DNA of 64,000 nucleotides. Source: a virus (Duplodnaviria; Heunggongvirae; Uroviricota; Caudoviricetes). The notes beneath the pieces are model-generated. The model saw nothing but the letters and a program-made list of their open reading frames with translations. It was not told where the DNA came from and made no database searches. The position numbers and the translations under genes are program-made. The DNA lies in the IMG/VR virus record IMGVR_UViG_3300025389_000018; one strand, written 5' to 3'. Below are positions 1 through 64,000 of this stretch, one piece after another. Positions within the stretch are counted from its first letter, which is position 1. Each line of letters opens with the position of its first letter.

Positions 1-99
1 CTGCAGATGAGTCAGGAGAGTTGAAAAGTAAGTTATTAAATGCTCTAAATGAACGCGGGATAACGCCCTATCAAGAGTAATTACCTCTAAACTAGTGTC

Positions 100-1032
100 A
101 TGTTTAGGTCACTAGGAAGCACGGCTCAACCCATACACTTACAGGGTTCTCCTACCTCGTACTTCTCTGCCCCAGAACAAGAGTTAGACCCAGCCCTATT
201 TGACGGTACTAACCTCAAAGGCTGGGTTCGTAATGGATTATTGCATCTGTTGTTCGGATTCTTAAACGAAGTTTATCGTCATCCAGATATATGGTGCCAC
301 GTATGGATTGCTGGTTCAGGCGTGTCCTATCAATGGTCTGCTGCACGTCAGCCAGGCGACTTAGATGTGCTGATTGGCGTCAACTACATTCAGTTCCGTA
401 AAGCACACCCAGAATATGTTGGTTTGTCTGACGTCGAGATTAGCAAGATGTTAAATGAAGACTTCCGTACATACCTACAGCCCGACACAGAGGACTGGAA
501 CGGGTATGAAGTTACTTTCTATGTAAACCCAGGTGCCACTGATATTCGCACTATCAATCCTTACGCAGCCTACGACCTAACGCACAATGAATGGACTGTC
601 TTTCCTTCTAAAGAAGGTGCGCCAGAAAATCCTGTGTGGGAAGAACTGGCTAAAAAGGATTACAAGATGGCGGATGACATTGTTACACGATATACAGACG
701 CCTTAACTAGATTCCAACATGCAACCAATGATGCTGCCCGAAGAAACGCAGAGTTCAAGTTACAAGCAGCGCTAATGCAAGCATCTGCTCTGTACGACGA
801 TATACACCATGCAAGAACTTATGCCTTTGGACAAGGTGGCAAGGGTTATAGCGATTATTACAACTACCGGTGGCAAGCAGGAAAGAAATACGGGACTGTT
901 CCTACCTTGCGAAAGATGTCTGAGTTCTGGTCAGCATACAAAGCACAAGAAGCAGATGAGACCTATGGCGTTGAACTGCCAGACACTCAGACCCTAATTA
1001 GGAGAGCGGCTACATACCGAGCAAAAGGATAA
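100..1032 (+). CDS. Nucleotidyltransferase-fold protein (pol-beta/MNT-like GS...DxD motif)
   Basis: Motif IAGSGVSYQWSAARQPGDLDVLIGV matches the NTase G[SG]x9-13 Dh[DE]h signature. It is a 310-aa ORF with an alpha-helical C-terminal half. Confidence 0.5.
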   Translation: MFRSLGSTAQPIHLQGSPTSYFSAPEQELDPALFDGTNLKGWVRNGLLHLLFGFLNEVYRHPDIWCHVWIAGSGVSYQWSAARQPGDLDVLIGVNYIQFRKAHPEYVGLSDVEISKMLNEDFRTYLQPDTEDWNGYEVTFYVNPGATDIRTINPYAAYDLTHNEWTVFPSKEGAPENPVWEELAKKDYKMADDIVTRYTDALTRFQHATNDAARRNAEFKLQAALMQASALYDDIHHARTYAFGQGGKGYSDYYNYRWQAGKKYGTVPTLRKMSEFWSAYKAQEADETYGVELPDTQTLIRRAATYRAKG

Positions 1033-1048
1033 GACCATAAACATACTG

Positions 1049-1528
1049 TTGAATTTAGATGGAGTACTTAGTTCGGAACAAGGAGAACCAATCCGAGCAG
1101 GAGTGCAACTTTACTACGCCCTAAATAATGGTCATAGAGTCGCTCTTATGACTAGCCGTAATCAAGCGGATGCTGAGCATTGGTTAGCTTCTCATGGCAT
1201 TGTCGGTTATGACGACCTCATTGATTCTTCTTTTCATCTAGAGGGAGAAAACCTAAAGAAGCGTCAATTTACTCTCTCACGTTCACGGGCGCCAATCGAA
1301 CTCTATGTAGACTCCGACCCCCACATTTGTGCATGGGTATTTGAAGAACAACGAGTCCCAATTCTGATGTTTGGAAGTCCTGTTTACTCCAAAATTGAAA
1401 ATCGTCCTAGTGCACCTAGAAGTGTTCGTAAATGGAGCGAGATTGAAGAGTCTGTAACTAGAGTCAACCTAGCAAAGGTACGTGAGTACACCAAGACTGC
1501 CCCAGAATTGGGAGAGTGGAGTGACTAA
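1049..1528 (+). CDS. Hypothetical protein (TTG start; weak HAD-like N-terminal LDGVL with the nucleophile Asp missing)
   Basis: A 159-aa ORF with a non-ATG start. It is tightly packed between neighbouring genes. Confidence 0.35.
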   Translation: MNLDGVLSSEQGEPIRAGVQLYYALNNGHRVALMTSRNQADAEHWLASHGIVGYDDLIDSSFHLEGENLKKRQFTLSRSRAPIELYVDSDPHICAWVFEEQRVPILMFGSPVYSKIENRPSAPRSVRKWSEIEESVTRVNLAKVREYTKTAPELGEWSD

Positions 1529-1580
1529 ACTAATCTTCTCAGGGGCCGAGGTAGGCTCTAATCGCACTCTTTTAGAAGGA

Positions 1581-3026
1581 ATGAAAGTTGATACGATGGG
1601 ACTCAACTTTTATGCGTTGAAGAAGAGAGGTTTGCCTAAGACCAAAATCTGGCTTATCTCAGAGCATTTCACTGAGGACACTCAGGTAGTAATCGAGTCT
1701 GGAGTACAGCAGGCAGAACGAGATGGATTGTCTAAAGAAGAACTGATTTCTTTAGCAGCAGATTACCAAGAGTTTTTGGTCAATAATGCGGACAGAGCTG
1801 CAGCTTTTCTAGAGTTTGATTCCCAAGTATTAGGCTTAAAATGGGTGGAAGAACAACGCCCCTTTTTCAGTAACGACCCAAAATTATGGGTAGTGTGGCA
1901 TGAGGAATACGGCTTACCAGCCCTTAAAGCCCTCTCAGAAGCCTACGAGAACGTCGCCATACCCAACGATGAGATTGAGTCTGTAACAAGCCTCTCAGCC
2001 GTTACAAGGATACACCAGAGGACATACGGCACCCTTTTTCATGCACTTGGGTGTGCCAAGCCAGACAACCTCAGACAGATACCATTTGCAACAGCCAGCA
2101 CATTGTCATGGTTATCACCCATGCGTAGAGGTGAAACGATTGTGTGGGATGGGCAAAAGATAGTCCGTTACCCCAAGAAGATGAAAGACCAAGCCAGACC
2201 TCGGTACAAGGCAATTGTAGAGAAAGCTGGACTGGACTATTTGGCGTTTAAAGAAGATAGTACCCTCGAAGCGACTAGAGTAGCGGTCTGGTCATACAAG
2301 CAAATGGAGTCATCAATGGATAAAAAGAAGCCCGATTTACACCTCATTGAGGGTGGTAAAGACGACAAGTTATCTGATAACAGCACTGAATTGATGACAG
2401 GTTTAGGAGGATTTGACTTCCTCGATTCTGATAACAAGGGGGTAGAGACACGGAAAAAATCTGCACCTGAAGTGGTGCAAAGAGCCCCAGAAGATATCCA
2501 AAATCTCCCTGTTTTCGGGTTCAGGATGAAGACCATAGTTGACCAAGATGAGAATGGCAAGGATGTCCTGATGGATGTTCCAGTCGTTCACACTCAGCAA
2601 TCTTCTCTACGACAGTGCGATACATGCTTTGTTGCAGCAAACTGTCCTGCCTTCAAACCTCAAAATACCTGCGCCTTCAACCTTCCAATCGAAGTAAAAA
2701 CTAAAGACCAACTTAAGGCTTTGATGGTCTCGATGATTGAAATGCAGGGTCAAAGAGTCGCTTTTATGCGTTTTGCTGAAGAAATGAACGGTGGATACGC
2801 TGACCCAAATGTGTCTCAAGAAGTTGACCGCCTCATCAAAATGGTTAAAGAAGTTAACGACATGAACTCCGATAAAGAGTTCATTCAGATTACAGCTCAA
2901 CGTCAATCTGCTGGTGGAGTTCTGTCTGCCATCTTTGGGGACAAGGCTCAGGCTCTTCGTGAACTGCCAGATGCCCTGAAGGAAGATACAGTCACAAAAA
3001 TTATCCAAGATTCTATAGAAGAGTAG
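1581..3026 (+). CDS. Hypothetical protein with Cys cluster CDTCx5Cx8C (start ambiguous: 1482 or RBS-preceded ATG at 1581)
   Basis: Long ORF with aggaATG at 1581. The antisense ORFs inside it (2237-3008) are judged spurious. Confidence 0.6.
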   Translation: MKVDTMGLNFYALKKRGLPKTKIWLISEHFTEDTQVVIESGVQQAERDGLSKEELISLAADYQEFLVNNADRAAAFLEFDSQVLGLKWVEEQRPFFSNDPKLWVVWHEEYGLPALKALSEAYENVAIPNDEIESVTSLSAVTRIHQRTYGTLFHALGCAKPDNLRQIPFATASTLSWLSPMRRGETIVWDGQKIVRYPKKMKDQARPRYKAIVEKAGLDYLAFKEDSTLEATRVAVWSYKQMESSMDKKKPDLHLIEGGKDDKLSDNSTELMTGLGGFDFLDSDNKGVETRKKSAPEVVQRAPEDIQNLPVFGFRMKTIVDQDENGKDVLMDVPVVHTQQSSLRQCDTCFVAANCPAFKPQNTCAFNLPIEVKTKDQLKALMVSMIEMQGQRVAFMRFAEEMNGGYADPNVSQEVDRLIKMVKEVNDMNSDKEFIQITAQRQSAGGVLSAIFGDKAQALRELPDALKEDTVTKIIQDSIEE

Positions 3027-3187
3027 TTATCTGATAACAGCGGTTCTTAATGCCTGAAACAGGTGAGACACGCAAATGAGCTGGTTAGAGTTTTAACTGT
3101 TAGCAAGTGCATGGTAGGTTCTATACCTACATAATAGTCCTCCCCTATTAAGGGGTATTTTAACTTTTAGAGAAATGGTGGTCATAA

Positions 3188-5206
3188 ATGGGCTTGTTCT
3201 CCTTTGAACTAGCAAAAGATTTTGTAGATGGTTACGGCACAAAGAAGGCACCATTTGGGTATCGAGATGCTGCTGGAAATTCGGTAGGAGAGATTACCTT
3301 CTTACGTACCTATTCTCGCATAAAGCCAGATGGTACGAAAGAAACATGGGTAGATGTCTGCGAGCGTGTCATTAACGGCATGTACTCTTTGCAGAAAGAC
3401 CATGCCAAACTCAACCGACTTCCTTGGTCAGATGCCAAGGCAGCCGCTTCTGCTAAAGAAGCCTTTGACCGTCTTTTCAACTTAAAGTGGACTCCCCCAG
3501 GACGCGGTCTTTGGGTTATGGGTACTCCACTCGTCAATGAACAGCGAAACTCGGCAGCCTTGCAAAACTGTGCTTTTGTTTCAACAGGTTCTATGACCAA
3601 AGTTGACCCTGCCAAACCTTTTGCCTTTCTGATGGAAGCGTCAATGCTAGGTGTAGGTGTCGGCTTTGACGATAAAGGCGCTGATAAAGACTTCACAATT
3701 TACGAACCACAACAAGGAGAAATTTATGTCATTCCAGACACCCGCGAAGGATGGGTCGAGTCATTTGCCGCCATCCTCAATAGCTACCTTAAGCCAGATA
3801 CGAAGAGCCCAGTCTTTGATTATAGCCAAATCCGCCCAGAAGGAGAGCCCATCAAAACCTTCGGTGGAACAGCAGCAGGTCCGCAACCTCTAATTAAACT
3901 CCATAACGATATTCGCTCCATCTTTGATGGTAGGGCTGGTCAAAAACTTACTCGCACAAATATCGCTGACATCGGCAACCTCATTGGTGTCTGTGTTGTC
4001 TCTGGAAATGTACGCCGTAGTGCTGAACTTCTTATGGGTCGTATTGACGACCAAGACTTCCTAAACCTTAAGAACTATGACCTCAATCCACAGCGTGCAG
4101 GTCACGGTTGGCTATCCAATAACTCGGTTGAAGTGACTGTAGGCACTGATTTGTCCCCCATTCTTGAAGGTATTTCCCGTAATGGTGAGCCTGGGGTTAT
4201 TTGGATGGATGTATCCCGTAAGTATGGTCGCTTGGCTGACCCAGAGAACAACAAGGACTGGCGTATCGCTGGATACAATCCTTGTGCTGAACAGTCTCTT
4301 GAATCATACGAGTGTTGTACTCTGGTTGAAACTTACCTCAACCGCCATGAGAACTTGGAAGACTTCAAAAGAACATTGAAATTCGCTTACCTTTACGCTA
4401 AGACTGTTACTTTGCTTCCTACGCATTGGGAAGATACTAATGCCATTATGATTAGAAATAGACGCATTGGAACTTCTGTTTCGGGAGTAGCAAATTTTGC
4501 AGATAATAAAGGACTTCCTGCGCTACGACAATGGATGGATGATGGATACAAAGTTATTCAAAATTACGATAAAGGATACTCAGAATGGTTAGGAGTACGG
4601 GAGTCCATAAAAACCACAACGATTAAGCCTTCAGGAACAGTCTCTATCCTTGCTGGAGAATCTCCTGGGGTTCATTGGTCAGTAGGAGGTAGGTACTTCC
4701 TCCGAGCAATTCGTTTCCGTAATGAAGACCCTATGTTACCTTTGTTTAAGATGGCACAGTACACAGTTGAACCAGCAGCAGAAGACCCAGTCAATACTTC
4801 TGTTGTACTATTTCCAGTCAAGAGTGATGCAACTCGTTCTGAACAAGAAGTGTCTATTTATGAAAAAATTGCTCTTGCTGCAACTGCTCAAAGATATTGG
4901 AGCGACAACTCTGTGTCTGTTACGGTTTCTTTTGACCCAGATACTGAATCCGATACAATTGGCAAGGTACTACATATGTACGATGGTCAATTAAAGACTG
5001 TTTCATTCTTACCTATGATGAAAGGTGGTGCATATAAGCACATGCCTTACACTCAAATCACCGAAGAAGAGTATGAGGCTGAAAGCATGAAGTTGTTCCC
5101 TATTGACTTTGCTGGTGTCTATGCAGGTATGGCAGCGGACGCCGTTGGCGAAAATTACTGCACGACGGACGCATGTGAAGTTAAACTTATTAAGGACAAC
5201 CAGTGA
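3188..5206 (+). CDS. Ribonucleotide reductase, class II (adenosylcobalamin-dependent, monomeric RTPR-like)
   Basis: Contains FLRTYSR and the active-site NPCAEQSLESYECC (Cys-Glu), plus a C-terminal Cys pair (CTTDAC). There is no partner beta-subunit gene and no glycyl-radical motif. Confidence 0.6.
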   Translation: MGLFSFELAKDFVDGYGTKKAPFGYRDAAGNSVGEITFLRTYSRIKPDGTKETWVDVCERVINGMYSLQKDHAKLNRLPWSDAKAAASAKEAFDRLFNLKWTPPGRGLWVMGTPLVNEQRNSAALQNCAFVSTGSMTKVDPAKPFAFLMEASMLGVGVGFDDKGADKDFTIYEPQQGEIYVIPDTREGWVESFAAILNSYLKPDTKSPVFDYSQIRPEGEPIKTFGGTAAGPQPLIKLHNDIRSIFDGRAGQKLTRTNIADIGNLIGVCVVSGNVRRSAELLMGRIDDQDFLNLKNYDLNPQRAGHGWLSNNSVEVTVGTDLSPILEGISRNGEPGVIWMDVSRKYGRLADPENNKDWRIAGYNPCAEQSLESYECCTLVETYLNRHENLEDFKRTLKFAYLYAKTVTLLPTHWEDTNAIMIRNRRIGTSVSGVANFADNKGLPALRQWMDDGYKVIQNYDKGYSEWLGVRESIKTTTIKPSGTVSILAGESPGVHWSVGGRYFLRAIRFRNEDPMLPLFKMAQYTVEPAAEDPVNTSVVLFPVKSDATRSEQEVSIYEKIALAATAQRYWSDNSVSVTVSFDPDTESDTIGKVLHMYDGQLKTVSFLPMMKGGAYKHMPYTQITEEEYEAESMKLFPIDFAGVYAGMAADAVGENYCTTDACEVKLIKDNQ

Positions 5207-5802
5207 AGTACTTTCAGTACAGCAATAGTGAAGCAGGTCAAGAATCCTTCGTGCTGAACATGCTTGATGAAAAGCGCGAAGGGTACTACGTTGAGATTGG
5301 AGCCTTCGAGTCTCGTAAGACCAGCAACACTTACCTGCTCGAAGGCTTGTACGACTGGAAAGGTGTGGCTTTAGAGATTGTCCTAGAGCATGTCAGAGAG
5401 TACAACCAAAATAGGAGTAACCCTTGTATCTTGGCAGACGCAACGGAGTTTGATTACCTCGCGTATTTCATAGAGCATGACTTCCCTCGTCAAATTGACT
5501 ACTTGCAGCTTGATATAGAGCCAGCTAGTAGCACACTTGAAGCTCTAAAGAAACTTCCATTAAACCATTATCGTTTCTCAGTCATTACTTTCGAGCATGA
5601 CTTGTACTACGGCCCAGAAAACAAAGCAGTAAAAGAGGAGCAAAAAGAACTTCTAACTTCTTTAGGGTATGAATTGGCTGTGGAAAACGTGATGGTTGAT
5701 GCACCTGGATGGCCTCTACGAGAGTTTGAGGATTGGTGGGTTGACCCAAAGATTGTTTCTAAAGAAAAGTACAAAGACTTAAAACTTCGTTATATGGATT
5801 GA
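5203..5802 (+). CDS. FkbM-family SAM-dependent methyltransferase-like protein
   Basis: N-terminal GQESFVLNML...YYVEIGAFES..SNTYLLE..WKGVALE and a later IDYLQLDIEPAS pattern match Methyltransf_21 (FkbM). It overlaps the RNR stop by 4 nt. Confidence 0.5.
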   Translation: MKYFQYSNSEAGQESFVLNMLDEKREGYYVEIGAFESRKTSNTYLLEGLYDWKGVALEIVLEHVREYNQNRSNPCILADATEFDYLAYFIEHDFPRQIDYLQLDIEPASSTLEALKKLPLNHYRFSVITFEHDLYYGPENKAVKEEQKELLTSLGYELAVENVMVDAPGWPLREFEDWWVDPKIVSKEKYKDLKLRYMD

Positions 5803-5817
5803 TGTCTTTAGCCTAAC

Positions 5818-5855
5818 AAAAAGCCCCACTAATACTTGACTAGTGGGGCTTTTGC
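5818..5855. terminator. Bidirectional rho-independent terminator between convergent genes
   Basis: AAAAGCCCCACTA-atacttgac-TAGTGGGGCTTTT. It has a 9-bp GC stem with A- and T-runs on either side. Confidence 0.7.
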
Positions 5856-5867
5856 TATTGCTTTTGT

Positions 5868-6503
5868 TTATTTACTTGTTGCTACCTTGTTATGAGTAGG
5901 CTTAGTTAGGTTCATAGAACGTGGCTTTGCATAGTCTGCGTTCATTGTTTCCCCCTTATGTGTGAGGCTTACCGAACTCTTTGCTGTAGTTTGGTAAGGA
6001 TATTTTGACATGTAGTACTGGACTATAGGTTGGTTTGTACCTTTCCAATCATCCCAATTCTTCCCGCCATCGCTCATCTTGTAAGCAACTGTGGCGTTAA
6101 CAATAGGGTCGAACAACTGGTTGTTAGACTTTAGCCCGTAATAGGCACGTCTAGCAGGACCGAGTTCTCCAATCATGTTGATTTGGAATAGTCCGTAGGA
6201 GTGGTCTCCTGTGTACACATTTCCGTTGTAGTCTAAAGGACGACCTTGAGACTCTTTCTTTGCTATTGCCCATGCTTCTTTTAGGTGCTTTCCCTTAAAC
6301 CCAACTACCTTTAGTAGTTGAACAAGGCGTGTGTCAGAGAGGTATTTAACTCCTGCAAATGACTTGACCATAAGTGCGTGGGCTGGTTCGGGGGCTATTG
6401 CTGGCGTTGCTATTCCAAGTCCGATTACAAAAGCGAAAATCGGGCTTGTGAACATTGACGCTAGAACAACCTTTCCTCTTGTTGTTAGTTTCATAGTTAT
6501 CAC
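5868..6503 (-). CDS. Lytic transglycosylase (SLT/lysozyme-like domain) with N-terminal TM/signal
   Basis: Carries the KKESQG catalytic-Glu motif and GLFQIN, with a hydrophobic N-terminus. Confidence 0.65.
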   Translation of the reverse strand: MITMKLTTRGKVVLASMFTSPIFAFVIGLGIATPAIAPEPAHALMVKSFAGVKYLSDTRLVQLLKVVGFKGKHLKEAWAIAKKESQGRPLDYNGNVYTGDHSYGLFQINMIGELGPARRAYYGLKSNNQLFDPIVNATVAYKMSDGGKNWDDWKGTNQPIVQYYMSKYPYQTTAKSSVSLTHKGETMNADYAKPRSMNLTKPTHNKVATSK

Positions 6504-7834
6504 TACTCCAAATAGTCATTGACAACCTCGGCTGCCTTTGACTGCTGGTGACGTACTCGGTGTAAGTACCTTTCTGTCGTTGTGATTGACTGATGACCTA
6601 AACGCTCTTTGACTTCATGCACATCTACGCCATTCTTTAGAAGAATAGTGGCGTTAGCGTGTCTTAGGTCGTGCGTTTTGGGATACCAGCCAATACCTGA
6701 CGTGGTTATGGCTCCATTCCAAGTGGCTCTCCACCTGTCACGGGGCAGATAGTCCTCGCTTTTGCTAAGGCTTTGGCTTTTGCTTTCGCTTTTGCTAAGG
6801 CTTTCTGCTTTGCCTTTGGCTTTGTCCTTTCTGTATTGGTGGCGGTATTCCTTAACCGCTAATTGGCAGTCTACACACCTGCAACCACCCACATTGTAGG
6901 CATAGGTAGTTCCATGCTGGAAGGTTCTGCTTCCAACTGTGTAAGACTTCTTTCTCCCTGTCCTTTTGGTAGGGCTTCCTAGTTTACCTGGTGTTAAGAC
7001 TGTGTTCTTTGAAAAGACTAGGTCGTCTTTTGCTAAGGCTTTTACTGAGACAAATTTTTTTACCTCGGCTATGAGGTTTTCGCTTAGGACTACGGTTCGT
7101 TTGTTGCCATTCTTGGTCGCTTCAACCACCGCAAATCTTTTACCTCGGTTGAGTTCTTTGCCTATATCAGCAACTGTTCTTCTGACATAGACTTCTTTAG
7201 CAGAGAAGTTAAAGTCTTTAACTCTTAGTTCTGTGGCTTCTCCAAATCGCAACCCAGAACCTATGAGAAATCTGGCAAATAACTGTGCGCCTTCTGTTGG
7301 TAAGTTCTTTAAGATGGCTTGAAAGTCTTTAGGTTCTAGCGTGTACGTTGGGTCGGGTCTTTGTACGGGTGTCTTTATTCGGTGTGTGGGATTGGTTGGT
7401 ATCAACTCATCCTCTACGGCTTGTCTGAATAAGTAACCTAGTGCCGTCTTGAGGTGGGATAAATTAGATGGGCTTACGCCTTCCTTCTTTAAGGATTCAA
7501 GTAATTGGCGGATGTCTTGTCTCTTGATTGCGGAGATGCGTGTATCACCAACTTTAGGTAGGGCATACTTCTTTAGCAGAATGAGATATGTCTTTTTTGT
7601 GCTTAGGCGAACATCTGTTCTAGTCAATAAGTCTTTAGCGTAACTGTTTAGTGTAGGTTGATTATCCGGCAGCAATACGCTCTTTTTTGGTAGTGGTATA
7701 TCTGCGCCTTCTTCGGCTAATAGACCAGCCTGTAACGCCTTCGCTTTAGAGTTGAAAGTACCAGCAGACTTAACCTTGCCGTCTGCTCTGTAATAGCCTG
7801 TGTAGCGTTTATTGCGCTCTATTACATAAGCCAT
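6503..7834 (-). CDS. int: Tyrosine integrase (arm-binding N-domain plus catalytic domain) with an internal Ser/Lys-rich repeat insert
   Basis: C-terminal HDLRHANAT...LGHQSITTTERYLH (the R..H-R-Y tetrad region), LRFGEATELR box I, and an N-terminal AP2/arm-DNA-binding-like MAYVIERNKRYTGYYRADGK. Confidence 0.85.
   Translation of the reverse strand: MAYVIERNKRYTGYYRADGKVKSAGTFNSKAKALQAGLLAEEGADIPLPKKSVLLPDNQPTLNSYAKDLLTRTDVRLSTKKTYLILLKKYALPKVGDTRISAIKRQDIRQLLESLKKEGVSPSNLSHLKTALGYLFRQAVEDELIPTNPTHRIKTPVQRPDPTYTLEPKDFQAILKNLPTEGAQLFARFLIGSGLRFGEATELRVKDFNFSAKEVYVRRTVADIGKELNRGKRFAVVEATKNGNKRTVVLSENLIAEVKKFVSVKALAKDDLVFSKNTVLTPGKLGSPTKRTGRKKSYTVGSRTFQHGTTYAYNVGGCRCVDCQLAVKEYRHQYRKDKAKGKAESLSKSESKSQSLSKSEDYLPRDRWRATWNGAITTSGIGWYPKTHDLRHANATILLKNGVDVHEVKERLGHQSITTTERYLHRVRHQQSKAAEVVNDYLE
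6765..6835 (-). repeat. Degenerate tandem DNA repeat inside int encoding KGKAESLSKSESKSQSLSKSE
   Basis: Repeated units ttgctaaggctttggcttttgctttcgcttttgctaaggctttctgctttgcctttggctttg. Confidence 0.6.
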
Positions 7835-7855
7835 TATGGGTAACCCCCGTTTCCT

Positions 7856-7950
7856 ACTGGCGAGTAACTTACTGGTGAGTAACTTACCGTACTGGTGAGT
7901 AACTTGCGAACCGACACGCTACTGGCGAGTAAGTTACTGGCGAGTAACTT
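7856..7950. promoter_or_regulatory. Five direct 15-bp repeats ACTGGYGAGTAASTT upstream of int: candidate integrase arm-type sites / attP arm
   Basis: Copies at 7856, 7871, 7891, 7921 and 7936, immediately 5' of the int start. They are followed by the inverted repeat AGGGGCAG-17nt-CTGCCCCT (7975-8008). Confidence 0.6.
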
Positions 7951-8020
7951 AATGGACAAAAAAATAGGGGCAGATAGTCGGATTGACTACCTGCCCCTTA
8001 AAGAAGTTTATCCTTCTTTT

Positions 8021-8194
8021 TCAGTAACCGCCTAAGCACTCTTTACTCCTAGTGTGTTTAGGTATTGCTTTTTGTATCGTCTTTAGCGTGGGTGCGTATA
8101 GGTCATGCCCACAAGCAGAACACTTGAAGTAATACTCTTGACCTTCCTCTTGCCATTGAATACCAGCATGAATTGACTTAGTTAGAGTATTCAT
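8021..8194 (-). CDS. Small hypothetical protein with CSACGH zinc-knuckle (57 aa; not in ORF track)
   Basis: ATG preceded by AGAGGA. It lies between the int regulatory region and the WhiB gene. Confidence 0.3.
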   Translation of the reverse strand: MNTLTKSIHAGIQWQEEGQEYYFKCSACGHDLYAPTLKTIQKAIPKHTRSKECLGGY

Positions 8195-8300
8195 CGTAAG
8201 TCCTCTGTAATGCTTCTACTAAGAAACTAACTTCGATTTCATCCATACCTTCTACCATTCTTTCGTTTAGCACCCATATAAACCCATCATCACCAAACAT

Positions 8301-8578
8301 CTAAGCCACTTCCCTTTCTATAACTATTCCATTGGACACTACCGATATAGGGCTTTCATACCCTGTTCCATCGTACATCTTGCCACCCCATACCCCGTAT
8401 ATCCCTCTCTGAGTCTTGGCATAGTTGCTACACGCTTTTAGTAAGTGGCATTTCCTACATATACTTTTCGCTAATTTGATTTCTTCTTTACGCCTAAAGT
8501 TATTCTTTGGGAAGAATACTTCGGGGTCTGTCTGAGCGCATAGTTGAGTTCCGTCATACGGGCTGTCACCACTCATAG
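8301..8578 (-). CDS. whiB: WhiB-like Fe-S transcription factor
   Basis: Four Cys (C..CRKC..CHLLKAC) plus the signature GVWGG turn. The start is refined to an internal ATG with AAGGAGAG RBS (ORF-track start 8654). Confidence 0.7.
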
Positions 8579-8835
8579 TCTCTTGCCCTCTCCTTCCGTT
8601 CTTCTGACTTAGACTCCACTTCATCAAGTGAAACCACCTTAAAGATAAAGTCATAGTTCTCTTTGTTATTCATTTTTTCTAACTTTTTTGCTTCTGACTT
8701 TGCTTTCCTTTTAGTCTTAAATAGCCCATACCAGCAGAGACAATCGGGGTCTGAGAGAGCCGTTGTTATCTCTATACACCACTTGAATTTGCGCTTATAC
8801 ATTTGTATCCACCTCTTTGCTATTAGGTACTGCAT
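8566..8835 (-). CDS. Hypothetical basic protein
   Basis: Lies in the leftward operon with short overlaps to its neighbours. Confidence 0.45.
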   Translation of the reverse strand: MQYLIAKRWIQMYKRKFKWCIEITTALSDPDCLCWYGLFKTKRKAKSEAKKLEKMNNKENYDFIFKVVSLDEVESKSEERKERARDYEW

Positions 8836-9079
8836 GGTAGGTAATTTCTTTATGGATTATTATGGTGCGATAAGTAGCAGTTACTTCTTGCTTTATCTCT
8901 ACACCATTCTCCTTCTTAATAACATTGAAGTCTTTAGGGTTCTTTAAGGCTTCTGCTACTTGGCTTAACAATAGTTCTTTTTCTCTGTTGCTAATAACTC
9001 GGTCAGTATTAAACTCAATAGCCAACCTATATTTTCGTACACCTTGTTCTTTAACTATCTTTATTACTGTTTCAGACAT
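8795..9079 (-). CDS. Hypothetical protein
   Basis: Operon context. It starts MSET like the following gene. Confidence 0.5.
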   Translation of the reverse strand: MSETVIKIVKEQGVRKYRLAIEFNTDRVISNREKELLLSQVAEALKNPKDFNVIKKENGVEIKQEVTATYRTIIIHKEITYHAVPNSKEVDTNV

Positions 9080-9302
9080 TTATTTCATCTCCATTTTCGT
9101 CTAGAAATATAATTCCATATTGTGAATACGCTATATCTTCCCATGCTATTTCTTTAACATAGTCCATAAGCATTTCAAGAGTTACTTCGGATACTTCTAC
9201 TTCATAACACTCTGCTAACTCCTTCAGAAATTCATCATCAACTCTGTAAGTAATAGTTCGTTGAGCATTAACTTCTTTAGGAAGTGCGATTGTTTCAGAC
9301 AT
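9072..9302 (-). CDS. Hypothetical acidic protein
   Basis: Operon context. Confidence 0.5.
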   Translation of the reverse strand: MSETIALPKEVNAQRTITYRVDDEFLKELAECYEVEVSEVTLEMLMDYVKEIAWEDIAYSQYGIIFLDENGDEINV

Positions 9303-9315
9303 TTTGATTCTCCTT

Positions 9316-9555
9316 TTAATTTTCCCATAGTAAGTTTTCTAGTATTAAATCTCTTTCTCTTTCTATAAGCCAATCTTCTGCCGCTTTTTGTGCTTCTGCC
9401 TTTGTTCTGTATCTGTAATCATCTCCGTCTATGAAGTTGTCACTCTCGAAGTATTGCCATGCCCAGTTGCCTTCGCCATTTTTGTACACCCATACATCTT
9501 CTTTAGGAGAGGCATAGACACTTAGTCCATTTAGTTCTTTCTTATGAAACTTCAA
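9316..9555 (-). CDS. Hypothetical protein ending ...ENLLWEN (LW-tail family member)
   Basis: Its C-terminal LLWEN resembles the tails of the 21-23 kb cluster. Confidence 0.5.
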   Translation of the reverse strand: MKFHKKELNGLSVYASPKEDVWVYKNGEGNWAWQYFESDNFIDGDDYRYRTKAEAQKAAEDWLIERERDLILENLLWEN

Positions 9556-10177
9556 CTACTTCTCCTTCCCATAGACTTTTCTCCAACTCGTTTAATTCCT
9601 TTTCTTCTTTTGCGTTTTCTTCTGTGCAACTTCGGCATACATCAGGTGTCTCTGTACCTTCACATTCCACACTCTCATAGCACTCGTCACACCAATGGTG
9701 GTCTCCTTCAAGTTCTAGTCGCTTCTCACAAATAGCACTACTAAGTGAGCCATCTATGGCAGAAGTTTCCTTTCCATTTTTGTAAGTGTTTTCTCCCCAA
9801 TAGTCACTTCCACTCTCATAGTATTGGTAAAAGAGTTTCAATTTAGGATACTTAGTTGCGAGTGCTTCAATGACCTGTACAACAGGGCTCCAAGCGGTAT
9901 CGAAAGTGTAAATAAGCAAACCTTCTTCTAGCCAACTACTTTTTCTATCAACATCACATACATCCCACTTACTTCCCCAGTTTTCTATGCTCCACGAATA
10001 CCACTCACCATCTTTTTCAACTGGTCTAGGGATTATTCTTTGGCAGGAGAAAGGAGAGGCAGAGTGTTGTTCTGTTTCCTCACTTTGAGTGAGTTCTACA
10101 TACTTCATCAACTTAGTAAGTTCTCTAGGAGAACCTTCTATCTTTAAGAAGTTGTTACACCAATTTGGCATTTCCAT
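9542..10177 (-). CDS. Hypothetical protein with N-terminal MPNWCNNFL motif and C-terminal Cys cluster
   Basis: A 211-aa ORF with HHWCDECYESVECEGTETPDVCRSC. Confidence 0.55.
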   Translation of the reverse strand: MEMPNWCNNFLKIEGSPRELTKLMKYVELTQSEETEQHSASPFSCQRIIPRPVEKDGEWYSWSIENWGSKWDVCDVDRKSSWLEEGLLIYTFDTAWSPVVQVIEALATKYPKLKLFYQYYESGSDYWGENTYKNGKETSAIDGSLSSAICEKRLELEGDHHWCDECYESVECEGTETPDVCRSCTEENAKEEKELNELEKSLWEGEVVEVS

Positions 10178-10589
10178 CTCCTATAACTATTCCAGTTTTA
10201 AGAACCTCTTGAAGTCGTGGCGTTATTTCATTATCGAAATAGTCTCTGCCGTACTTCCATATACGGTCAGGAATTTGGTCTATAACTTCTTTAGTAATAA
10301 ATCCATTTACTAAAGAGGCTACTTTTGCACCTGCGTGTTTATCTCCTTTTAAGAAATAAACTCCACCAATTCTTGATAGACGTAATGCTTCTGTACTGCT
10401 ACCCCTCATGTCATAATCAAGTTCTTTAACTATGAATTTTCTAGTATCTAGTGGTGCGTGTTTCTGCCAATCCCATCCATGAGGGGCAGTGATAGTCACT
10501 TGTTCTAAATCAGGGATTGCTACACGAAAGAAGATAGTCTCCCACCCAGTTATTTCAACCTTTGTTTTTTCCAATAGATTACTGCTCAT
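10155..10589 (-). CDS. Hypothetical protein
   Basis: Operon context. Confidence 0.5.
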   Translation of the reverse strand: MSSNLLEKTKVEITGWETIFFRVAIPDLEQVTITAPHGWDWQKHAPLDTRKFIVKELDYDMRGSSTEALRLSRIGGVYFLKGDKHAGAKVASLVNGFITKEVIDQIPDRIWKYGRDYFDNEITPRLQEVLKTGIVIGDGNAKLV

Positions 10590-11169
10590 TTGTCTCTCTC
10601 TTTTCTAGGTAACTTATTTTCTTATAGACTTTTGATTTTCCTTCAGACGTTTTATAGCCGTACCGAACGAAACGTGACTCTAAGGCAGAAGTAGTTACTC
10701 CTAATGATTTTGCTAACGAATAGCAACTAACTCCTTTTTGCACCTGCTCCCACGCTAACTTAGTGAATAGTTCTGCTTCTTCTCGGTAATTGGTACTTGT
10801 GCTTCTTACTAACTGCGCTTTGTTACGAAGTTCTATTAGTTGTGCTAAAACTTCAGGTTCTACTTCTAACATCTTCCTGTCATAGATAGGAATAGAAGGC
10901 ACTTGCGGTACTCGGTACTTACCCAACACCTTCTCTCTAATTACAGGGTCATTAGCGATTGGCTCATTCACCAACTGTCGGATTCTTTCGCGTGTAACAC
11001 CTATCACATCAGCCATAGATTGAAGTGTCCAGCCTTCATCGCGTAGTGCCTTTAAGTAAGCCTTCTTCTCTTGTAAGTCTAGGTTCTGAATTACACCTAG
11101 TATTCCTTCAGGAAGTTTCATATCAGACTTCTTTTTCTTTGTTCCTACTTGCACTTTATGTATTGTCAT
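10579..11169 (-). CDS. DNA-binding protein with two HTH motifs (sigma-70 region-4-like)
   Basis: GWTLQSMADVIGVTRERIRQL resembles a region-4 HTH. A second HTH is YSLAKSLGVTTSALESRF. Confidence 0.5.
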   Translation of the reverse strand: MTIHKVQVGTKKKKSDMKLPEGILGVIQNLDLQEKKAYLKALRDEGWTLQSMADVIGVTRERIRQLVNEPIANDPVIREKVLGKYRVPQVPSIPIYDRKMLEVEPEVLAQLIELRNKAQLVRSTSTNYREEAELFTKLAWEQVQKGVSCYSLAKSLGVTTSALESRFVRYGYKTSEGKSKVYKKISYLEKRETNEQ

Positions 11170-11512
11170 TATTTTTTACCTCGGTATCCCATAGTTGTTC
11201 TTCGTTGTGTTCTAGTTCCTGTTGCTTTCGTAGCCAAGTATTCCATGTACTTAGTGTCGCATTTGCTATTGCAGTTCCGATTGCAGTGCTGTTGAATACA
11301 TCGTCAATTCTAATAAGTATTTCGTCTACGATTTTGTTAGGTAAGGAATTGGGAGATGGATATTTAGCGTGTAGTTCTTTATCATCAGTCATTTCAACTG
11401 TCGTATCGAATACGTCATTTTTATCTAGTATATGCACAGCAAGAAGTTCGTCTAAGTTATCTCCATACCATATATTGAGTCTTTCAATTAACTCCTTCGC
11501 TGTGTATATCAT
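11156..11512 (-). CDS. Hypothetical protein
   Basis: Operon context. Confidence 0.45.
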   Translation of the reverse strand: MIYTAKELIERLNIWYGDNLDELLAVHILDKNDVFDTTVEMTDDKELHAKYPSPNSLPNKIVDEILIRIDDVFNSTAIGTAIANATLSTWNTWLRKQQELEHNEEQLWDTEVKNNDNT

Positions 11513-11906
11513 CTTGTGTCTCCTTATCCCATAGTTCTTCTTCTTCTACTTCGTCTGCATTTCTTTTTTTGGATTCAGATATTTCAGTTGAGATGTAGTC
11601 GCTTTCAAGTTCATTGAACGCTTCATATAAATAATCCCAACTACTGTCGTAATTGAATTTTTGCATGACTTCCTTGAACATCTCTACTGTGTAGTCTTTT
11701 TTTGTAAAGTTATGTTCGTGATAACTTTCTTCTGCTTGTAGTGCTTGAGTTTCATAATCTGTCACTACTGCTATTGCAATTACTTCATCCTCTTTATAGT
11801 GTCGAGAGAGGAATTCTGTAACTTCTTTTCGCGTGTTGATATACATTTCATCCTCTCCTTCTTTGCGGTGTAAGTCGTTCCCAAGTAAGTCGTTTCCAAG
11901 CCACAC
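11484..11906 (-). CDS. Hypothetical acidic protein
   Basis: Operon context. Confidence 0.45.
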   Translation of the reverse strand: MWLGNDLLGNDLHRKEGEDEMYINTRKEVTEFLSRHYKEDEVIAIAVVTDYETQALQAEESYHEHNFTKKDYTVEMFKEVMQKFNYDSSWDYLYEAFNELESDYISTEISESKKRNADEVEEEELWDKETQDDIHSEGVN

Positions 11907-12083
11907 GAATTTTTGGTGAACGAGATGGGATTATGTAAGAGGGTTCTTTCCCATTTGTAGTGGTATATGTGTAGTACATTGGATAGATTGAAGGTACTGC
12001 TGTTTTTGTAATGCGTGTAGAACAATGGTGTTCTGACTCTCTATTCAGTTGTACCCCACACTCACAAGTAAAGTTCATACCCA

Positions 12084-12425
12084 TTATTTTTCTCCTATCA
12101 GTTTCGCTAATGCTTGACGAGTAGGGCAATACTGTGGCTCAAACTCTCCATTCTCAGGTATTAGTTCATATCCACATCCCCTGCATGACCAAAACTTATC
12201 TACTTCATCCCATGACCTGTCATGTATCTCAAAAATCTCTTGCAATACTAGAAGTTCAGAGACATGGGTTTCTATTTGACTTACTCTTTCATGTAGTTTT
12301 GCCAATTCAGATTCGGAATGTATTTCGTTGATACTTTGCTTAAATAAATCCACCAGTTCAGAACGAGTATTCTGTATTTTTGTTTCGAGTACTTTTCGTA
12401 GTTCATCTACTTTGGCGTTGTTCAT
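12084..12425 (-). CDS. Hypothetical coiled-coil protein with C-terminal zinc ribbon (CRGCGY...YCP)
   Basis: Operon context. Confidence 0.45.
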   Translation of the reverse strand: MNNAKVDELRKVLETKIQNTRSELVDLFKQSINEIHSESELAKLHERVSQIETHVSELLVLQEIFEIHDRSWDEVDKFWSCRGCGYELIPENGEFEPQYCPTRQALAKLIGEK

Positions 12426-12456
12426 TTGATTCTCCTTTGTTTATATTAAGGTTTTG

Positions 12457-12600
12457 TTATTGTTCCCATAACTGGTTCTCAATTAGTTCTAGTTCAATTT
12501 CCATAGCGTTTACCCAGTCATGGCTTTCGACAGTGCATACTTCGCACATTCCATCTATTAGGTTACGTGTAACCTTTCCGCACATATAGCACTTAGACAT
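12457..12600 (-). CDS. Small zinc-ribbon protein (CYMCG...CEVC) ending ...ENQLWEQ (LW-tail family; not in ORF track)
   Basis: ATG at 12600 preceded by TAAGGAGCAAT. It encodes 47 aa. Confidence 0.4.
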   Translation of the reverse strand: MSKCYMCGKVTRNLIDGMCEVCTVESHDWVNAMEIELELIENQLWEQ

Positions 12601-12617
12601 ATTGCTCCTTAGATTTT

Positions 12618-13124
12618 TTACTGCGGATATGTACTACTTAGTTTTGCCTGTTCGTGGATTCTTTCCGCATTTTCTATCGAAAGTCTAAGTAGCATTTCTC
12701 TTCTACGGTTAAGTAATCCTTCTTTTATTTTGTTTTCACGCTCCTCTTTTTCTTCTCTCTCTTTTGCTTTAGCCTTTTCTAAGGCTTCTTGGTTTTCTTT
12801 ATGTAGTTTCTTTATGTCTCTTATTTCTTTAGCAGTTACCTTCTGTAAAGGTACGACTTCATCTCCATAATCCGAATACACGCGAGAGTATCTACTTGAT
12901 TGTCTCCACCTTACATTTTGTCGTGCCTGTGCTTCTGCAAGTTCTTTTGTTCTATGGAACGAGCCATTCACTATTTGGTTAGGAAACTTAGGGTTAGTAG
13001 TGTTAGCAACTGCATGAGTGTATTTGTCTGCATTACTGCCTCTAATGACCTTCTGACCATTAGAGGCTACACCTACATAATAAACTCTTGGCTTTTTTTC
13101 ATACTTCACTTCATCAACTAACAT
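12618..13124 (-). CDS. Hypothetical protein with Lys/Glu-rich coiled-coil C-terminus
   Basis: Operon context. Confidence 0.55.
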   Translation of the reverse strand: MLVDEVKYEKKPRVYYVGVASNGQKVIRGSNADKYTHAVANTTNPKFPNQIVNGSFHRTKELAEAQARQNVRWRQSSRYSRVYSDYGDEVVPLQKVTAKEIRDIKKLHKENQEALEKAKAKEREEKEERENKIKEGLLNRRREMLLRLSIENAERIHEQAKLSSTYPQ

Positions 13125-13269
13125 CTTTAATCCTCTCCTTTGTTCTTTAGATATGATTGAAGTTCACTTACTTTGTGAGCCGACTCCCTAAACCCACTAG
13201 CGTTAAGCCATGATTTCTCACGACCTAACGCTTGTAGGATTAGTGCCAACTGTTCTGCCGACAGTTCCA

Positions 13270-13860
13270 TTATGCGTACACATCTTTTCCTTGATATGCC
13301 ATCTCAACTAATGTCTCAAACTCTGCGAGAGAGAGTGTTACTGTGGCTTGCAGTTCACGATTCATGTCGTAAGTAGTGCCTACTGTTACTCTAGCCTTAT
13401 CTCCTAATAGTTCTTTAGCAGTTATGGCTACTGTTGTTTCGGCTCTCTTTACATCATTCTCAACGGCTCTCTGTTTCGCAAGTTCTTTTTCCCTGCGCTC
13501 TTGCTCAGCACGCTGTCGTTCTAGTTCGGCTTGCTTGCTCGCTTCCCACTTAGGCTCTAAGTCAGCCCACAATGCAACTACATCTGCCAAACGTGAAGTC
13601 CAATAGACTTCTTTACCACCTTTATCAGTTGCTTTTACAAGTATTCCTACCGAACGATTACCAGCCTCAGCCTTGCGAAAGTCTGCGGGTTCCTCTGTTC
13701 TCCTTCCTGCTTCATACTCGTATTTCTCTAAGGAAACGATGGTTGCCTTCACTACATCGTTCTCCCTTGCCTTGTCAGGGTCACGACTTTCGCGTGAGGC
13801 GTAACTCCAACTAGGTACGATTGCGTAATCTTTTCCAAGTTCAACTTCTGACAGTTTCAT
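13270..13860 (-). CDS. Hypothetical protein with coiled-coil
   Basis: RBS AAGGAGAAT upstream. Confidence 0.55.
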   Translation of the reverse strand: MKLSEVELGKDYAIVPSWSYASRESRDPDKARENDVVKATIVSLEKYEYEAGRRTEEPADFRKAEAGNRSVGILVKATDKGGKEVYWTSRLADVVALWADLEPKWEASKQAELERQRAEQERREKELAKQRAVENDVKRAETTVAITAKELLGDKARVTVGTTYDMNRELQATVTLSLAEFETLVEMAYQGKDVYA

Positions 13861-13880
13861 TTATGTATTCTCCTTTTGAT

Positions 13881-15896
13881 TTATGAATTGGCTACTAGGT
13901 TTCGTGCGATTGCAATTCGTACAAGTTCCCGACCCAATATCGTGATGTCTTTTGCAGACTTGATTTGTGTCAGTAACTCAAACGAGTGGCGATAGTGTTC
14001 GAGATGTTGAGCAGAGATAGTTCCTTGCTCTAAGTAGGCTTGGCAAGTTAGAACGCCAGCATTACGCATTTCCGTAACTGCTTGCTCTCCTTCTTTTGAG
14101 TCCCACATTCCATCCGTAATCATAAATAGAATACGGATTGGCTTATCGGTTTCAGCGAGAACACGTTTCGCGTAGAGAATTGCTTCGTGAGGATTGGTTC
14201 CCCCGTCAGCACCAGCGTCACGAATTGAATTTCCAGCCTTATCCTCAGCACTGTAAAGAAGTGTCGTGTCATAATCGAATAAGCAGACAGTTGTTCGGGC
14301 TTCGACTTCTTCAAGTGCCTTCTTAATTGCCCACATACTTTGATATGCCATGTCTGCATTATTTCCTGCCATTGAACCCGACTTATCTAGCAAGATAACG
14401 GCTTCAATAGAAGTTACATCAGAACGACCTTCTTGCCATTCATCGAAACAAGTATCGAAATCCTCATTATTGAGATAACGATTGACATTCAAGCGACCTG
14501 TATCAACTTCTGACTCCCATGCAGGGTCAAACTTTGCGCGTAAGCGTTCGAGTTCACGACCAAACGCTTTAGAAGTTAGCACCAGTTCAGGATTAGCAGG
14601 TACTTCTCTGTGTCGGGCTTTAATTGGCGTAGTTACATTTCCGCCATTTAATCCAACATCAACACCCATCTGCTTTGCGATTTGATTTATCTCTTTAGAT
14701 AACTCGCGCAAGGCTTCATCCATAATGCCATCAAGTATTTGTGATACCTGTTGATTAGTGCCTGTTGTACCTTTATCTGTTCCTATTCCCTTTGCAGGAT
14801 TGGATGGAGAAGGTTCAAGGTCTAAGTCAATCTCTTCGTCATAGTCCCATTCCTCATCTTCCTCATCAAACGGCGATGGTGTAGTGCTGTCAGGATTTTT
14901 TACTGCGGATTTATCTTCTTTAGAAGTTTCCTCAGTTACATCTCCCTCAGTTACATCGCCATCAGTTGTATCAGTTGTATCTTCATCAGTTGCAGGAGAG
15001 AGTTCTATATCTACAACAAGAACGGGCTTTGGATTGTCCTTGCTCTTACTCCTTCCTAAGTCGCTCTCTTGCTGTGCGCGACTAACTGGTCGGACACTAC
15101 TGCTATCTACCCCTTGTGTTGGGCGAGTGCTATGACCCATAGGGTCACTAATGCGAACTATAACTGTCTGACCACCTTGACCATTACTACTGCTCTGTGT
15201 CGGTGCTAACTGCTTTATCAACTCGTCTAACTCTTTGATAAGTACCTTCGCTCTTTCCGTTGCTGTTCGTACTTCTTCAATAGAACCTACGAATATCAGT
15301 TGTCGGTATTCATCAACGATGTTATAGATTGCTTCTACATCTTGTGGTCGTTGGTAGTTATCAACTGCTAACTGTTGGATTTCAGTAGGCAGATACCTAC
15401 GACCAGTAATAAGAGGAAACGCTGTTGGTAGTGCTTCCTCGTTTTTAATGATGTAGTTAGTAACTACGGCTGTTAGCCACTTAGCAATACTTGGCAAGTA
15501 ACCGACTAACAAGGTTTCGATTCGGTTGTCCTCTAGCACGTTAAACGTATTCCATAGGTCATTCTGTTGTACCCATGCTATGAAAGGCGTACCAGTTCTA
15601 GGCGTATAGCGGAGATGTCCTAACTCATGGAAATCAAGTCCTTGCAGTTCCAAGATAGTTTCAGCAGTAATCTCGTCATGCAACTCAGCCAAGTTAAGCC
15701 ACATTTGCGTACTGCTTGACCATGCAGGAGATTCGATTAAAGGTTCATCTACTACACTTACCGAGATTTTTCGACCTGTCAAAACACTATTAGTGCGAGC
15801 GAATACACTCGCAAGTTTAGTGATGTGACTGCGCTTTAATTGCTGTAGTTCTTTTGCTTTGTCCTCTTGGCTTTGCTCTTTAATGAACGCTCTCAT
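13881..15896 (-). CDS. von Willebrand factor A domain protein (CobT-like partner of the MoxR ATPase)
   Basis: vWA MIDAS motif ILLDKSGSM near the C-terminus, with an acidic low-complexity linker (TDEDTTDTTDGDVTEGDVTEE). It sits adjacent to the AAA+ gene. Confidence 0.8.
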   Translation of the reverse strand: MRAFIKEQSQEDKAKELQQLKRSHITKLASVFARTNSVLTGRKISVSVVDEPLIESPAWSSSTQMWLNLAELHDEITAETILELQGLDFHELGHLRYTPRTGTPFIAWVQQNDLWNTFNVLEDNRIETLLVGYLPSIAKWLTAVVTNYIIKNEEALPTAFPLITGRRYLPTEIQQLAVDNYQRPQDVEAIYNIVDEYRQLIFVGSIEEVRTATERAKVLIKELDELIKQLAPTQSSSNGQGGQTVIVRISDPMGHSTRPTQGVDSSSVRPVSRAQQESDLGRSKSKDNPKPVLVVDIELSPATDEDTTDTTDGDVTEGDVTEETSKEDKSAVKNPDSTTPSPFDEEDEEWDYDEEIDLDLEPSPSNPAKGIGTDKGTTGTNQQVSQILDGIMDEALRELSKEINQIAKQMGVDVGLNGGNVTTPIKARHREVPANPELVLTSKAFGRELERLRAKFDPAWESEVDTGRLNVNRYLNNEDFDTCFDEWQEGRSDVTSIEAVILLDKSGSMAGNNADMAYQSMWAIKKALEEVEARTTVCLFDYDTTLLYSAEDKAGNSIRDAGADGGTNPHEAILYAKRVLAETDKPIRILFMITDGMWDSKEGEQAVTEMRNAGVLTCQAYLEQGTISAQHLEHYRHSFELLTQIKSAKDITILGRELVRIAIARNLVANS

Positions 15897-15909
15897 TTTT
15901 TTCTCCTTA

Positions 15910-17250
15910 TTAGTTTATGTCAGAAGTAACTGGTGATTGAAACTCTTGCTCTAGTTGCAAACGGTGTGCCTCAAACAGCAGGCGAACACTTGCGCGTTCT
16001 TCATCGTTAAAGTTCATCAACGCATTTTCCAATGCAAACTCAAACCCAAGTTCGTGAGCGAGTTCTTGGAAGTTCTTTAGCCAGCGTAATGAGATAGGCG
16101 TTGTATAAGTTCCCTTGATACTGTCTGCTCTCATGTCGTTAGCAATTTTCAGAAGTGTTGGTGACTTAATGATTTTCTTTTCGATAGTTGGGTCGTACTC
16201 AAACTTCAATTTGATACCGAAACGGTCTAGGAAGGCTTCATTCAACTTATTGCTTCCTCGGTATCCGTTGTTATATGTAGCGACCACCATGAAGTCAGGA
16301 TGTGCAGGTACTACTTCGCCACCATTCTCAATGATTGAGAGAGTGCGGTTTTGTAGTAAATCTTGAAGTCGTTGCAGGATTTTGGTAGGAGCGAAATCAA
16401 CTTCATCTAGGATAACAATGTCTCCACGCTTTACTGCTTGCGTGAGAACGCCATCTATCCAAACTGGCTTGCCAGTTTCAGAGTCAATGATTGTTTTACC
16501 AATAAACTGCCCAACTTCAATTCCCATCGAACAGGAGAACACATAAACGCCTTGACCTTCTTTATGCCCGAAGTTAAGTGCGCTAGTTGTTTTTCCTGTA
16601 CCAGCATGACCTTCGATAAGTACGAATTTCTTTAGTCGCTTAGCAGTTGAGAACATCTTGTGTTCAGTAACACCGCCAGCGAAAGTACGCTCAATGTAAT
16701 CTCCTACAAGTTCTTTAGAAGGAATACGGATTACATAACGACCAATGACTTCATCATCTAATTCCTCATAGCGTGGGGCTTGCGAAACTTCGATAGTGTC
16801 GTTGATTACTAGCGGATTTTTTACTGCGGTGGCACTCTTGTCACTTCTGCCATCACTACGGTATTTCGCTAGGGATTGTGGGTCTTGCTCTATCATGTCG
16901 TGTACCTCTTTCAGTAGTTCGGTTAGTGTTCGGTTGCTTGCTTCTTTATGGCGTAAGCCGTACTGCTTTGTTAGTTTTTGGATTAAAACATTTGGGCGTT
17001 GATTCTTTTGTAAAGAATATATGTCGTTATCAGTAAGTGGTGTAGAGAGAACCTCACCGACAATAACGTGTTCATCATGGATGGCGATTACTTCATCATA
17101 ATCAGAGTCAGTCCATGCGTTAGTCTCCCCACGTCCCCCATTAGTAGTGCGAGTCCATGCGTAGTTCTTACCTTCGTGAGTTGCTAGTAGTACCTGTCGA
17201 ACGGTATCTACTGTGTCGGTCTGCGCTGTGATTAGGATTGCTTGTGACAT
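15910..17250 (-). CDS. AAA+ ATPase, MoxR/CobS-like, with ~190-aa N-terminal extension
   Basis: Walker A IEGHAGTGKTT and Walker B IVILDEVDFAP. It pairs with the vWA gene. Confidence 0.8.
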   Translation of the reverse strand: MSQAILITAQTDTVDTVRQVLLATHEGKNYAWTRTTNGGRGETNAWTDSDYDEVIAIHDEHVIVGEVLSTPLTDNDIYSLQKNQRPNVLIQKLTKQYGLRHKEASNRTLTELLKEVHDMIEQDPQSLAKYRSDGRSDKSATAVKNPLVINDTIEVSQAPRYEELDDEVIGRYVIRIPSKELVGDYIERTFAGGVTEHKMFSTAKRLKKFVLIEGHAGTGKTTSALNFGHKEGQGVYVFSCSMGIEVGQFIGKTIIDSETGKPVWIDGVLTQAVKRGDIVILDEVDFAPTKILQRLQDLLQNRTLSIIENGGEVVPAHPDFMVVATYNNGYRGSNKLNEAFLDRFGIKLKFEYDPTIEKKIIKSPTLLKIANDMRADSIKGTYTTPISLRWLKNFQELAHELGFEFALENALMNFNDEERASVRLLFEAHRLQLEQEFQSPVTSDIN

Positions 17251-17254
17251 TTAT

Positions 17255-17593
17255 TTATTCCCCTTTGTTTTCGTTGTTTTCGTTGTCATTTGGTATTGAG
17301 AAGGATTGCTCTAGGGTTGAAATTTCTTTCAACTTATTGGTTGCCGATTCGATTGCTTGCTGTGAGATTCGTGCCAGCACTTCGATTGGTATTTCCGCGA
17401 TTAGAATTGACAAGTAATAGAACACCACCTGTTCTCTACTATCGAAGTCAGGGCGTGTAAATTCCAATGCGTTCAATGTAGCGACAGATATGAGGTCACG
17501 AATTTTCTGTTCATGTTCGGGGTTACTGCTATCTAGGTCATATCCACCGCCTTGTAACTTAACGATGTGTTTTTTGCGCCATTTGATTCTCAT
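17255..17593 (-). CDS. Hypothetical protein
   Basis: First gene of the leftward operon. Confidence 0.5.
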   Translation of the reverse strand: MRIKWRKKHIVKLQGGGYDLDSSNPEHEQKIRDLISVATLNALEFTRPDFDSREQVVFYYLSILIAEIPIEVLARISQQAIESATNKLKEISTLEQSFSIPNDNENNENKGE

Positions 17594-17901
17594 TTATTTA
17601 TTTTCCTTTTTTTATTCAGTAATGATTGAAGTTGAAAGTAATAGAGAACATCATCATCCACTAGAAGGGTGACACCGTTCTCGTCAATAGTTGCAATAGG
17701 TACGATAGGCATTTGTCATTCTCCTTTAGTTGTAGTTGATTATCTAGGGAATAGTAAATCTTTACAAAATTGGTTCATGTGACTTACTGGCACGTTGCAG
17801 ATATGAGGCGTTGTGATTTTGTTTAGCCAATAAATCAACGTGATAACAAGGATTGTCACAAGTATTGCGCGAACACGCTTTCCTCTTTTAGTTAGTGTCA
17901 T

Positions 17902-18099
17902 TTATTTAGCCTCTCTCTTTTCATCTAGGTATTGTTGAAACGTGCTTACACTCGCTACTAACTCATTAGCGATTTGACCGATTTCACTTGATTCGGAGAA
18001 GTCGGTAATTGTTTTATCTTTCAGTAGTTCATTTGCTCGTTGCATTAACTTCCGCGCATAAGCGAAGTCACTTCTTACTTCAGATTTTGTAGTCACCAT
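17902..18099 (-). CDS. Hypothetical small protein
   Basis: Isolated small ORF. Confidence 0.35.
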   Translation of the reverse strand: MVTTKSEVRSDFAYARKLMQRANELLKDKTITDFSESSEIGQIANELVASVSTFQQYLDEKREAK

Positions 18100-18549
18100 T
18101 TGTCCTTCTCCATTCGTTGTTGTTGATTACTCCCACCAAGTAATCACCACCACTTACCTGCTATACCTGCTCATAACAAGATGGCAAGTAAGTGATAGAA
18201 ACTATTTGCTGTTATTGAAATTGGTGTCGAAGATGTTTATTGCACTAGGCATAGACACGCAACTAATTGTTAGTTGCCACCAGTATCGCGTGTGAGTAAC
18301 TCATAGCCGTAACTATGAGTGTCACCTAATCACTTCACATTGTTGTAGTCATTTATTTTGTGATGTTAGTAGAAGTTGTTAGCGATGAATACGCGCTACT
18401 AATTGCACGACAGTTGTTATCTTGTGAAAGTGATTTTGTCAGATTCCAAACCGAAGGTTTTTCTGACCACCTGTCCGTAGAGGGCGATACGTGAGAATTA
18501 TATGGTTAAAGAAGATTGAAACGCAAGTACCCCACAAGTACCAATTATC

Positions 18550-18775
18550 GGCGTGTTTTGAGCGTGATTTGAGCGTGATTTGGGGGATTGCGCCCATAAC
18601 GGGGGCAGGAATAGGGGTAGAGATTGCCCCACCTAACCCACCTAGCCCACCTACCGATGGCAGAAGTGATAAAGATTTATTTTTCTTTTATTCAGTAACG
18701 ATTAACAAGTTCTTAATAGATAGAGAGATAGATAGATATAAGAGATAGATAGATACATCGTGATACATCGTGATT
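18550..18775. repeat. Cluster of short tandem repeats: TGAGCGTGATT x2 (18559-18580), CCCACCTAN x3 (18628-18654), GATAGATA-type repeats and ATACATCGTG x2 (18753-18773)
   Basis: Read directly in the ORF-free 18100-19238 region. Confidence 0.7.
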
Positions 18776-18910
18776 GTTAGATAAGTTCTTTATCATCATT
18801 GAACAATACTATTGACACTACATTCACATTGTTATGTATTAGAGATTTATTTATGTTTATTCATGTGAATAATGCTTAACACATAATCCAAGTGATAAAG
18901 AAGATTGAAT

Positions 18911-18970
18911 AGTAAATAGTTGATAACATCTCAGAGAGATAGTAAATAGTTGATAACATCTCAGAGAGAT
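18911..18970. repeat. Perfect 30-bp tandem duplication AGTAAATAGTTGATAACATCTCAGAGAGAT x2
   Basis: Exact adjacent copies. They contain TTGATAAC (DnaA-box-like / iteron-like). Confidence 0.8.
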
Positions 18971-19238
18971 GGCTGTCAGTCTGGTCATGCAAACACACAA
19001 GACATCCGATTAAACGACAGTAGCCGAAGTAATCGCGTGGTCTGCTATCAAAACTGCTATCAAACTATTTAATATCGCGTGATTCACGCGGAGATAGAAC
19101 AATAAATACAAGTGATAGAAACTTGTTGCGAGTGTAATCGCGTGATAATTCAACAACATTGTTGCGTGATAGGGGCACAGTTAAGTCAAAATCGCCTATG
19201 GAAGGGCCAGGTTTCAGGCATGGTTGAGGGTATTGGGG

Positions 19239-19799
19239 CTAGGCAGTAGCCGAAATAGCGGTTCCTTTAGCGAGATTGCACTTTGCATGGGCTATTTTGA
19301 CGTTTTCTAAGGTGTCATCTCCGCCTAGAGAGAGGGGAATGACATGTTCTACGTGTGGGTAGGTCTCCCAGCCTGGGTCCTTCATGTTGTGAGGGGCAGT
19401 TAAGTCAACAGGAGTGCCACAGAGGTAGCAATCGTAGCCATCACGGTCAAATATCTGTTGTCTGGTGTAGTAAGAGCGCTTATTGCCCCTATTTCTAGCG
19501 CGGTCTCGGTTATTTGGAGGGCGTTTATGTGGGTTTTTCTTGTAATACTCGCGCTCTGTAGCCTTGTACTTAGGGTCTTTATTCTTTTCTCGCATATACG
19601 CGGCAGCGATTGCTCGGCATGGGGCACATGCCACACCGTTATTTCTACGGCAACGGTCATAGTCGCCCCTTGAAACGCCATGTTGATTACGAAGAAGTTC
19701 TTTTTTCTCAGTATTGACCTTTTTCTTCATAGCCCGTATGAGACGACGCGTGAGAATGCCTCGTTCTATAGTCTCAACTCTTTGAGAAACCTCATCCAC
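19239..19799 (-). CDS. HNH endonuclease
   Basis: YPHVEHVIPLSLGGDDTLENVKIAHAKCN HNH core, with upstream Cys pairs. Confidence 0.75.
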   Translation of the reverse strand: MDEVSQRVETIERGILTRRLIRAMKKKVNTEKKELLRNQHGVSRGDYDRCRRNNGVACAPCRAIAAAYMREKNKDPKYKATEREYYKKNPHKRPPNNRDRARNRGNKRSYYTRQQIFDRDGYDCYLCGTPVDLTAPHNMKDPGWETYPHVEHVIPLSLGGDDTLENVKIAHAKCNLAKGTAISATA

Positions 19800-19914
19800 A
19801 GCAGAAGCATACCTCCCCTATCAAATAAGAGTTCAAACCTCAGAGATAAGGCAGTAGCCATAGAATCACCCTGACAGATTCGCTACCTGTTCAGCAAAGC
19901 CTCTCAGCAATGGG

Positions 19915-19930
19915 GGGCTTTGTGCTATCC
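19915..19930 (+). promoter_or_regulatory. Repeated element GGGCTTTGTGCTATCC, copy 1 (3' half of a hairpin with CAAAGCC at 19895-19901)
   Basis: Four copies lie within the ORF-free GC-richer region 19875-20990. Confidence 0.5.
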
Positions 19931-20405
19931 TTTAATAGCATGAAACTGCTCAATCCTCCGTACTGTCCAGAAATGCACTAGTACGGCAGCTTTAGGCCCC
20001 AAAAGAGTTTTAACCGTTTTCGCTGGACGTGTTGACTCCTTTGGGGCCTTCTGTTATTCTCTTACTATTGCCGTGACTAGCAATCGCTACCCTGAGCGTG
20101 ATAATGGGTGTAGGCATAGCTCCCGAATGAGTGCCTGTACTAAACCTTACAGATGTGTCCAGATAGAGGCACGTGGTTGCTCCTACTCGGAGGATTTAGG
20201 GTATAGAGTCGGTAAAGGGCGGACTAGTCATCCGCTGCTTTGCACCAACTGACTAGGCCGAACCTAGCAGTAGAACTTCATATGTTGCACTCTCAGGTTT
20301 GAGAATGCTGCATACGTCTTTCGAGTACAGGTCCCACTGCAAGAACCACACGTAGGCGCCGTATGGTGCACAGCGACGAAAGTTGCCAACAATACGTGCT
20401 TGAGT

Positions 20406-20422
20406 GGGACTTTGTGCTATCC
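20406..20422 (+). promoter_or_regulatory. Repeated element GGGACTTTGTGCTATCC(TGACAC), copy 2
   Basis: Same motif. The TGACAC extension is shared with copy 4. Confidence 0.5.
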
Positions 20423-20620
20423 TGACACCAAGGCCTGTTTTCTAGAGTGCGCGGGTCTTACCCATCCTATAAGGAGAAGAAAGAAATTTCTGAACCGTAT
20501 AGTGGTACCCTTGGGGTATCGTCTGAATGACAACGAATCTGACTGGCAAACGGTTAAGGTCGCTCCTGAGACACCAGTTAGCTGCCAAAGCCCTCGTAGG
20601 TACACTTGACCAATCTACGG

Positions 20621-20637
20621 GGGCTTTGTGCTAATAT
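20621..20637 (+). promoter_or_regulatory. Repeated element GGGCTTTGTGCTAATAT, copy 3 (hairpin partner CCAAAGCCC at 20586-20594)
   Basis: Variant tail. Confidence 0.45.
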
Positions 20638-20819
20638 AGAGCGATTCGGCACCGTATCGTAGATTGCATGGAAACATGCAGGTACTAACGCGGTATGCAG
20701 CATAGTCGACAATGACTGCACGGTTCCCAGAGAAATCAGGTCATAAATCTCTGAGCTACATTGCCCTCAATGTCTGCGTATGGAAACTTACGCACCCGCT
20801 CCGCGGCTTAAGCCATTGA

Positions 20820-20836
20820 GGGCTTTGTGCTATCCT
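20820..20836 (+). promoter_or_regulatory. Repeated element GGGCTTTGTGCTATCC(TGACAC), copy 4 (hairpin partner AAGCC at 20810-20814)
   Basis: Same motif. Confidence 0.5.
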
Positions 20837-20992
20837 GACACTGGTGGCAACAGGTACTACCTGGGCTCTCTCCGCAAGGACACGCCCTCACCCCACCGTT
20901 GGAGAGCGATTCTAGTTGCCAGATGCAAATAAGGCCTCCCGTCCTGGGCTCGACGTTAAAGGCGCCCATAACTTTTGTGATAACGTCTTCCT

Positions 20993-21298
20993 ATGAGCTT
21001 ACTTCCACCTGTAGTGGCTGTACTAGATGAGAAATTTAATCTTGGAATACCTGGCTCTTATGACGAGTGGTACAAGATAACTACGGATGTACTTAATGAG
21101 CCAAACGGGTACGTAGTGTGGCACTACCCGCCAGAAGATAAAGGCATGGGGAAGCCGTACAACACCTTCACTCTCTTACCAGGAATGGTAATGAGACTTG
21201 GAATGGGGACACTCCATCGGGAGGTAGTCTTCCGCCGTGGGTTTCCACTGGGGAAAGTGGTAACTTTAGAAGAAGAAGAAACTCTTTGGAACTCATAG
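20993..21298 (+). CDS. Small hypothetical protein ending ...EEEETLWNS (LW-tail family)
   Basis: First gene of the rightward early array. Confidence 0.5.
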   Translation: MSLLPPVVAVLDEKFNLGIPGSYDEWYKITTDVLNEPNGYVVWHYPPEDKGMGKPYNTFTLLPGMVMRLGMGTLHREVVFRRGFPLGKVVTLEEEETLWNS

Positions 21299-21310
21299 AA
21301 GGGGGAATAT

Positions 21311-21697
21311 ATGAACTCAAATTACAACGCACTACAGGGGTATAACGTAGTCACCTCTAATTCTTACATTAACTCTCCGCGCACTAGAAGAGTTATAGAA
21401 GTTACGTTAGATGAAGAGTTTGAAATACCGCAATACGGATTCTTTGTCCTTCAACTTTTGGTGGAGGAAGATGCGCACTACACACTCTCGCTTGTACAAC
21501 TCGCCGTCAATGTGCCTGCAGCAACACAAAAAGGCTCTTTTAATCTTGGTGTGTTTCCTGATGCCAAAGTTCTCTCTTGCTCAAGAATTCCAAAAGGGGT
21601 AGATAAGTACACCTTTTACATATGGGAGAACGCGATTGTATGTGACGTAAGTAGGTCGTCCTATGACACCTACGAAGGGATGTTGTGGCAGCAATGA
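21311..21697 (+). CDS. Small hypothetical protein ending CDVSRSSYDTYEGMLWQQ (LW-tail family, CD[LV][TS]xS subfamily)
   Basis: RBS GAAGGGGG. Confidence 0.5.
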   Translation: MNSNYNALQGYNVVTSNSYINSPRTRRVIEVTLDEEFEIPQYGFFVLQLLVEEDAHYTLSLVQLAVNVPAATQKGSFNLGVFPDAKVLSCSRIPKGVDKYTFYIWENAIVCDVSRSSYDTYEGMLWQQ

Positions 21698-21957
21698 GCC
21701 AATATAACCAAATGACAGTAAAGCTAGACGAGCCTTTTATTGTAGGTGTCTATACATGCACATTCAAGCTTCGTTACAAGCCAGATAATAAGAAAGCTCT
21801 CATATTAACAGTTATGCCAGATAAGCGGACTAGGTTCTGCTCACCAAAAAAAGATGCCACAACATACACAGTTGAAGTTAATGGGCAGCTTGTCACATGT
21901 GATTTAACCCAATCTGCAAATGATGACATAGATGCTCCATTATGGGATGTGATGTAA
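21694..21957 (+). CDS. Small hypothetical protein ending TCDLTQSANDDIDAPLWDVM (paralog of neighbours)
   Basis: ATGA overlap with the upstream stop. The ORF-track start at 21685 is GTG. Confidence 0.5.
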   Translation: MSQYNQMTVKLDEPFIVGVYTCTFKLRYKPDNKKALILTVMPDKRTRFCSPKKDATTYTVEVNGQLVTCDLTQSANDDIDAPLWDVM

Positions 21958-22256
21958 TGGCTATCTCAACCTACCAATACTCTTCTAGCTCTAGCTATTG
22001 GATAGAAAAAGATGTTCTTTTAGACCAGGGGTTTGATTTTGCTGGAGATAATGGACTCTATGTTTTCTCCAAAACAGTCTCTAATGACGGCACCACTGGT
22101 TTGAGGCTAGAAAACCTTCGTACCAAAAAAGTGGAGCTATATTCCATAACTAGAGACTCGGAGTTCTATGTGCTCCGTATAGGGTCTCATGCAGTTAGAT
22201 GCGACCTTACAAAGTCCACCTATGACAAATCAGAGAAAATTTTGTGGGAGTCATAA
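21957..22256 (+). CDS. Small hypothetical protein ending RCDLTKSTYDKSEKILWES (paralog)
   Basis: TAATG overlap. The ORF-track start is 21942. Confidence 0.5.
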   Translation: MAISTYQYSSSSSYWIEKDVLLDQGFDFAGDNGLYVFSKTVSNDGTTGLRLENLRTKKVELYSITRDSEFYVLRIGSHAVRCDLTKSTYDKSEKILWES

Positions 22257-22258
22257 AG

Positions 22259-22432
22259 ATGTGCTATGGTATATATACAAAGGCGGGAAGCTTCGAAAAC
22301 GGAAAACCTTTGTCGTCCTTGGGCCACGACGTAAAACTTGCTGACAGAGAAGTCTCCATGGGGTTCACTAAGTTGAAGCGAAATGGGGACTTCTCTTCTC
22401 ATTACCGAGAAAAAGGAATAGGTAATGATTGA
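22259..22432 (+). CDS. Small hypothetical protein (57 aa)
   Basis: GGGAG RBS 8 nt upstream of the ATG. Confidence 0.35.
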   Translation: MCYGIYTKAGSFENGKPLSSLGHDVKLADREVSMGFTKLKRNGDFSSHYREKGIGND

Positions 22433-22688
22433 CAATCCCGCGTTAGAACGACCCAATGTAAGTCTAAACGTATTGGAGTCTGGTCAGGTAGGACCGTTGT
22501 TCCACCATGTTTTTGCCTCTACTGGAACTATTCTCACTGCCTATAGTGCAGCAGAGTTCAGAGAACAACTCATGTACGAAGGACGGAAGTTAGCAGAAGC
22601 ATTTCAGGAGTGCTCAAGGCTACTGCTTGACCTGGAGTTAGAGAGGTCAGAAGAAGACCGGTTAGATGAAAAGTTATGGGAATCATGA
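22425..22688 (+). CDS. Small hypothetical protein ending ...RLDEKLWES (LW-tail family)
   Basis: RBS AGGAATAGG. Confidence 0.5.
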   Translation: MIDNPALERPNVSLNVLESGQVGPLFHHVFASTGTILTAYSAAEFREQLMYEGRKLAEAFQECSRLLLDLELERSEEDRLDEKLWES

Positions 22689-22704
22689 ATAACGGGAGGA
22701 AATC

Positions 22705-23046
22705 ATGAGGTTATTTGATGTACTAGACATTGTCAGCGCTATCGTGAGTTACATAGGTGTTGGAGCTATAGTCTTTAAGGAAACATTCCCAAAACGAGTG
22801 GCTTACCACAAGAGTAAGTTTAGATATCTAAAATGTGAAGATTACACAGCTGAATTCATCATTGAGTCAACAGTAGTTGCAGCATTCTGGCCTTTGGTTC
22901 TACCTGCAATTGGTGTTAAAAAAGCCTGGAAGTATCTAGGAAAAGTCCCAACAAAAAAGTTTAATCAATGGGCAGATAGTATCTACAACCCAGAATCCTC
23001 ATTAACCCAAGACGAGATGAACGAAAGGCTCCTCTGGTCAAGCTAG
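22705..23046 (+). CDS. Small membrane-associated hypothetical protein ending ...NERLLWSS (LW-tail family)
   Basis: RBS GGGAGGAAA, with hydrophobic segments. Confidence 0.5.
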   Translation: MRLFDVLDIVSAIVSYIGVGAIVFKETFPKRVAYHKSKFRYLKCEDYTAEFIIESTVVAAFWPLVLPAIGVKKAWKYLGKVPTKKFNQWADSIYNPESSLTQDEMNERLLWSS

Positions 23047-23125
23047 GCGTGTCGAGTTGTTATCAGATAGCAGGTGTAGTACGTTAAGGGGGTAGTTCGG
23101 AGAGTCTGAACTACAGGAGGGAAAA

Positions 23126-24034
23126 ATGATAGCTTGTATTTTTATCGTAGTGTTCGCACTACTTGGAATAACAGCATTTATCTTTGGCATTAAAGAGCCA
23201 TCTGACTCTGATGCAAAGAAGTTTTTACTTATCAGTGGAGCTGTAGTCTTTGTGCTTTCTTTGCTCGGACTATTTGGGATGACATTCACTGTAGTTCAAG
23301 CCACTGAGGTTGGAGTACCAGTCTCATTCGGTCACGTTGGCGCTCCACTCGACCCAGGTATTCACTTTGTAGCTCCTTGGACTAGTGTGGATTCATACCC
23401 AACTCGCCCTATAACTGTTCAGTTGGCAGGTGCGGATAAGGTAATCGCTCGAACCGCAGATGCTGGTCAAATGTCTGTAGAAATCGCGGCGCGGTGGCAC
23501 GTAGAGAAGCAAGATGCTTCAAAGCTTTACTATCAGTCGCGCACAGGTGACCTGAACTCTATTAGTGACAACATCGTACTTCCTAACTTGCGCCAAGCAG
23601 TTGGTCAGATTTACTCCGTAACAGGAAACCTAGATGCCATCTCTAACCGCGATAAAGTTGCCGAAGACATCCGTATCCAACTTAATAAGCAGTTGGTGCC
23701 TTATGGAATTGCAATTGATACGGTAAGTATGCGCTCAGTAGAGCCAGACGCCACAACAGCTGCCACCATCTCTCAGTACGCTAGCCAACAACAGGCTACC
23801 CGTATTGCTCAGGAGGCTACAAAGACCGCTACATATGAAGCACAGCGCCGCTTGATTGAAGCCAAAGGTCTTGAGGCTGCTGGTAAGGCTGCTGCTAATC
23901 TGACACCGTCACAGCTGGAGTCTGTATGTATCCAGGTTTGGCAACAGACAATCACTGCTGGAATCAAGGTTGGAGTACCTGTTTACACCAATCCTTGCGC
24001 TACAACCGCTCAAGTGATTGTAAACAGTAAGTGA
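23126..24034 (+). CDS. SPFH/band-7 (stomatin/HflK-C-like) membrane protein
   Basis: Two N-terminal TM helices followed by an SPFH-like core (EVGVPVSFGHVGAPLDPGIHFVAPW...). Confidence 0.65.
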   Translation: MIACIFIVVFALLGITAFIFGIKEPSDSDAKKFLLISGAVVFVLSLLGLFGMTFTVVQATEVGVPVSFGHVGAPLDPGIHFVAPWTSVDSYPTRPITVQLAGADKVIARTADAGQMSVEIAARWHVEKQDASKLYYQSRTGDLNSISDNIVLPNLRQAVGQIYSVTGNLDAISNRDKVAEDIRIQLNKQLVPYGIAIDTVSMRSVEPDATTAATISQYASQQQATRIAQEATKTATYEAQRRLIEAKGLEAAGKAAANLTPSQLESVCIQVWQQTITAGIKVGVPVYTNPCATTAQVIVNSK

Positions 24035-24300
24035 AAACCAGAATAAAGGTTCTAATCGCTGGGGCTGCTATTACGGCAGCCCTAGTATTAGGCTTTCTAG
24101 TTGTAAAGGGCGTAGAGGCTATATCTCATTGGATGAGCTATGAGAGCCCAACAATATGCGTGAAGTCTCACGACGTCGATAATTCTCATTGGGGCTATGG
24201 CTTAAAGATGGATGGCAAGTTTGGATTTGGTTGGATAATTGACATTCAAAATGTCTGCGACAAGACTGCACCTAATCCAAAATACAAAGGTAATCAATAA
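24031..24300 (+). CDS. Small single-pass membrane protein, 2 Cys, ends ...KGNQ
   Basis: GTGA overlap with the SPFH gene. It is a paralog-like match to 24750-25025. Confidence 0.45.
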   Translation: MKTRIKVLIAGAAITAALVLGFLVVKGVEAISHWMSYESPTICVKSHDVDNSHWGYGLKMDGKFGFGWIIDIQNVCDKTAPNPKYKGNQ

Positions 24301-24311
24301 AAGGGGGATAG

Positions 24312-24656
24312 ATGAACACAGGTTATATTGTTCTTATTGCATACATTATTGGCGCTCTACTTAGTTTTCCTAAGTTTTTCTACGTTTGGTTAGAAAACTT
24401 CTCTCTAGGTCAACCTGAGGCTGGGGACATCGTACTCTCCTTTTTATTTACGCTTCCTGTTGTCCTTTTCTACCCAATTATTTGGGTTAGTCTCCTTATC
24501 CACAAATTTGTTTTTCCCCCACTAGTCAGCCATGTAACTGACCGTTTAAATAAACGATATGAGCGCATCGCTAATGGTAGTGCGTACAACAAACCACTAA
24601 GCTATTTGAATAGAGTGTTTAAGGCAAAATCGGGAGGACTCAAAAATGAAATGTAG
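24312..24656 (+). CDS. Small polytopic membrane protein
   Basis: RBS AAAGGGGGA with two hydrophobic helices. Confidence 0.5.
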   Translation: MNTGYIVLIAYIIGALLSFPKFFYVWLENFSLGQPEAGDIVLSFLFTLPVVLFYPIIWVSLLIHKFVFPPLVSHVTDRLNKRYERIANGSAYNKPLSYLNRVFKAKSGGLKNEM

Positions 24657-24753
24657 ATGGTGTGGATGGGTGTCTACTTACGAGGCACTAGAGGAAAATG
24701 GTGGGGTACCTTATTGCTGCCGAGACGCAGAAGCAGCAGGGAGATTACGGTGA
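24646..24753 (+). CDS. Possible tiny zinc-ribbon ORF MKCRWCGW...YCCRD (35 aa, alternative frame)
   Basis: GGGAGGA RBS 7 nt upstream. It overlaps the annotated N-terminus of the next ORF. Confidence 0.3.
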   Translation: MKCRWCGWVSTYEALEENGGVPYCCRDAEAAGRLR

Positions 24754-25025
24754 TTAAAGACTATTTGGTGGAGGAAGAAAGTCGCAAGGAGACTATCCTA
24801 AAAAAGAGGTTCATCCGTGTCGGAATTTGGCTGATGGTTCTTGCAGTTATCGGGGCTTCGTTTTACGTTATCTGTACTACGAATCCTAAATTCCCTACCA
24901 ACCCGAAAGAGGGATGGGTACAGGTCTCTAACACCTCTGTTAGCAAGGCTTGTGACGGTACCACACTCCTTTACTCCAACGGCGGGGTAGTTGTAAATAG
25001 CCCAGAATGTCAGGGCAATCAATGA
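24750..25025 (+). CDS. Small single-pass membrane protein, 2 Cys, ends ...CQGNQ (start ambiguous: 24657 ATG or 24750 GTG)
   Basis: A TM helix (GIWLMVLAVIGASFYVI) and a C-terminal GNQ like 24031-24300. Confidence 0.4.
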   Translation: MIKDYLVEEESRKETILKKRFIRVGIWLMVLAVIGASFYVICTTNPKFPTNPKEGWVQVSNTSVSKACDGTTLLYSNGGVVVNSPECQGNQ

Positions 25026-25219
25026 GCCCCGACGAGGAGTTAGTGCTCGCTATTCGAACAGAGCTCCTTCGTGTGATAAGTCCTGAGAAACTTGAAAAGT
25101 GGTGGCACACGCCTCTTCCACATTTTGACAACTTAACTGGAGAAGAGCTCATCAATTACGATGAAGGGGAAGAGTTGTTAATGTACGTAAAGACCTACAC
25201 AGAATCGGACTTCTCATGA
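25022..25219 (+). CDS. Small acidic hypothetical protein
   Basis: ATGA overlap. Confidence 0.4.
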   Translation: MSPDEELVLAIRTELLRVISPEKLEKWWHTPLPHFDNLTGEELINYDEGEELLMYVKTYTESDFS

Positions 25220-25545
25220 CCAATATCTCAACTCTAACTCCAGAAGAAATAGTAGAAAAAGCTATAGCCATTATCGAGTATGAGCTCAAACAATGTGAGT
25301 CCATGTTAGCTACCTTAAAGGTATTTCATGAATTAGGCACTCTTAAGGGCGATACAAACCAAACTCAGAGATTCCTAAACTCATGGCGTGCACACAAAGA
25401 CTTTTTTGATAGGCATACAGGAAAGAGATATGATGGATTACTTCGTTGTTGGACTTGTTGGGCGGAAGGGGAGGGTGAGTTCACCAAGTACCCCTGCCCC
25501 GAACTACTTACCCAAGCCACAATTATCTTAGGAGGAGAAGAATAA
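25216..25545 (+). CDS. Small protein with C-terminal CWTCx9YPCPE zinc knuckle (CxxC-YPCP family)
   Basis: ATGA overlap. Confidence 0.45.
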   Translation: MTNISTLTPEEIVEKAIAIIEYELKQCESMLATLKVFHELGTLKGDTNQTQRFLNSWRAHKDFFDRHTGKRYDGLLRCWTCWAEGEGEFTKYPCPELLTQATIILGGEE

Positions 25546-25657
25546 TGGAAAGATTTCACCGAGGAATTGTTAAACTTTTCGGCATATCGCCAAAGCGTTT
25601 TTATATTCAAACTCTAGTTGGAGCCATTATCGGAATTATTTTAGGGCGTTTAGTCCC

Positions 25658-25942
25658 ATGACCGCACTCAACTACACCCATGAACAACGTATATCGCAAA
25701 TAAACAAATGGATTAAAGAGTGGCGCAAAGCAAGAAAATCTGCCGCAAAAATAAATAATGATGGCGACCAAATTGTTGATATGGACATCGTTATTGCCTC
25801 TCTCATAGCCAACCGTAATACGTTGGAGAAGCATAAAGTCGGAATAAACGAAGCCGAAAACCATTGTCGCGCTTGCCTAGATGAATTCCCATGCCCTACT
25901 TACCTATCCGTAGCCATACCTTTAGAGGAAGTGATGGAGTGA
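25658..25942 (+). CDS. Small protein with CRACx4FPCPT (CxxC-YPCP family)
   Basis: Preceded by a possible 38-aa membrane ORF at 25546-25662. Confidence 0.45.
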   Translation: MTALNYTHEQRISQINKWIKEWRKARKSAAKINNDGDQIVDMDIVIASLIANRNTLEKHKVGINEAENHCRACLDEFPCPTYLSVAIPLEEVME

Positions 25943-26089
25943 GTAACGATACCCTTACATTGCGCAATGTCACGGCTCCCTTACTTTGCGAGGTGATGAG
26001 GTGAGCCGTCGCTATAAATGGCTTATCAAGGGAAAGTTTGTAAGCCGCCACAGGTATTACTTTTACAGATTATTTCATTGGAGGACTAA

Positions 26090-26320
26090 ATGAACGAGGA
26101 CAATAACATGAGCGAAACCTCATTTGAAGAGCAAACAAAACAACGAGGAAAGTGGCAATGTGAAGGCTGCGACGCCACCTTTGAGGGTACCGCAGAAGAA
26201 GCCTTTAATAAGGGATGGGATATTCCCCCATACTTTAGCGTTCACATAATCTGTGAAAATTGTCCGATTACTTCCACTAACTGGTGGAGATTACTGCAAG
26301 CTCAGAAAGAGGCCCAATAA
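26090..26320 (+). CDS. Small zinc-ribbon protein (CEGCD...CENCP)
   Basis: Two Cys pairs. Confidence 0.45.
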   Translation: MNEDNNMSETSFEEQTKQRGKWQCEGCDATFEGTAEEAFNKGWDIPPYFSVHIICENCPITSTNWWRLLQAQKEAQ

Positions 26321-26596
26321 GTGGAAAAACATTACCTAGAGAATACCGATATAACTCTTGGTACTCACGACACGGATGATTGCTGGGGTGAGTTCTGCAC
26401 TATCCATAAACGCAGTGACCACCACATGCGCAGTTTTCCTCAGCACTTTAACTTCGACAGGTTTATCATGGAGCGAATATGCTCTCACGATATAGGGCAT
26501 CCCGACCCAGATGAAGTTCTTTTGCAGATTGGTCAGGACGACGGCGTCCATGGATGTGATGGGTGCTGTCTAGCCCCAGATGAGAGCTCCCTATGA
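26321..26596 (+). CDS. Small His/Cys-rich hypothetical protein
   Basis: GTG/ATG start adjacent to the upstream stop. Confidence 0.4.
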   Translation: MEKHYLENTDITLGTHDTDDCWGEFCTIHKRSDHHMRSFPQHFNFDRFIMERICSHDIGHPDPDEVLLQIGQDDGVHGCDGCCLAPDESSL

Positions 26597-26775
26597 AGTA
26601 CTACCTTTGGAGATTTAAGTGCCTATTAACCGACCATCTATGGGAAGAAAAGCCAGTCACACACTTGTTCTTGGCGTTACTGGGGCAGTGGCACCCTGAT
26701 GCTAAACTAGGGGATAGTTACCTTCTCTGTAAGAGATGCTACAAGATGAAGCTACAGAAAAGGAAAACCACATGA
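26593..26775 (+). CDS. Small Cys-containing hypothetical protein
   Basis: ATGA overlaps at both ends. Confidence 0.3.
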   Translation: MKYYLWRFKCLLTDHLWEEKPVTHLFLALLGQWHPDAKLGDSYLLCKRCYKMKLQKRKTT

Positions 26776-27104
26776 TTAGATACATCCCAACTCATTCTCT
26801 CCAAGAATACTTAGACTTCATTGACAGAGAAGTCGCCAGAGATGACAAGTTCTCTGTTGAAATGGGATTTCCTGACTTCATTACAGGGAACATTAAAAGA
26901 GCCGCGTTACTCTCTCTTAAAGAACTCTTGGAGCTTCATGCAGGGATGCCTGAGCCAAAGTACTACTCGCCAGGGTCTGTGTGCGTGGAATGCAATATGG
27001 TGCTTGTGATTAAAAAGGATGAAAGATTTATGGAGCCCATCCAATTTCCATGTGACACTTTTGTGGCTATAGCGAAAAGCTTAGATAGTGTCTATTATGG
27101 CTGA
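26772..27104 (+). CDS. Hypothetical protein (start refined to RBS-preceded ATG)
   Basis: AAAGGAAAA RBS. The ORF-track start is 26736. Confidence 0.45.
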   Translation: MIRYIPTHSLQEYLDFIDREVARDDKFSVEMGFPDFITGNIKRAALLSLKELLELHAGMPEPKYYSPGSVCVECNMVLVIKKDERFMEPIQFPCDTFVAIAKSLDSVYYG

Positions 27105-27138
27105 CCAATCCCGCTCACAACTAAGGAGAAAAGCAATT

Positions 27139-27483
27139 ATGAATGGTGAATCTTTGTCTGAAGAAAAATTAACCGAAATAGCTAACCAAGCTCCTTACTC
27201 AGAGCCTGTACGAGTGGAGGACATAGTTAAGGATAATGTCGAACACATTCAAGAATTGATTGCTATAGCAAAAGCCTTCCCTAATCATGAAGGTGAAGTT
27301 CTAGAGTTAGATGACAAGTTGAAACCTTGGCTAGCTCTTGAAGGCATTTTGTCGATAGAAAGATGGAATGAAGACCGAGTCTCTTTAGAAGACTGCTACA
27401 TAGCTGAGGGCGTTAATACTGCATTAGAAATGATACGTAGAGAATTAGCTTATATGTGGGGAATTGAGGAGCCCTCAAAATGA
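27139..27483 (+). CDS. Hypothetical acidic protein (start refined; AAGGAG RBS)
   Basis: ORF-track start is 27088. Confidence 0.45.
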   Translation: MNGESLSEEKLTEIANQAPYSEPVRVEDIVKDNVEHIQELIAIAKAFPNHEGEVLELDDKLKPWLALEGILSIERWNEDRVSLEDCYIAEGVNTALEMIRRELAYMWGIEEPSK

Positions 27484-27722
27484 CCAAAGAGGAACTGCTA
27501 GAAAAAGTGGATAAAGTTCTAGATGATGCTGAATACGCTAAAGCTTGCGATGGATGGGACAGTATTGCGCCTATTAAAGCCCTTCGCGCAGTGATAGAGC
27601 TGCATAGCCCTTGGACTAGCCCAACAGGTACTTGGTGTCAACATTGTGAGGATGTATTTGATGCTTCAGAGCGATACCCCTGCCCCACTATCCAAGCAAT
27701 TGAAAGGGAATTTAATGGATAA
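27480..27722 (+). CDS. Small protein with WCQHCx9YPCPT (CxxC-YPCP family)
   Basis: ATGA overlap. Confidence 0.45.
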   Translation: MTKEELLEKVDKVLDDAEYAKACDGWDSIAPIKALRAVIELHSPWTSPTGTWCQHCEDVFDASERYPCPTIQAIEREFNG

Positions 27723-28014
27723 CGATGAGGACGAGCTAACTTTTACTGAAGAAGAAGTAGAAGAAATAGCGGAAAAGCTTCGCGTTGCACGAGCTAGCGT
27801 TCCCGTATATTGCAGGCGGTGTAGGGCAAAGATTCCAAGGTTTCGCTTTTGGAACTTAAACGATGCTTTGCAAGTAACCCTTGAAGGGGGGTATGCAATG
27901 TTCATGGACGAGCCCGATTGGAAGTTCGCTCTCTGTAAGGTTTGCTGCTACGATTTAGTTCACTTTCTAAACATAGACATTGACGAACTGTCTGAGGAGT
28001 GGGGTAAGAAGTAG
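27715..28014 (+). CDS. Small zinc-ribbon protein (CRRC...CKVCC)
   Basis: Start refined to an ATG that overlaps the upstream stop. Confidence 0.45.
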   Translation: MDNDEDELTFTEEEVEEIAEKLRVARASVPVYCRRCRAKIPRFRFWNLNDALQVTLEGGYAMFMDEPDWKFALCKVCCYDLVHFLNIDIDELSEEWGKK

Positions 28015-28307
28015 TGAGTAGGTCATGGAAACAGGCCCCTTATTGGGTGCAGAAACTGCGCCATAAAGGTACTTGGTTTCCCTATTCATGCGGCTGTTGG
28101 ATGTGTACCTGGAACTCCCAAACAAAAAAGAGACAAGCCTTAAACAAAGCGACTAAAGATGATTATGAAGATAATTAGGCGCCTAAACATGGGGCTTAAA
28201 AGACACTCCATACTTACCGATGAACGGCATTACACTTCTGCGGAGTTCGTGCTAAAAGCGTATAGAGACAATGAGGTTTCTCCAGAAATAGCCACTCCTG
28301 GAGATTT

Positions 28308-28511
28308 ATGGGAGAAAATAAACAAATGGAACTAGAAACCCAGAAGGACAACTATCTCCTAGCTTGTGAGAAGATAGCTGAGGCAATAAAGCTTTTAGAC
28401 CCCTCTCTAAACGTTGACTTTATAAGCGGGCTATTTCTTGCCCCATTCGATGTAACGGAAGCAGGAACTACTGTGTATTGGTTTACAGCAGACATTGGAG
28501 TAAAAAAATGA
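28308..28511 (+). CDS. Small hypothetical protein
   Basis: Operon context. Confidence 0.4.
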   Translation: MGENKQMELETQKDNYLLACEKIAEAIKLLDPSLNVDFISGLFLAPFDVTEAGTTVYWFTADIGVKK

Positions 28512-28735
28512 ATGAAACCCCATTAGCCGTCTCGGAGATAGGCCCTGAAGTGCTAAGTCTGCTAGACCCTGAACTACTAAAGTTACTAGGAATAAACCCC
28601 TCACTCCCATGGGTGGTTGTAGATGACGACTTCTTCGAGTACATGGAAGAAGAGTCAATTGAGGAGATTTTAGACATTGATGAATTCTTGGTCTACTATT
28701 TGGACTGGGAAAAAGAGAACGTAGTAGAGGATTAA
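28508..28735 (+). CDS. Small highly acidic hypothetical protein
   Basis: ATGA overlap. Confidence 0.45.
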   Translation: MNETPLAVSEIGPEVLSLLDPELLKLLGINPSLPWVVVDDDFFEYMEEESIEEILDIDEFLVYYLDWEKENVVED

Positions 28736-28736
28736 C

Positions 28737-29147
28737 ATGAGAAATACTTGCGCTTTGTGTGGGCACAAAATAGATACTCTCTGTGGCTCGTCTTCAGTTA
28801 GGGATGTCTCTAATGAGATTTTGTACCTTTGCCATCCAGTAATAAGTGAGAATCATATGGATTGCTACCACCTATGGACGGTGTACAACAAGAGGCCTGT
28901 AGACTTAATAAATTTAGAGCCACGCTTAGAAGCCCCACCAGTTACTTATGCAGAGTTAGTGGCTTCTATAAATGAGACTGAGAGATTAGCACATGTTGTC
29001 TATACCTCTGCCGTTTTTGGGGCGATAAAAGCTGCCGTAAGACTTCATGCCCCAGAGATGTTCGAGGGCAGGTTATGCTGCCCTGAGTGTATGGGAACTG
29101 ACTACCCTTGCAACACCATCAGAGAATTTATGAGGGAAATGGGATGA
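28737..29147 (+). CDS. Cys-rich protein with CPECx4YPCNT (CxxC-YPCP family) and N-terminal CALCGH
   Basis: Several Cys pairs. Confidence 0.5.
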   Translation: MRNTCALCGHKIDTLCGSSSVRDVSNEILYLCHPVISENHMDCYHLWTVYNKRPVDLINLEPRLEAPPVTYAELVASINETERLAHVVYTSAVFGAIKAAVRLHAPEMFEGRLCCPECMGTDYPCNTIREFMREMG

Positions 29148-29252
29148 GAATCTCTTTAGACAACCACCTAACTACTTGGTAATGTTTGAGGCTGTACAGA
29201 CGAAGGCTTCTCCGTACTGGCATACACCTAACACTATAAATTGGAGATAGAA

Positions 29253-29417
29253 ATGAAATGCGATATTTGTTCTGAGAAGTCTGAAGACTTCCTTTTTGTA
29301 GTAGAAGAGTCCGATACGTTCAGTACTCCTACTAACTTCGAGTACTGCTGTGTACTCTGTGAAGATTGTGTAGAGGAGTTTGGCGGAATCCACATGATTG
29401 ACTACTATGTCAGCTAA
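29253..29417 (+). CDS. Small zinc-ribbon protein (CDICS...CVLCEDC; not in ORF track)
   Basis: GGAGATAG RBS. It encodes 54 aa. Confidence 0.4.
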   Translation: MKCDICSEKSEDFLFVVEESDTFSTPTNFEYCCVLCEDCVEEFGGIHMIDYYVS

Positions 29418-29757
29418 TACTTGCTCTCCTGGGAGTGTTCCTAATCCCTTAAACATTTCCCCCTACTACTTGAACCCAACTATCAACAACCCTTCTGTAT
29501 GGCATACAGGAGGAGGCGGTACCCCCACAAGCCCTGTAGGGGCAGGAGGAAGGGGTGGTCTCGTAACTACTACGACTAGCACTACTCCTTACACTGGGTA
29601 CGTCTACCCAAATACACCCACTATAACTACCTCTCCCAACACACTTTACCCAGTTACTAGCCCTATAACTAACGGATTCGACGTGAACGATGCCATGCGT
29701 ATAGCCAGAGAACAGATGGAAATTATTTTGGAAGAAGAAAAGCTGTGGAACAGCTAA
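29407..29757 (+). CDS. Thr/Pro-rich small protein ending ...EEEKLWNS (LW-tail family)
   Basis: Start refined to an internal ATG. Confidence 0.45.
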   Translation: MSANTCSPGSVPNPLNISPYYLNPTINNPSVWHTGGGGTPTSPVGAGGRGGLVTTTTSTTPYTGYVYPNTPTITTSPNTLYPVTSPITNGFDVNDAMRIAREQMEIILEEEKLWNS

Positions 29758-29915
29758 CTACACCGACACAGGGGCACAACATCCCTAATTGGGCTGTTAC
29801 CTCCTCGGAAGAATGTCTCCTACACCAAGTACGTGAAGCGACGGATAAACTCCGTATCTCCATTAGGGAAGACAAGGAAGACAAGCTCCTTGAACAGGAA
29901 CTGTGGAATAGTTAA
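29745..29915 (+). CDS. Possible small protein ending ...EQELWNS (LW-tail family; GTG start overlapping the previous LWNS codons)
   Basis: The open frame has no ATG. The GTG is preceded by GGAAGAAGAAAAG. Confidence 0.3.
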   Translation: MEQLTTPTQGHNIPNWAVTSSEECLLHQVREATDKLRISIREDKEDKLLEQELWNS

Positions 29916-30065
29916 AGATGCGTTAACTCTTTAACGATGTCACAATTAGGTCACTATGGCTAAATGTATTAAGTGTGACCACGACATCATCTCAGGAGTC
30001 TGCGAAGTAGACACCTGTAAGTGCATTTGCGAGATTCCAGTGACTGCGGAGTTTAGGGACGGGGC

Positions 30066-30242
30066 ATGAGCAAAGTACAGAGGGTTCAAGAGCTTCGCCG
30101 CTCTAATGCGGCTACACCTGTTCGCAATAAGACTCGCTATAACCGAACCGACTTCAAGCAAGAAATGCAATTGCTTCGTGAAGAGCAATTCCACGTAGGT
30201 GAGGCTCCAGAAGGAACCGTAGCTGGAGCAAGCAAGCAATGA
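30066..30242 (+). CDS. Small basic hypothetical protein (58 aa; not in ORF track)
   Basis: ATGA overlaps at both ends. Confidence 0.35.
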   Translation: MSKVQRVQELRRSNAATPVRNKTRYNRTDFKQEMQLLREEQFHVGEAPEGTVAGASKQ

Positions 30243-30460
30243 GTGCAGAGGATAACCTAGGGCTACAATGGCGTGGTACACGCACTACCGTAGGAACTAT
30301 CCATTCAATGTCTGCTACTCCTTACAATTACATCGCTCCAGTATGGCACGATAACAAGAAGCAGTGGAAAGTAATGGGAGGCTTAGGAGATGGCACTATC
30401 CACCCCACTTTGCGAGATGCCAAACAGCATGTTGAAAGCCTGCATAGGAGAAGTCAATGA
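30239..30460 (+). CDS. Small hypothetical protein
   Basis: ATGA overlap. Confidence 0.4.
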   Translation: MSAEDNLGLQWRGTRTTVGTIHSMSATPYNYIAPVWHDNKKQWKVMGGLGDGTIHPTLRDAKQHVESLHRRSQ

Positions 30461-30729
30461 CCCTGCCATCCAAGAAGAAAAAAGTGTACGGGCCGTACAA
30501 AGATAAGAACAAGGGCGGGCGTACAATGATGGTGGAGTATGACCCTAAGACTCAGAAGACTACCTCTACTCATGAAGCCCGTTACAAGAAAGAAAAATCT
30601 CTTGGGCGCAAACTTGGTAAAGATGAGCATGTTGACCATAAGGACAACAACAAGCACAACAACGGTTCGAAGAACCTTCAAGTGATGAAGGCATCGAAGA
30701 ATATCGGCAAAGGAAATAAGCACCGCTGA
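30457..30729 (+). CDS. Small HNH-motif nuclease-like protein
   Basis: EHVDHKDNNKHNNGSKNLQVM resembles the HNH core. Confidence 0.45.
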   Translation: MTLPSKKKKVYGPYKDKNKGGRTMMVEYDPKTQKTTSTHEARYKKEKSLGRKLGKDEHVDHKDNNKHNNGSKNLQVMKASKNIGKGNKHR

Positions 30730-30910
30730 TGAGCGAAGAGGCTGAAGAGACTAGCCGAGATATTGACTAGGCTTACGTGAACGAGCAGCATCGTATTTGG
30801 AAAGAAACTCACAAAGATGCACCAGCAGTATGGTGGAGCATCTAAATGGGTTGGCTCATTCTTGCTATCCCCTTATTTGTCCTGCTGGTAGTGAACGAAA
30901 GGTATAACAA

Positions 30911-31552
30911 GTGGTAGTAGATGTAGCCCTTCTAAACGAAGCCAACATTCCAGATGCTGACTTTAAGAAGTTGGTAGATGGGGCGCAGCAATTTGCCAAT
31001 CTTGTTGCAAAAGCCTGGGGTCTTCCTTTAACGATTGTCTCAGGTACCGCAAGCCAAGGGTCTTGGAACATCCACCTTTCAGAAGCAAACCGCCATGTAG
31101 GTGCGGCTGGCTATCACCAGATGGTAAACAACCTCCCTGTGGCGTGGTGCTCCCCTAAAGCAGCGGTTCAGACTTTTGGCACGTATTACCCTCCCCGAAA
31201 GCTCAGTCTTCTTAAGACAACTGCTCCCATTTATTCCATAGGGCTCATCACTGTTATTTGCCATGAATTGGCGGAGATGCTTTGCGACCCCGCTATACAG
31301 ACTCTTTCAGCAGTTGACAAGAAGCAGAGAAAGTGGCTAGTAGAGGTCTGCGACCATGTTTTCGGGGTTTACTTTCCAATGGTCGTAAATGGCCTCACAA
31401 TGGTGGTCCCAGACGTGACTACCCCTGCCTTCTACTCTTTGACTGCTAAAGGCCCTTATGACCTCCAGGAAGCCGTTAAAGCCCCTTTTACCCTAACCCC
31501 AAAGGGATATGGCTATTGGGAAGACGCTTCGGGACACCTCTTCCCCCTTTAA
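30911..31552 (+). CDS. Hypothetical protein (GTG start)
   Basis: GAAAGG RBS upstream. Confidence 0.5.
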   Translation: MVVDVALLNEANIPDADFKKLVDGAQQFANLVAKAWGLPLTIVSGTASQGSWNIHLSEANRHVGAAGYHQMVNNLPVAWCSPKAAVQTFGTYYPPRKLSLLKTTAPIYSIGLITVICHELAEMLCDPAIQTLSAVDKKQRKWLVEVCDHVFGVYFPMVVNGLTMVVPDVTTPAFYSLTAKGPYDLQEAVKAPFTLTPKGYGYWEDASGHLFPL

Positions 31553-31605
31553 TCCCAGAAATCTGATACCCTTCTCAGGACAGTGAACCATCTTTAGGAG
31601 GAATC

Positions 31606-32181
31606 TTGACCACAATCGCAGCAGTGCAAGGCGACGGATGGGTCGTAATGGGTGCAGACACCCAGGGGACCTATAACGAATACCGCAAAATTTTCATGAA
31701 AGATGACAAGGTCGTAGAAAATAACGGCATTCTAATTGCTGGTTGCGGTATTGGACGAGGCATGAATCTCCTACAGCGTGGCTGGAAAGCCCCTAAGCCT
31801 CGCACCAAGTTGAGTCCAGAGAAGTTAGATAATTGGATGGTCAACACCTTCCTGCCCCAGATGAGAGACGTATTCATCAAGGGCGGTTATGACATGAAGG
31901 ATGACGGAGACTATGCCAAGTACGAGAACGTCTTCCTAGTCGCTGTTCAAGGCCATGTATACATAATTGATGAGGACTACTCTATTGACAGGGACGCCAG
32001 AAACTATGTAACGTCTGGCAGTGGAGGAGACTTCGCACAAGGTTCCCTTTATAACCATGGACCTAAGCTATTTACTGACCTTGAGTTTGCGAAAGAAGCA
32101 ATGAAGATGGCTGTAGATGCAGCTAAAGAGTTTGACAGCAACTCAGGTGGAGAAACAAGAATTTACGTACAACTAGCCTAA
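31606..32181 (+). CDS. HslV-like Ntn-hydrolase peptidase (proteasome beta-subunit fold), TTG start
   Basis: N-terminal (M)[21 protein letters not shown] aligns to E. coli HslV [32 protein letters not shown] motif corresponds to HslV GSGGPYA. AGGAGG RBS. Confidence 0.7.
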   Translation: [191 protein letters not shown]

Positions 32182-32194
32182 TAAGGAATATTAA

Positions 32195-32491
32195 ATGTCA
32201 AAAAGACAAGAAAAAGTAGCACAAAAGAAAATGGAACAACAGGCTTACATCCTTCAAAGCGCACAGGAACGCGCTAAAGAGCGTTGGGAAAAAGCGCAGA
32301 TATCAGCAGCATCAGCGCAATCTGTGTTGGATTATGCCGTCGAACAATTTGAAGCACACAAAGAAGAATTAGAGCCAGAGATTATTACACAGACAGAGGA
32401 ACAGATTACTCTTCGTACAAAGCAAATTGAAGAGTTCATCATGACCGAAAAAGACCTTTACTTGGAGGCAATGGGAATACAGGCGGATTAA
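32195..32491 (+). CDS. Hypothetical coiled-coil protein
   Basis: RBS-preceded ATG. Confidence 0.5.
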   Translation: MSKRQEKVAQKKMEQQAYILQSAQERAKERWEKAQISAASAQSVLDYAVEQFEAHKEELEPEIITQTEEQITLRTKQIEEFIMTEKDLYLEAMGIQAD

Positions 32492-32664
32492 CCTCCTGTT
32501 TTGTAAAACCCTCCGCCTTTAAAGGTTATTCCAAAAGTGGAGTAAGAACGATTCATCTTGTACCCGCAGTTTTCGCAAATCGGCACTTCTTCTGTAGCGT
32601 GAATACTGCGGTCTATCTCAATAGTTGTATCGCAGTTCATGCAGGTGTACTCATACTTAGGCAT
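32489..32664 (-). CDS. FmdB-family zinc-ribbon protein (MPKYEYTCMNCD...CENCG; not in ORF track)
   Basis: The characteristic MPxYEYxCxxC start plus a second CxxC. Confidence 0.5.
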
Positions 32665-33175
32665 TTTCTAACACGAAATCCTTAACTGGGTGAAGTTGGT
32701 CTTGAGATACATACACATTTCCATCCTTTGTGGGAATAGCAATTTTACGTGCTTCCGCAACAGGAATTGCCCCCAACAAGTAAACAGTGTTCTCTTCGTC
32801 AGTATCCACACACCCAAGTACTGCGACTTTGTGGTGTGCATCTGTGTCTCGAATCGTTAGCTCTCCTTTAAGAGAACGACAGCGACGGACCTCAAAATGA
32901 GGCTCAACATCTGGCATATCCTTGTGTTCACTGTGGGTGGACAAATCCCAGTCTTCACTGTTCCAACGAGTTCCAAAATACTTTGAGACAGCCATCTCTA
33001 CTAAGCACCCTTTTATATCTCCTTGAAAAGCAGTGTCATAGGCTACAAATCTGTGGGTGGAAAATCTCTCTCCTGTTACAGGGTCCCTGTGTCTCCACTG
33101 TCGCTTAATGCCTGCAGTGTAGGCGCGAATCATTTCTTCTTGAGTAAGCTTAATTACTTCCATATTCTTCTCCAA
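32657..33175 (-). CDS. Hypothetical protein
   Basis: Operon context. Confidence 0.5.
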   Translation of the reverse strand: MEKNMEVIKLTQEEMIRAYTAGIKRQWRHRDPVTGERFSTHRFVAYDTAFQGDIKGCLVEMAVSKYFGTRWNSEDWDLSTHSEHKDMPDVEPHFEVRRCRSLKGELTIRDTDAHHKVAVLGCVDTDEENTVYLLGAIPVAEARKIAIPTKDGNVYVSQDQLHPVKDFVLENA

Positions 33176-33710
33176 TCGGTATCCCGTTTTTGTACTTCCA
33201 TCTCCAGCTATTTTGATGCTCAGCAGTTATACGCCGATGACAGTTGGCGCAACGAACTTCTCCCTTTTTGAACTCATCTTTTATTTTTTCTATTGGAATA
33301 ACGTTTCGTATAGCTGTATTTAAGTCAAACTCTTTGCCTGTTACGTGGTCGAACTCTAACACCAAGAGGTCTGTTTCTCCGCAATCCACACACGGATTGG
33401 CAGCATAAAAGTCTGCCAATAGCATCCTTATCTCATTTTTTCTTGCATTACGGGTTCCATAAACACCCTCTAAAAGGTCTTCTCTACGGCCTTCATAATT
33501 ACTTCTCTGGTATTCCCCTTGACAAGGTTTACAGTAAGGCTGGACGCTGGAGAGAGTCCCAGAGTTTCTTTTTTTATTGAACTCAGTTAAGGGTTTTTCT
33601 TTTTTGCATCTGTTGCAGACCTTCATCAGACACCTCTCCATTGACATAGCTTTCCAAATGCTTATGCTCACAATACCTTGCCAGAGAGGGAACCACAAAT
33701 AGAGTCCCAC
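33150..33710 (-). CDS. HNH endonuclease with N-terminal zinc finger
   Basis: CVDCGETDLLVLEFDHV...CANCHRRITAEH. Confidence 0.55.
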   Translation of the reverse strand: MGLYLWFPLWQGIVSISIWKAMSMERCLMKVCNRCKKEKPLTEFNKKRNSGTLSSVQPYCKPCQGEYQRSNYEGRREDLLEGVYGTRNARKNEIRMLLADFYAANPCVDCGETDLLVLEFDHVTGKEFDLNTAIRNVIPIEKIKDEFKKGEVRCANCHRRITAEHQNSWRWKYKNGIPIGEEYGSN

Positions 33711-33796
33711 ATTCTGAACATGAGTATCTTTGCTTGTAAGTGTCTATGGCACTATTATGCACGTACAGTTACCGAAAAAAGGGGCAAAATTAAGAC

Positions 33797-33994
33797 ATGA
33801 GTACAGCTGTTAAAGTTGAAGAACTAACTGCTCAAGACCGTTGCGACAAATGCTCTGCTAGAGCACTTATTAGAGCAAAATTTACAAGTGGGGAACTTCT
33901 GTTTTGTGGGCATCACGCTCGTGAACTTGAGGAGAAACTAACTGCACAAGCAGTCTCAGTGTTTGACCCAGAAGGTGTGTTCGATGCCAAATAA
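33797..33994 (+). CDS. Small zinc-binding protein CDKCSx14LFCGHH (paralog of 38637-38885)
   Basis: A-rich RBS. Confidence 0.5.
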   Translation: MSTAVKVEELTAQDRCDKCSARALIRAKFTSGELLFCGHHARELEEKLTAQAVSVFDPEGVFDAK

Positions 33995-34196
33995 CGAAAA
34001 GCAGATTGATATGACAACAACTGCTTACTACGACACTAAATCGCATCCGAACAGTATGTTCACTCCTGAGCAGTCGTATCAAATTGGTCAAGGGATGATG
34101 GGTGGTCCCAACGGAACTTACGGAAGATATCAAATGGGCCCTAATGAACAACGCAGTGACTTCAAGCAACCGAGACAGAGGCAAACAGGTGAATAG
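33984..34196 (+). CDS. Small Gly/Met/Gln-rich hypothetical protein
   Basis: ATG overlapping the upstream stop. Confidence 0.35.
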   Translation: MPNNEKQIDMTTTAYYDTKSHPNSMFTPEQSYQIGQGMMGGPNGTYGRYQMGPNEQRSDFKQPRQRQTGE

Positions 34197-34491
34197 TCTT
34201 TCTAGAGAGCAATTCGATGCAGCAGTGGCACTGGAGCATAAGCGTCGCAGAGAAATGGGACTTGGTCTCATGACAGGTAATGCTGCATTTGGTGCTTACC
34301 CTTATATAACTATGGGAATGGGCGCCGCACAAGTCGGAGATAACGAAGCAACCGAAGGTTACACAGGTGCAGGAGAATCTGCAGAAAACGCAACTCCTGA
34401 AGCAGGAGAAGTGTCAGGAGGTTCAGGGGAATCAGGTGCAGCAGCTTCAACTGCTGGAAGTTCAGCAGGAGGAGCGGGTGTTTCAGGATGA
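34189..34491 (+). CDS. Gly/Ala/Ser-rich hypothetical protein (GTG start proposed; ORF-track 34102)
   Basis: GAGG 7 nt upstream of the GTG. Confidence 0.35.
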   Translation: MNSLSREQFDAAVALEHKRRREMGLGLMTGNAAFGAYPYITMGMGAAQVGDNEATEGYTGAGESAENATPEAGEVSGGSGESGAAASTAGSSAGGAGVSG

Positions 34492-34778
34492 GCAGTTTAA
34501 ATAAGAAGCAACTCAAGGATGTAGAGAAGTACGAAGCACGTCAACGCGCTCGATATGGCCGTAAAAAAGAGAGTGGATACTCAGGGCAAAGGTACCAGCA
34601 AGCTTTGATGCCCTACGAGTTAGGAGCTATGGGCTCTGGTGTTGACCCAAGAAGCTCTACTACTGCTCGTTCTCCAGAATATGCTGTGAAGAAAAAGGCA
34701 ACTCGTAAAGGAAAGACAGTTCCAATGACCAATGGTATGAGTCAAGGTGGAACAATGACATCTGCGGTGGCGATGTAA
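34488..34778 (+). CDS. Small basic hypothetical protein
   Basis: ATGA overlap. Confidence 0.45.
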   Translation: MSSLNKKQLKDVEKYEARQRARYGRKKESGYSGQRYQQALMPYELGAMGSGVDPRSSTTARSPEYAVKKKATRKGKTVPMTNGMSQGGTMTSAVAM

Positions 34779-34993
34779 TGGGTAAACAACTTATCAGAAA
34801 GCCTTTGATGGTAAACCAACGCCGAAGCATACGCCAAGAGTTCGATTTCAATACCAACCTTGGGTTTAAATCTAAGGCTAATCCAAGTGTTGTTACCTGG
34901 GGTAATCGTGGAAGAGGAGTTGAAGGAGAGTCCACAAACTCCACCAATAACGCAGCCAACCAAATAGTGAACCGAAACTGGCGTCCAATTTAA
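34778..34993 (+). CDS. Small hypothetical protein
   Basis: TAATG overlap. Confidence 0.4.
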   Translation: MGKQLIRKPLMVNQRRSIRQEFDFNTNLGFKSKANPSVVTWGNRGRGVEGESTNSTNNAANQIVNRNWRPI

Positions 34994-35112
34994 TTTAACT
35001 ATACGTTCATTACGTTAGTAGTTTAAACTACTCGTACTCACACACTCAGTGGTACTGATACGGACAACCTTTACTGCATGTCGCTTTATACATCTCCAGT
35101 GAGGTTTACCAA

Positions 35113-35388
35113 ATGAGTGTCGCTAACTGGCTCCAATCAATTTCCGCTGCTTTAGCCATTATTGGAGGTTTAGGTATCGCTTTGCGTTGGCTTGTTAAAC
35201 ATTACCTTGCTGAGTTGAAGCCAAATCATGGCACTTCATTGAATGACAAAATTGTTTTGGAAGTCTTGCCGTTACTCCGTAAGTTGGACCGTCGGCAAGA
35301 TGAGATTAGAGAAGACATTACTGAAGTAAAAGTTGCTCAAGCACGTCTTGAAGGTCGCTTCGACCAACATGTAGAAGAAGGAGAATAA
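35113..35388 (+). CDS. Single-TM protein with coiled-coil tail
   Basis: N-terminal hydrophobic helix. Confidence 0.5.
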   Translation: MSVANWLQSISAALAIIGGLGIALRWLVKHYLAELKPNHGTSLNDKIVLEVLPLLRKLDRRQDEIREDITEVKVAQARLEGRFDQHVEEGE

Positions 35389-35822
35389 TGACAGAGGCTC
35401 ATTCCGAGCACCTTGCTATTCACCTCATAACAAACGTACCTTCTCACGAACCTCGTGAAACCGACCCACACTATCACCTGTTTAACCAAGCAAAGGCTCG
35501 CATTAAACGTCAAGGTCTTTGGAAGTGCATCATTGATGATGACCTTTGTTCTGGGACTCCAGAATTGCATCACAGTTATGTTGAATTCTCTCAGATAAAC
35601 AACACTGACCCAAAGAGAATAGAAAAAGCCTTTGGGCTGCATTTTGAAAGTGACGAAGACTTCCAAGAGTGGATTGAAAGTCCTGGAAATCTAGAGGTAC
35701 TTTGCACTGCTCATCACAGGACGAGATTCGGTATTCACGAGATACCAGGACCTTTGTGGGAAGCAATCCGCTTTAGAAACGCAAACTCTTCTCCAGCAGC
35801 GGAGGTGGACAATGGCGTATGA
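35388..35822 (+). CDS. HNH-like nuclease
   Basis: ELHH...GNLEVLCTAHH pattern. Confidence 0.45.
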   Translation: MTEAHSEHLAIHLITNVPSHEPRETDPHYHLFNQAKARIKRQGLWKCIIDDDLCSGTPELHHSYVEFSQINNTDPKRIEKAFGLHFESDEDFQEWIESPGNLEVLCTAHHRTRFGIHEIPGPLWEAIRFRNANSSPAAEVDNGV

Positions 35823-36294
35823 ACCACGTCCAGGAGATTATGGAGTTATAAAAACTAAAGGTGCGTTTGGAAAGCTCATACGTGTTGGGACGATGTCTCG
35901 TTGGAACCATGCGGTTGTTTATATCGGTGACGGGCTCATTATTGAAGCCAAGCCGACAGGAGTTTGCATCAGTAAAGCTTCTGATTATGACTTAATTGGG
36001 TGGAACCAGCATGAGGAGCTTACTGATGGGCAACGAGAAGTTATCGTAAATGAGGCACACCGTCTTATAGACAGGCCCTATGGATTCTTGGATATAGCTA
36101 ATCTAGCTTTGAGAATACTGGGATTAAAGCTTCTTGCTAATACTTCTCTCTTAGAGAAAATGTCTGAAAGATACGGAGTTATTTGCTCAGAACTAGTAGC
36201 ACTTTGCTATGACGCAGCAAAAATAGATTTGTGCAATAAACCTGCAAACATAGTTACGCCAGGAGATTTAGCAGAAAGGTTGATTTACCAGTGA
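35812..36294 (+). CDS. Permuted papain-like amidase (YiiX/YaeF, C92-like) - cell-wall hydrolase candidate
   Basis: His motif SRWNHAVVYIGDG precedes the Cys motif YGVICSELVALCYD, i.e. a permuted catalytic order. Confidence 0.55.
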   Translation: MAYEPRPGDYGVIKTKGAFGKLIRVGTMSRWNHAVVYIGDGLIIEAKPTGVCISKASDYDLIGWNQHEELTDGQREVIVNEAHRLIDRPYGFLDIANLALRILGLKLLANTSLLEKMSERYGVICSELVALCYDAAKIDLCNKPANIVTPGDLAERLIYQ

Positions 36295-37160
36295 CCAGTG
36301 GCTTAGATATCGTAAACATTGCTCGTACTCAAATTGGGTTTGTAGAAGGCCCTAACAATGAAAATCCATATGGAACTTGGTATGGAATTCCTAATGAGTC
36401 TTACTGCGCTATGGGAGTTTCATGGTGCTTTGCTCAAGCAAACGCCTCTCATCTAGTTGCCGCCCAAACCCCCAAAGGGTTTGCGTATTGCCCTGCTGGA
36501 CTGACTTGGTTTCAGAAGAACAAGCAGGTTGTGGATAAGTATTCCGCCCTGCCCGGAGACTTGGTGTTCTACTCATGGTCCGGTAATGGGGTCGCTGACC
36601 ACGTAGAGATTGTTGAGGCGGCCTCTAAAGACGGCATTACGGCTATTGGGTTTAACACTGGGCCTGAAAGCTACACAGGAAACCAAGCTAACGGTGATGG
36701 GTGCTACCGTCGCCATCGTCCTTATCTCTATGTTCTGGCAATTGTTCGTCCTGCGTACACAGCTAACTCTGCGCCTACAAAGTCTTTGGGGCAAAACAAG
36801 GGATTAGCAGCTGGTGTGGCCGGCGCTACCGCTTTAACTGGAGGAGGCGCTGCAGCCATACATACAGCAAACACCCCTGCTCCAATTCCTACAAAGGCGC
36901 CTACCGTTATTGTCGCTCCTCCATTTCCTGGTACATCAGCCTTTAAGGTTGGCGCTAAAGGAAAAGTGGAACTTGTTGTGGCAAAAGCTTTGGCTAATGC
37001 AGGGCTACTTCCAGCAAATCTAGTGAGCTCTATTTTGACTGAGCAGGATATGGCGCTAGTCCCAATATACCAAGGGTTGTACCCAGGGCTTAAAGCCTCT
37101 AAAGGTAAGGGAATTGATGCCGCTACTTACACCTCTATGGTAGCTAAGGCGAATGAATGA
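36291..37160 (+). CDS. CHAP-domain peptidase endolysin with Ala/Gly/Pro-rich C-terminal region
   Basis: CAMGVSWCF catalytic-Cys context and a downstream His (DHVEIV). GTGA overlap. Confidence 0.65.
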   Translation: MTSGLDIVNIARTQIGFVEGPNNENPYGTWYGIPNESYCAMGVSWCFAQANASHLVAAQTPKGFAYCPAGLTWFQKNKQVVDKYSALPGDLVFYSWSGNGVADHVEIVEAASKDGITAIGFNTGPESYTGNQANGDGCYRRHRPYLYVLAIVRPAYTANSAPTKSLGQNKGLAAGVAGATALTGGGAAAIHTANTPAPIPTKAPTVIVAPPFPGTSAFKVGAKGKVELVVAKALANAGLLPANLVSSILTEQDMALVPIYQGLYPGLKASKGKGIDAATYTSMVAKANE

Positions 37161-37483
37161 AGAACTTTCAGAAAATATCTGACTGGTGCTCCGTTGCTTT
37201 TGGTTCACCGTGGTTCTTAATTTCTCACATGATTTTTTGGACTATCTGGATGACCTTTGCGGCGTTTGACCCTTACCCCTTTAATCTACTGACTCTTACA
37301 GTTTCCTTAGAGTCAATCCTGCTTTCTGGCCTTCTTTTGAACGCAACTAACCGTTCTGGGGATGAAGACAGGCGTATTATTACTAAAGACCTAAAGCTAG
37401 ACCAAGAGACTCATAATCATATTGAGGAACTTCGTAGGCATGTAAACGAGATATTGGAGCACGCTCGTGGGAATAAAGCTTAA
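37157..37483 (+). CDS. Membrane protein (2 TM; DUF1003-like), holin candidate
   Basis: FLISHMIFWTIWMTFAAF and LLTLTVSLESILLSGLLL helices, directly after the endolysin. Confidence 0.45.
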   Translation: MKNFQKISDWCSVAFGSPWFLISHMIFWTIWMTFAAFDPYPFNLLTLTVSLESILLSGLLLNATNRSGDEDRRIITKDLKLDQETHNHIEELRRHVNEILEHARGNKA

Positions 37484-37694
37484 CTTTGACAGTCCAGTCC
37501 ATCTTACGATTGCTGGCACTGCTGCCCTAGGTACTTGGGCGGCTACAGGTTACTCTACTGACCCAAAACACCTCGCTGCAGTTGCAACAGCAGCCCTAGC
37601 AGGTGTATCGTCTCATACACCAAACTCGTCGTCACCTAATGTCTCGGCCGAGTCCCATATCGTAACTCCATACGCAAACAACATAGAGGAATAG
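37467..37694 (+). CDS. Small hypothetical protein
   Basis: Lysis-cassette context. Confidence 0.35.
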   Translation: MGIKLNFDSPVHLTIAGTAALGTWAATGYSTDPKHLAAVATAALAGVSSHTPNSSSPNVSAESHIVTPYANNIEE

Positions 37695-37696
37695 AG

Positions 37697-38014
37697 ATGA
37701 AGCTAAGCGCAAAAACAAAAGTAATTATCGAGCACTACCTATATGGTCTTTTTATCGCTGTCGTAGCTAACGTAGTTAAGACTCTTACAACTAAGGGCGC
37801 CCACAACTACACGACTGTATTTTGGTCTGTAGTAGAAGGTGTTCTTCTTCCAATCGTTATTAAGGCTAACCCAAAGAGCCTTTACAACAAGGTAGCAAAG
37901 ACCACTGGCCTACCAGAGTCAGTTGTGGCAAATGTCGGAGCTAAGGCAATCAATGAGGTTGTCGATACTGTCGAAAAGGAAGCTTCTACAGTGGCTCCTG
38001 ACCAAACTAAGTAA
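37697..38014 (+). CDS. Small 2-TM membrane protein, holin-like
   Basis: Two hydrophobic helices and a charged C-terminus. Confidence 0.5.
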   Translation: MKLSAKTKVIIEHYLYGLFIAVVANVVKTLTTKGAHNYTTVFWSVVEGVLLPIVIKANPKSLYNKVAKTTGLPESVVANVGAKAINEVVDTVEKEASTVAPDQTK

Positions 38015-38030
38015 CCTTAATTACCTCAAG

Positions 38031-38068
38031 AAAGGCCCCCATATTAAAAGTGGGGGTTTTTTCTTTTG
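38031..38068 (+). terminator. Rho-independent terminator
   Basis: GGCCCCCA-tattaaaag-TGGGGGTTTTTTCTTTTG. Confidence 0.8.
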
Positions 38069-38109
38069 TTTAGCACCAACAATCCACTCCAATAAGAGAC
38101 CATTTATCC

Positions 38110-38622
38110 ATGGAATTGGCTAACTTAAACAACAGTAACGCATCTGACGTTTTTGGTTCGATGTCTGGCGGTATTAAAAAGAGACTGTCAAGTGTGAATG
38201 GCCTTATGCACCAACAGTTGGCATTCCAACATGCGTCTGCACTAAACCAACAGAACCATGAAAATCTTATGCAACATGCTGGAGTTGTACATGCTCACAA
38301 TGTAGAGCTTGAAAATGTAAGACACCAGAACGTGTCACAGCTCTCCGCACAAGAACACGCCCAGACTTTAGAGCAGGGGAATGCTGCTCATGGTCGGCAA
38401 ATGGAGTTTATCGGTGCACTTAGAAAGCACGCTGAACCAGGTACAGAGATGTCCTTACAGCATGGAGATGTAAAAGCAAACTTTACTTTAAAGAACAAAA
38501 CACGACGAGCCCCTAAAGCTGCTGCAGAACAAGTAGCTCCTGAGATGACACCAGAGAAGAAAACTGGACCTTCAGTGACTCGTGACCCTAAGACTGGACG
38601 AATTCGTTCCCTAAAAAAGTAA
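38110..38622 (+). CDS. Hypothetical protein
   Basis: An ORF after the terminator. Confidence 0.5.
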   Translation: MELANLNNSNASDVFGSMSGGIKKRLSSVNGLMHQQLAFQHASALNQQNHENLMQHAGVVHAHNVELENVRHQNVSQLSAQEHAQTLEQGNAAHGRQMEFIGALRKHAEPGTEMSLQHGDVKANFTLKNKTRRAPKAAAEQVAPEMTPEKKTGPSVTRDPKTGRIRSLKK

Positions 38623-38636
38623 CATCGGAGAAACAA

Positions 38637-38885
38637 ATGAAATGTGCCAATTGCGATAGCCCTGCGCTATTCATATACGAAATAACACCTGAAGTAAGCA
38701 TCAAGTATTGCAACAACCATCTCCCTAGATTTTTAGAGGCTAGGAAGAAAGCTGGAACACTAAAGACTACGGAAGAGTGGCAAAAAGGTCTGGATGAAAT
38801 CTCCAAGACGCTAGGAGTTCGGGCTCCTGCTATAGAGGAGTCCGCACCGATAAAGAAGAAGACAGTTAAAAAGACGGCAAAATAA
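38637..38885 (+). CDS. Small zinc-binding protein CANCDSx14KYCNNH (paralog of 33797-33994)
   Basis: GGAGAAACAA RBS. Confidence 0.5.
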   Translation: MKCANCDSPALFIYEITPEVSIKYCNNHLPRFLEARKKAGTLKTTEEWQKGLDEISKTLGVRAPAIEESAPIKKKTVKKTAK

Positions 38886-39119
38886 ATGGCCTTAATTCGC
38901 AAGTTCGCGGTGCAGGGTCATGCTGTACCATCAGTAGCGCACAGCCCTAGAGGACCGTTTCCACCTGAAGTTCTAGCCCAACCCAAGATGGAATACGAGG
39001 ACCACCATTCGGACTCTCTACATGTAGGTTTAGATAATGTACGTTTCTTCAGATGTCGCGACTGCGAAGAAATACTTCTAGAGACTGAACTCGACAATCA
39101 TGATTGTGAAAGGATATAA
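38886..39119 (+). CDS. Small protein with C-terminal zinc ribbon (CRDCEE...HDC)
   Basis: TAAATG junction. Confidence 0.45.
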   Translation: MALIRKFAVQGHAVPSVAHSPRGPFPPEVLAQPKMEYEDHHSDSLHVGLDNVRFFRCRDCEEILLETELDNHDCERI

Positions 39120-39785
39120 ATGGCTACCAACAATGACGGTCATCTCCTCGATTCCGCTGGGAACGTTGTAGTTGACTTTGTATGGGGTAACTTCCCACTG
39201 CAACCTAACGATGTTCGTACAGCAAACGGCGGTTCAGACTTGAACTACGCTCTTGATACGCATGACATCGCAGAGACTGGTTGGAATGGATACCCACTCT
39301 ACACACCTAACACCACAGGCTCACAGTCTGGCGGAGTTGACTATGTTCTCGTTCCTAGCGTTATAGGTCTGACAACAGTTCTCGCTACAGATGCTCTCAA
39401 TGACACAGAGTTGACACCTACAACTGCATCTTCTGCAACCAACACACCTATCTCAATTACTGCTGCTGCTCGTACCTCTGGTTCAGCAACCGCAACAGTT
39501 ACTGCTACAGGTGCTGGTGCAGCATTCCCAGTTGGAGCAAGCATCACAATTGCTGGTCTTGCAGATTCAACTACGACAGAACTCAATGGCACATGGGTAG
39601 TTACAGCAAACGCTACGAACACCGTATCGTTCGTCTCTAACAACACCACAGCTATTGCTGTCGCATCTCCTACAGGTACTCCTACAGTTAAGGGAACCTC
39701 TGGAACCATCAAGACTCAGTCAATCGCTGCAGGTGCTTCGAGCATCGCAGTGGGCGCTGCTATCACTATTACGCCTTACGCCTAA
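39120..39785 (+). CDS. Thr/Ala/Ser-rich protein, probable minor virion protein
   Basis: Low-complexity beta-rich sequence at the head of the structural module. Confidence 0.5.
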   Translation: MATNNDGHLLDSAGNVVVDFVWGNFPLQPNDVRTANGGSDLNYALDTHDIAETGWNGYPLYTPNTTGSQSGGVDYVLVPSVIGLTTVLATDALNDTELTPTTASSATNTPISITAAARTSGSATATVTATGAGAAFPVGASITIAGLADSTTTELNGTWVVTANATNTVSFVSNNTTAIAVASPTGTPTVKGTSGTIKTQSIAAGASSIAVGAAITITPYA

Positions 39786-39795
39786 TAGGGTTTAA

Positions 39796-40614
39796 ATGGC
39801 AATTTCTCGTGCAGGCGGTGGGTCTACAGGTGGGCGCAAGATGGCCCAACCGTCTGCACAGGAATTGCAACGCGCAATTGGCGCAGGCCGTATGCTTGGC
39901 TACACAAAAGCACAGGCCACAGGGTTATTCAATGCTGGGTTAACAAATCCTTTCGCTAACGTTCCTACTGCTGCATCAAAAGGCGCGTTTAATGATTTCA
40001 TTGATTTAAGTGAAGACACCAGCATCCTTAGTTATTACAACCCCCAAACTTTTAGGACTGCCCAATCTCGTAACCAAGCAGGAGAAGCAATTGCTACTGG
40101 TGTGGACACTGGTTTAGGCTACTTTGATTCTGCTGGAAATCCAGTTGACCGCTCCTCTTACCGTCAATCTTATGACGAAGACATAGATACGGGAGAGTTG
40201 ATAATTCCAGGTCTAAAGGGGCCACAAGCTGATGAAGGAAGAGGTCCTGCTCCTATCACTATGGTTCCTACTTCAACAAGTGACCCAGACCGTCCACGAA
40301 CTGTAGCTGCAGGGTATGATTCAGGGCGCGAAGTCCTTACTGTCGTTTTCCGTGATGGTACCTTCTACAACTACTATGAAGTAAACCCAAATGAGTGGCA
40401 GGAATTTAAGAGAACAAACTCAAAGGGCGTCTATATTTATTCAGTATTGGACTACCATCCTCGTGGCCCAGCAACTTTAGGTGACGTTAGCCCACAAGTT
40501 CGTGAAAATCTTTATAGGATTGCTCGCGCTGTACAGATTCAGAAAAAGGGCAAGAATTTCTATGCCCAACGTAAGAAAGCTACAGCAAAAAGGACTACTC
40601 CAAAGAAAAGGTAG
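39796..40614 (+). CDS. Hypothetical protein with basic C-terminal tail
   Basis: Structural-module context. Confidence 0.5.
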   Translation: MAISRAGGGSTGGRKMAQPSAQELQRAIGAGRMLGYTKAQATGLFNAGLTNPFANVPTAASKGAFNDFIDLSEDTSILSYYNPQTFRTAQSRNQAGEAIATGVDTGLGYFDSAGNPVDRSSYRQSYDEDIDTGELIIPGLKGPQADEGRGPAPITMVPTSTSDPDRPRTVAAGYDSGREVLTVVFRDGTFYNYYEVNPNEWQEFKRTNSKGVYIYSVLDYHPRGPATLGDVSPQVRENLYRIARAVQIQKKGKNFYAQRKKATAKRTTPKKR

Positions 40615-40616
40615 AG

Positions 40617-41015
40617 ATGCCAAGGACGCATAACTTCGGACCCACATTTGTTCAAGTAACTAAATTCCCATATGACTGGGGGAAAAAAGTAATTGTCAGA
40701 GGTTGGACCCAAGAAATCGAAGAACCATTTAGGACCTCTAAACCTTTCATAGTACGATTACCTAAATACAAGGCATTAGTCCTTGGTTATTGGACAGGAA
40801 CAACACATGAAGAAGATGCCCTCACCAAAGCGGTGGATGGCAGGGAAGCGACTTACGATGATTTCACTGAAGAAGCGGGATGGACACCGCCCCCAGCAAA
40901 CACGGATACAGAAGAGAGTCTCAATGCTCTCCACTCCAGACTTGCTGCAATGGATGGAACAGTCGATGTATACGATTGGAAAGATGTCTACCGTTTGGCA
41001 AAAGAATCCGAATAA
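40617..41015 (+). CDS. Hypothetical protein
   Basis: Lies immediately upstream of the terminase. Confidence 0.5.
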   Translation: MPRTHNFGPTFVQVTKFPYDWGKKVIVRGWTQEIEEPFRTSKPFIVRLPKYKALVLGYWTGTTHEEDALTKAVDGREATYDDFTEEAGWTPPPANTDTEESLNALHSRLAAMDGTVDVYDWKDVYRLAKESE

Positions 41016-41133
41016 AGATGTTGCCGAAGAGATGGTTATGGGTGCAGAAGTTTTTTACGAAATCACAAAAGAATTGAGGCGACGCACAGAATCTATGCTA
41101 TGATTCTCTTGCTTCACCTCTCTCTCCAGGTCT

Positions 41134-41160
41134 AGCGAGCCCACTTCGGTGGGCTTCGCT
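41134..41160 (+). promoter_or_regulatory. Stable hairpin GCGAGCCCAC-ttcg-GTGGGCTTCGC immediately upstream of the terminase ATG
   Basis: A 10-bp stem with a tetraloop, 17 nt before the start codon. Confidence 0.45.
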
Positions 41161-41176
41161 GTCTAGATAGGTACAC

Positions 41177-43513
41177 ATGGAAAACTACGACGAAGAAAAA
41201 TTTGAAGAGATAAATCCTGACTTTTATCTCCAGGATGAAGAACCTGTTGTAGAAGAGCAGGAAGAAGAGTTAGATGAGCTTTCTCAACAATTTGTAAATA
41301 AACTCATCGAAAAAATTATGGACTTTTTAGTAGTCCTTGTTGGGCACGATTTACACCCTTACCAAAAACCTTTAGCTAGACGGATAATTGAGTCCGTAAT
41401 CATCAATGATGGTGAAGAAATAACTGCTCTTGCATCTCGTCAGTCAGGTAAATCTGAAACAGTAGCTGATGTCGTAGCAACATTGATGGTTCTTTTACCT
41501 CGGCTTGCAAAGCTGTATCCAGACCTTCTTGGAAAATTTAAAGATGGGTTATGGGTAGGACTCTTTGCTCCTACAGAATCACAGGCCGAAACTCTGTTCG
41601 GGAGAGCAGTGACTCGTCTTACGTCTGAGCGTGCTATTGAAATCATGGATGACCCAGAGATTGACGATAGCACAGCTCGTGTGGGTGGAGTTACTCGGCA
41701 GATTAAGCTTAAAAAATCAGGCTCTACTATCACTATGATGACTGCTAACCCTCGTGCAAAGATTGAATCTAAGTCGTTCCACTTGGTAGTTATTGATGAG
41801 TGCCAAGAAGCGGATGACTTCGTAGTATCCAAATCAATCTCTCCTATGTTGGCTTACTACGCAGGAACGATGGTAAAAACAGGTACACCAACAACAAGCA
41901 AAAACAACTTTTACAGAAGTATTCAACTCAACCGTCGTCGTCAAACTGGGCGTAATTCACGGCAAAATCATTTCCAATGGGACTGGAAAGAAGTCGCGAA
42001 AGTCCAACCTAATTACGAAAAATTTATTCGAAAAGAGATGCTTCGTATCGGTGAAGATTCCGATGAATTTCAGATGTCGTACAACTGCCTTGTTCCAACT
42101 ACTAAAGTCCTTACTTCAGACCTTCAGTATGTGGAGATTGGGTCTGTAAAAGTTGGAGATACTCTCGTAGGATTCGACGAAGAACCAACTACTAAAGGTG
42201 CTCATAGAAAAATACGGAAAACAACTGTAACTAAAGCGGAGCGCATACTTCGTCCTACTTACAATATAGCCCTGTCAGACGGCACAGTTGTGGGCTCATC
42301 AGATGGACATTTATGGCTAGTATCAACAGCTGGTCGTAGAACAGTGTGGAAACGCACAGACGAGCTACTTACTACAGACCGTATTTTTAAAATATTAGAT
42401 ACTTGGGAGAGTGCAGAAGATTATAGAACAGGGTATCTAGCGGCTGCATTTGATGGGGAGGGGCACTTCTCTCGTCAAGCAATGCTCGGATTCTCTCAGA
42501 GAGATAATGTCATGCTTTCAAAGGTAAGGAAGTATCTGACTGAGTTGGGATTTAAGTATTGGGAACGGCATGACACAGGTACTAATGGCGATGTAACTGT
42601 TCTCCATATAGCAGGCGGACGTGCGAGCATGTCTAGATTCTTGGGACAAATACGTCCAGAACGATTACTTAAGAAAGTGAACTTGGATGAGTTCGGGTCT
42701 ATAGGCCGTCATGATTTCGTCGGACAAGACTTTGAACACCCTCTAGTTGTTTCAGTGGAGTATGTTGGTGAGCAAGAGGTTGTAGCTCTTGAAACAACGA
42801 CGAAAACCTTTATCGCAGAAGGATTAGCTTCTCATAACTGCAAATGGTTGTTAGAAAGAGGTATGTTCGTCACTTCTACAGTCATGGATGAGTTAGGAGA
42901 CACTTCGCAAGAGGTCGTAAGAGCATGGCATAAAACTCCCGTAGTAGTGGGAATTGACCCAGCTCGTAAGACTGACTCAACAGTAGTCACTGTTGTTTGG
43001 GTTGACTGGGATAGGCCAGACGAGTTCGGCTACTTCGACCATCGAGTGTTGAACTGGTTGGAACTTCAAGGAGAAGATTGGGAAGAACAATACTTTCAGA
43101 TTGTAAACTTCTTAGAGAATTATGACGTGCTTGCTATAGGGGTAGATGCTAACGGTGTAGGAGACGCAGTAGCCCAACGTCTAAAGCTTCTAATGCCTCG
43201 CGCTGAAGTAACTGCTCTTACCTCCAGTCCATCAGAACAATCGAAGAGGTGGAAACACTTACAGGCATTGATTCAGAGAAAAATGATTAGTTGGCCTGCA
43301 CATGCAAAGGTTCGCAGAGGAAGAACTTTTAGGCGTTTTTATCAGCAGATGACGGATGCCGAAGTTACGTTTAAAGGCCCTAACTACATGGTTGCAGCCC
43401 CCGATGAAGCCCATGCCCACGATGACTTTGTGGATTCACTCTCTATTGCTTGCAGCCTTACCCAGAACCTTGTTATGCCGGAAGTAGTTGCTTCTAGTAA
43501 TCCCTTCTTTTAA
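41177..43513 (+). CDS. Terminase large subunit (ATPase + nuclease) interrupted by an intein
   Basis: Walker A ASRQSGKSE and Walker B HLVVIDECQEADD. The host protein remains in frame around the intein. Confidence 0.8.
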   Translation: MENYDEEKFEEINPDFYLQDEEPVVEEQEEELDELSQQFVNKLIEKIMDFLVVLVGHDLHPYQKPLARRIIESVIINDGEEITALASRQSGKSETVADVVATLMVLLPRLAKLYPDLLGKFKDGLWVGLFAPTESQAETLFGRAVTRLTSERAIEIMDDPEIDDSTARVGGVTRQIKLKKSGSTITMMTANPRAKIESKSFHLVVIDECQEADDFVVSKSISPMLAYYAGTMVKTGTPTTSKNNFYRSIQLNRRRQTGRNSRQNHFQWDWKEVAKVQPNYEKFIRKEMLRIGEDSDEFQMSYNCLVPTTKVLTSDLQYVEIGSVKVGDTLVGFDEEPTTKGAHRKIRKTTVTKAERILRPTYNIALSDGTVVGSSDGHLWLVSTAGRRTVWKRTDELLTTDRIFKILDTWESAEDYRTGYLAAAFDGEGHFSRQAMLGFSQRDNVMLSKVRKYLTELGFKYWERHDTGTNGDVTVLHIAGGRASMSRFLGQIRPERLLKKVNLDEFGSIGRHDFVGQDFEHPLVVSVEYVGEQEVVALETTTKTFIAEGLASHNCKWLLERGMFVTSTVMDELGDTSQEVVRAWHKTPVVVGIDPARKTDSTVVTVVWVDWDRPDEFGYFDHRVLNWLELQGEDWEEQYFQIVNFLENYDVLAIGVDANGVGDAVAQRLKLLMPRAEVTALTSSPSEQSKRWKHLQALIQRKMISWPAHAKVRRGRTFRRFYQQMTDAEVTFKGPNYMVAAPDEAHAHDDFVDSLSIACSLTQNLVMPEVVASSNPFF
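42086..42838 (+). mobile_element. Intein (Hint domain with LAGLIDADG homing-endonuclease motif) within the terminase large subunit
   Basis: N-terminal splice junction YN|CLVPTT, LAGLIDADG-like GYLAAAFDGEGHF, and C-terminal ...LASHN|C (His-Asn plus +1 Cys). Confidence 0.7.
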
Positions 43514-43591
43514 CAACAAAAAGGCTCCAAAAGGGTGGAAACTATTCCCAAGGAATAGGCCTTCCTATCAACACATCCTTAAGGAGTAAGA

Positions 43592-43987
43592 ATGACAATT
43601 TCACCAGCACCCCGTTTTCCAGAGCGTGCTCCACAAGTCTACGAAATGAAGGGTGCAGGCAACGCAACACGCCGTGGACCACTCCGTTTCGAAGAGGGTA
43701 TTGCTACTGATACCGATGTTCCAACTGATTTTCAGAAGGGTATGCAACAGGGCTTGATTCCTGCTGCTGGTCGCCCAAACCGCAATGCTAACGTATTCGA
43801 AAAGCCTGCTGCTGAGACACTCTCAGAGCGTGCCCACGTCGGTTCAGCATCTTGGATTGAAGGACCAGAGTTCCTCGGTGAGTTCGCTCATGGAACCATG
43901 AACGATTACTCAGCAGCGAAAATCGAAGAAGTAGCTCGTTCAGGCGGACGTACACAACGTCAATCTGCAACTGTAGTTAACGACTAG
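43592..43987 (+). CDS. Hypothetical protein
   Basis: AAGGAG RBS. Confidence 0.5.
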   Translation: MTISPAPRFPERAPQVYEMKGAGNATRRGPLRFEEGIATDTDVPTDFQKGMQQGLIPAAGRPNRNANVFEKPAAETLSERAHVGSASWIEGPEFLGEFAHGTMNDYSAAKIEEVARSGGRTQRQSATVVND

Positions 43988-44053
43988 TTTATAGAGACAT
44001 ACCTTTGCCCCCGCATTAGTGTGGGGGCAATAGGGTATTGAGAGGAGTACGAA

Positions 44054-44314
44054 ATGGCAGTAAAGCCAGCTAATCAGAAAATGTGGGACATGATTGTCGC
44101 CCAGGCAAAAGCAAAGTACTCGACCTACCCAAATCCAGGTGCATCACACTGGGTTCGTAAGACATACACCGAGCATGGTGGAAGATTTATAGAGACAAGC
44201 GAAGAAGACCGTCGTAAAGGTCTTGAGAAGAAAAAAGCTGAGAACAAGAAAAAGCAAGAAGCAGCTACTGACAAAAAGAAGTCTTCTAAAAAAGATAAGA
44301 AAGAAAAAAAGTAA
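44054..44314 (+). CDS. Small Lys-rich protein
   Basis: GAGAGGAG RBS. Confidence 0.45.
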   Translation: MAVKPANQKMWDMIVAQAKAKYSTYPNPGASHWVRKTYTEHGGRFIETSEEDRRKGLEKKKAENKKKQEAATDKKKSSKKDKKEKK

Positions 44315-44635
44315 CTTATATGAGTCGTTCGAAGAACGAAAATGCTGACGCAGTGCGGGCATCACGCACTCAACAGACACATACCAAGTCTGTCACGGAC
44401 GGATTGGAGGTGATTTAGCGCATGTCATTCCTAGACTTTTCTCCTCCGTCTTATCGCGCAGCCTCGTCAGACCTAACAATCTCCATTTCCCCATTGGGAC
44501 TTGTAGAATTGGCTGACGAGGAATAGCCCCGAATTCGAGGTACATGGACCGCGCTTAAACAGGTACTCGCTCAATTGGGCGATGTACCTGGGTTGAATAG
44601 GTCATCACTGGGGTTACCGTCGTGAGACGGGCGAA

Positions 44636-46180
44636 ATGCAAATTGCGGTAAATTACTACCGTGCATTCAATGACTTTTTAGCACGCTTTACCTTTGGTAA
44701 AGGCGTGCACTTCCGTTCCCCTAAAGCAACTGAAGCTATTGTCCCTGACCGCTTAGAGCGTGTATGGGAAGTAGATAATGACAAGATGCGTGTGCTACTT
44801 GAGATGGCACAACAAGGTGGAATTACTGGCGACGTGTTCGTAAAGGTCGCGTATGAAGAGCCTTGGGACGATTCCGCAGGTGGCTTCCACCCAGGTCGTG
44901 TTCGTATTCTTCCTATGAACTCCTCCTTTTGTTTCCCTGAGTTTCACCCACATGACCGTACACGGTTACTGAGATTTAAACAGAAATATCGTTTCTGGGG
45001 CACATCTTTAGAGGGTACACGACAGGTATTTACTTACACTGAAATCCTTACTGACGATGTTATCGAAGAGTACATCAACGATGAGCTCATTGATTCACGG
45101 CCTAATCCACTAGGTGTAATCCCTGTAGTTCACATTCCTAACGTACCTGTATCAGGTTCCCCATGGGGACTTGCAGATGCTCATGACATCATCACCATTA
45201 ACCGTGCTTACAACGAAATCTCAACAGATGTAGCAGACATTATTAACTACCACGCTTCCCCTGTGACAGTTATTATCGGTGCTAAAGCATCTAACCTTGA
45301 AAAAGGCGCAAAGAAAGTTTGGGGCGGTCTTCCAAAAGACTCTCAGGTTTTCAACCTTGAAGGAGGAGCGTCAGGAATTGATGGAGCTCTAAAGTACTTA
45401 GAACTCTTAAAGCGCTCAATGCACGAAATCATGAACATCCCAGAGACTGCTCTAGGACAAGTTCAGCCAATTTCAAACACGTCAGGTGTTGCGCTTTCTA
45501 TTCAGTATCAACCTTTGATGAATCGTTACAGCCAAAAGGTTGCTCAATACGGAAAAGGTATTGAGAAGATTAACGAACTGATTCTTCGTAACCTTGCTTT
45601 CAAAGAACCACAAACTTTCCTTTATAACCCAGAGAGTGATGGCCCAATCAAACCAGGCCAACTAACTCAGCTTGACCCTAATGACCCAATTACCTACATG
45701 AACTATGTTCAATTCCCTCCTCCATTGCCTTTGGATAAGCTGATTCTTCTTAACGAAATCCAGACTAAATTGGGAATGGGACTTGAGTCTAAGGAAGGCG
45801 CTCTCCGTACTCTTGGCGAGGAATTCCCAGAGGAGAAATTGGAAGAGATTCGCCAAGAGCTTATTGCTGATGCAACGGCTGATGGAGCTCTACAGTTAGT
45901 AAAGATTCAGATTCAGAAAGAAATCATGGATATGACAGGCATGATGCCTGGTCCAGATGGAAACTCTGCTATTCCTATAACTCCCCAGGAGTTAGGTGAC
46001 GGTGACGTACTGGGAGATGGAATTCAGGGACCTGAAAGTCCTGACAACATTGACAGCCCTGAAAACCAAGCGGCATCAATGATGGAAGACCAATCTGAGA
46101 ACTCACTTCGTGAGGCTCTACTAACCCAAGCTTACGGAACAAAGATTCCACAAAGAAGAACGGTAGAAAAAGATAACTAA
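44636..46180 (+). CDS. Portal protein
   Basis: A 514-aa ORF lying between the terminase and the scaffold/capsid genes. Confidence 0.65.
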   Translation: MQIAVNYYRAFNDFLARFTFGKGVHFRSPKATEAIVPDRLERVWEVDNDKMRVLLEMAQQGGITGDVFVKVAYEEPWDDSAGGFHPGRVRILPMNSSFCFPEFHPHDRTRLLRFKQKYRFWGTSLEGTRQVFTYTEILTDDVIEEYINDELIDSRPNPLGVIPVVHIPNVPVSGSPWGLADAHDIITINRAYNEISTDVADIINYHASPVTVIIGAKASNLEKGAKKVWGGLPKDSQVFNLEGGASGIDGALKYLELLKRSMHEIMNIPETALGQVQPISNTSGVALSIQYQPLMNRYSQKVAQYGKGIEKINELILRNLAFKEPQTFLYNPESDGPIKPGQLTQLDPNDPITYMNYVQFPPPLPLDKLILLNEIQTKLGMGLESKEGALRTLGEEFPEEKLEEIRQELIADATADGALQLVKIQIQKEIMDMTGMMPGPDGNSAIPITPQELGDGDVLGDGIQGPESPDNIDSPENQAASMMEDQSENSLREALLTQAYGTKIPQRRTVEKDN

Positions 46181-46296
46181 GTTTCTGATAAAAAATCAGA
46201 ATATAACGAGACAAAAGCCTTTAAATGATATGCAATTGTCTCACATAACCAAGTGGCACGCCGTAAGGCATTCGGACAATAACCCAAGAAAGATAA

Positions 46297-47076
46297 GTGA
46301 TTGATATGGAAACCCAACAAGAAAACATCGGAGACACCTTAATGGGACATCTCATTGACGGTGCAATTAACACTCCAGCACAGTCAAACCCAAATGAGGG
46401 AGCTATGGGATACACCGCAGACGACCTTGCTAAAGCTCGTGAACAAGAGAAAGCAAAGTTGTATCCTCAGTTGGAAAAGATGAGAGAAGAACTCGCCTCT
46501 CTTAAGAGAGAGCGCGAAGAGGAAGCAGCAAACCGTGCAGCGGCTATCGCTGCAAAAGAAGCGGCTGAAGCTGCTGCTCTTAGAGCAAAAGAAGAAGAAG
46601 AACTTTCCGCAAAGGAACTCCTCGCTAAGAAGGAGCAAGAATGGAATGCTCGTTTAGAGCAAGAAAGTCTTGAAAGAGAACGCGCCTTTGCTCTCCTAGA
46701 GAAAGAGCGCAAGTTCCAAGAAGTGATGAACTACCGTGCATTCAGAATTGAAGAAGAGCGCGAAACAATCGCCCCTCAACTTCTAGATATGATTTCAGGT
46801 AATTCAGAAGAAGAAATTGAACAAAGCATCAGCTTGTTGAAAGAAAAGACTGCACTAATCATGCAAGATGTTCAACAGACTGTGCTTAATCAAAGGCAAC
46901 AAATGGTGGGAGCACGCATTACCGCTCCTGCATCAGGACCCCTCGATAACGAATCGGACCAACATATCGCTACTCCTGACTCAGTCAGGGACATGTCATT
47001 GGCAGACTATGCGAAGAACCGAGCCAAGTTGCTTGGCAGCGCTGCATCTAATAGAGGCCAGGGTCTCTTCGGTTAA
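46297..47076 (+). CDS. Scaffolding protein (coiled-coil, Glu/Ala/Lys-rich)
   Basis: Its position before the capsid gene and strongly helical low-complexity sequence. Confidence 0.55.
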   Translation: MIDMETQQENIGDTLMGHLIDGAINTPAQSNPNEGAMGYTADDLAKAREQEKAKLYPQLEKMREELASLKREREEEAANRAAAIAAKEAAEAAALRAKEEEELSAKELLAKKEQEWNARLEQESLERERAFALLEKERKFQEVMNYRAFRIEEERETIAPQLLDMISGNSEEEIEQSISLLKEKTALIMQDVQQTVLNQRQQMVGARITAPASGPLDNESDQHIATPDSVRDMSLADYAKNRAKLLGSAASNRGQGLFG

Positions 47077-47113
47077 TACCCCCTCAACCAACTAAGAAAG
47101 GACTTGACCTCAG

Positions 47114-48238
47114 ATGGCAAGTGCAATTACAGGTACTGGACAACTCGCCAGTGCACCTACAGCTTACTCAGGCTCCAACTCAAGCCTGAACCAAGCAATT
47201 CAGACAATCTGGTCCAAGGAAATCTTGTTCCAGGCTATGCCAATCCTTCGCTTCGAACAGTTCGCTGTTAAGAAGACAGAACTCGGCGTTGCTCCAGGTC
47301 TCCGCGTTAACTTCTTGCGTTACAAGAACTTCGCAGTAGACCCAACACCTCTTACAGAAGGTGTTCGTATGACCACCAACGCTCTCACAGCAGAGCAAAT
47401 TGCAATCACAGTTGCAGAAAACGGTTATGCCGTTGCTGTTTCTGAGTTGCTCTTGAACGCTTCCTTCGATGACGTTATGGCTTCTGCTTCACGTCTTCTT
47501 GGTCGCCACATGGCTCAGTACCTCGATACACAGGCTCGTAACACTCTCTCTGCTGCAACATCAGCAGTGTTTGGTTATGACCGCTCAGGTATCCAGGGCA
47601 TCAACGACTGGTACGTAGAAGGTACAGTCGGAACTTCCATCTCAGGCTTGACAGGTAACTTCAAGCTGACCACAGGCGCTGTTAAGGATGCTGCGCTTAC
47701 CCTTGCTGGTAAGAACATCCCTCGCTTGGGCGAGACCTACGTACAATTCGTACACCCTAAGCAATCTCGTGACCTTCGTTCGAACCCAGAGTTCATCGAA
47801 GTAACGAAGTACGCTGCTCCAGGTAACTTCATGCTTGGTGAAATCGGACGTTTGTACGACGTAGTCTTCATCGAAACCACTCAGGTTAAGTCTTTCGCTT
47901 CTTCAAGCGTCATCGACTACACCTCTTCTGTCGGAACTGTTGCAGACCAAACCTCTGTCCCTGTAAAGGCTAACACTGGTCCAGGTCTTGGCGGTAACCC
48001 AGAAAACGCTGGTGCAACAGCTTATCCAAACGGTGGTTCAAGCAACACAACTGCTGCAACCGTTTATGAGTCCATCATGATTGGTGACAACGCTTTTGGT
48101 CACGCAATCTCTCTCCCAGTCGAACTTCGTGATGGTGGCGTTCTTGACTTCGGTCGTGAACACGCTCTTGCTTGGTACGCAATCTGGGGTCTCGGTGTAA
48201 TCACCGACCAATCTATCGTCAAGGTTTACACAAACTAA
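47114..48238 (+). CDS. Major capsid protein
   Basis: A 374-aa ORF after the scaffold, followed by a strong terminator. Confidence 0.6.
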   Translation: MASAITGTGQLASAPTAYSGSNSSLNQAIQTIWSKEILFQAMPILRFEQFAVKKTELGVAPGLRVNFLRYKNFAVDPTPLTEGVRMTTNALTAEQIAITVAENGYAVAVSELLLNASFDDVMASASRLLGRHMAQYLDTQARNTLSAATSAVFGYDRSGIQGINDWYVEGTVGTSISGLTGNFKLTTGAVKDAALTLAGKNIPRLGETYVQFVHPKQSRDLRSNPEFIEVTKYAAPGNFMLGEIGRLYDVVFIETTQVKSFASSSVIDYTSSVGTVADQTSVPVKANTGPGLGGNPENAGATAYPNGGSSNTTAATVYESIMIGDNAFGHAISLPVELRDGGVLDFGREHALAWYAIWGLGVITDQSIVKVYTN

Positions 48239-48250
48239 GACACCTCGTGC

Positions 48251-48281
48251 CTGGGGGCCATACTCTTTCTTTGGCCCCCAG
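48251..48281 (+). terminator. Terminator hairpin after the capsid gene
   Basis: CTGGGGGCCA-11nt-TGGCCCCCAG. Confidence 0.6.
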
Positions 48282-48316
48282 TCACTTTAACAAATCTAAC
48301 AAGGAGAATAAACACC

Positions 48317-48688
48317 GTGGCAAACACACCAACAAGTCCGCTTGACGCAACAGGTCGTGCAGCGGAACAAGCAGCTAAGAAAAACGCAAAACTTCTTCAA
48401 GAACGTAAAGATGAGATTTCAATTGCGGCACAGATTGAGCAAGAGTCTCTTAAGAACGATGTCTTTGACCCAAAGCAACCCGATGCACCTCTCGTACTAG
48501 ATGAGATTGAAAACGTAGGAGTTTCAACCGCTAATGACGCAGTGATTATCCGCACAATCACTGATATCGAGGATATGACATTTGGAGTAGGAAACCACTA
48601 CAGCTTTAAAGCAGGAGTCAAATACCGTGTGCCTGCACAACTTGCCAGTTACTTGGAACAACTAGGTTACATTTGGCGGCCTAATTAA
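48317..48688 (+). CDS. Hypothetical head protein (decoration/completion candidate)
   Basis: AAGGAGAAT RBS. Confidence 0.5.
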   Translation: MANTPTSPLDATGRAAEQAAKKNAKLLQERKDEISIAAQIEQESLKNDVFDPKQPDAPLVLDEIENVGVSTANDAVIIRTITDIEDMTFGVGNHYSFKAGVKYRVPAQLASYLEQLGYIWRPN

Positions 48689-48700
48689 CCGTCACAAGTA

Positions 48701-48762
48701 GTCCAACTTCCAACTGGTACCCAGCCCTCCTCCCAGTTGGGAGTTGGACCTTTTTCTTTTGT
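48701..48762 (+). terminator. Strong rho-independent terminator
   Basis: A 17-bp stem GTCCAACTTCCAACTGG / CCAGTTGGGAGTTGGAC followed by TTTTTCTTTT. Confidence 0.8.
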
Positions 48763-48818
48763 GCTTACTAATTTGAAGATACAAGAGATAATGCTCTAAA
48801 CATTATTACGGAGGTTTC

Positions 48819-49868
48819 GTGGCTACAGTAAGTTCGTTAGCAGCCCGTTTAAGAACTGAATTAGGCGATATGGGCAAGTCTTTCGTCTATTCATTCATGG
48901 CAGACGGAACCACTAATAGATTTTTAATCCCTTATTCACCTCTTCAGGGGACTACCCTAGCTATTCATCAGAACTCTACTGATGTTTCCAGTTCAGTCGA
49001 AGTAGAGGAAGAGACTGGTTACATCACTTTTGACACTACCCCAACTGCAGGGGACAGCATTGTTGTAGCTGGGTTTTACTTTAGGTATTTTACGGATACT
49101 GAAATAAACACTTTTGTTTGCGATGCTTTTGCTCAACATACTCTGAATCACACTGACCCTTATGGTCGTACAGTTACCATAGAGAATTTACCACAGGTAG
49201 AAGAGTATCCAGTAGCAGTATACGCAGCTACTTTAGCGCTTTACACTCTCGCTACCGATTCTTCTTTTGATATTGATATCACAGCTCCAGACGGAGTAAT
49301 GATTCCTCGTTCTGAGCGGTATCGCCAACTAATGCTCATGGTTGATGCTAGAAAAGAACAATACCGTGAACTATGCTCACAGCTTGGTATTGGCCTTTAC
49401 AAGATTGACGTATTTTCTTTGCGCCGTATCTCAAAGACAACCAACCAATACGTGCCTATCTTTGTACCACAAGAAGTGGATGACATTTCCGCACCTCAAC
49501 GTGTTTTGTTGCCTATTCCAACCTATGGTGCTTCTCCTACTCCGTCTACAGTGCCAAACTACGACATAAGCATGTACCAAGGAGACTCGTTCTACATTGA
49601 GCTTGATTTTACATTTGATGTTACACAGTATGAATGGCGTTCAGACATCGTCGTACTACCTGGTTATGCAACTCCTCTTACTTCGTTCACCATTGCAACC
49701 GTATCAGGGTCAACTACAAAACTTGGTCTTTCTTTGACCAGTGACCAAACATCACTTCTGCCACAACGTTGTTACTGGGATATCCAAGCAAAGTCGGTGA
49801 CTGACTCAAGTTACGAGCAAACCTACATGAAGGGTATGGTCTTCGTAACAACACAGGTGACTGAATGA
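48819..49868 (+). CDS. Structural protein (tail/fibre-associated)
   Basis: Lies upstream of the fibre genes. Confidence 0.5.
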
Positions 49869-51109
49869 CAAACAGCCATCCTACTAATTGCGGCTGTTAT
49901 TCTTGCGGCTCTATAACTGTACAAGTACCTAACCCTATTGTTGTACAGGTAACTACTCCTACTGGAGCTCAAGGAGTACAGTCGCCTATCCAAGTTCTTC
50001 CTGGACAAGGAGGCGCAGTAGGTGCGCAGGGAACACAAGGTCTACAAGGCACAACTGGTGTACAAGGTATTCCTGGAGCACAAGGCACACAAGGTATTCA
50101 AGGTGTACAAGGCTCTGCAGGAGTTCAAGGCGCTGTTGGTACTCAAGGCACACAAGGCACACAAGGCACACAAGGTATTCAAGGTATTCAAGGTATTCAA
50201 GGTGTACAGGGTGCTCAAGGAATACAAGGTGTACAAGGAACTCAAGGTACGCAAGGCGTACAAGGCATCTCTGTCCAAGGAGTTCAAGGGACTCAAGGGA
50301 CTCAAGGGACCCAAGGCATTCAAGGTAATCAAGGACTGCAGGGTATTCAAGGAAACATTGGAGCTCAAGGAACTACAGGAACCACAGGAGCCCAAGGTAT
50401 TCAGGGTGTTCAAGGAAACCAAGGCACTACTGGTACACAAGGAAACACTGGCTTACAAGGTATTCAGGGCGTACAAGGTCTACAAGGTTTTAGAGGAATA
50501 GTAGTAGCCTCTACAGCTCCTTCAGACACTACTGTTCTTTGGGAAGATACCTCCTCAACTGCTTTTGGCCCAAGTCAAACAGTCCCTCTATATCAATTTC
50601 CAGTCAGGTCTGGAAACTATATGACTACCCCTGGGTATGCTGGGTCTGGTCTAACACAGGTATTGAATCAGTTATATTTCTACCCGATTTTTATTACTTC
50701 AACCACTACATTTAAAGCTTTAGCTCTTAACTGCAGTACTGCTCAAGCCTCTACCACAGTCCGAATGGGTATCTACAATAACAATGGGGTTGATTCTCCT
50801 TCTACCCTAATTTTAGACGCTGGAACCGTAGATACGTCAACTATTGGAAATAAGTCCATTACAATTAGTACTACCCTTACTCCAGGCATTTACTGGCTAT
50901 GCCATGTTTGGCAAGGGGGGTCTACCTCTCCTACTTTATTTGGCATCTCCTATACTCAAGCCCTTATCACTACCGCTAACCTTTCAAGCCCATCCTATTT
51001 AGGTTGGTATCAAACCTCCGTGACTGGAGCTTTACCTTCTACGGTGGGAACATTAACTGGAAACATTAACACTGGGCAAATTGGTGTAGCAAAGTTGCAG
51101 GCAAACTAA
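49865..51109 (+). CDS. Collagen-like repeat (G-x-Q triplets) fibre protein with C-terminal beta domain
   Basis: About 65 consecutive GxY triplets ([10 protein letters not shown]...). The C-terminal domain is homologous to that of 51210-54413. Confidence 0.7.
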
Positions 51110-51210
51110 TGATTACATACACACGCTACGGTATAGGAGGCTATGACCCCTCTAAGCCAAATAACAACATAGTTGAAGAGTACGAGATTCCAGATGAGGT
51201 GAGTGAGTAA
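51109..51210 (+). CDS. Tiny [33 protein letters not shown] (33 aa), paralog of 54413-54517
   Basis: TAATG overlaps both flanking fibre genes. Confidence 0.35.
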
Positions 51211-54200
51211 TGGCACAGCTTAAATACTACGACTCTGGCGCTGCTGCATGGCTTCCCGCTGTTATGGGGGCTCAAGGAACTACAGGCCCACAAGGCACAA
51301 CTGGTATTCAAGGAGTCCAAGGCGTACAAGGATTTGGATACGCTCAACTTCAGGGGACTCAAGGTACTACAGGAACGCAAGGCGCTACAGGGACTCAAGG
51401 CGCTGTTGGTACTCAAGGTACTACAGGAATCCAAGGCACTACAGGAATTCAAGGAAGTACAGGAACTCAAGGGTTTGTAGGAGCCCAAGGAGCCATTGGC
51501 ATTCAAGGAGCCCAAGGAACACTTGGCGTCCAAGGCGTTCAAGGTTTACAAGGAGGCACTGGGCTACAAGGTATACAAGGTACAGCTAGCGATAAATACC
51601 AAACTACATCAACAACCTCCTTTACATTGAGTAATACTGGCTCAACAACAATCACTGTTGGGGCTAATCTAAATTACTCTGTTGGTCAAAACCTTGTGGT
51701 ATCTAACTCTATTATCGCCATTCAGTATGGAACAGTAAGCGCTTACAACTCTTCTACCGGCTCACTCACTTTTACTAATGACCGCGCTGTTGGTTCAGGA
51801 ACATTTGCATCTTGGTCAGTAAATCTTGACGGCGCAGTTGGTATTCAAGGAACGACTGGTACTCAAGGCACAACTGGTTCACAAGGAACTACAGGTATTC
51901 AAGGTGTTCAAGGATACACAGGTACTCAAGGTACTACAGGTCCCCAAGGCACTACAGGAACGCAAGGCGCTACAGGGACTCAAGGCGCTGTTGGTACTCA
52001 AGGTACTACAGGAATCCAAGGCACTACTGGTATTCAAGGGTCTACTGGTACTCAAGGCACTCAAGGTATCCAAGGAGCGCAGGGAGCTGTCGGCGGAGTA
52101 AATCTTTCGTTTGTTTCTTTTACGGGTTCAACTGCTTCGTCTACTAACCAATTTAACTTTAATAACGCCAATCCCTCCTCTGTTACTACTGTTTACATAA
52201 ACAACGCTGCAGCTTCAGCATTAGCTGTTGGGGACCAGATATTCCTTTCTCTTGGAACTACTTACGCACAGTTTCAAGTTTCAGGTGCAACATCAGTCTA
52301 CTTTGGCATATACACAATTCCAGTAACTTATCAAGCATCATCTGGGACCTTTACTGCTGGAGTTACATATAGTTTTACTCAATCTAACATTGGAACTCAA
52401 GGAGCTACGGGTACTCAAGGTACTCAAGGCATTCAAGGGTCTCAGGGAACTACAGGAATCCAAGGCACTACTGGTATTCAGGGAACACAAGGGTCTGTAG
52501 GTATTCAAGGGTCAACAGGCGCTCAAGGAACTACAGGGACTCAAGGGTCTACTGGTACTCAAGGAGCTGCGGGTCTACAAGGCATAACTGGCTCTCAAGG
52601 AACAACTGGCACCCAAGGAACTCAGGGCATTCAAGGAGTTCAGGGGATTCAAGGTGTAGTTGGCGCCCAAGGAGTTCAAGGCGTTACAGGTATTCAGGGC
52701 GTTCAAGGCACTCAAGGCATTCAAGGTATTCAGGGCATTTCTGTACAAGGTGTTCAAGGAACGCAAGGTGTCCAAGGATACGGATACTCTCAAGCTCAAG
52801 GTGTTCAGGGAATTTCTGGTTTGCAAGGTGTTCAGGGGATTTCTGGTTTGCAAGGTGCTGGTGGGGCGCTTGCGTATTATGGCTCGTTCTACGACACTAC
52901 AAACCAAACTGCGTCGTCTACAACAACCGCTTATGTAGTCAATATCGGTTCGCAGTTTGAGGCTAACGGTGTTGGCTACGATAGCGGAACTAAAATCGTG
53001 TTTACCAACGCTGGAACTTACAACCTCCAATACTCAATTCAGTTTACTAATTCTGACGCTAACTCAGATAACGTGGATGTTTGGATACGTAAAAACGGCA
53101 CAGATGTCGCTGATTCAAACTCTATTTTTAATATCCCTGGCACGTCCCATGGTGGTTCTGGTGCCTTAATCGCAGCGGTTAATTACGTCATCACACTTGC
53201 TGCTGGCGACTATATTCAACTAATGTGGGCGGTATCTGCCACAACCATCGAAATCACGACATTTTCAGCTCAAACAGGCCCAACAGTCCCTGTAACACCT
53301 GGCGTAATTTTTACTGCCACACAGGTTATGTACACATTACAGGGTACACAAGGTACACAAGGTACGACTGGTACTCAAGGTACTGCTGGCACTAACGGAG
53401 CAACTGGCGCCCAAGGTACTACTGGACCGCAAGGTATAACAGGTACTCAAGGAACTTCTGGTACTAACGGAACAAATGGCATTCAAGGCACTACGGGCGC
53501 TCAAGGTTCGACAGGCGCTAACGGTTCTAATGGTGCACAAGGAACGATAGGTTCTCAAGGGACAACAGGGCTTCAAGGTCCTACTGGTTTACAGGGCACT
53601 AACGGAACTCAAGGTATTCAGGGTATTCAGGGTATTCAGGGTATTACTGGTACTAATGGAGCTCAGGGTACTACAGGTACTACTGGCACAACTGGAGCTC
53701 AAGGAACCACAGGAACTCAAGGAACTACTGGCACAACTGGAGCTCAAGGAACCACTGGTACACAGGGAACTACTGGCACTGCTGGAGCACAAGGAACCAC
53801 AGGAACTCAAGGAACTACTGGCACAACTGGAGCTCAAGGAACCACAGGAACTCAAGGAACTACTGGTGGAATACTTTCTGTAAAACTAGTTAGCGGTTCA
53901 AGCTATAGAAGTCTTGGTTCAATTCTCACAGCCACTGTTCCAGCAACTCAGACTTTCTTTACCCCGTTCTTTATTCCAAACTCAGTGACGCTAAATCAGA
54001 TTGGCGTGATTACTGCCTCAACATTCTCAGGTACAGCCAGCTTTAGACTTGGAATCTACAATGATAACAACGGTGTGCCAGGAACGGTGTTATTGGATTC
54101 GGGCACAGTTTCTTGTACTTCTGCTATAACACTCTACAACATAACTATCTCTCAAGCGTTAAGCGTGGGTACAGTTTACTGGTTGGCTGCAAACTGCATA

Positions 54201-54413
54201 ACAGCAGCAACTACCAACACTTTTGCTGGTTTAGGTCTTGCTGCAGCTAACCAAGTCCCAGGGATGCCAGTCGTCTCGACACTTAACTTAAACAACGGAA
54301 CTTCTTGGGCTTACTCCCAGTCGGTTAACGCCACAAGTGGCTTTTCAACAGCAAGCTCGCTCAGCATAGTTTCTACAAGCATAGTTCCAATCGTTCAGGT
54401 AAGGGTACAGTAA
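51210..54413 (+). CDS. Large collagen-like repeat tail fibre protein (several GxQ blocks separated by beta-rich domains)
   Basis: A 1067-aa ORF with four collagen-like blocks and internal near-identical ~110-nt and ~60-nt DNA repeats. Confidence 0.75.
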
Positions 54414-54517
54414 TGGCTAAAATAATTACTTATGGGTTGGGCGGCTACGATGAGACCAAGCCCAATAACAACATTATTGAAGAGCAAGACGTTCCAGATG
54501 AGCCTACGCCTAGCTAA
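54413..54517 (+). CDS. Tiny [33 protein letters not shown] (34 aa), paralog of 51109-51210
   Basis: TAATG overlap with the fibre gene stop. Confidence 0.35.
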   Translation: MAKIITYGLGGYDETKPNNNIIEEQDVPDEPTPS

Positions 54518-54523
54518 TCTTTG

Positions 54524-55096
54524 TTACTTGTCTATATTGGCTAAGTTTCGTTCACAAGATTGGATGTAATCGTCAGTCATCTTGTACTTTTTAAGAAGAT
54601 GATTGAATAGATATTTACTTTCTTCGGGACGACCAATCCACCATGCACTTACTGCTTTCTCAAACAGTAAGCAGTACTTACCTTTGTACTCAACATCTGC
54701 TGGCAAACCTTTCATCTCTACTAGTCTATGCTCTTCGGCATGTAGGCCCATGACTGCCCAGGAATATGTCTCTTGCCATTGTCCAGCTCTTTCAAAGTAT
54801 TGGGACATTTTGAAATAGGCTTCAGGACGTTCAGGTAAGACTGTAATTGCCTGGAGTAGGGCGTTTGTGACGCTTTGTTCCCTTCCCTTTTGGTCGTTAA
54901 AGCAATGCGCCATTTTTAACAGTGAAGTGTACATAACCTCTTTATCATCTTCGGTTCCGTACTCAACTGCTCTTAAGTAAAACGAAACAGCGGAAGCTGT
55001 TTGGTTAATTTTCTCGTACTCTACAGCAGCATCAAAGTTTTTCCTAGAATTAAAAGGGTCCTTTGAGAGTTCTACTATAAGTTCCTCAATTGCCAT
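54524..55096 (-). CDS. TPR-like repeat protein
   Basis: Helical repeat pattern. It is convergent to the fibre genes. Confidence 0.45.
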   Translation of the reverse strand: MAIEELIVELSKDPFNSRKNFDAAVEYEKINQTASAVSFYLRAVEYGTEDDKEVMYTSLLKMAHCFNDQKGREQSVTNALLQAITVLPERPEAYFKMSQYFERAGQWQETYSWAVMGLHAEEHRLVEMKGLPADVEYKGKYCLLFEKAVSAWWIGRPEESKYLFNHLLKKYKMTDDYIQSCERNLANIDK

Positions 55097-56084
55097 AGTT
55101 CAATGCCTCTTCTACTAGCTCATCAATTATTGCTCCTGGTGTCCTAAGAACAAAAGCAGCGTTATCTTGAAAGCCCCAAGAGATTAGCAAGTCTCCATTG
55201 TGGACTGCTGCTCCTACGCAAAACTCAATCAATCCATCTAAGAACTTAAACTGCTTTGATATTCCTATTAGGCTGAAGTTATCATCCCATACTAAGACTC
55301 TATGAAAATAATGACCATCTTTCTGGTTCAGGTAGTTCTTAAATAAATGTACATCATGGCTTATTGAGATGTACTTGTCTTTCCAACGGATAAGATGAGA
55401 GCTTCCACGTTGGTCTAGTGGAGGTACCAATCCAGGCCTCAAGTCTACCTGAGTGCATTTAGGCGTATCTTTGTTGGCTTTTACAATCTCTACTGGGGAA
55501 GCCCATTTAATAAAATGATAAGGCTTATCTAAAATAGGTACCCAGTTTTTCTCACAATAAGAGTCATCTGGAAATGGTGCAGGAATTCGCACTCTTTTTG
55601 TTTCAGTAACAGTCCATTTAGCTTTATCAAGAGTCACGTGGGAGTACTCCATACGTCCTACCCCATTATTGGTTGTATCTCGTCGTACTCCTATCAGGAA
55701 GTATTGACCTTCCCATTGAACTAAACGGCAGTCTTCCAGTCCTACAAACTCCCAAAGAGGAGTATGTAAATCCAACATCTCCACATGAGAGTAGTCGGTC
55801 ATAACTAAGTCTTCGTTAAGACGACAAACATAGTTCTCCGTCACTAGTCTTTGGTCTTTTTCTGGATGAAGATACGCCAGTGGTCCCCATCTAGAGGGGA
55901 ATAGTTGCTTATTCTCTGAGTGATACAGGGAGTAATTGACGTGGCGCAAATTAACCAGGATATCCCCGTCATCATCTATAAATATAGAAGGATTCATAAG
56001 CCCTGTTCCAGAGGTTAAACCTTGAGGTATCACTAGAGGGGCCAGTTTTCCGCCTTGTAAAACGGACCGTTGGACTAGGTTCAT
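55086..56084 (-). CDS. Beta-propeller glycosidase-like protein (GH130/DUF377-like)
   Basis: N-terminal LMNPSIFIDDDGD and GLEDCRLV, resembling the NPx / EDPR motifs of 5-bladed propeller glycosidases. Confidence 0.4.
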   Translation of the reverse strand: MNLVQRSVLQGGKLAPLVIPQGLTSGTGLMNPSIFIDDDGDILVNLRHVNYSLYHSENKQLFPSRWGPLAYLHPEKDQRLVTENYVCRLNEDLVMTDYSHVEMLDLHTPLWEFVGLEDCRLVQWEGQYFLIGVRRDTTNNGVGRMEYSHVTLDKAKWTVTETKRVRIPAPFPDDSYCEKNWVPILDKPYHFIKWASPVEIVKANKDTPKCTQVDLRPGLVPPLDQRGSSHLIRWKDKYISISHDVHLFKNYLNQKDGHYFHRVLVWDDNFSLIGISKQFKFLDGLIEFCVGAAVHNGDLLISWGFQDNAAFVLRTPGAIIDELVEEALNYGN

Positions 56085-56151
56085 AGGGGCAACCTATCAC
56101 AGTTTACTGGTACAGATGGCTTACTAGTCGGGATAATTTCAATACCACTTC

Positions 56152-56505
56152 TTGAAGGAGTCATCTTTGGCAACCTCTTACCTTATCCTAGGTCAAGCAC
56201 AAGCAGGAACTTCTGCTACTCTTCTTTACTCTGTGCCGACTTCTACTAGCGCTGTAGTGTCCACTATTGTTATTTGCAACACCACTAATACGGCAGAGAC
56301 AATCAGCCTCTTTGCTAATAAAGCAGGCACCACCAGTGCTGCTCCTAATGCCCTGATTTACCAGCAAACTATTCCAGCTTACACGACCCAGACTTACACA
56401 CTAGGTATCACTCTTACAAACACAGGAACTGCGGACACTCTTTACATTCAGAGTAACGCCGCAACTGCTATCACAGTCACAGCATTTGGAAGCCAGATAT
56501 CCTAA
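56152..56505 (+). CDS. Thr/Ala-rich structural protein
   Basis: Tail-module context. Confidence 0.5.
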   Translation: MKESSLATSYLILGQAQAGTSATLLYSVPTSTSAVVSTIVICNTTNTAETISLFANKAGTTSAAPNALIYQQTIPAYTTQTYTLGITLTNTGTADTLYIQSNAATAITVTAFGSQIS

Positions 56506-57146
56506 TGGCTCAAAATAACCAACCAGGGGCTTACGTTAAGACCGACTCTCAAGCAGGGACTCGGATATTCGTAGGTACTTCCACTCCTTCTTACCCAGTT
56601 CCTGGAGACTTGTGGATTGACAACTCCCAAGGAAATAATGCCATCCAGGGAACTCAGGGCGTTCAAGGACCGATGGGAACCACGACTCGCATCGCTGCTA
56701 TCACCTCCTCTAATGGGTACACAGGAACTTCAGAGGCATCCATCGCCTCTGCAACGATAGCTGCAAATGCAATGGTTGCTGGAACTACGTACCGAGTCTC
56801 AGCATGGGGTGTACGAACAGGCACCACTTCTTCGACAGGTATTGGGCGCCTCCGTATTGGTACTACTACCCTATCTGGAAGCATCGCAGCTACTAACACG
56901 ATTGCAGGCTCTGCAACTGCAAGCACTTTTTATTTTGAAGGTCTAGCCACAATTCTGACAACTGGCTCTTCTGGAACAACTCTTGGAGCGATGCAAAGCA
57001 CTTATGGCACTACAGTCCTTTTGAACCAAGTAACTTCAACAGTGGCAGTTAACACTACTGTTTCAAATGTGGTCGAGTTTACTTTTCAGGCAGGAACCAC
57101 AGGAGATACTTGGACTTTCTACAACGTTTTAATCGAGCAATTGTAA
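56505..57146 (+). CDS. Structural protein (short GxQ stretch, Thr/Ala/Ser-rich)
   Basis: ATGG overlap. Confidence 0.5.
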   Translation: MAQNNQPGAYVKTDSQAGTRIFVGTSTPSYPVPGDLWIDNSQGNNAIQGTQGVQGPMGTTTRIAAITSSNGYTGTSEASIASATIAANAMVAGTTYRVSAWGVRTGTTSSTGIGRLRIGTTTLSGSIAATNTIAGSATASTFYFEGLATILTTGSSGTTLGAMQSTYGTTVLLNQVTSTVAVNTTVSNVVEFTFQAGTTGDTWTFYNVLIEQL

Positions 57147-57192
57147 AAAGTATTACCCTGTAATTTCTTATTAGAACTGAGAGAATAGATAA

Positions 57193-57645
57193 ATGGCAGT
57201 CAAAAGATACGATGGTACCCAGTGGGTGCTCTATGCGGGAGCTGGTGCTCAAGGTATCCAGGGCACCGCAGGACTTGGAACCCAAGGCATTCAAGGAACC
57301 CAAGGACTGCAGGGTAATCAGGGAACACTAGGTAGTCAAGGAACTGTAGGTTCTTCTGGGCAATTTCCTGCCAGCACTGTTAGTGGAAACATCTCTCTAG
57401 CAGCGTTCAATGCTTACATGGTAGATACCTCTGCAGCTCGTACCTTGACTCTGCCTTCAAGCCCTTCTATTGGAAATGAAATCCACATTTTTGATGCAAC
57501 AGGTAGTGCCGCTACAAATAACATTACTGTAAACAACAACGGTTCGAGCATAGATGGACAGGCAACCACATTGCTGATTGACAAAAACTACGCAGGCGTA
57601 GTCCTAATTTATGTAGGTTCATCCTACGGATGGAGAGTCTCCTAA
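57193..57645 (+). CDS. Short collagen-like repeat protein
   Basis: [39 protein letters not shown]. Confidence 0.5.
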   Translation: MAVKRYDGTQWVLYAGAGAQGIQGTAGLGTQGIQGTQGLQGNQGTLGSQGTVGSSGQFPASTVSGNISLAAFNAYMVDTSAARTLTLPSSPSIGNEIHIFDATGSAATNNITVNNNGSSIDGQATTLLIDKNYAGVVLIYVGSSYGWRVS

Positions 57646-58154
57646 TGTCTATTAGTTACACGTCCTTAACGACTCCAGCGTCAGTACCTAACTGGCAGCT
57701 CGTTTCTTCTCAGTCCCCTTCAGGCACCTCTTCTGTTACTTTTTCAAGTCTTAGTGGCTACTCTAAATACCGTCTAATGAGCTCAAATTTAACTATTGCT
57801 GTCGGTACTCAAAACATCTTCTTATCTTGTAATGGGGACTTTGGAAGTAATTACTCCAGGGTTGGACTTTCTCCGGCCGTAAGTACACTTGTGGCGGGAA
57901 CGGGACCTACATCTTCGTTCAACCTTTTTAGTTTAACTACTTCTGTGGCTGAATTGTTTATCATAGATATAGAGGGAGCTTTGCTACTAGCTCCTAAAGT
58001 AGTATCTCTAAACTATTGGAGCAGCTCTGCAAACAACGGACTATCTAGTGGTATAGGTATGTACCAAACCACCTCTGCTTTAACCTCACTGACTCTCACT
58101 CTAGGTGGCAGTACTTTTAACGGCGGAAGCGTCTATCTTCTAGGAGCTAACTAA
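57630..58154 (+). CDS. Structural protein
   Basis: Tail-module context. Confidence 0.5.
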   Translation: MESLLMSISYTSLTTPASVPNWQLVSSQSPSGTSSVTFSSLSGYSKYRLMSSNLTIAVGTQNIFLSCNGDFGSNYSRVGLSPAVSTLVAGTGPTSSFNLFSLTTSVAELFIIDIEGALLLAPKVVSLNYWSSSANNGLSSGIGMYQTTSALTSLTLTLGGSTFNGGSVYLLGAN

Positions 58155-58300
58155 TGGATACTTTTAACCCTCCTTACAAAGTCGACATCGACGTCAGCAC
58201 CGGTGTTGAGACTTTCTTTAATGCAGAAGGCGCGGTTGTGGAAAAGGCTGAGGTTGATGCCTATGCAGCAAGCCTTCCTGTAGAAGCTCCAGAGAACTAA
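58154..58300 (+). CDS. Small acidic ORF (48 aa; not in ORF track)
   Basis: TAATG overlap. Confidence 0.35.
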   Translation: MDTFNPPYKVDIDVSTGVETFFNAEGAVVEKAEVDAYAASLPVEAPEN

Positions 58301-58314
58301 CTTAGGAGAAGCCC

Positions 58315-58848
58315 ATGCGCGGCAATCAACTTCAAGGGCGGTTTAAAATCGAATACGAGACCAAATCAATGGATGAAGGTATCGTAGAGGATTTGCGCAC
58401 TCCTGTTGGAACTACAGTCTCCTGGTGGATTTGGGACGAAGCCTACTTCGAGGCTAATCCAACTGAAGTACTAGACGACATCTACGATGTCTCTAACCAA
58501 GGTTATGGTCTAGGGCGTAGATGGCAGGACCCCTTTGACTTGCCAGTCATTATGGCTCGTCAAACTCGTGGCTCGTCTTCTCCTAATGAGCGAGGCTTCT
58601 ACGTTACAGACACTCTTACACTGACCGTAGCTGTTGCGGACATCAATCGTCTTTTGCCAGCGATGATGACTACTCCTGAAGTCCACATTAAGGACCGCAT
58701 TCTCTTCCAGAATACTGTTTTTTATCCTGGTAGAGTTTTGCCACAAGGAAGGTACGCTGAAAGGTATTCTGTAGTCTCAATGGATTGCTACATGGTTAAT
58801 CCAGAAGAACTCCAGAACGACCCACAGTTTCAGCAATACGCTAACTAA
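58315..58848 (+). CDS. Hypothetical structural protein
   Basis: TTAGGAGAAGCCC RBS. Confidence 0.5.
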   Translation: MRGNQLQGRFKIEYETKSMDEGIVEDLRTPVGTTVSWWIWDEAYFEANPTEVLDDIYDVSNQGYGLGRRWQDPFDLPVIMARQTRGSSSPNERGFYVTDTLTLTVAVADINRLLPAMMTTPEVHIKDRILFQNTVFYPGRVLPQGRYAERYSVVSMDCYMVNPEELQNDPQFQQYAN

Positions 58849-58857
58849 GGAGCTAGC

Positions 58858-58986
58858 ATGTCATTTGAAGAGGAAATTAACCCCGACCTTTTTGATGAAG
58901 ACTTTGAACCAGAAGACTCTGAACTTGAAGATATTGACCTTGATATTGAGAGTGAAGATTGGGATGAAGTGGATGAGGACGAATAA
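58858..58986 (+). CDS. Tiny highly acidic ORF (42 aa)
   Basis: AAGGAG RBS. Confidence 0.35.
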   Translation: MSFEEEINPDLFDEDFEPEDSELEDIDLDIESEDWDEVDEDE

Positions 58987-59138
58987 TGCCTTTTCTCTCT
59001 GAAGCGCAGAGAAAATGGATGTGGGTTAACCATCCAGAAATGGCTAGAAAGTGGGAGGCTCATACTCCTCCAGGAAAATTACCAGAGAAAGTCAATACTG
59101 AGAAAAAAGGAAATAAAAAATGGCAAAGGCAAAACTAG
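58986..59138 (+). CDS. Small Trp/Lys-rich ORF (50 aa)
   Basis: TAATG overlap. It overlaps the next ORF by 19 nt. Confidence 0.3.
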   Translation: MPFLSEAQRKWMWVNHPEMARKWEAHTPPGKLPEKVNTEKKGNKKWQRQN

Positions 59139-59287
59139 GAACAGGTTCTCGCTTCAAGAAGGTTGAAGAAGAGGCTAAAAAGTCTGGCGCTAAGAATCCT
59201 GCTGCTGTTGCAGCTGCTGCTGGCATTAAGAAGTACGGTGTAAAGAAGATGGAAAAGATGGCGCAAGCAGGAAAGAAAAAGAAGTAA
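59120..59287 (+). CDS. Tiny Lys-rich protein MAKAKLGTGSRFKK... (55 aa)
   Basis: Purine-rich leader. Part of a cluster of small basic proteins. Confidence 0.4.
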   Translation: MAKAKLGTGSRFKKVEEEAKKSGAKNPAAVAAAAGIKKYGVKKMEKMAQAGKKKK

Positions 59288-59508
59288 TGGCTAAGAAAGC
59301 AGAGACTCCAGCATTTGTAGAAGCAGGTGGAAAAGGTCACCGAGTGTACAAACGCAAAGATGGAGATGTAATTGTCGACCATGTTGGAAAAAGTAACTCT
59401 AAATGGGACAAGATTGATTTAACCGATAAAGCAGGAGTTAAGACTGTTAAGCAAGGAGTGCTTTCAGTAAAGCAATGGCACAAGTCTCATGGAGGACACG
59501 GTAAATAA
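59287..59508 (+). CDS. Small basic protein
   Basis: TAATG overlap. Confidence 0.45.
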   Translation: MAKKAETPAFVEAGGKGHRVYKRKDGDVIVDHVGKSNSKWDKIDLTDKAGVKTVKQGVLSVKQWHKSHGGHGK

Positions 59509-59509
59509 C

Positions 59510-59812
59510 ATGACAGCAGCATGGCAGAAAAAAGAAGGACAGAATAAAAAAGGAGGACTCAACGCTAAGGGGCGTGCCTCTTACCACAAAGAGACTGGTG
59601 GAACACTGAAGGCCCCCGTTAAGTCAGGCGACAATCCTCGCCGTGCGTCATTCCTAGCACGTATGGGTAATGCCCCTGGACCAGAGCACAAGCCAAACGG
59701 CGAGCCAACTCGACTACTCCTATCACTCCAAGCATGGGGTGCATCATCTAAGGCAGACGCTAAGAAAAAAGCTGCTGCCATCTCAAAGAGAAATAAAAAG
59801 AGTGGCAAGTAA
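59510..59812 (+). CDS. Small basic protein (start refined; ORF-track 59489)
   Basis: TAACATG junction. Confidence 0.4.
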   Translation: MTAAWQKKEGQNKKGGLNAKGRASYHKETGGTLKAPVKSGDNPRRASFLARMGNAPGPEHKPNGEPTRLLLSLQAWGASSKADAKKKAAAISKRNKKSGK

Positions 59813-59967
59813 ACCTATCTGGGAAAAGAAAAACCCAAAGAAGAAGTCCACTCCTCTGTCTGACGGACAGAAGGCGTCGGCTAAGGCTCGCGCTGAAAAG
59901 GCGGGTCGTCCCTATCCAAATGCTGTCGATAATATTTGGGCAGCAAAAAACTCGAAAGGTAAATAAC

Positions 59968-60097
59968 TATGTGCGTCTCATGTGGATGTGGAAAGAAGAA
60001 GGGCGAAGCAGGGTACGGAAAAGGCCCAAAGGCTGGCGCTAAGAAAGCTACTGCTATGCCAAAGGCTGCTATGAAGAAAATGGGCAAAAAGAAGTAA
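59968..60097 (+). CDS. Tiny Cys/Lys-rich protein MCVSCGCGKKKG... (42 aa)
   Basis: Cluster context. Confidence 0.35.
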
Positions 60098-60286
60098 ATG
60101 GCTGTTAAGCGATTAACTGCTAAAGAAGACGCTAAAGCAGATAAGAAATTCATGAAGGGCATGACCCCAAAGCAAAAGGCCGCTTTTGAAAAGGCCGATA
60201 AGAAGATGGATGCTAAGAAGCCATCAGCTAAAGAAGATGCCAAGATGGATAAGGCTCTAGCCGCAAAGATAAAAAAGTCTAAGTAA
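60098..60286 (+). CDS. Small Lys/Ala-rich protein
   Basis: TAAATG junction. Confidence 0.45.
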   Translation: MAVKRLTAKEDAKADKKFMKGMTPKQKAAFEKADKKMDAKKPSAKEDAKMDKALAAKIKKSK

Positions 60287-60296
60287 GTAATAAAGC

Positions 60297-60330
60297 AATT
60301 GGCCCCCCAATTAGGGGGCCTTTTGTTTAT
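60297..60330 (+). terminator. Rho-independent terminator
   Basis: GGCCCCCC-aatta-GGGGGCC followed by TTTTGTTT. Confidence 0.8.
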
Positions 60331-60339
60331 ACTTATTAC

Positions 60340-60696
60340 ATGGGAAAACACATTCATCTTCTTTCTGACATTAACACGGACTCAAGAACTGGAATCTGCT
60401 CTAACTGTGGCCCAGTAAAAATAAAAACTAAAGGCGTAAACAGGTGGGGTTGTGCTAAGGCTAAATGGGCGCAACGCAGTCCTTGGCTAAAGCACAGGAA
60501 AGAAGTTTGCGAAAGGTGCGGCTTTGTGCCTGAGCATGAATGCCAACTAGATGTAGACCACATAGACGGCAACAAAAACAACAATTCCTTGGATAATCTA
60601 AAAACTCTATGTGCAAACTGCCATAGGCTAAAGACGTATCAAAACAAAGACTGGGAAAACAAAGTTATCGAAGTTAACCCTTCCGAAATCCCTTAA
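60340..60696 (+). CDS. HNH endonuclease
   Basis: CSNCG...HIDGNKNNNSLDNLKTLCANCH. Confidence 0.7.
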   Translation: MGKHIHLLSDINTDSRTGICSNCGPVKIKTKGVNRWGCAKAKWAQRSPWLKHRKEVCERCGFVPEHECQLDVDHIDGNKNNNSLDNLKTLCANCHRLKTYQNKDWENKVIEVNPSEIP

Positions 60697-60774
60697 GTTC
60701 TTTATCATTACCTTAACGGTAACTCGCTGCGAGCCCGTGCAGGACCCACTGCTTGCGATGAAAAGGGGACTTTA

Positions 60775-60951
60775 ATGGCTCATGTACCTTGGTACATCCG
60801 CATCACGGAGTTGGACACTCAAACCGAACGCGATGAATTTATGCGCGGTGTGTTTGGGTTTCGTCCAAAAGAAGATAAGAACATCGTCGCAGCTCTCATC
60901 GCAGGATATGTTGGTGGAAAAGTTGCGTCGAAAGCGAAAAAGAAGAAGTGA
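60775..60951 (+). CDS. Small hypothetical protein (58 aa; alternative to ORF-track 60782-60985)
   Basis: AAAAGGGGA RBS 7 nt upstream. It is followed by a GTGA-overlapping next gene. Confidence 0.4.
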   Translation: MAHVPWYIRITELDTQTERDEFMRGVFGFRPKEDKNIVAALIAGYVGGKVASKAKKKK

Positions 60952-61265
60952 AGCAACTAAGCCAAATTCAAAAAGCCCTTCATAAAGCTACCCAAGAAAC
61001 TACCCACTACATGACTGCCCATGTGCAGGAAGAAGCTCGTACTGCTGGTTGGCCTGACCACTTAGTGAACAATCTTCGCGTTACCCATGACAATGACGGC
61101 TTTAACACAGTCGTCGATGAGTCTCTGCACTCTGAGGCTTTGGATTGGGAGTACGGAACTCCAGGTCGTCAACCTACTGCTGCAATTCGCCGAGTGAATA
61201 ACCAGATGGGCCAAGCCAATGAATTCCTCCTTGGTCGTCTATCAGAGCATGTAGGTGAGCTATGA
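60948..61265 (+). CDS. Hypothetical protein (GTG start)
   Basis: Tail-module context. Confidence 0.45.
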   Translation: MKQLSQIQKALHKATQETTHYMTAHVQEEARTAGWPDHLVNNLRVTHDNDGFNTVVDESLHSEALDWEYGTPGRQPTAAIRRVNNQMGQANEFLLGRLSEHVGEL

Positions 61266-61924
61266 CATTTCTTCTTTCGGAAGATAAAGCTATTCGTGAA
61301 CTTCTTTTAGGTATGACTGTAACTGACCAAAAATCAGACTCAACAGGCACAGCTACTCGTAACGTTGGGGTTTTCTTTGGTCAACCTGACCAGGAACTGC
61401 GTGAACAAAAGTACCCCTATATCACCATTGACATGATTGATATAAACGAAGACTTCTCTCGTGCGCATCGCGGTTTAGTTAAGCCTATCTATCTTCCTGA
61501 CCCAGAGACTATGGCGGATAGTGGCGCAACATATAACCCTGACACTAACAGCTGGGAAATTCATTACCCTATCCCCGTCAATATTGACTATCAGATTACA
61601 ACCTACTCACGTCAGCCACGTCATGACCGTGAGATTCTGGCAACAATACTCTATGCAAAGATTCCTTTTCGATTCGCTGTACTAGAGCCCGACGACAACA
61701 CAGTGCGTCGCCTTAATCTTCTGGACGTCTCAAAAAGAGACATAACAGAGGCAGGAAAGCGTTTATTCGTAAACGCCTTTACCGTTCGCGTCTCAAGTGA
61801 GATTGCTGCGGAAACATACAACGAACTATACAAAGCGCTTGAGGTCAATGTCTCAGGCACAACTGACAATCCAGTTATTGGTCGTGGAACGTTCACGCCA
61901 GTCTCGTTCACTATTTCGGAATAA
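61262..61924 (+). CDS. Hypothetical tail protein
   Basis: ATGA overlap, preceding the sheath gene. Confidence 0.5.
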   Translation: MTFLLSEDKAIRELLLGMTVTDQKSDSTGTATRNVGVFFGQPDQELREQKYPYITIDMIDINEDFSRAHRGLVKPIYLPDPETMADSGATYNPDTNSWEIHYPIPVNIDYQITTYSRQPRHDREILATILYAKIPFRFAVLEPDDNTVRRLNLLDVSKRDITEAGKRLFVNAFTVRVSSEIAAETYNELYKALEVNVSGTTDNPVIGRGTFTPVSFTISE

Positions 61925-61956
61925 CACGGCACCTACCTACAATCTAAGGAGAAACA

Positions 61957-63513
61957 ATGTCATACGCACGTCCTGGCGTTTACTTAAGTGAGCGCTTACT
62001 GCCACCTTCACTACCACAAGGTGGAACAGCGAATGCTGCTGGTGCTGTTGTCGCCCCATTCCAGGGTGGACCAGAAGCAGTAACCCTAGTCACCTCATGG
62101 TATCAATTCACTCAAATCTTCGGTGGATACAATGCCTCATTCCCAGCCACTTTTGAAGTTGGCGCATTCTTCCAAAATGGTGGACGCGAGCTCTATGTAA
62201 AGCGTCTTCTTCATTACGATTCAACCCACTCACCTTCTGCTGCGACTGTTTCTCTTGTAACGTCTTCAAGCGCAGTAGTGGCTACAGTCACTGCTCTTAA
62301 CGCAGGTGCAGACGGAAATAACCTTCGGGTAACTTCTGAAGCTGGAACTGTCTCTGGAACTTACATACTGACTGTCTATCGTGAGGGTGTTGCTGGAACT
62401 TCGTCAGATGTCAGTAACGATATTCTTCTTGAGCGTTATGAGAATCTTGTTTTCTCAGACTCGACCTCAACAAGCTACGGAGTTTCAGTAGTTAACTCTT
62501 TGTCTTCTTACATCAAGTTGACAATTGGAGCTTCACCTTCAGGTGCAATCACTCCTGCAGTCTACCCACTCACAGGTGGTAACGATGGGCTCACAGTTAC
62601 TTGCGCAGACTACATCAACTACAAGGCTGACGATGTTAGCCCGTTTGATGAGCTGAACGCAACAAACCGTGCGCTTGTTCTTTTCATTCCAGGACTTTGG
62701 TCTTTGCCAACAGGTATCGATACTGATGGAACAACTACTCTTGCTCAGACAGATGTGCTCTTAGCTGCAAGCTCTTGGGCTTCAGCTAATGGTGGATTCC
62801 TAGTTGCAGATGCAGCAACAGGACAGACCGTTACTAATGTTAAGTCCTTGGCTACGACTTTGAGCGGATACAGCACCACCGCTCTCTACTACCCAAATAC
62901 TTACATTGCAGACCCAGTCGGACGTAGCAGCAGCGCTCTTCGTCTCATCGGTTGCTCTGGTTCGGTTGCTGGGCTTTATCTTGCAACAGATAACCAAACA
63001 GGTCCTTTCAAGGCTCCTGCTGGAATCCAAACTGCTCTTAAGGGAGTAGTTGCACTCGAATCAGTTCTTGCTCCAGCAGATTTGGACACATTGAACTCTG
63101 GTTCTAACCCTGTAAATGCCATCCGTCAGATTCCTGGTGCTGGCTTTGCAGTCATGGGTGCTCGTACTCTCCTCCAAGATGGTACAGCAAACAAGTACGT
63201 AAACATGCGTCGCTCTCTTATCTACATCGAGCGTGAACTCAAGAACTTGACCGAGTTTGCCATCTTTGAAAATAACGACGAAAAGTTGTGGTCAAAGTTG
63301 AACACTGTAATTGGTTCGTTTCTCAATGAGTACCGTAACCAAGGCGGTCTTCGTGGAGCTACAGCAGCACAGGCTTACTTTGTACGCTGTGATGCAACCA
63401 ACAACACATACACAACCATCGCTAATGGTGAAGTACATATTCAAGTCGGTGTAGCTCTTCAGTACCCTGCAGAGTTCGTCGTCATTAACCTTTCTCAGTC
63501 AACCCTAAGTTAA
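61957..63513 (+). CDS. Tail sheath protein
   Basis: N-terminal MSYARPGVYLSE is typical of contractile-tail sheath N-termini. It is 518 aa and is followed by a tube-like gene. Confidence 0.65.
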   Translation: MSYARPGVYLSERLLPPSLPQGGTANAAGAVVAPFQGGPEAVTLVTSWYQFTQIFGGYNASFPATFEVGAFFQNGGRELYVKRLLHYDSTHSPSAATVSLVTSSSAVVATVTALNAGADGNNLRVTSEAGTVSGTYILTVYREGVAGTSSDVSNDILLERYENLVFSDSTSTSYGVSVVNSLSSYIKLTIGASPSGAITPAVYPLTGGNDGLTVTCADYINYKADDVSPFDELNATNRALVLFIPGLWSLPTGIDTDGTTTLAQTDVLLAASSWASANGGFLVADAATGQTVTNVKSLATTLSGYSTTALYYPNTYIADPVGRSSSALRLIGCSGSVAGLYLATDNQTGPFKAPAGIQTALKGVVALESVLAPADLDTLNSGSNPVNAIRQIPGAGFAVMGARTLLQDGTANKYVNMRRSLIYIERELKNLTEFAIFENNDEKLWSKLNTVIGSFLNEYRNQGGLRGATAAQAYFVRCDATNNTYTTIANGEVHIQVGVALQYPAEFVVINLSQSTLS

Positions 63514-63532
63514 TCTGAAGGAGATATAACTA

Positions 63533-64000
63533 ATGGCAACAATAACAAACAATCGGTCCAGTCTAATCACTGACCCATTACGTAACTTTAGGTTCCTGGT
63601 TACGTTTAAGCCCCTTGCTAACGGGAGTGCTGCTCTAAAGGCTCTCTCTTCAGTTACATTTGGGTTCACCTCTGTATCGGGGCTGTCTGTTACAACAGCT
63701 TCAATCCCTTACCGTGAAGGCGGATACAACACCACTGTTCACCAGATTCCTGGGCAAACAACTTTTGCTCCTCTGACTTTGCAACGTGGTGTTCTCTTGG
63801 GAAGCCCAGAGAACATGAACTGGATGAAGAACTTGTTCGCAACTGTACAAGGTGGCGGAACAACTCGCGGAGTTTCTGAGAACTTCCGTTGCGATGTTGA
63901 AATCCAAGTTCTTGCTCATCCAATCCCAAGCGGTGCAAATGCTGTGGGTGACACTAACAACCCAGCACAAACAGCTTCTGGAAGCGACGTAGTCGCTATG
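63533..64000 (+). CDS. Tail tube protein (partial, runs off window end)
   Basis: GAAGGAGAT RBS. It contains NFRFLVTFKP and lies immediately after the sheath. Confidence 0.5.
   Translation, partial: MATITNNRSSLITDPLRNFRFLVTFKPLANGSAALKALSSVTFGFTSVSGLSVTTASIPYREGGYNTTVHQIPGQTTFAPLTLQRGVLLGSPENMNWMKNLFATVQGGGTTRGVSENFRCDVEIQVLAHPIPSGANAVGDTNNPAQTASGSDVVAM

Follow-up and report, generated by a model that had tools for sequence, protein, structure and literature searches.

A C-terminal [E/D]xxLW tail shared by unrelated small proteins of a freshwater actinophage clade: a probable docking motif with a candidate MoxR-VWA receptor

The small-gene array and the phage that carries it

The DNA analysed here is a stretch of 64,000 nucleotides from the tailed-phage record IMGVR_UViG_3300025389_000018, referred to below as the window. 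Positions 20993-23046 of the window hold seven consecutive small genes on the plus strand, and six of the seven encoded proteins end in nearly the same peptide. ORF1 (20993..21298) encodes an orphan protein of 101 aa that ends in EEEETLWNS, the residues EETLW being encoded at 21275-21289. The next three genes are ORF2 (21311..21697; 128 aa; ending YEGMLWQQ), ORF3 (21685..21957; 81-90 aa with a likely start at 21694 or 21712; ending DAPLWDVM) and ORF4 (21942..22256; 99-104 aa with a likely start at 21957; ending SEKILWES). ORF5 (22244 or 22259..22432; 57 aa when started at 22259) is the sole member of the array without the tail and ends in KGIGND. ORF6 (22425..22688) encodes an 87 aa helical orphan with the ending LDEKLWES, and ORF7 (22705..23046) a 113 aa protein that has hydrophobic, membrane-like segments and ends in NERLLWSS. 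The same array genes are present in independent public gene calls on identical contigs, where ORF3 begins at 21694 or 21712 and ORF4 at 21957.

A sequence-only reading of this region had quoted the six endings, all of which are present as quoted, and had recognised ORF2, ORF3 and ORF4 as paralogs that share a CD[LV][TS]xSxxDx5LW block; the three proteins do contain the block and are similar over their length (blastp E values of 3e-8 and 4e-7). The same reading placed the Trp at the antepenultimate position, which is correct for five of the six tail proteins of the array and not for ORF3, where the Trp is at -4.

The array proteins had no match in Pfam or PHROGs, and blastn comparison of the region with 50,697 phage records gave none either. 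A profile made from ORF2-4 found the query phage itself as its sole match among 5.8e9 proteins; among 1.84e9 representatives it found the phage itself and weak matches to repeat proteins (DUF4369 and BspA-type LRR), which we read as pattern matches to the CDLTxS segment and rejected as homologs. The 1.1 kb spacer on the 5' side of the array contains four copies of GGCTTTGTGCTATCCT (19906..20836, plus strand), each extended -10-like and preceded by a hairpin, the last about 160 nt upstream of ORF1. From their sequence and position, these repeats are likely to be the promoter context of the array. The same spacer gave no match when it was scanned with Rfam and for tRNAs.

The assignment of the phage to the actinophages, made earlier from the sequence, is right, because the genome has a WhiB gene at 8301-8576 and a second WhiB gene upstream, and because its portal protein has relatives in Streptomyces phages and Nonomuraea prophages. 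The group of phages that bear the tail are freshwater actinophages; the tail occurs throughout this clade, and in the array a set of orphan genes bearing it has expanded in one lineage.

Other carriers of the motif in the window

The tail had been described as a feature of the array, and that description missed seven more proteins in the window. Four of these have the motif at the very end. The gene at 29398..29757 (plus strand, likely start 29407) encodes a Pro/Thr-rich protein of about 116-119 aa ending in EEEKLWNS; in one relative (L024) the protein encoded at the corresponding position ends in EEELWNS and differs in its body. It is followed by a 56 aa protein (29745..29915, plus strand; ending LEQELWNS), whose only plausible start, a GTG, falls within the Leu-Trp codons of the gene before it. 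Two more are on the minus strand, a 79 aa protein at 9316..9555 (ending LENLLWEN), in which L-W is kept in 12 orthologs from related contigs, and a 47 aa zinc-ribbon-like protein at 12457..12600 (ending IENQLWEQ). The other three proteins, also on the minus strand, have the motif 8-14 residues from the end. They are a DUF1281_C protein of 211 aa (9542..10177; EKSLWEG, 8 residues from the end), a protein of 118 aa (11156..11512; EEQLWD, 10 residues from the end), in which the motif is kept in the L024 ortholog, and a protein of 140 aa (11484..11906; EEELWD, 14 residues from the end), which from its sequence is a probable paralog of the latter. When the bodies of the carriers in the window were compared by blastp, similarity was limited to ORF2-4 and to the 11156/11484 pair.

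Definition and frequency of the motif

The motif reads [E/D]-x-x-L-W, and in most cases the chain ends exactly two residues later; an example of a tail peptide is MEIILEEEKLWNS. For the statistics we used a model of the window with 119 genes and 19,239 residues and defined an LW tail as LW with one to three residues after the W. Ten proteins have such a tail, and all ten have D or E three residues before the Leu. Composition-preserving resampling predicts 0.50 LW tails and 0.07 ExxLW tails, so that the Poisson probabilities of the ten observed are about 2e-10 and 9e-19, respectively. The window contains 30 LW dipeptides, and ten of them are in the tail register. The earlier statement that the tails are far beyond chance was therefore correct and, if anything, understated the enrichment.

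A larger set of 70 tails, from the loci described below, shows the same pattern. The acidic position holds E 36 times, D 32 times and another residue twice, and it is never Q, so that the three positions [E/D], L and W are fixed in 68 of the 70. One to three residues follow the W, exactly two of them in 51 of the 70 tails, and the endings, which include NS, ES, EG, EA, EE, DKE and QQ, are polar or acidic. The preference for two residues after the W hints at chain-end recognition, which ligands of the MIDAS sites discussed below do not need. Single-linkage clustering by blastp of 102 distinct carriers from related viral contigs gave about 29 families.

Selection and structural setting

The codon usage and the conservation of the tail indicate, at the level of sequence, that it is under selection as protein. 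All six Leu codons are used for the Leu of the motif, and all four D/E codons for the acidic residue. Some constraint at the nucleotide level is possible, since the Leu codon CTA is over-used in the tails (47% versus 22%) and the ribosome-binding site of the next gene may partly shape the residues after the W. One ortholog family of 22 members, in which the top-residue fraction averages 0.37, is invariant at the L and W columns and nowhere else. Likewise, homologs of the DUF1281_C protein at 48-57% identity keep L, W and E invariant inside a variable linker, the motif being 7-21 residues from the C-terminus in these proteins.

The DUF8033 family illustrates how the tail behaves as a module. 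The core ends in SIVRxAIA in most homologs, and close relatives add EQxLWN[SQ]; one homolog at 47% identity adds EEQKLWNS, intermediate homologs have other tails or none, and the homologs of sister phages have a different tail, PDYGIPLGEK, at the same place. Structure models were examined for two families, DUF8033 and DUF1281_C. In the AF2 model of the DUF8033 protein the tail residues 98-113 have a pLDDT below 50, compared with a core near 90, and a Foldseek search of this model against the PDB found no meaningful match. In the DUF1281_C model the motif caps a lone acidic helix (residues 180-201) and is followed by low-confidence residues. The tail is thus short with few fixed positions, occurs on unrelated carriers, is in a flexible region in both modelled families and is conserved above its flanks. 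The suggestion that it is a short linear motif is borne out by the protein-level selection and the unrelated carriers, and its conservation in homologous phages, the absence of which had been named as grounds for abandoning that suggestion, was found as well.

Distribution and the MoxR-VWA gene pair

On the minus strand of the window, an operon encodes a CobT-like VWA protein of 671 aa (13881..15896), which we consider a candidate receptor for the tail, and its partner in the adjoining gene, a MoxR/CobS-like AAA+ ATPase of 446 aa (15910..17250; AAA_5; phrog_249). The VWA domain covers approximately residues 490-671 of the protein; its MIDAS site is intact (D504xS506xS508, T567 and D595), and the residues of the site are invariant. 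An N-terminal HExxH (HExxH..E) is invariant too, and the domain that contains it has no sequence match in Pfam or the PDB.

The presence or absence of the tail follows the type of this VWA protein. Strict tails occur in 27 of 29 loci in which the VWA protein is at least 46% identical to that of the window (type A), for a total of 70 tails, and in none of 47 loci with the sister subtype (type B), which is 26-42% identical. After the removal of duplicates, 70 of 912 proteins have a tail in the former group versus one of 1318 in the latter. Two phages matched for core genes behave in the same way: 3300022592_000003 (RNR 80%, HslV 63% and VWA 31% identical) has no tails, and 3300032236_000552 (RNR 81%, HslV 63% and VWA 51.5%) has seven. 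In the type A loci the tail is mostly found within the MoxR-VWA operon, and tail genes are directly 3' of the MoxR-VWA genes in every tail locus inspected. Many of the tail genes in the window are outside the MoxR-VWA operon, namely the ORF1-7 array and the genes at 29398 and 29745, and the DUF8033 gene just upstream is outside it as well. Since the tail genes and the MoxR-VWA genes are co-inherited as one cassette in the same clade, the association with the VWA type is not phylogenetically independent, and linkage or a shared host could yield the same pattern of co-occurrence.

The tail is therefore not a property of the array. Throughout the clade it tags about 10% of the proteins predicted from the sampled genome regions around the type A VWA gene, mainly those of non-structural genes, and the array is this phage's own expansion of genes carrying it. 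Inspection by eye of the type B VWA operons of the sister clade found no different shared tail, which gives no hint that each VWA type has a tail of its own. The neighbours of homologs of an SPFH protein (L001-L010) include different upstream genes and no tails, the whole genome of Streptomyces phage BRock has neither tail enrichment nor an HslV homolog, scanning genomes with the integrase yielded nothing, and a literature search found no description of a phage motif of this kind.

What the tail may do

We consider it very probable that the tail is a functional, clade-specific docking motif for one common partner. According to this proposal, [E/D]-x-x-L-W plus two (sometimes three) polar residues, ending an acidic helix or a disordered extension, would have been gained repeatedly by small non-structural proteins of these freshwater actinophages, proteins with no other relationship to one another, and the tag would most likely bring all of its carriers to one common receptor. 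As to which receptor, the phage's own MoxR-VWA pair, with the VWA-MIDAS protein as the leading candidate, is a possibility that we put forward tentatively. VWA MIDAS sites bind an acidic residue of their target (PMC9976466), and one proposal has vWA capturing a peptide for subsequent remodelling by MoxR (PMC7159879). Three features expected of a MIDAS ligand system are present here, namely an acidic residue in 68 of 70 tails, an intact MIDAS and an adjoining MoxR ATPase. The conserved acidic residue would complete the metal coordination at the MIDAS site, the Leu-Trp pair would fill a hydrophobic pocket neighbouring it, and the MoxR ATPase would then remodel or release the client; alternatively, the HExxH domain of the VWA protein might clip it. 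The statement as a whole, docking motif and MoxR-VWA receptor together, we regard as a serious proposal that does not quite reach the level of probable.

Several other explanations have to be weighed against this one. The tail might dock proteins to a hub specific to the host lineage, such as the sliding clamp, RNA polymerase or the adaptor of an AAA+ unfoldase. The limitation of the motif to one freshwater actinophage clade is what adaptation to a host would predict, the tails occur in several arms of the genome beyond the vicinity of the MoxR-VWA genes, and the PDYGIPLGEK ending of the sister-phage DUF8033 homologs fits a switch of partner. Clamp-type motifs are also short and often terminal, and an actinobacterial example, the QLPLWG of mycobacterial ImuB, has L-W (PMC10421592). 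Yet the Gln that defines the clamp motif is in none of the 70 tails, 68 of which have D or E instead, the carriers include many orphans and a membrane-like protein rather than enzymes that act on DNA, and a phage at a similar core-gene distance is wholly tail-free, which means that a difference in host would be needed. Overall, a host hub seems to us possible though rather doubtful. A degron, by which carriers would be destroyed at a set time, is improbable; the protease would be the HslV-like enzyme of the phage, the HExxH domain of its VWA protein, or Clp, Lon or the proteasome of the host. In favor of a degron, many small and probably transient proteins expose the tag at their end, the VWA protein has its invariant HExxH..E, and the HslV-like peptidase at 31606..32181 (plus strand), which the sequence-only reading had named among other possibilities as a protease for the tail, is indeed an Ntn peptidase of this type (phrog_1040, 3e-25; PF00227) that retains Thr1. 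In several relatives its gene is 2-3 kb from tail genes. However, when the link between HslV and the tail was tested over 80 loci, relatives of the peptidase that are 62-87% identical had no tails within 10 kb, most HslV-like loci were likewise without them, and the tail-free phage mentioned above has an HslV at 63% identity; the proposed link to this peptidase therefore has no support from comparison and was rejected. No unfoldase is evident for it, DUF1281_C proteins also keep the motif at a distance of 7-21 residues from the C-terminus, and known C-terminal degrons end in non-polar residues, as in the LAA of ssrA-like tags, whereas these tails end in polar or acidic ones.

The remaining two explanations we regard as very improbable. 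The tail had also been suggested to be a packaging signal; as such, or as a capsid-targeting signal, it would cause proteins to be loaded into virions and injected. A tag common to heterogeneous small proteins would suit such a role, and there are precedents, in that encapsulins, whose fold is also that of HK97, load cargo by means of C-terminal peptides and phages package internal proteins. The location of the genes makes this unlikely, since the structural arm (41-64 kb), with its approximately 47 genes, encodes not one such tail, and the carriers are all in the regulatory, replication and accessory arms beside integrase, WhiB, HTH and MoxR genes; one of them also resembles a membrane protein. 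Finally, the pattern might be the footprint of a nucleotide signal, such as a terminator, or the start codon or ribosome-binding site of the gene that follows, or it might reflect common descent of the carriers. In favor of a footprint, the purine-rich codons after the W (GAG, AAG and GGN) match the position of the next ribosome-binding site at a gene spacing of 3-4 nt, YTA-TGG contains an ATG, CTA is over-used, and the gene at 29745 starts inside the L-W codons of its predecessor. Against it, Leu and the acidic residue use every codon available to them, Trp is no better than Arg or Gly for making a ribosome-binding site, the motif is invariant where it lies 20-60 nt upstream of the stop codon, and the equally compact operons of the sister clade have one tail in 1318 proteins. 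The downstream frame is unbiased as well, the -13 nt overlap occurring in 18 of 70 cases, near the one third expected by chance. An artefact of ribosome-binding sites or overlapping starts was accordingly rejected on codon diversity and the unbiased frame, and common descent is at odds with the lack of homology between the carrier bodies, so that both versions are largely refuted.

Significance

Small orphan genes fill phage genomes and offer no handle on their function. Because roughly one in ten proteins in the sampled genome regions of the clade, mainly its non-structural arms, shares this tag, a tail peptide used as bait in one pull-down could link dozens of orphan families to one pathway. 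The motif is also a simple sequence marker of the clade, and it shows how acquisition of a tail may connect new genes to a network that already exists, the tail proteins of the array all being orphans. Phage 'cobS/cobT' genes are widespread and are usually listed as cobalamin-related auxiliary metabolic genes. If the MoxR-VWA pair is the receptor, the carriers would be the first concrete set of clients for these cobS/cobT-like genes, whose role is unexplained, and the pair would be an example of a MIDAS adaptor that reads a linear tag. More speculatively, and doubtful as it stands, the tail might be a client tag read by a phage CobS/CobT-like MoxR-VWA machine with a HExxH metallopeptidase-like VWA subunit. 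In this clade such a machine would be a chaperone or protease hub that activates, assembles or clears a dozen or more small, fast-evolving host-takeover proteins, and orphans would become functional by gaining the tag.

Comparison with known systems

The tail has partial counterparts among several known docking peptides. It resembles the sliding-clamp motif (QL[SD]LF; QLPLWG in ImuB) in its five residues, its Leu followed by an aromatic residue, its flexible and often terminal location and its presence on many unrelated proteins that use one hub. Clamp positions 4 and 5 (Leu, then Phe or Trp) correspond to the invariant L-W. Unlike the clamp motif, the tail has an acidic residue in place of Q at position 1, strongly favors two trailing residues and is carried by proteins that are not involved in replication or repair. 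The C-terminal tip of SSB (DDDIPF) and the tails of T7 gp2.5 and gp4 are likewise portable docking peptides that combine an acidic stretch with a hydrophobic or aromatic residue, and in T7 two different proteins share a tail for one partner. There, the aromatic residue is the last one and its carboxylate is recognised, whereas here the W is followed by two or three and up to 21 residues, and the carriers are far more numerous.

The HbYX and HslU tails that dock into proteasome and HslV rings also have a hydrophobic-aromatic-x C-terminus, often after acidic residues, and the parallel is strengthened by the proteasome-like peptidase of the phage. The HbYX motif has a penultimate Tyr, in contrast to the Trp at -3 or -4 here with no Tyr, and the carriers of the phage tail are small, are not ATPases and do not co-occur with the HslV-like gene. 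Encapsulin cargo-loading peptides and T4 capsid-targeting sequences share with the tail that a short terminal peptide is placed on heterogeneous proteins, but their sequences are unrelated, the tail carriers are outside the structural module, and the T4 signal is N-terminal and cleaved, unlike the C-terminal tail described here.

The remaining comparison is with MIDAS ligands and the clients of MoxR-VWA systems (NorQ-NorD, CbbQ-CbbO, CobS-CobT, RavA-ViaA and the vWA-MoxR ternary systems). We know of no such system that has an [E/D]xxLW tag or a dozen small clients; the known clients are single enzymes, and the near-terminal register of the tail is nothing that a MIDAS site requires. Like these systems, the phage has an exposed peptide in which an acidic residue is essential, and one operon encodes both a MoxR ATPase and a receptor-type protein whose MIDAS is intact; a single pair of chaperones would thereby serve many different proteins.

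C-terminal tails in the window

The six small ORFs of the array at 20993-23046 (plus strand; ORF1-4, ORF6 and ORF7) have exactly the endings described in the sequence-only reading, and public contigs of identical sequence carry them in independent gene calls. ORF2, ORF3 and ORF4 are paralogs, as proposed, with a similarity that runs along their whole length, beyond the tail. In a 119-gene model of the window, Leu-Trp followed by one to three residues and the C-terminus (the LW tail) is found in 10 proteins, all of which have Asp or Glu three residues ahead of the Leu; the chance expectation by resampling is 0.50 LW tails and 0.07 ExxLW tails (P ~2e-10 and ~9e-19, respectively). Four of the 10 had been overlooked: 9316-9555 (minus strand), 12457-12600 (minus), 29398-29757 (plus) and 29745-29915 (plus). 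The five ExxLW residues also lie 8-14 residues from the C-terminus in 9542-10177, 11156-11512 and 11484-11906 (all minus), and ..EQALWNS is the C-terminus of a DUF8033 protein whose gene lies 1 kb upstream of the window. The finding is real, and it is stronger and broader than originally stated.

Distribution among related phages

A scan of viral contigs with the pattern EExLWN[S/T]-stop led to related freshwater contigs, each of which has a second, independent adjacent ORF ending in ..ED[E/Q/A]LWAS. Loci fetched via the VWA (CobT-like) protein were sorted by its identity to the window copy into type A (at least 46%, 29 loci) and type B (26-42%, 47 loci). Type A has 70 strict tails in 27 of the 29 loci, both exceptions being short fragments, and strict tails are present in none of the 47 type B loci. 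With duplicates removed, tails are found in 70 of 912 type A proteins and in one of 1318 type B proteins. Exactly two residues follow the Trp in 51 of the 70 type A tails, and at -3, 36 tails have E, 32 have D and two have another residue. Within the last 30 residues, ExxLW is present in 96 type A proteins (duplicates removed), and the 102 distinct carriers represent about 29 families. The motif was not described in the domain and profile libraries or the literature searched.

ORF1, ORF2-4, ORF6, ORF7, 29398 and 29745 are singletons known only from this phage, and the 20.9-29.3 kb block is wholly missing from the related locus L024. The array is therefore a lineage-specific expansion of orphans that bear a clade-wide tag.

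A protein-level motif

The short linear motif proposed earlier is borne out by the use of all Leu codons, by the unrelated bodies of the carriers and by the conservation of Leu and Trp amid variable flanks, and a docking motif of this kind is well supported as a general reading. All six Leu codons are used at the motif Leu and all four Asp/Glu codons at the acidic position. Minus the tail, the carriers display no mutual similarity, save ORF2-4 and 11156/11484. Among them are helical and beta-rich proteins, a zinc-ribbon peptide, a Pro/Thr-rich protein and one protein with membrane-like segments. In L024 and L025 (MoxR ~71% identical), the 11156 and 9542 orthologs retain Leu-Trp with flanks that are variable or have indels, and the L024 gene in the 29398 position has an unrelated body that ends in ..EEELWNS. 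Of the ortholog families, the largest has 22 members and a mean top-residue fraction of 0.37, and its sole invariant columns are L and W.

The core of most DUF8033 homologs terminates in ..SIVRxAIA. The extension is ..EQ[A/S/Q/G/E]LWN[S/Q] in close relatives and ..EEQKLWNS in a 47% identical homolog; homologs at intermediate identity have another extension (..PDYGIPLGEK) or none. AlphaFold2 gives the core a pLDDT of ~90 and tail residues 98-113 a pLDDT below 50. Sister-clade DUF8033 proteins (P0009-P0013 and P0017; alignment A2) have a different conserved extension, ..GHDNAKNPDYGIPLGEK, in the position that the LW tail occupies in this clade. For DUF1281_C, L, W and E are invariant in 10 homologs (48-57% identity) inside a linker of variable length, and an isolated acidic helix is capped by the motif.

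A nucleotide signal, namely the ribosome-binding site or start codon of the next gene, might have produced such tails as an artefact. The genes are tightly packed, so that the codons 3' of the Trp overlap the ribosome-binding site of the following gene, and this overlap may be the source of the E/K/G/S bias after the Trp. ATG is contained in YTA-TGG, the Leu codon CTA is over-used (47% vs 22%), and 29745 apparently starts within the Leu-Trp codons of the preceding gene. However, such an artefact cannot explain the motif and is rejected, because the Leu and Trp are invariant, the motif is conserved even where it lies 20-60 nt before the stop, the reading frame of the downstream gene has no bias, and sister-clade operons of equal compactness have the tail at the frequency of one in 1318 proteins.

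The phage and its host

The window is one part of a ~99-kb tailed phage genome that has been repeatedly assembled from freshwater bog-lake metagenomes. It encodes a sheath, portal and capsid, an integrase, a class II ribonucleotide reductase (RNR), a DpdA-like transglycosylase, an SPFH protein, a MoxR/CobS-like ATPase (15910-17250, minus), a VWA/CobT-like protein (13881-15896, minus) and an HslV-like peptidase (31606-32181, plus); it has no tRNA genes. In the large terminase (41177-43513, plus), the N- and C-terminal halves are separated by a LAGLIDADG domain, which is probably an intein or an inserted homing endonuclease. A WhiB-like gene (8301-8576, minus; Pfam 4e-14) is absent from the ORF model owing to an overlapping longer ORF (8566-8835), and a second WhiB gene is found immediately upstream of the window (L029, 66-383). 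The portal shares 51-52% identity with its counterparts in BRock-group Streptomyces phages and 55-59% with those in Nonomuraea prophages. Because of the two WhiB genes and these portal relatives, the host is almost certainly an actinobacterium.

Other sequence features

A 1.1-kb ORF-poor spacer between divergent operons (19860-20990) has four plus-strand copies of GGCTTTGTGCTATCCT, at 19916, 20408, 20622 and 20821 (spacing 492, 214 and 199 nt). Each copy resembles an extended -10 promoter (TGnTANNNT) and is preceded by a G-rich hairpin; the spacer has no Rfam or tRNA match. These copies may represent three short non-coding transcripts plus the array promoter.

Other C-termini also display patterns. 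A second recurrent motif, ..(Y)PCPTIQAIE+E(L/F)xG, ends small Cys-containing proteins at 25216-25545, 25658-25942, 27480-27722 and 28737-29147 (all plus) and is present in L005 and L058/L171; its carriers are probably one paralogous family. Upstream of the DpdA-like gene, a 159-aa protein (1049-1528, plus) ends in ..ELGEWSD, its orthologs in ..LEFWQD, ..LEFWDD or ..AELWSD (close relatives) or ..KR[F/Y/W]E (sister clade); this conserved near-terminal aromatic in a different register is possibly a separate docking tail. A conserved Cys-rich mini-protein of 37-42 aa (CxxC...CxCxC) adjoins tail genes (29956-30069, plus; L024, 6355-6477; L058, 5332-5460), and its orthologs in relatives end in ..DEVW. 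Two very short acidic ORFs with similar C-termini, one ..EEQDVPDEPTPS, lie on either side of a 1067-aa collagen-repeat fibre gene (51109-51210 and 54413-54517, plus). In Streptomyces phage BRock (L019-L021), Phe is the last residue of 16 of the 170 predicted proteins, a 2.7-fold enrichment.

The SPFH/Band-7 gene and the 89-aa gene that follows it (23126-24300, plus) make up a block that recurs at 58-76% identity in other viral contigs (L001-L006), where the neighbours are entirely different; the L001 flanking genes are apparently of bacterial type. This two-gene block resembles a mobile module. A small HNH protein (30457-30729, plus) is 97.8% identical to its L024 copy, its neighbours 60-85%, which suggests recent horizontal spread of a homing-type element.

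Candidate partners of the tail

Proteolysis by the HslV-like peptidase, one of the roles originally offered for the tail, did not hold up: of 80 homolog loci checked, most are tail-free within 10 kb, including those 62-87% identical. Tails track the MoxR-VWA subtype rather than HslV, since two contigs matched for core-gene distance from the window, both with HslV at 63%, differ in VWA and in tails: 3300022592_000003 (RNR 80%, VWA 31%) has no tails in ~33 kb and 3300032236_000552 (RNR 81%, VWA 51.5%) has seven. In all type A loci inspected, tail genes lie directly downstream of MoxR-VWA in the same operon, in the order MoxR, VWA, a 195-aa protein, further genes, 2-3 LW genes, an HTH/sigma-like gene, DUF1281_C, 1-3 LW genes and integrase.

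The phage MoxR-VWA pair is our best lead as the tail receptor, if a tentative one. The VWA domain resembles those of ITIH4 and CobT, and its MIDAS (DxSxS..T..D) is invariant. VWA MIDAS sites typically engage their targets through an acidic residue (PMC9976466), and peptide capture plus client remodelling has been proposed for vWA-MoxR pairs (PMC7159879); an invariant Glu/Asp beside a hydrophobic pair would suit such capture. Ranking second, and only slightly less likely in our estimate, is a host hub specific to this phage clade, which would account equally well for the association of tails with MoxR-VWA. Being at the level of cassette and clade, that association does not count as independent support for binding; many tail genes of the window are outside the MoxR-VWA operon. 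Residues 86-127 of the VWA protein have an invariant HExxH and, ~28 residues on, an E, kept in 30% identical homologs; they suggest a metallopeptidase-like N-terminal domain, which has no Pfam or PDB sequence match.

Comparison with known motifs

A packaging signal, also offered at the outset, is not supported: cargo-loading peptides belong to structural modules, and none of the ~47 genes of the structural arm of the window has an LW tail. The clamp-binding motif is nearest by sequence (the mycobacterial ImuB motif is QLPLWG; PMC10421592), but its defining Gln is never present in LW tails. SSB/T7-type acidic tails require an aromatic residue at the extreme end, whereas LW tails have residues after the Trp; HbYX requires a penultimate Tyr, and ssrA-type degrons have a non-polar terminus. 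The LW tail misses at least one tested defining feature of each of these five systems. By analogy, it would be functionally akin to these systems, as a portable terminal peptide for a hub, but it is a member of none.

Follow-up and report, generated by a model that had tools for sequence, protein, structure and literature searches.

A predicted proteasome-type N-terminal-threonine peptidase encoded without an adjacent unfoldase gene by a contractile-tailed phage of probable actinobacterial host

In this study, we analysed a 64 kb stretch of a phage genome of about 99 kb, referred to below as the window. A sequence-only reading had placed a peptidase open reading frame on the plus strand at 31606-32181 and described it as a phage-encoded, proteasome beta-type, HslV-like enzyme. 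This frame is present and is preceded by a ribosome-binding signal:

31596..31601, plus strand: Shine-Dalgarno sequence AGGAGG, 4 nt 5' of the TTG, read from the sequence
31606..32181, plus strand: coding sequence of a predicted proteasome-fold N-terminal-threonine peptidase, 191 codons, TTG start, TAA stop at 32179-32181

The nearest in-frame upstream stop in the window sequence is at 31564, and no ATG, GTG or TTG lies in frame between this stop and the TTG. The TTG is therefore the only possible initiator, so that Thr-Thr directly follows the start Met. The earlier reading depended on a threonine at the mature N-terminus, and the predicted start places a threonine immediately after the initiator. 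Among the 150 matches listed from an exhaustive profile search, nearly all were 180-200 aa long and most aligned from residue 1. Because most of these matches begin at residue 1 and no in-frame start lies upstream, the peptidase very probably has no propeptide. Methionine aminopeptidase is able to remove a Met ahead of Thr, and from this specificity we infer that the mature protein would carry a free N-terminal Thr. A promoter and terminator scan around the gene gave signal at or below shuffle expectation.

Profile searches were then compared across databases. The protein scored 25.9 bits (E 9.1e-6) against Pfam PF00227 (Proteasome; MEROPS T1 type), above the gathering score of 22.4, and a precomputed PF00227 match was present in many close relatives. 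PHROG 1040, the 'peptidase HslV family', matched residues 1-187 with 90.2 bits (E 3.4e-25). Both profiles point to a peptidase family, where a match to a non-peptidase family would have spoken against the earlier description. When the HMMER family profile was compared with solved structures, HslV was the best sequence match (E 5e-4). The 22-residue N-terminus of the peptidase aligned to the 22-residue N-terminus of E. coli-type HslV, both with MTT-type starts, and the GSGGDFAQG stretch aligned to GSGGPYAQAA of HslV. These alignments reproduce the two resemblances noticed from the letters, namely the HslV-like N-terminus with its Thr1 nucleophile and the likeness of GSGGDFAQG to GSGGPYA. The NCBIfam HslV equivalog models (TIGR03692, NF003964) gave 19.9 bits where 157.75 is required and 20.1 bits where the cut-off is 137. 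The archaeal proteasome beta subunit model gave 24.6 against 224, and the bacterial one 11.9 against 191.9. Because PF00227 was matched above its gathering score, PHROG 1040 was matched as well, and Foldseek aligned the predicted structure to HslV and BPH at E values of about 5e-10, the likeness to the proteasome family, as judged from sequence and model, is more than chance. The fold is of the proteasome beta type, for which HslV is the nearest label and not a family assignment.

To assess the conservation of the active site, we used two alignments: A1, with 29 clade members at 55-89% identity, and A2, with 48 sequences of the wider family at 23-69% identity. The positions concerned are as follows:

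31609..31614, plus strand: codons of Thr2-Thr3; Thr2 is the predicted nucleophile (mature Thr1 after loss of Met), and both are invariant in 29/29 sequences
31657..31659, plus strand: Asp18, equivalent of proteasome Asp17 of the catalytic triad, kept in at least 90% of A1 and of A2
31708..31710, plus strand: Lys35, equivalent of proteasome Lys33 of the triad, invariant in A1 and kept in at least 90% of A2
31741..31749, plus strand: Gly46-Cys47-Gly48, all invariant in A1; Gly48, kept in at least 90% of A2, is the equivalent of Gly47 of the oxyanion hole
32017..32028, plus strand: GSGG loop Gly138-Ser139-Gly140-Gly141, aligned to GSGG of HslV, with the presumed equivalent of proteasome Ser129
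32134..32151, plus strand: Asp177 to Ser180-Gly181-Gly182, with the presumed equivalents of proteasome Asp166 and Ser169, more variable in A2

We take the Ser of the GSGG loop, Asp177 and Ser180 to be the equivalents of proteasome Ser129, Asp166 and Ser169, respectively. The results showed that Thr2, Thr3, Gly16, Lys35, Gly46-Cys47-Gly48, Gly138, Gly140, Gly141, Asp177 and Gly181-Gly182 were invariant in A1, and that Asp18, Ser139 and Ser180 were kept in at least 90% of its members. In A2, Gly138 and Gly140 were invariant, and Met1, Thr2, Asp18, Lys35 and Gly48 were kept in at least 90% of the sequences. Two further invariant motifs in A1, GYDMKDDGD and D-x-DYS-x-DR, were specific to the clade. 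The triad Thr1/Asp17/Lys33 and the Gly47 oxyanion hole used as reference were defined by Fuchs et al. 2021 (PMC8665760). An active enzyme is favoured because the catalytic set is conserved despite such divergence, and the protein is very probably an active N-terminal-threonine peptidase on this comparison of sequences. With the full catalytic set conserved, the earlier description of a phage-encoded proteasome beta-type N-terminal-threonine peptidase appears sound.

We next consider the predicted structure. The best AF2 model had a pLDDT of 85.9 and a pTM of 0.84, the other four of the five models had pLDDT values of 58-65, and residues 22-31 were poorly modelled. The predicted monomer had the alpha-beta-beta-alpha element order, with two pairs of flanking helices, of a proteasome-type sandwich. 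In the model, helices span residues 51-58 and 71-92, followed by a coil at 93-108 and a strand at 109-114, and the last strand, at 181-190, ends the protein. A Foldseek search against the PDB returned HslV (4hnz, 1m4y) and BPH (5ovs, 5ovu) at the top, with E values of 5e-10 to 2e-9 and TM scores of 0.61-0.70; 20S beta subunits followed close behind. In BFVD, 37 viral structures had the same fold at E <=1e-3. The best of them (TM 0.85), from an uncultured Caudovirales phage, was already named HslV, and the matches included phages of Gordonia, Vibrio, Caulobacter, Serratia, Erwinia and Pseudomonas.

The coil between helix H2 and the next strand lies where a pore loop would be expected from the model:

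31882..31929, plus strand: predicted pore loop, residues 93-108, 16 aa, acidic and invariant in the clade

In all 29 clade members, this loop counted exactly 16 aa and carried a net charge of -3 to -4, and 85% of the loops in the wider family were net negative. Its acidic residues are D96, D99, D100 and D102. The HslV segment aligned to it by HMMER had a net charge of +2. The loop counts 16 residues by DSSP, yet it aligned to the HslV segment without gaps, so by this HMMER alignment it is no longer than that segment and differs from it only in charge. HslV, which depends on HslU, has a short H2-S7 linker with three basic residues (Arg86, Arg89, Lys90) at the entrance of the pore, while BPH has an elongated, very acidic pore loop and no known unfoldase (PMC5777263). 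By its sequence, the present loop is BPH-like in charge, and it is predicted from the model to line the pore.

The distribution of relatives was determined by several searches. A word-indexed search found 141 clusters at 90% identity, in which the 120 matches listed were 56-90% identical to the query and many relatives lay on contigs of 90-115 kb. IMG/VR yielded 157 confirmed matches on viral contigs. The exhaustive profile search of representative clusters gave 4,030 matches at E <=1e-3, 844 at 1e-10 and 24 at 1e-30. Every member looked up was of metagenomic origin, and an identical protein was found on a 99 kb lake-metagenome contig (ENA ERZ27271999 k141_141704). The IMG pipeline named members either 'HslVU (ClpYQ) peptidase subunit' or '20S proteasome alpha/beta subunit'. 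Against deposited phage genomes, identity to any protein was only 28-33%. The isolate-level relatives came from a predicted actinophage and from phages of Tenacibaculum (Bacteroidota) and Moorella (Firmicutes). The closest deposited homologue is that of DSL-LC01, a metagenome-assembled Actinomycetia phage; it is annotated 'ATP-dependent protease subunit HslV', and its gene lies immediately upstream of one for WhiB.

Cellular genomes were scanned with one genome per GTDB species. A first scan with clade-specific patterns gave no match, and A2 contained no stretch conserved enough to serve as a pattern. A second scan found only five relatives, all on short contigs binned in freshwater MAGs (Ca. 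Nanopelagicaceae, Actinomycetota, Saccharimonadales, Burkholderiaceae and Cyclobacteriaceae). Most genes on these five contigs were shared with viral loci, indicating that they are phage contigs, and we rejected them as cellular copies. As far as these sequence searches show, the clade appears to be confined to phages at similarities of this level.

The window itself belongs to a contractile-tailed phage, whose main landmarks are:

15910-17250, strand opposite to the peptidase gene: AAA_5 (MoxR/CobS-type) ATPase, next to the gene of a VWA protein
41177-43513: large terminase
44636-46180: portal
47114-48238: major head protein
61957-63513: tail sheath

It also encodes collagen-like tail fibres, an endolysin, a ribonucleotide reductase and a queuine tRNA-ribosyltransferase-like protein. 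A DNA-level search of phage records returned no close relative. At the protein level, the capsid protein was 60-63% identical to those of the Streptomyces myophages LuckySocke, Alone3 and BRock (112-116 kb), and the product of the gene between portal and capsid was 38% identical to the LuckySocke scaffolding protein (E 1e-31). The window further encodes a DUF7455 protein, and WhiB is encoded on related contigs. An actinobacterial host is well supported by these comparisons, because the head proteins resemble those of Streptomyces myophages, DUF7455 is present, WhiB occurs in relatives and the closest deposited homologue lies in DSL-LC01. The GC content of the window is about 44%, and a low-GC freshwater actinobacterial host is plausible. 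Isolates of phages infecting Ca. Nanopelagicales now exist (PMC10202952).

We then examined the window for a partner ATPase. Within these 64 kb of the genome of about 99 kb, the only open reading frames of at least 80 aa with a Walker A motif were the AAA_5 gene at 15910-17250 and the large terminase, and no Clp/HslU-type unfoldase was found. Scans of the flanking open reading frames against Pfam, PHROGs and PADLOC revealed no ATPase. The sequence-only reading had stated that no HslU or ClpX lies adjacent and that the MoxR/CobS-like gene at 15910 is the only AAA+ gene in the window, and both statements agree with these scans. The missing HslU is no peculiarity: the absence of an AAA+ partner is the rule for all the newer homologues (PMC8665760), and a phage case had already been reported (PMC7823757).

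To extend the comparison of gene neighbourhoods, open reading frames were called and clustered in 84 peptidase-bearing loci from 25 lineages (grouped at >=80% identity). Within five genes of the peptidase, no cluster was found in more than 7 of the 25 lineages. The immediate flanks differed in nearly every lineage, and no ATPase recurred near the peptidase gene across the 25 lineages. Around the gene, the present window has HNH endonucleases and small accessory genes. The 213-aa product encoded upstream and the 98-aa product encoded downstream had no match in Pfam, PHROG, PADLOC or the PDB, and the former bears no relation to the protein encoded upstream of the peptidase in another lineage (L005). 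PADLOC gave no match for the peptidase and three neighbours, and thus nothing that points to a defence system. In 7 of the 25 lineages, a gene for Hsp20 (Pfam E 2.8e-12) lay within 10 kb of the peptidase gene; in one lineage, the peptidase gene was immediately preceded by a thioredoxin gene and followed, at a distance of one or two genes, by a Cpn10 gene. Neither these two genes nor Hsp20 occurs in the present window.

Taken together, the gene probably encodes a catalytically competent N-terminal-threonine peptidase that stands alone and fits the compact 'group I' of the proteasome-homologue superfamily. Its family is probably PHROG 1040, which is borne by phages and abundant among uncultured freshwater actinobacterial phages; our confidence in this whole reading is good though incomplete. 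According to this model, methionine aminopeptidase would remove the initiator Met and expose Thr as nucleophile and free amine, as in HslV. The subunits would assemble into a double-ring barrel whose pore would be lined by the invariant acidic 16-residue loop. No dedicated ATPase would be needed, as proposed for BPH, and the barrel would cleave peptides or unfolded or disordered proteins during infection. The peptidase could also belong to a loosely assembled set of phage tools for proteostasis or recycling, an idea suggested by the Hsp20, thioredoxin and Cpn10 genes near the peptidase in relatives. This link may be a weak theme, with chaperone neighbours in a minority of lineages. For comparison, BPH showed no activity in standard assays or on model substrates (PMC5777263), and our literature search found no experimental work on phage proteasome homologues.

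Another reading is that the peptidase serves as the proteolytic core for a different AAA+ protein, either a host one (Mpa/ARC, Cpa, ClpX or ClpC1) or the AAA_5 ATPase of the phage at 15910-17250. Self-compartmentalising proteases usually need an unfoldase (PMC5777263), and the phage itself encodes this ATPase beside the VWA protein. However, the AAA_5 gene is encoded on the other strand at a distance of 14 kb, and its pairing with a VWA gene is the usual MoxR/CobS-CobT arrangement and not that of a protease partner. The lack of any recurrent ATPase in the 25 lineages also argues against a dedicated partner, as does the survey of Fuchs et al., in which no AAA+ protein co-occurred with any novel homologue (PMC8665760). 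We therefore regard this reading as unlikely.

Alternatively, the protein could be an enzyme of very high specificity, for instance one that ligates like connectase or processes a single substrate, or it could be a catalytically silent structural protein. Proteasome homologues range up to the monomeric protein ligase connectase (Fuchs et al., PMC8665760), BPH is inactive on model substrates (PMC5777263), and the clade's invariant motifs GYDMKDDGD and D-x-DYS-x-DR could mark out a site of particular specificity. Conservation of the full catalytic set speaks against a silent protein. Connectase lacks the first helix pair and has a two-helix S3/S4 insertion, whereas the model of the peptidase shows the helices 51-58 and 71-92 and is free of any long insertion. 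These possibilities, taken as a group, are quite improbable.

A role as prohead or virion maturation protease of the phage was also considered. No prohead protease was recognised in the window, where the gene between portal and capsid encodes the scaffold, and a terminase homologue starts 5.4-8.4 kb downstream of the peptidase in 12 loci (7 of the 25 lineages). However, the peptidase gene lies about 9 kb upstream of the terminase, outside the portal-scaffold-capsid block, and its immediate neighbours change between lineages. The Streptomyces phages with a homologous portal-scaffold-capsid module have no protease annotated and gave no match to the peptidase. On gene position and this comparison, we rejected the maturation-protease reading as very unlikely.

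A true HslV that recruits host HslU into an ATP-dependent HslUV with phage-altered specificity would agree with the best match among solved structures, the HslV name given by automatic pipelines and the propeptide-less MTT start, but it is extremely unlikely and the protein does not count as an HslV orthologue, given scores of about 20 bits against equivalog cut-offs of 137-158 (more than 115 bits short) and an acidic loop where HslV has its basic pore cluster, and given an inferred actinobacterial host, a phylum in which HslV is unrecorded (Fuchs et al., Table 1, PMC8665760).

The stand-alone peptidase was compared with the known proteasome homologues. Fuchs, Alva and Lupas described 22 new homologues in 2021 and defined group I as HslV, BPH, AAH, CPH and PPH, which are compact and occur in bacteria and phages (PMC8665760). 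Like AAH, CPH and PPH, the peptidase is compact (about 190 aa) and phage-borne, and it has no propeptide, large insertion, extra C-terminal helix or AAA+ partner. PPH, called the first truly viral member, has about 140 aa and is without H2 (PMC8665760), whereas the present peptidase has 191 aa and a predicted helix at 71-92, which rules out PPH. The compact architecture is compatible with AAH or CPH. AAH is known from numerous phage genomes, and its phage-mediated spread has been described; the isolate-level relatives of the peptidase, which span phyla, fit such spread. Fuchs et al. found no Actinobacteria-specific phage with AAH (PMC8665760), whereas the present clade is abundant in predicted actinophages.

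BPH (beta-proteobacterial proteasome homologue), for which no unfoldase is known, has an acidic pore loop, as is predicted for the peptidase. BPH forms a tetradecameric double ring, and HslV a dodecamer of two hexameric rings. Identity to the BPH structures (5OVS, 5OVU) was only 17-19%, and the loop of BPH is strongly elongated and has five acidic residues in a row, whereas the loop here has 16 aa with D96, D99, D100 and D102. BPH is also cellular and mainly proteobacterial, whereas the present family occurs on phage contigs. HslV (ClpQ) differs in its basic pore-lining segment, its family scores and its HslU partner, which is missing from the window; HslUV is moreover unrecorded in the inferred host phylum (PMC8665760). 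Compared with 20S beta subunits (archaeal, actinobacterial PrcB and eukaryotic), the peptidase is shorter and has neither a propeptide nor an alpha-subunit gene. Anbu was 12% identical and has a long C-terminal helix H5 with coiled-coil contacts, whereas the peptidase ends after the strand at 181-190.

Phage proteasome homologues that lack an ATPase are already catalogued (PMC8665760), and the Salmonella jumbo phage pSal-SNUABM-04 was reported in 2020 to carry HslV only and no HslU (PMC7823757). The present gene adds a lineage and a host group to these partner-less peptidases, and it is no new kind of system. The clade is large, strongly conserved and present in abundant freshwater actinophages, making it a reasonable model for the role of partner-less phage threonine peptidases and well suited to asking whether group I homologues act without an unfoldase.

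A broader scenario can be proposed. The clade might be the missing phage vector of actinobacterial proteasome homologues, acting as an ATPase-independent barrel whose invariant acidic pore loop would select host proteins that are basic or disordered, such as ribosomal or nucleoid-associated ones. During infection, it would act with the Hsp20, Cpn10 and thioredoxin of relatives to remodel the proteome of genome-streamlined freshwater Actinobacteria or to recycle it. We regard this scenario as speculative and, as a whole, unlikely.

Finally, we examined the small proteins with LW tails, which the sequence-only reading had proposed as obvious candidate substrates. Across the peptidase-bearing loci, LW stood at positions -4/-3 in 21 of 2,284 open reading frames, against about 3 expected. 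However, 34 of the 40 loci whose peptidase was less than 45% identical to the query had no LW tail within 10 kb. With the tails absent near the peptidase in most distant lineages, we rejected the proposal that these proteins are substrates as unsupported, even though the tails are enriched in the window. There, ten small open reading frames end in an acidic residue-x-L-W, followed in nine of the ten by two residues and the stop, where fewer than one such tail would be expected from the overall LW frequency. In three cases the start codon of an overlapping downstream frame lies within the L-W codons; in most cases it does not, which argues that the motif acts at the protein level.

Two HNH endonuclease genes bracket the region of the window that holds the peptidase gene, and this arrangement fits a mosaic neighbourhood that varies across lineages.
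30457-30729, plus strand, HNH endonuclease gene on one side of the peptidase region
33150-33710, minus strand, HNH endonuclease gene on the other side

In a subfamily whose peptidases are ~34% identical to that of the window, a small protein of ~80-95 aa (cluster 69, one group of neighbouring ORFs) is encoded directly upstream of the peptidase at 12 loci from six lineages, all among L071-L088, which are other loci carrying a peptidase homologue. No other neighbour is as consistent inside this subfamily. The protein had no Pfam match, one example ends in ...RKDLWDGFES, and it does not occur in the clade to which the window peptidase belongs.

Proteostasis genes lie close to the peptidase in related phages, at the following loci.
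L006, 5692-5988 and 6753-7076
L019, ORF 4
nine other loci
The results showed an Hsp20 gene within 10 kb of the peptidase in 7 of 25 lineages (groups at ≥80% identity); in one lineage, a thioredoxin gene is directly upstream and a Cpn10 (GroES) gene one to two genes downstream. No Hsp20, thioredoxin or Cpn10 gene was found in the 64-kb window. The window encodes an AAA_5 ATPase directly adjoining a VWA gene, the CobS/CobT-like pair known from many aquatic phages, and no link between this pair and the peptidase was found.
13881-15896, minus strand, VWA-domain protein of 671 aa
15910-17250, minus strand, AAA_5 ATPase of MoxR/CobS type (PHROG 'porphyrin biosynthesis')

Ten small window ORFs end in an acidic residue-x-L-W tail, followed in nine of the ten by two further residues and the stop codon (LWNS, LWES, LWQQ, LWSS, LWEN and LWEQ variants), whereas fewer than one would be expected from the overall LW frequency.
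9316-9555 and 12457-12600, minus strand, LW-tailed ORFs
20993-21298, 21311-21697, 21685-21957, 21942-22256, 22425-22688, 22705-23046, 29398-29757 and 29745-29915, plus strand, LW-tailed ORFs
In three of them an overlapping ORF further downstream starts within the L-W codons. Because most contain no such start, the tail appears to be a peptide motif that these proteins share at their C-termini. The sequence-only reading had proposed these proteins as peptidase substrates; in most other lineages, we found no co-occurrence of the tails with the peptidase, which leaves that proposal unsupported.

The peptidase was also present on contigs in public MAGs assigned to Ca. Nanopelagicaceae (L091), Saccharimonadales (L092), Actinomycetota (L093), Burkholderiaceae (L094) and Cyclobacteriaceae (L095). 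All five are short and carry it together with genes common to IMG/VR viral contigs. Most likely they come from phages and ended up in the bins of cellular genomes, which means that the taxonomy assigned to them is not a reliable guide to the host.

Elsewhere in the window, the large terminase is 778 aa long, compared with 524 aa in the Streptomyces myophage LuckySocke, and the flanks of its insertion of ~250 aa align to LuckySocke at 49-52% identity on both sides. The insertion begins SYN/CLVP, finishes SHN/CKW and contains the LAGLIDADG-like LAAAFDGEGHF; from these features, it bears the hallmarks of an intein with a homing endonuclease.
41177-43513, plus strand, large terminase with the insertion at about residues 304-554

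A queuine tRNA-ribosyltransferase-like gene may point to 7-deazaguanine DNA modification, and an integrase-matching protein was unexpected in a lytic-looking phage of ~99 kb. Two adjoining genes gave collagen-like tail fibre matches over several repeated stretches each.
1482-3026, plus strand, queuine tRNA-ribosyltransferase-like protein (PHROG 887, E 8e-58)
6503-7834, minus strand, 443-aa protein with integrase PHROG matches in two separate stretches and an HNH family match
49865-51109, plus strand, collagen-like tail fibre matches, 414 aa
51210-54413, plus strand, collagen-like tail fibre matches, 1067 aa
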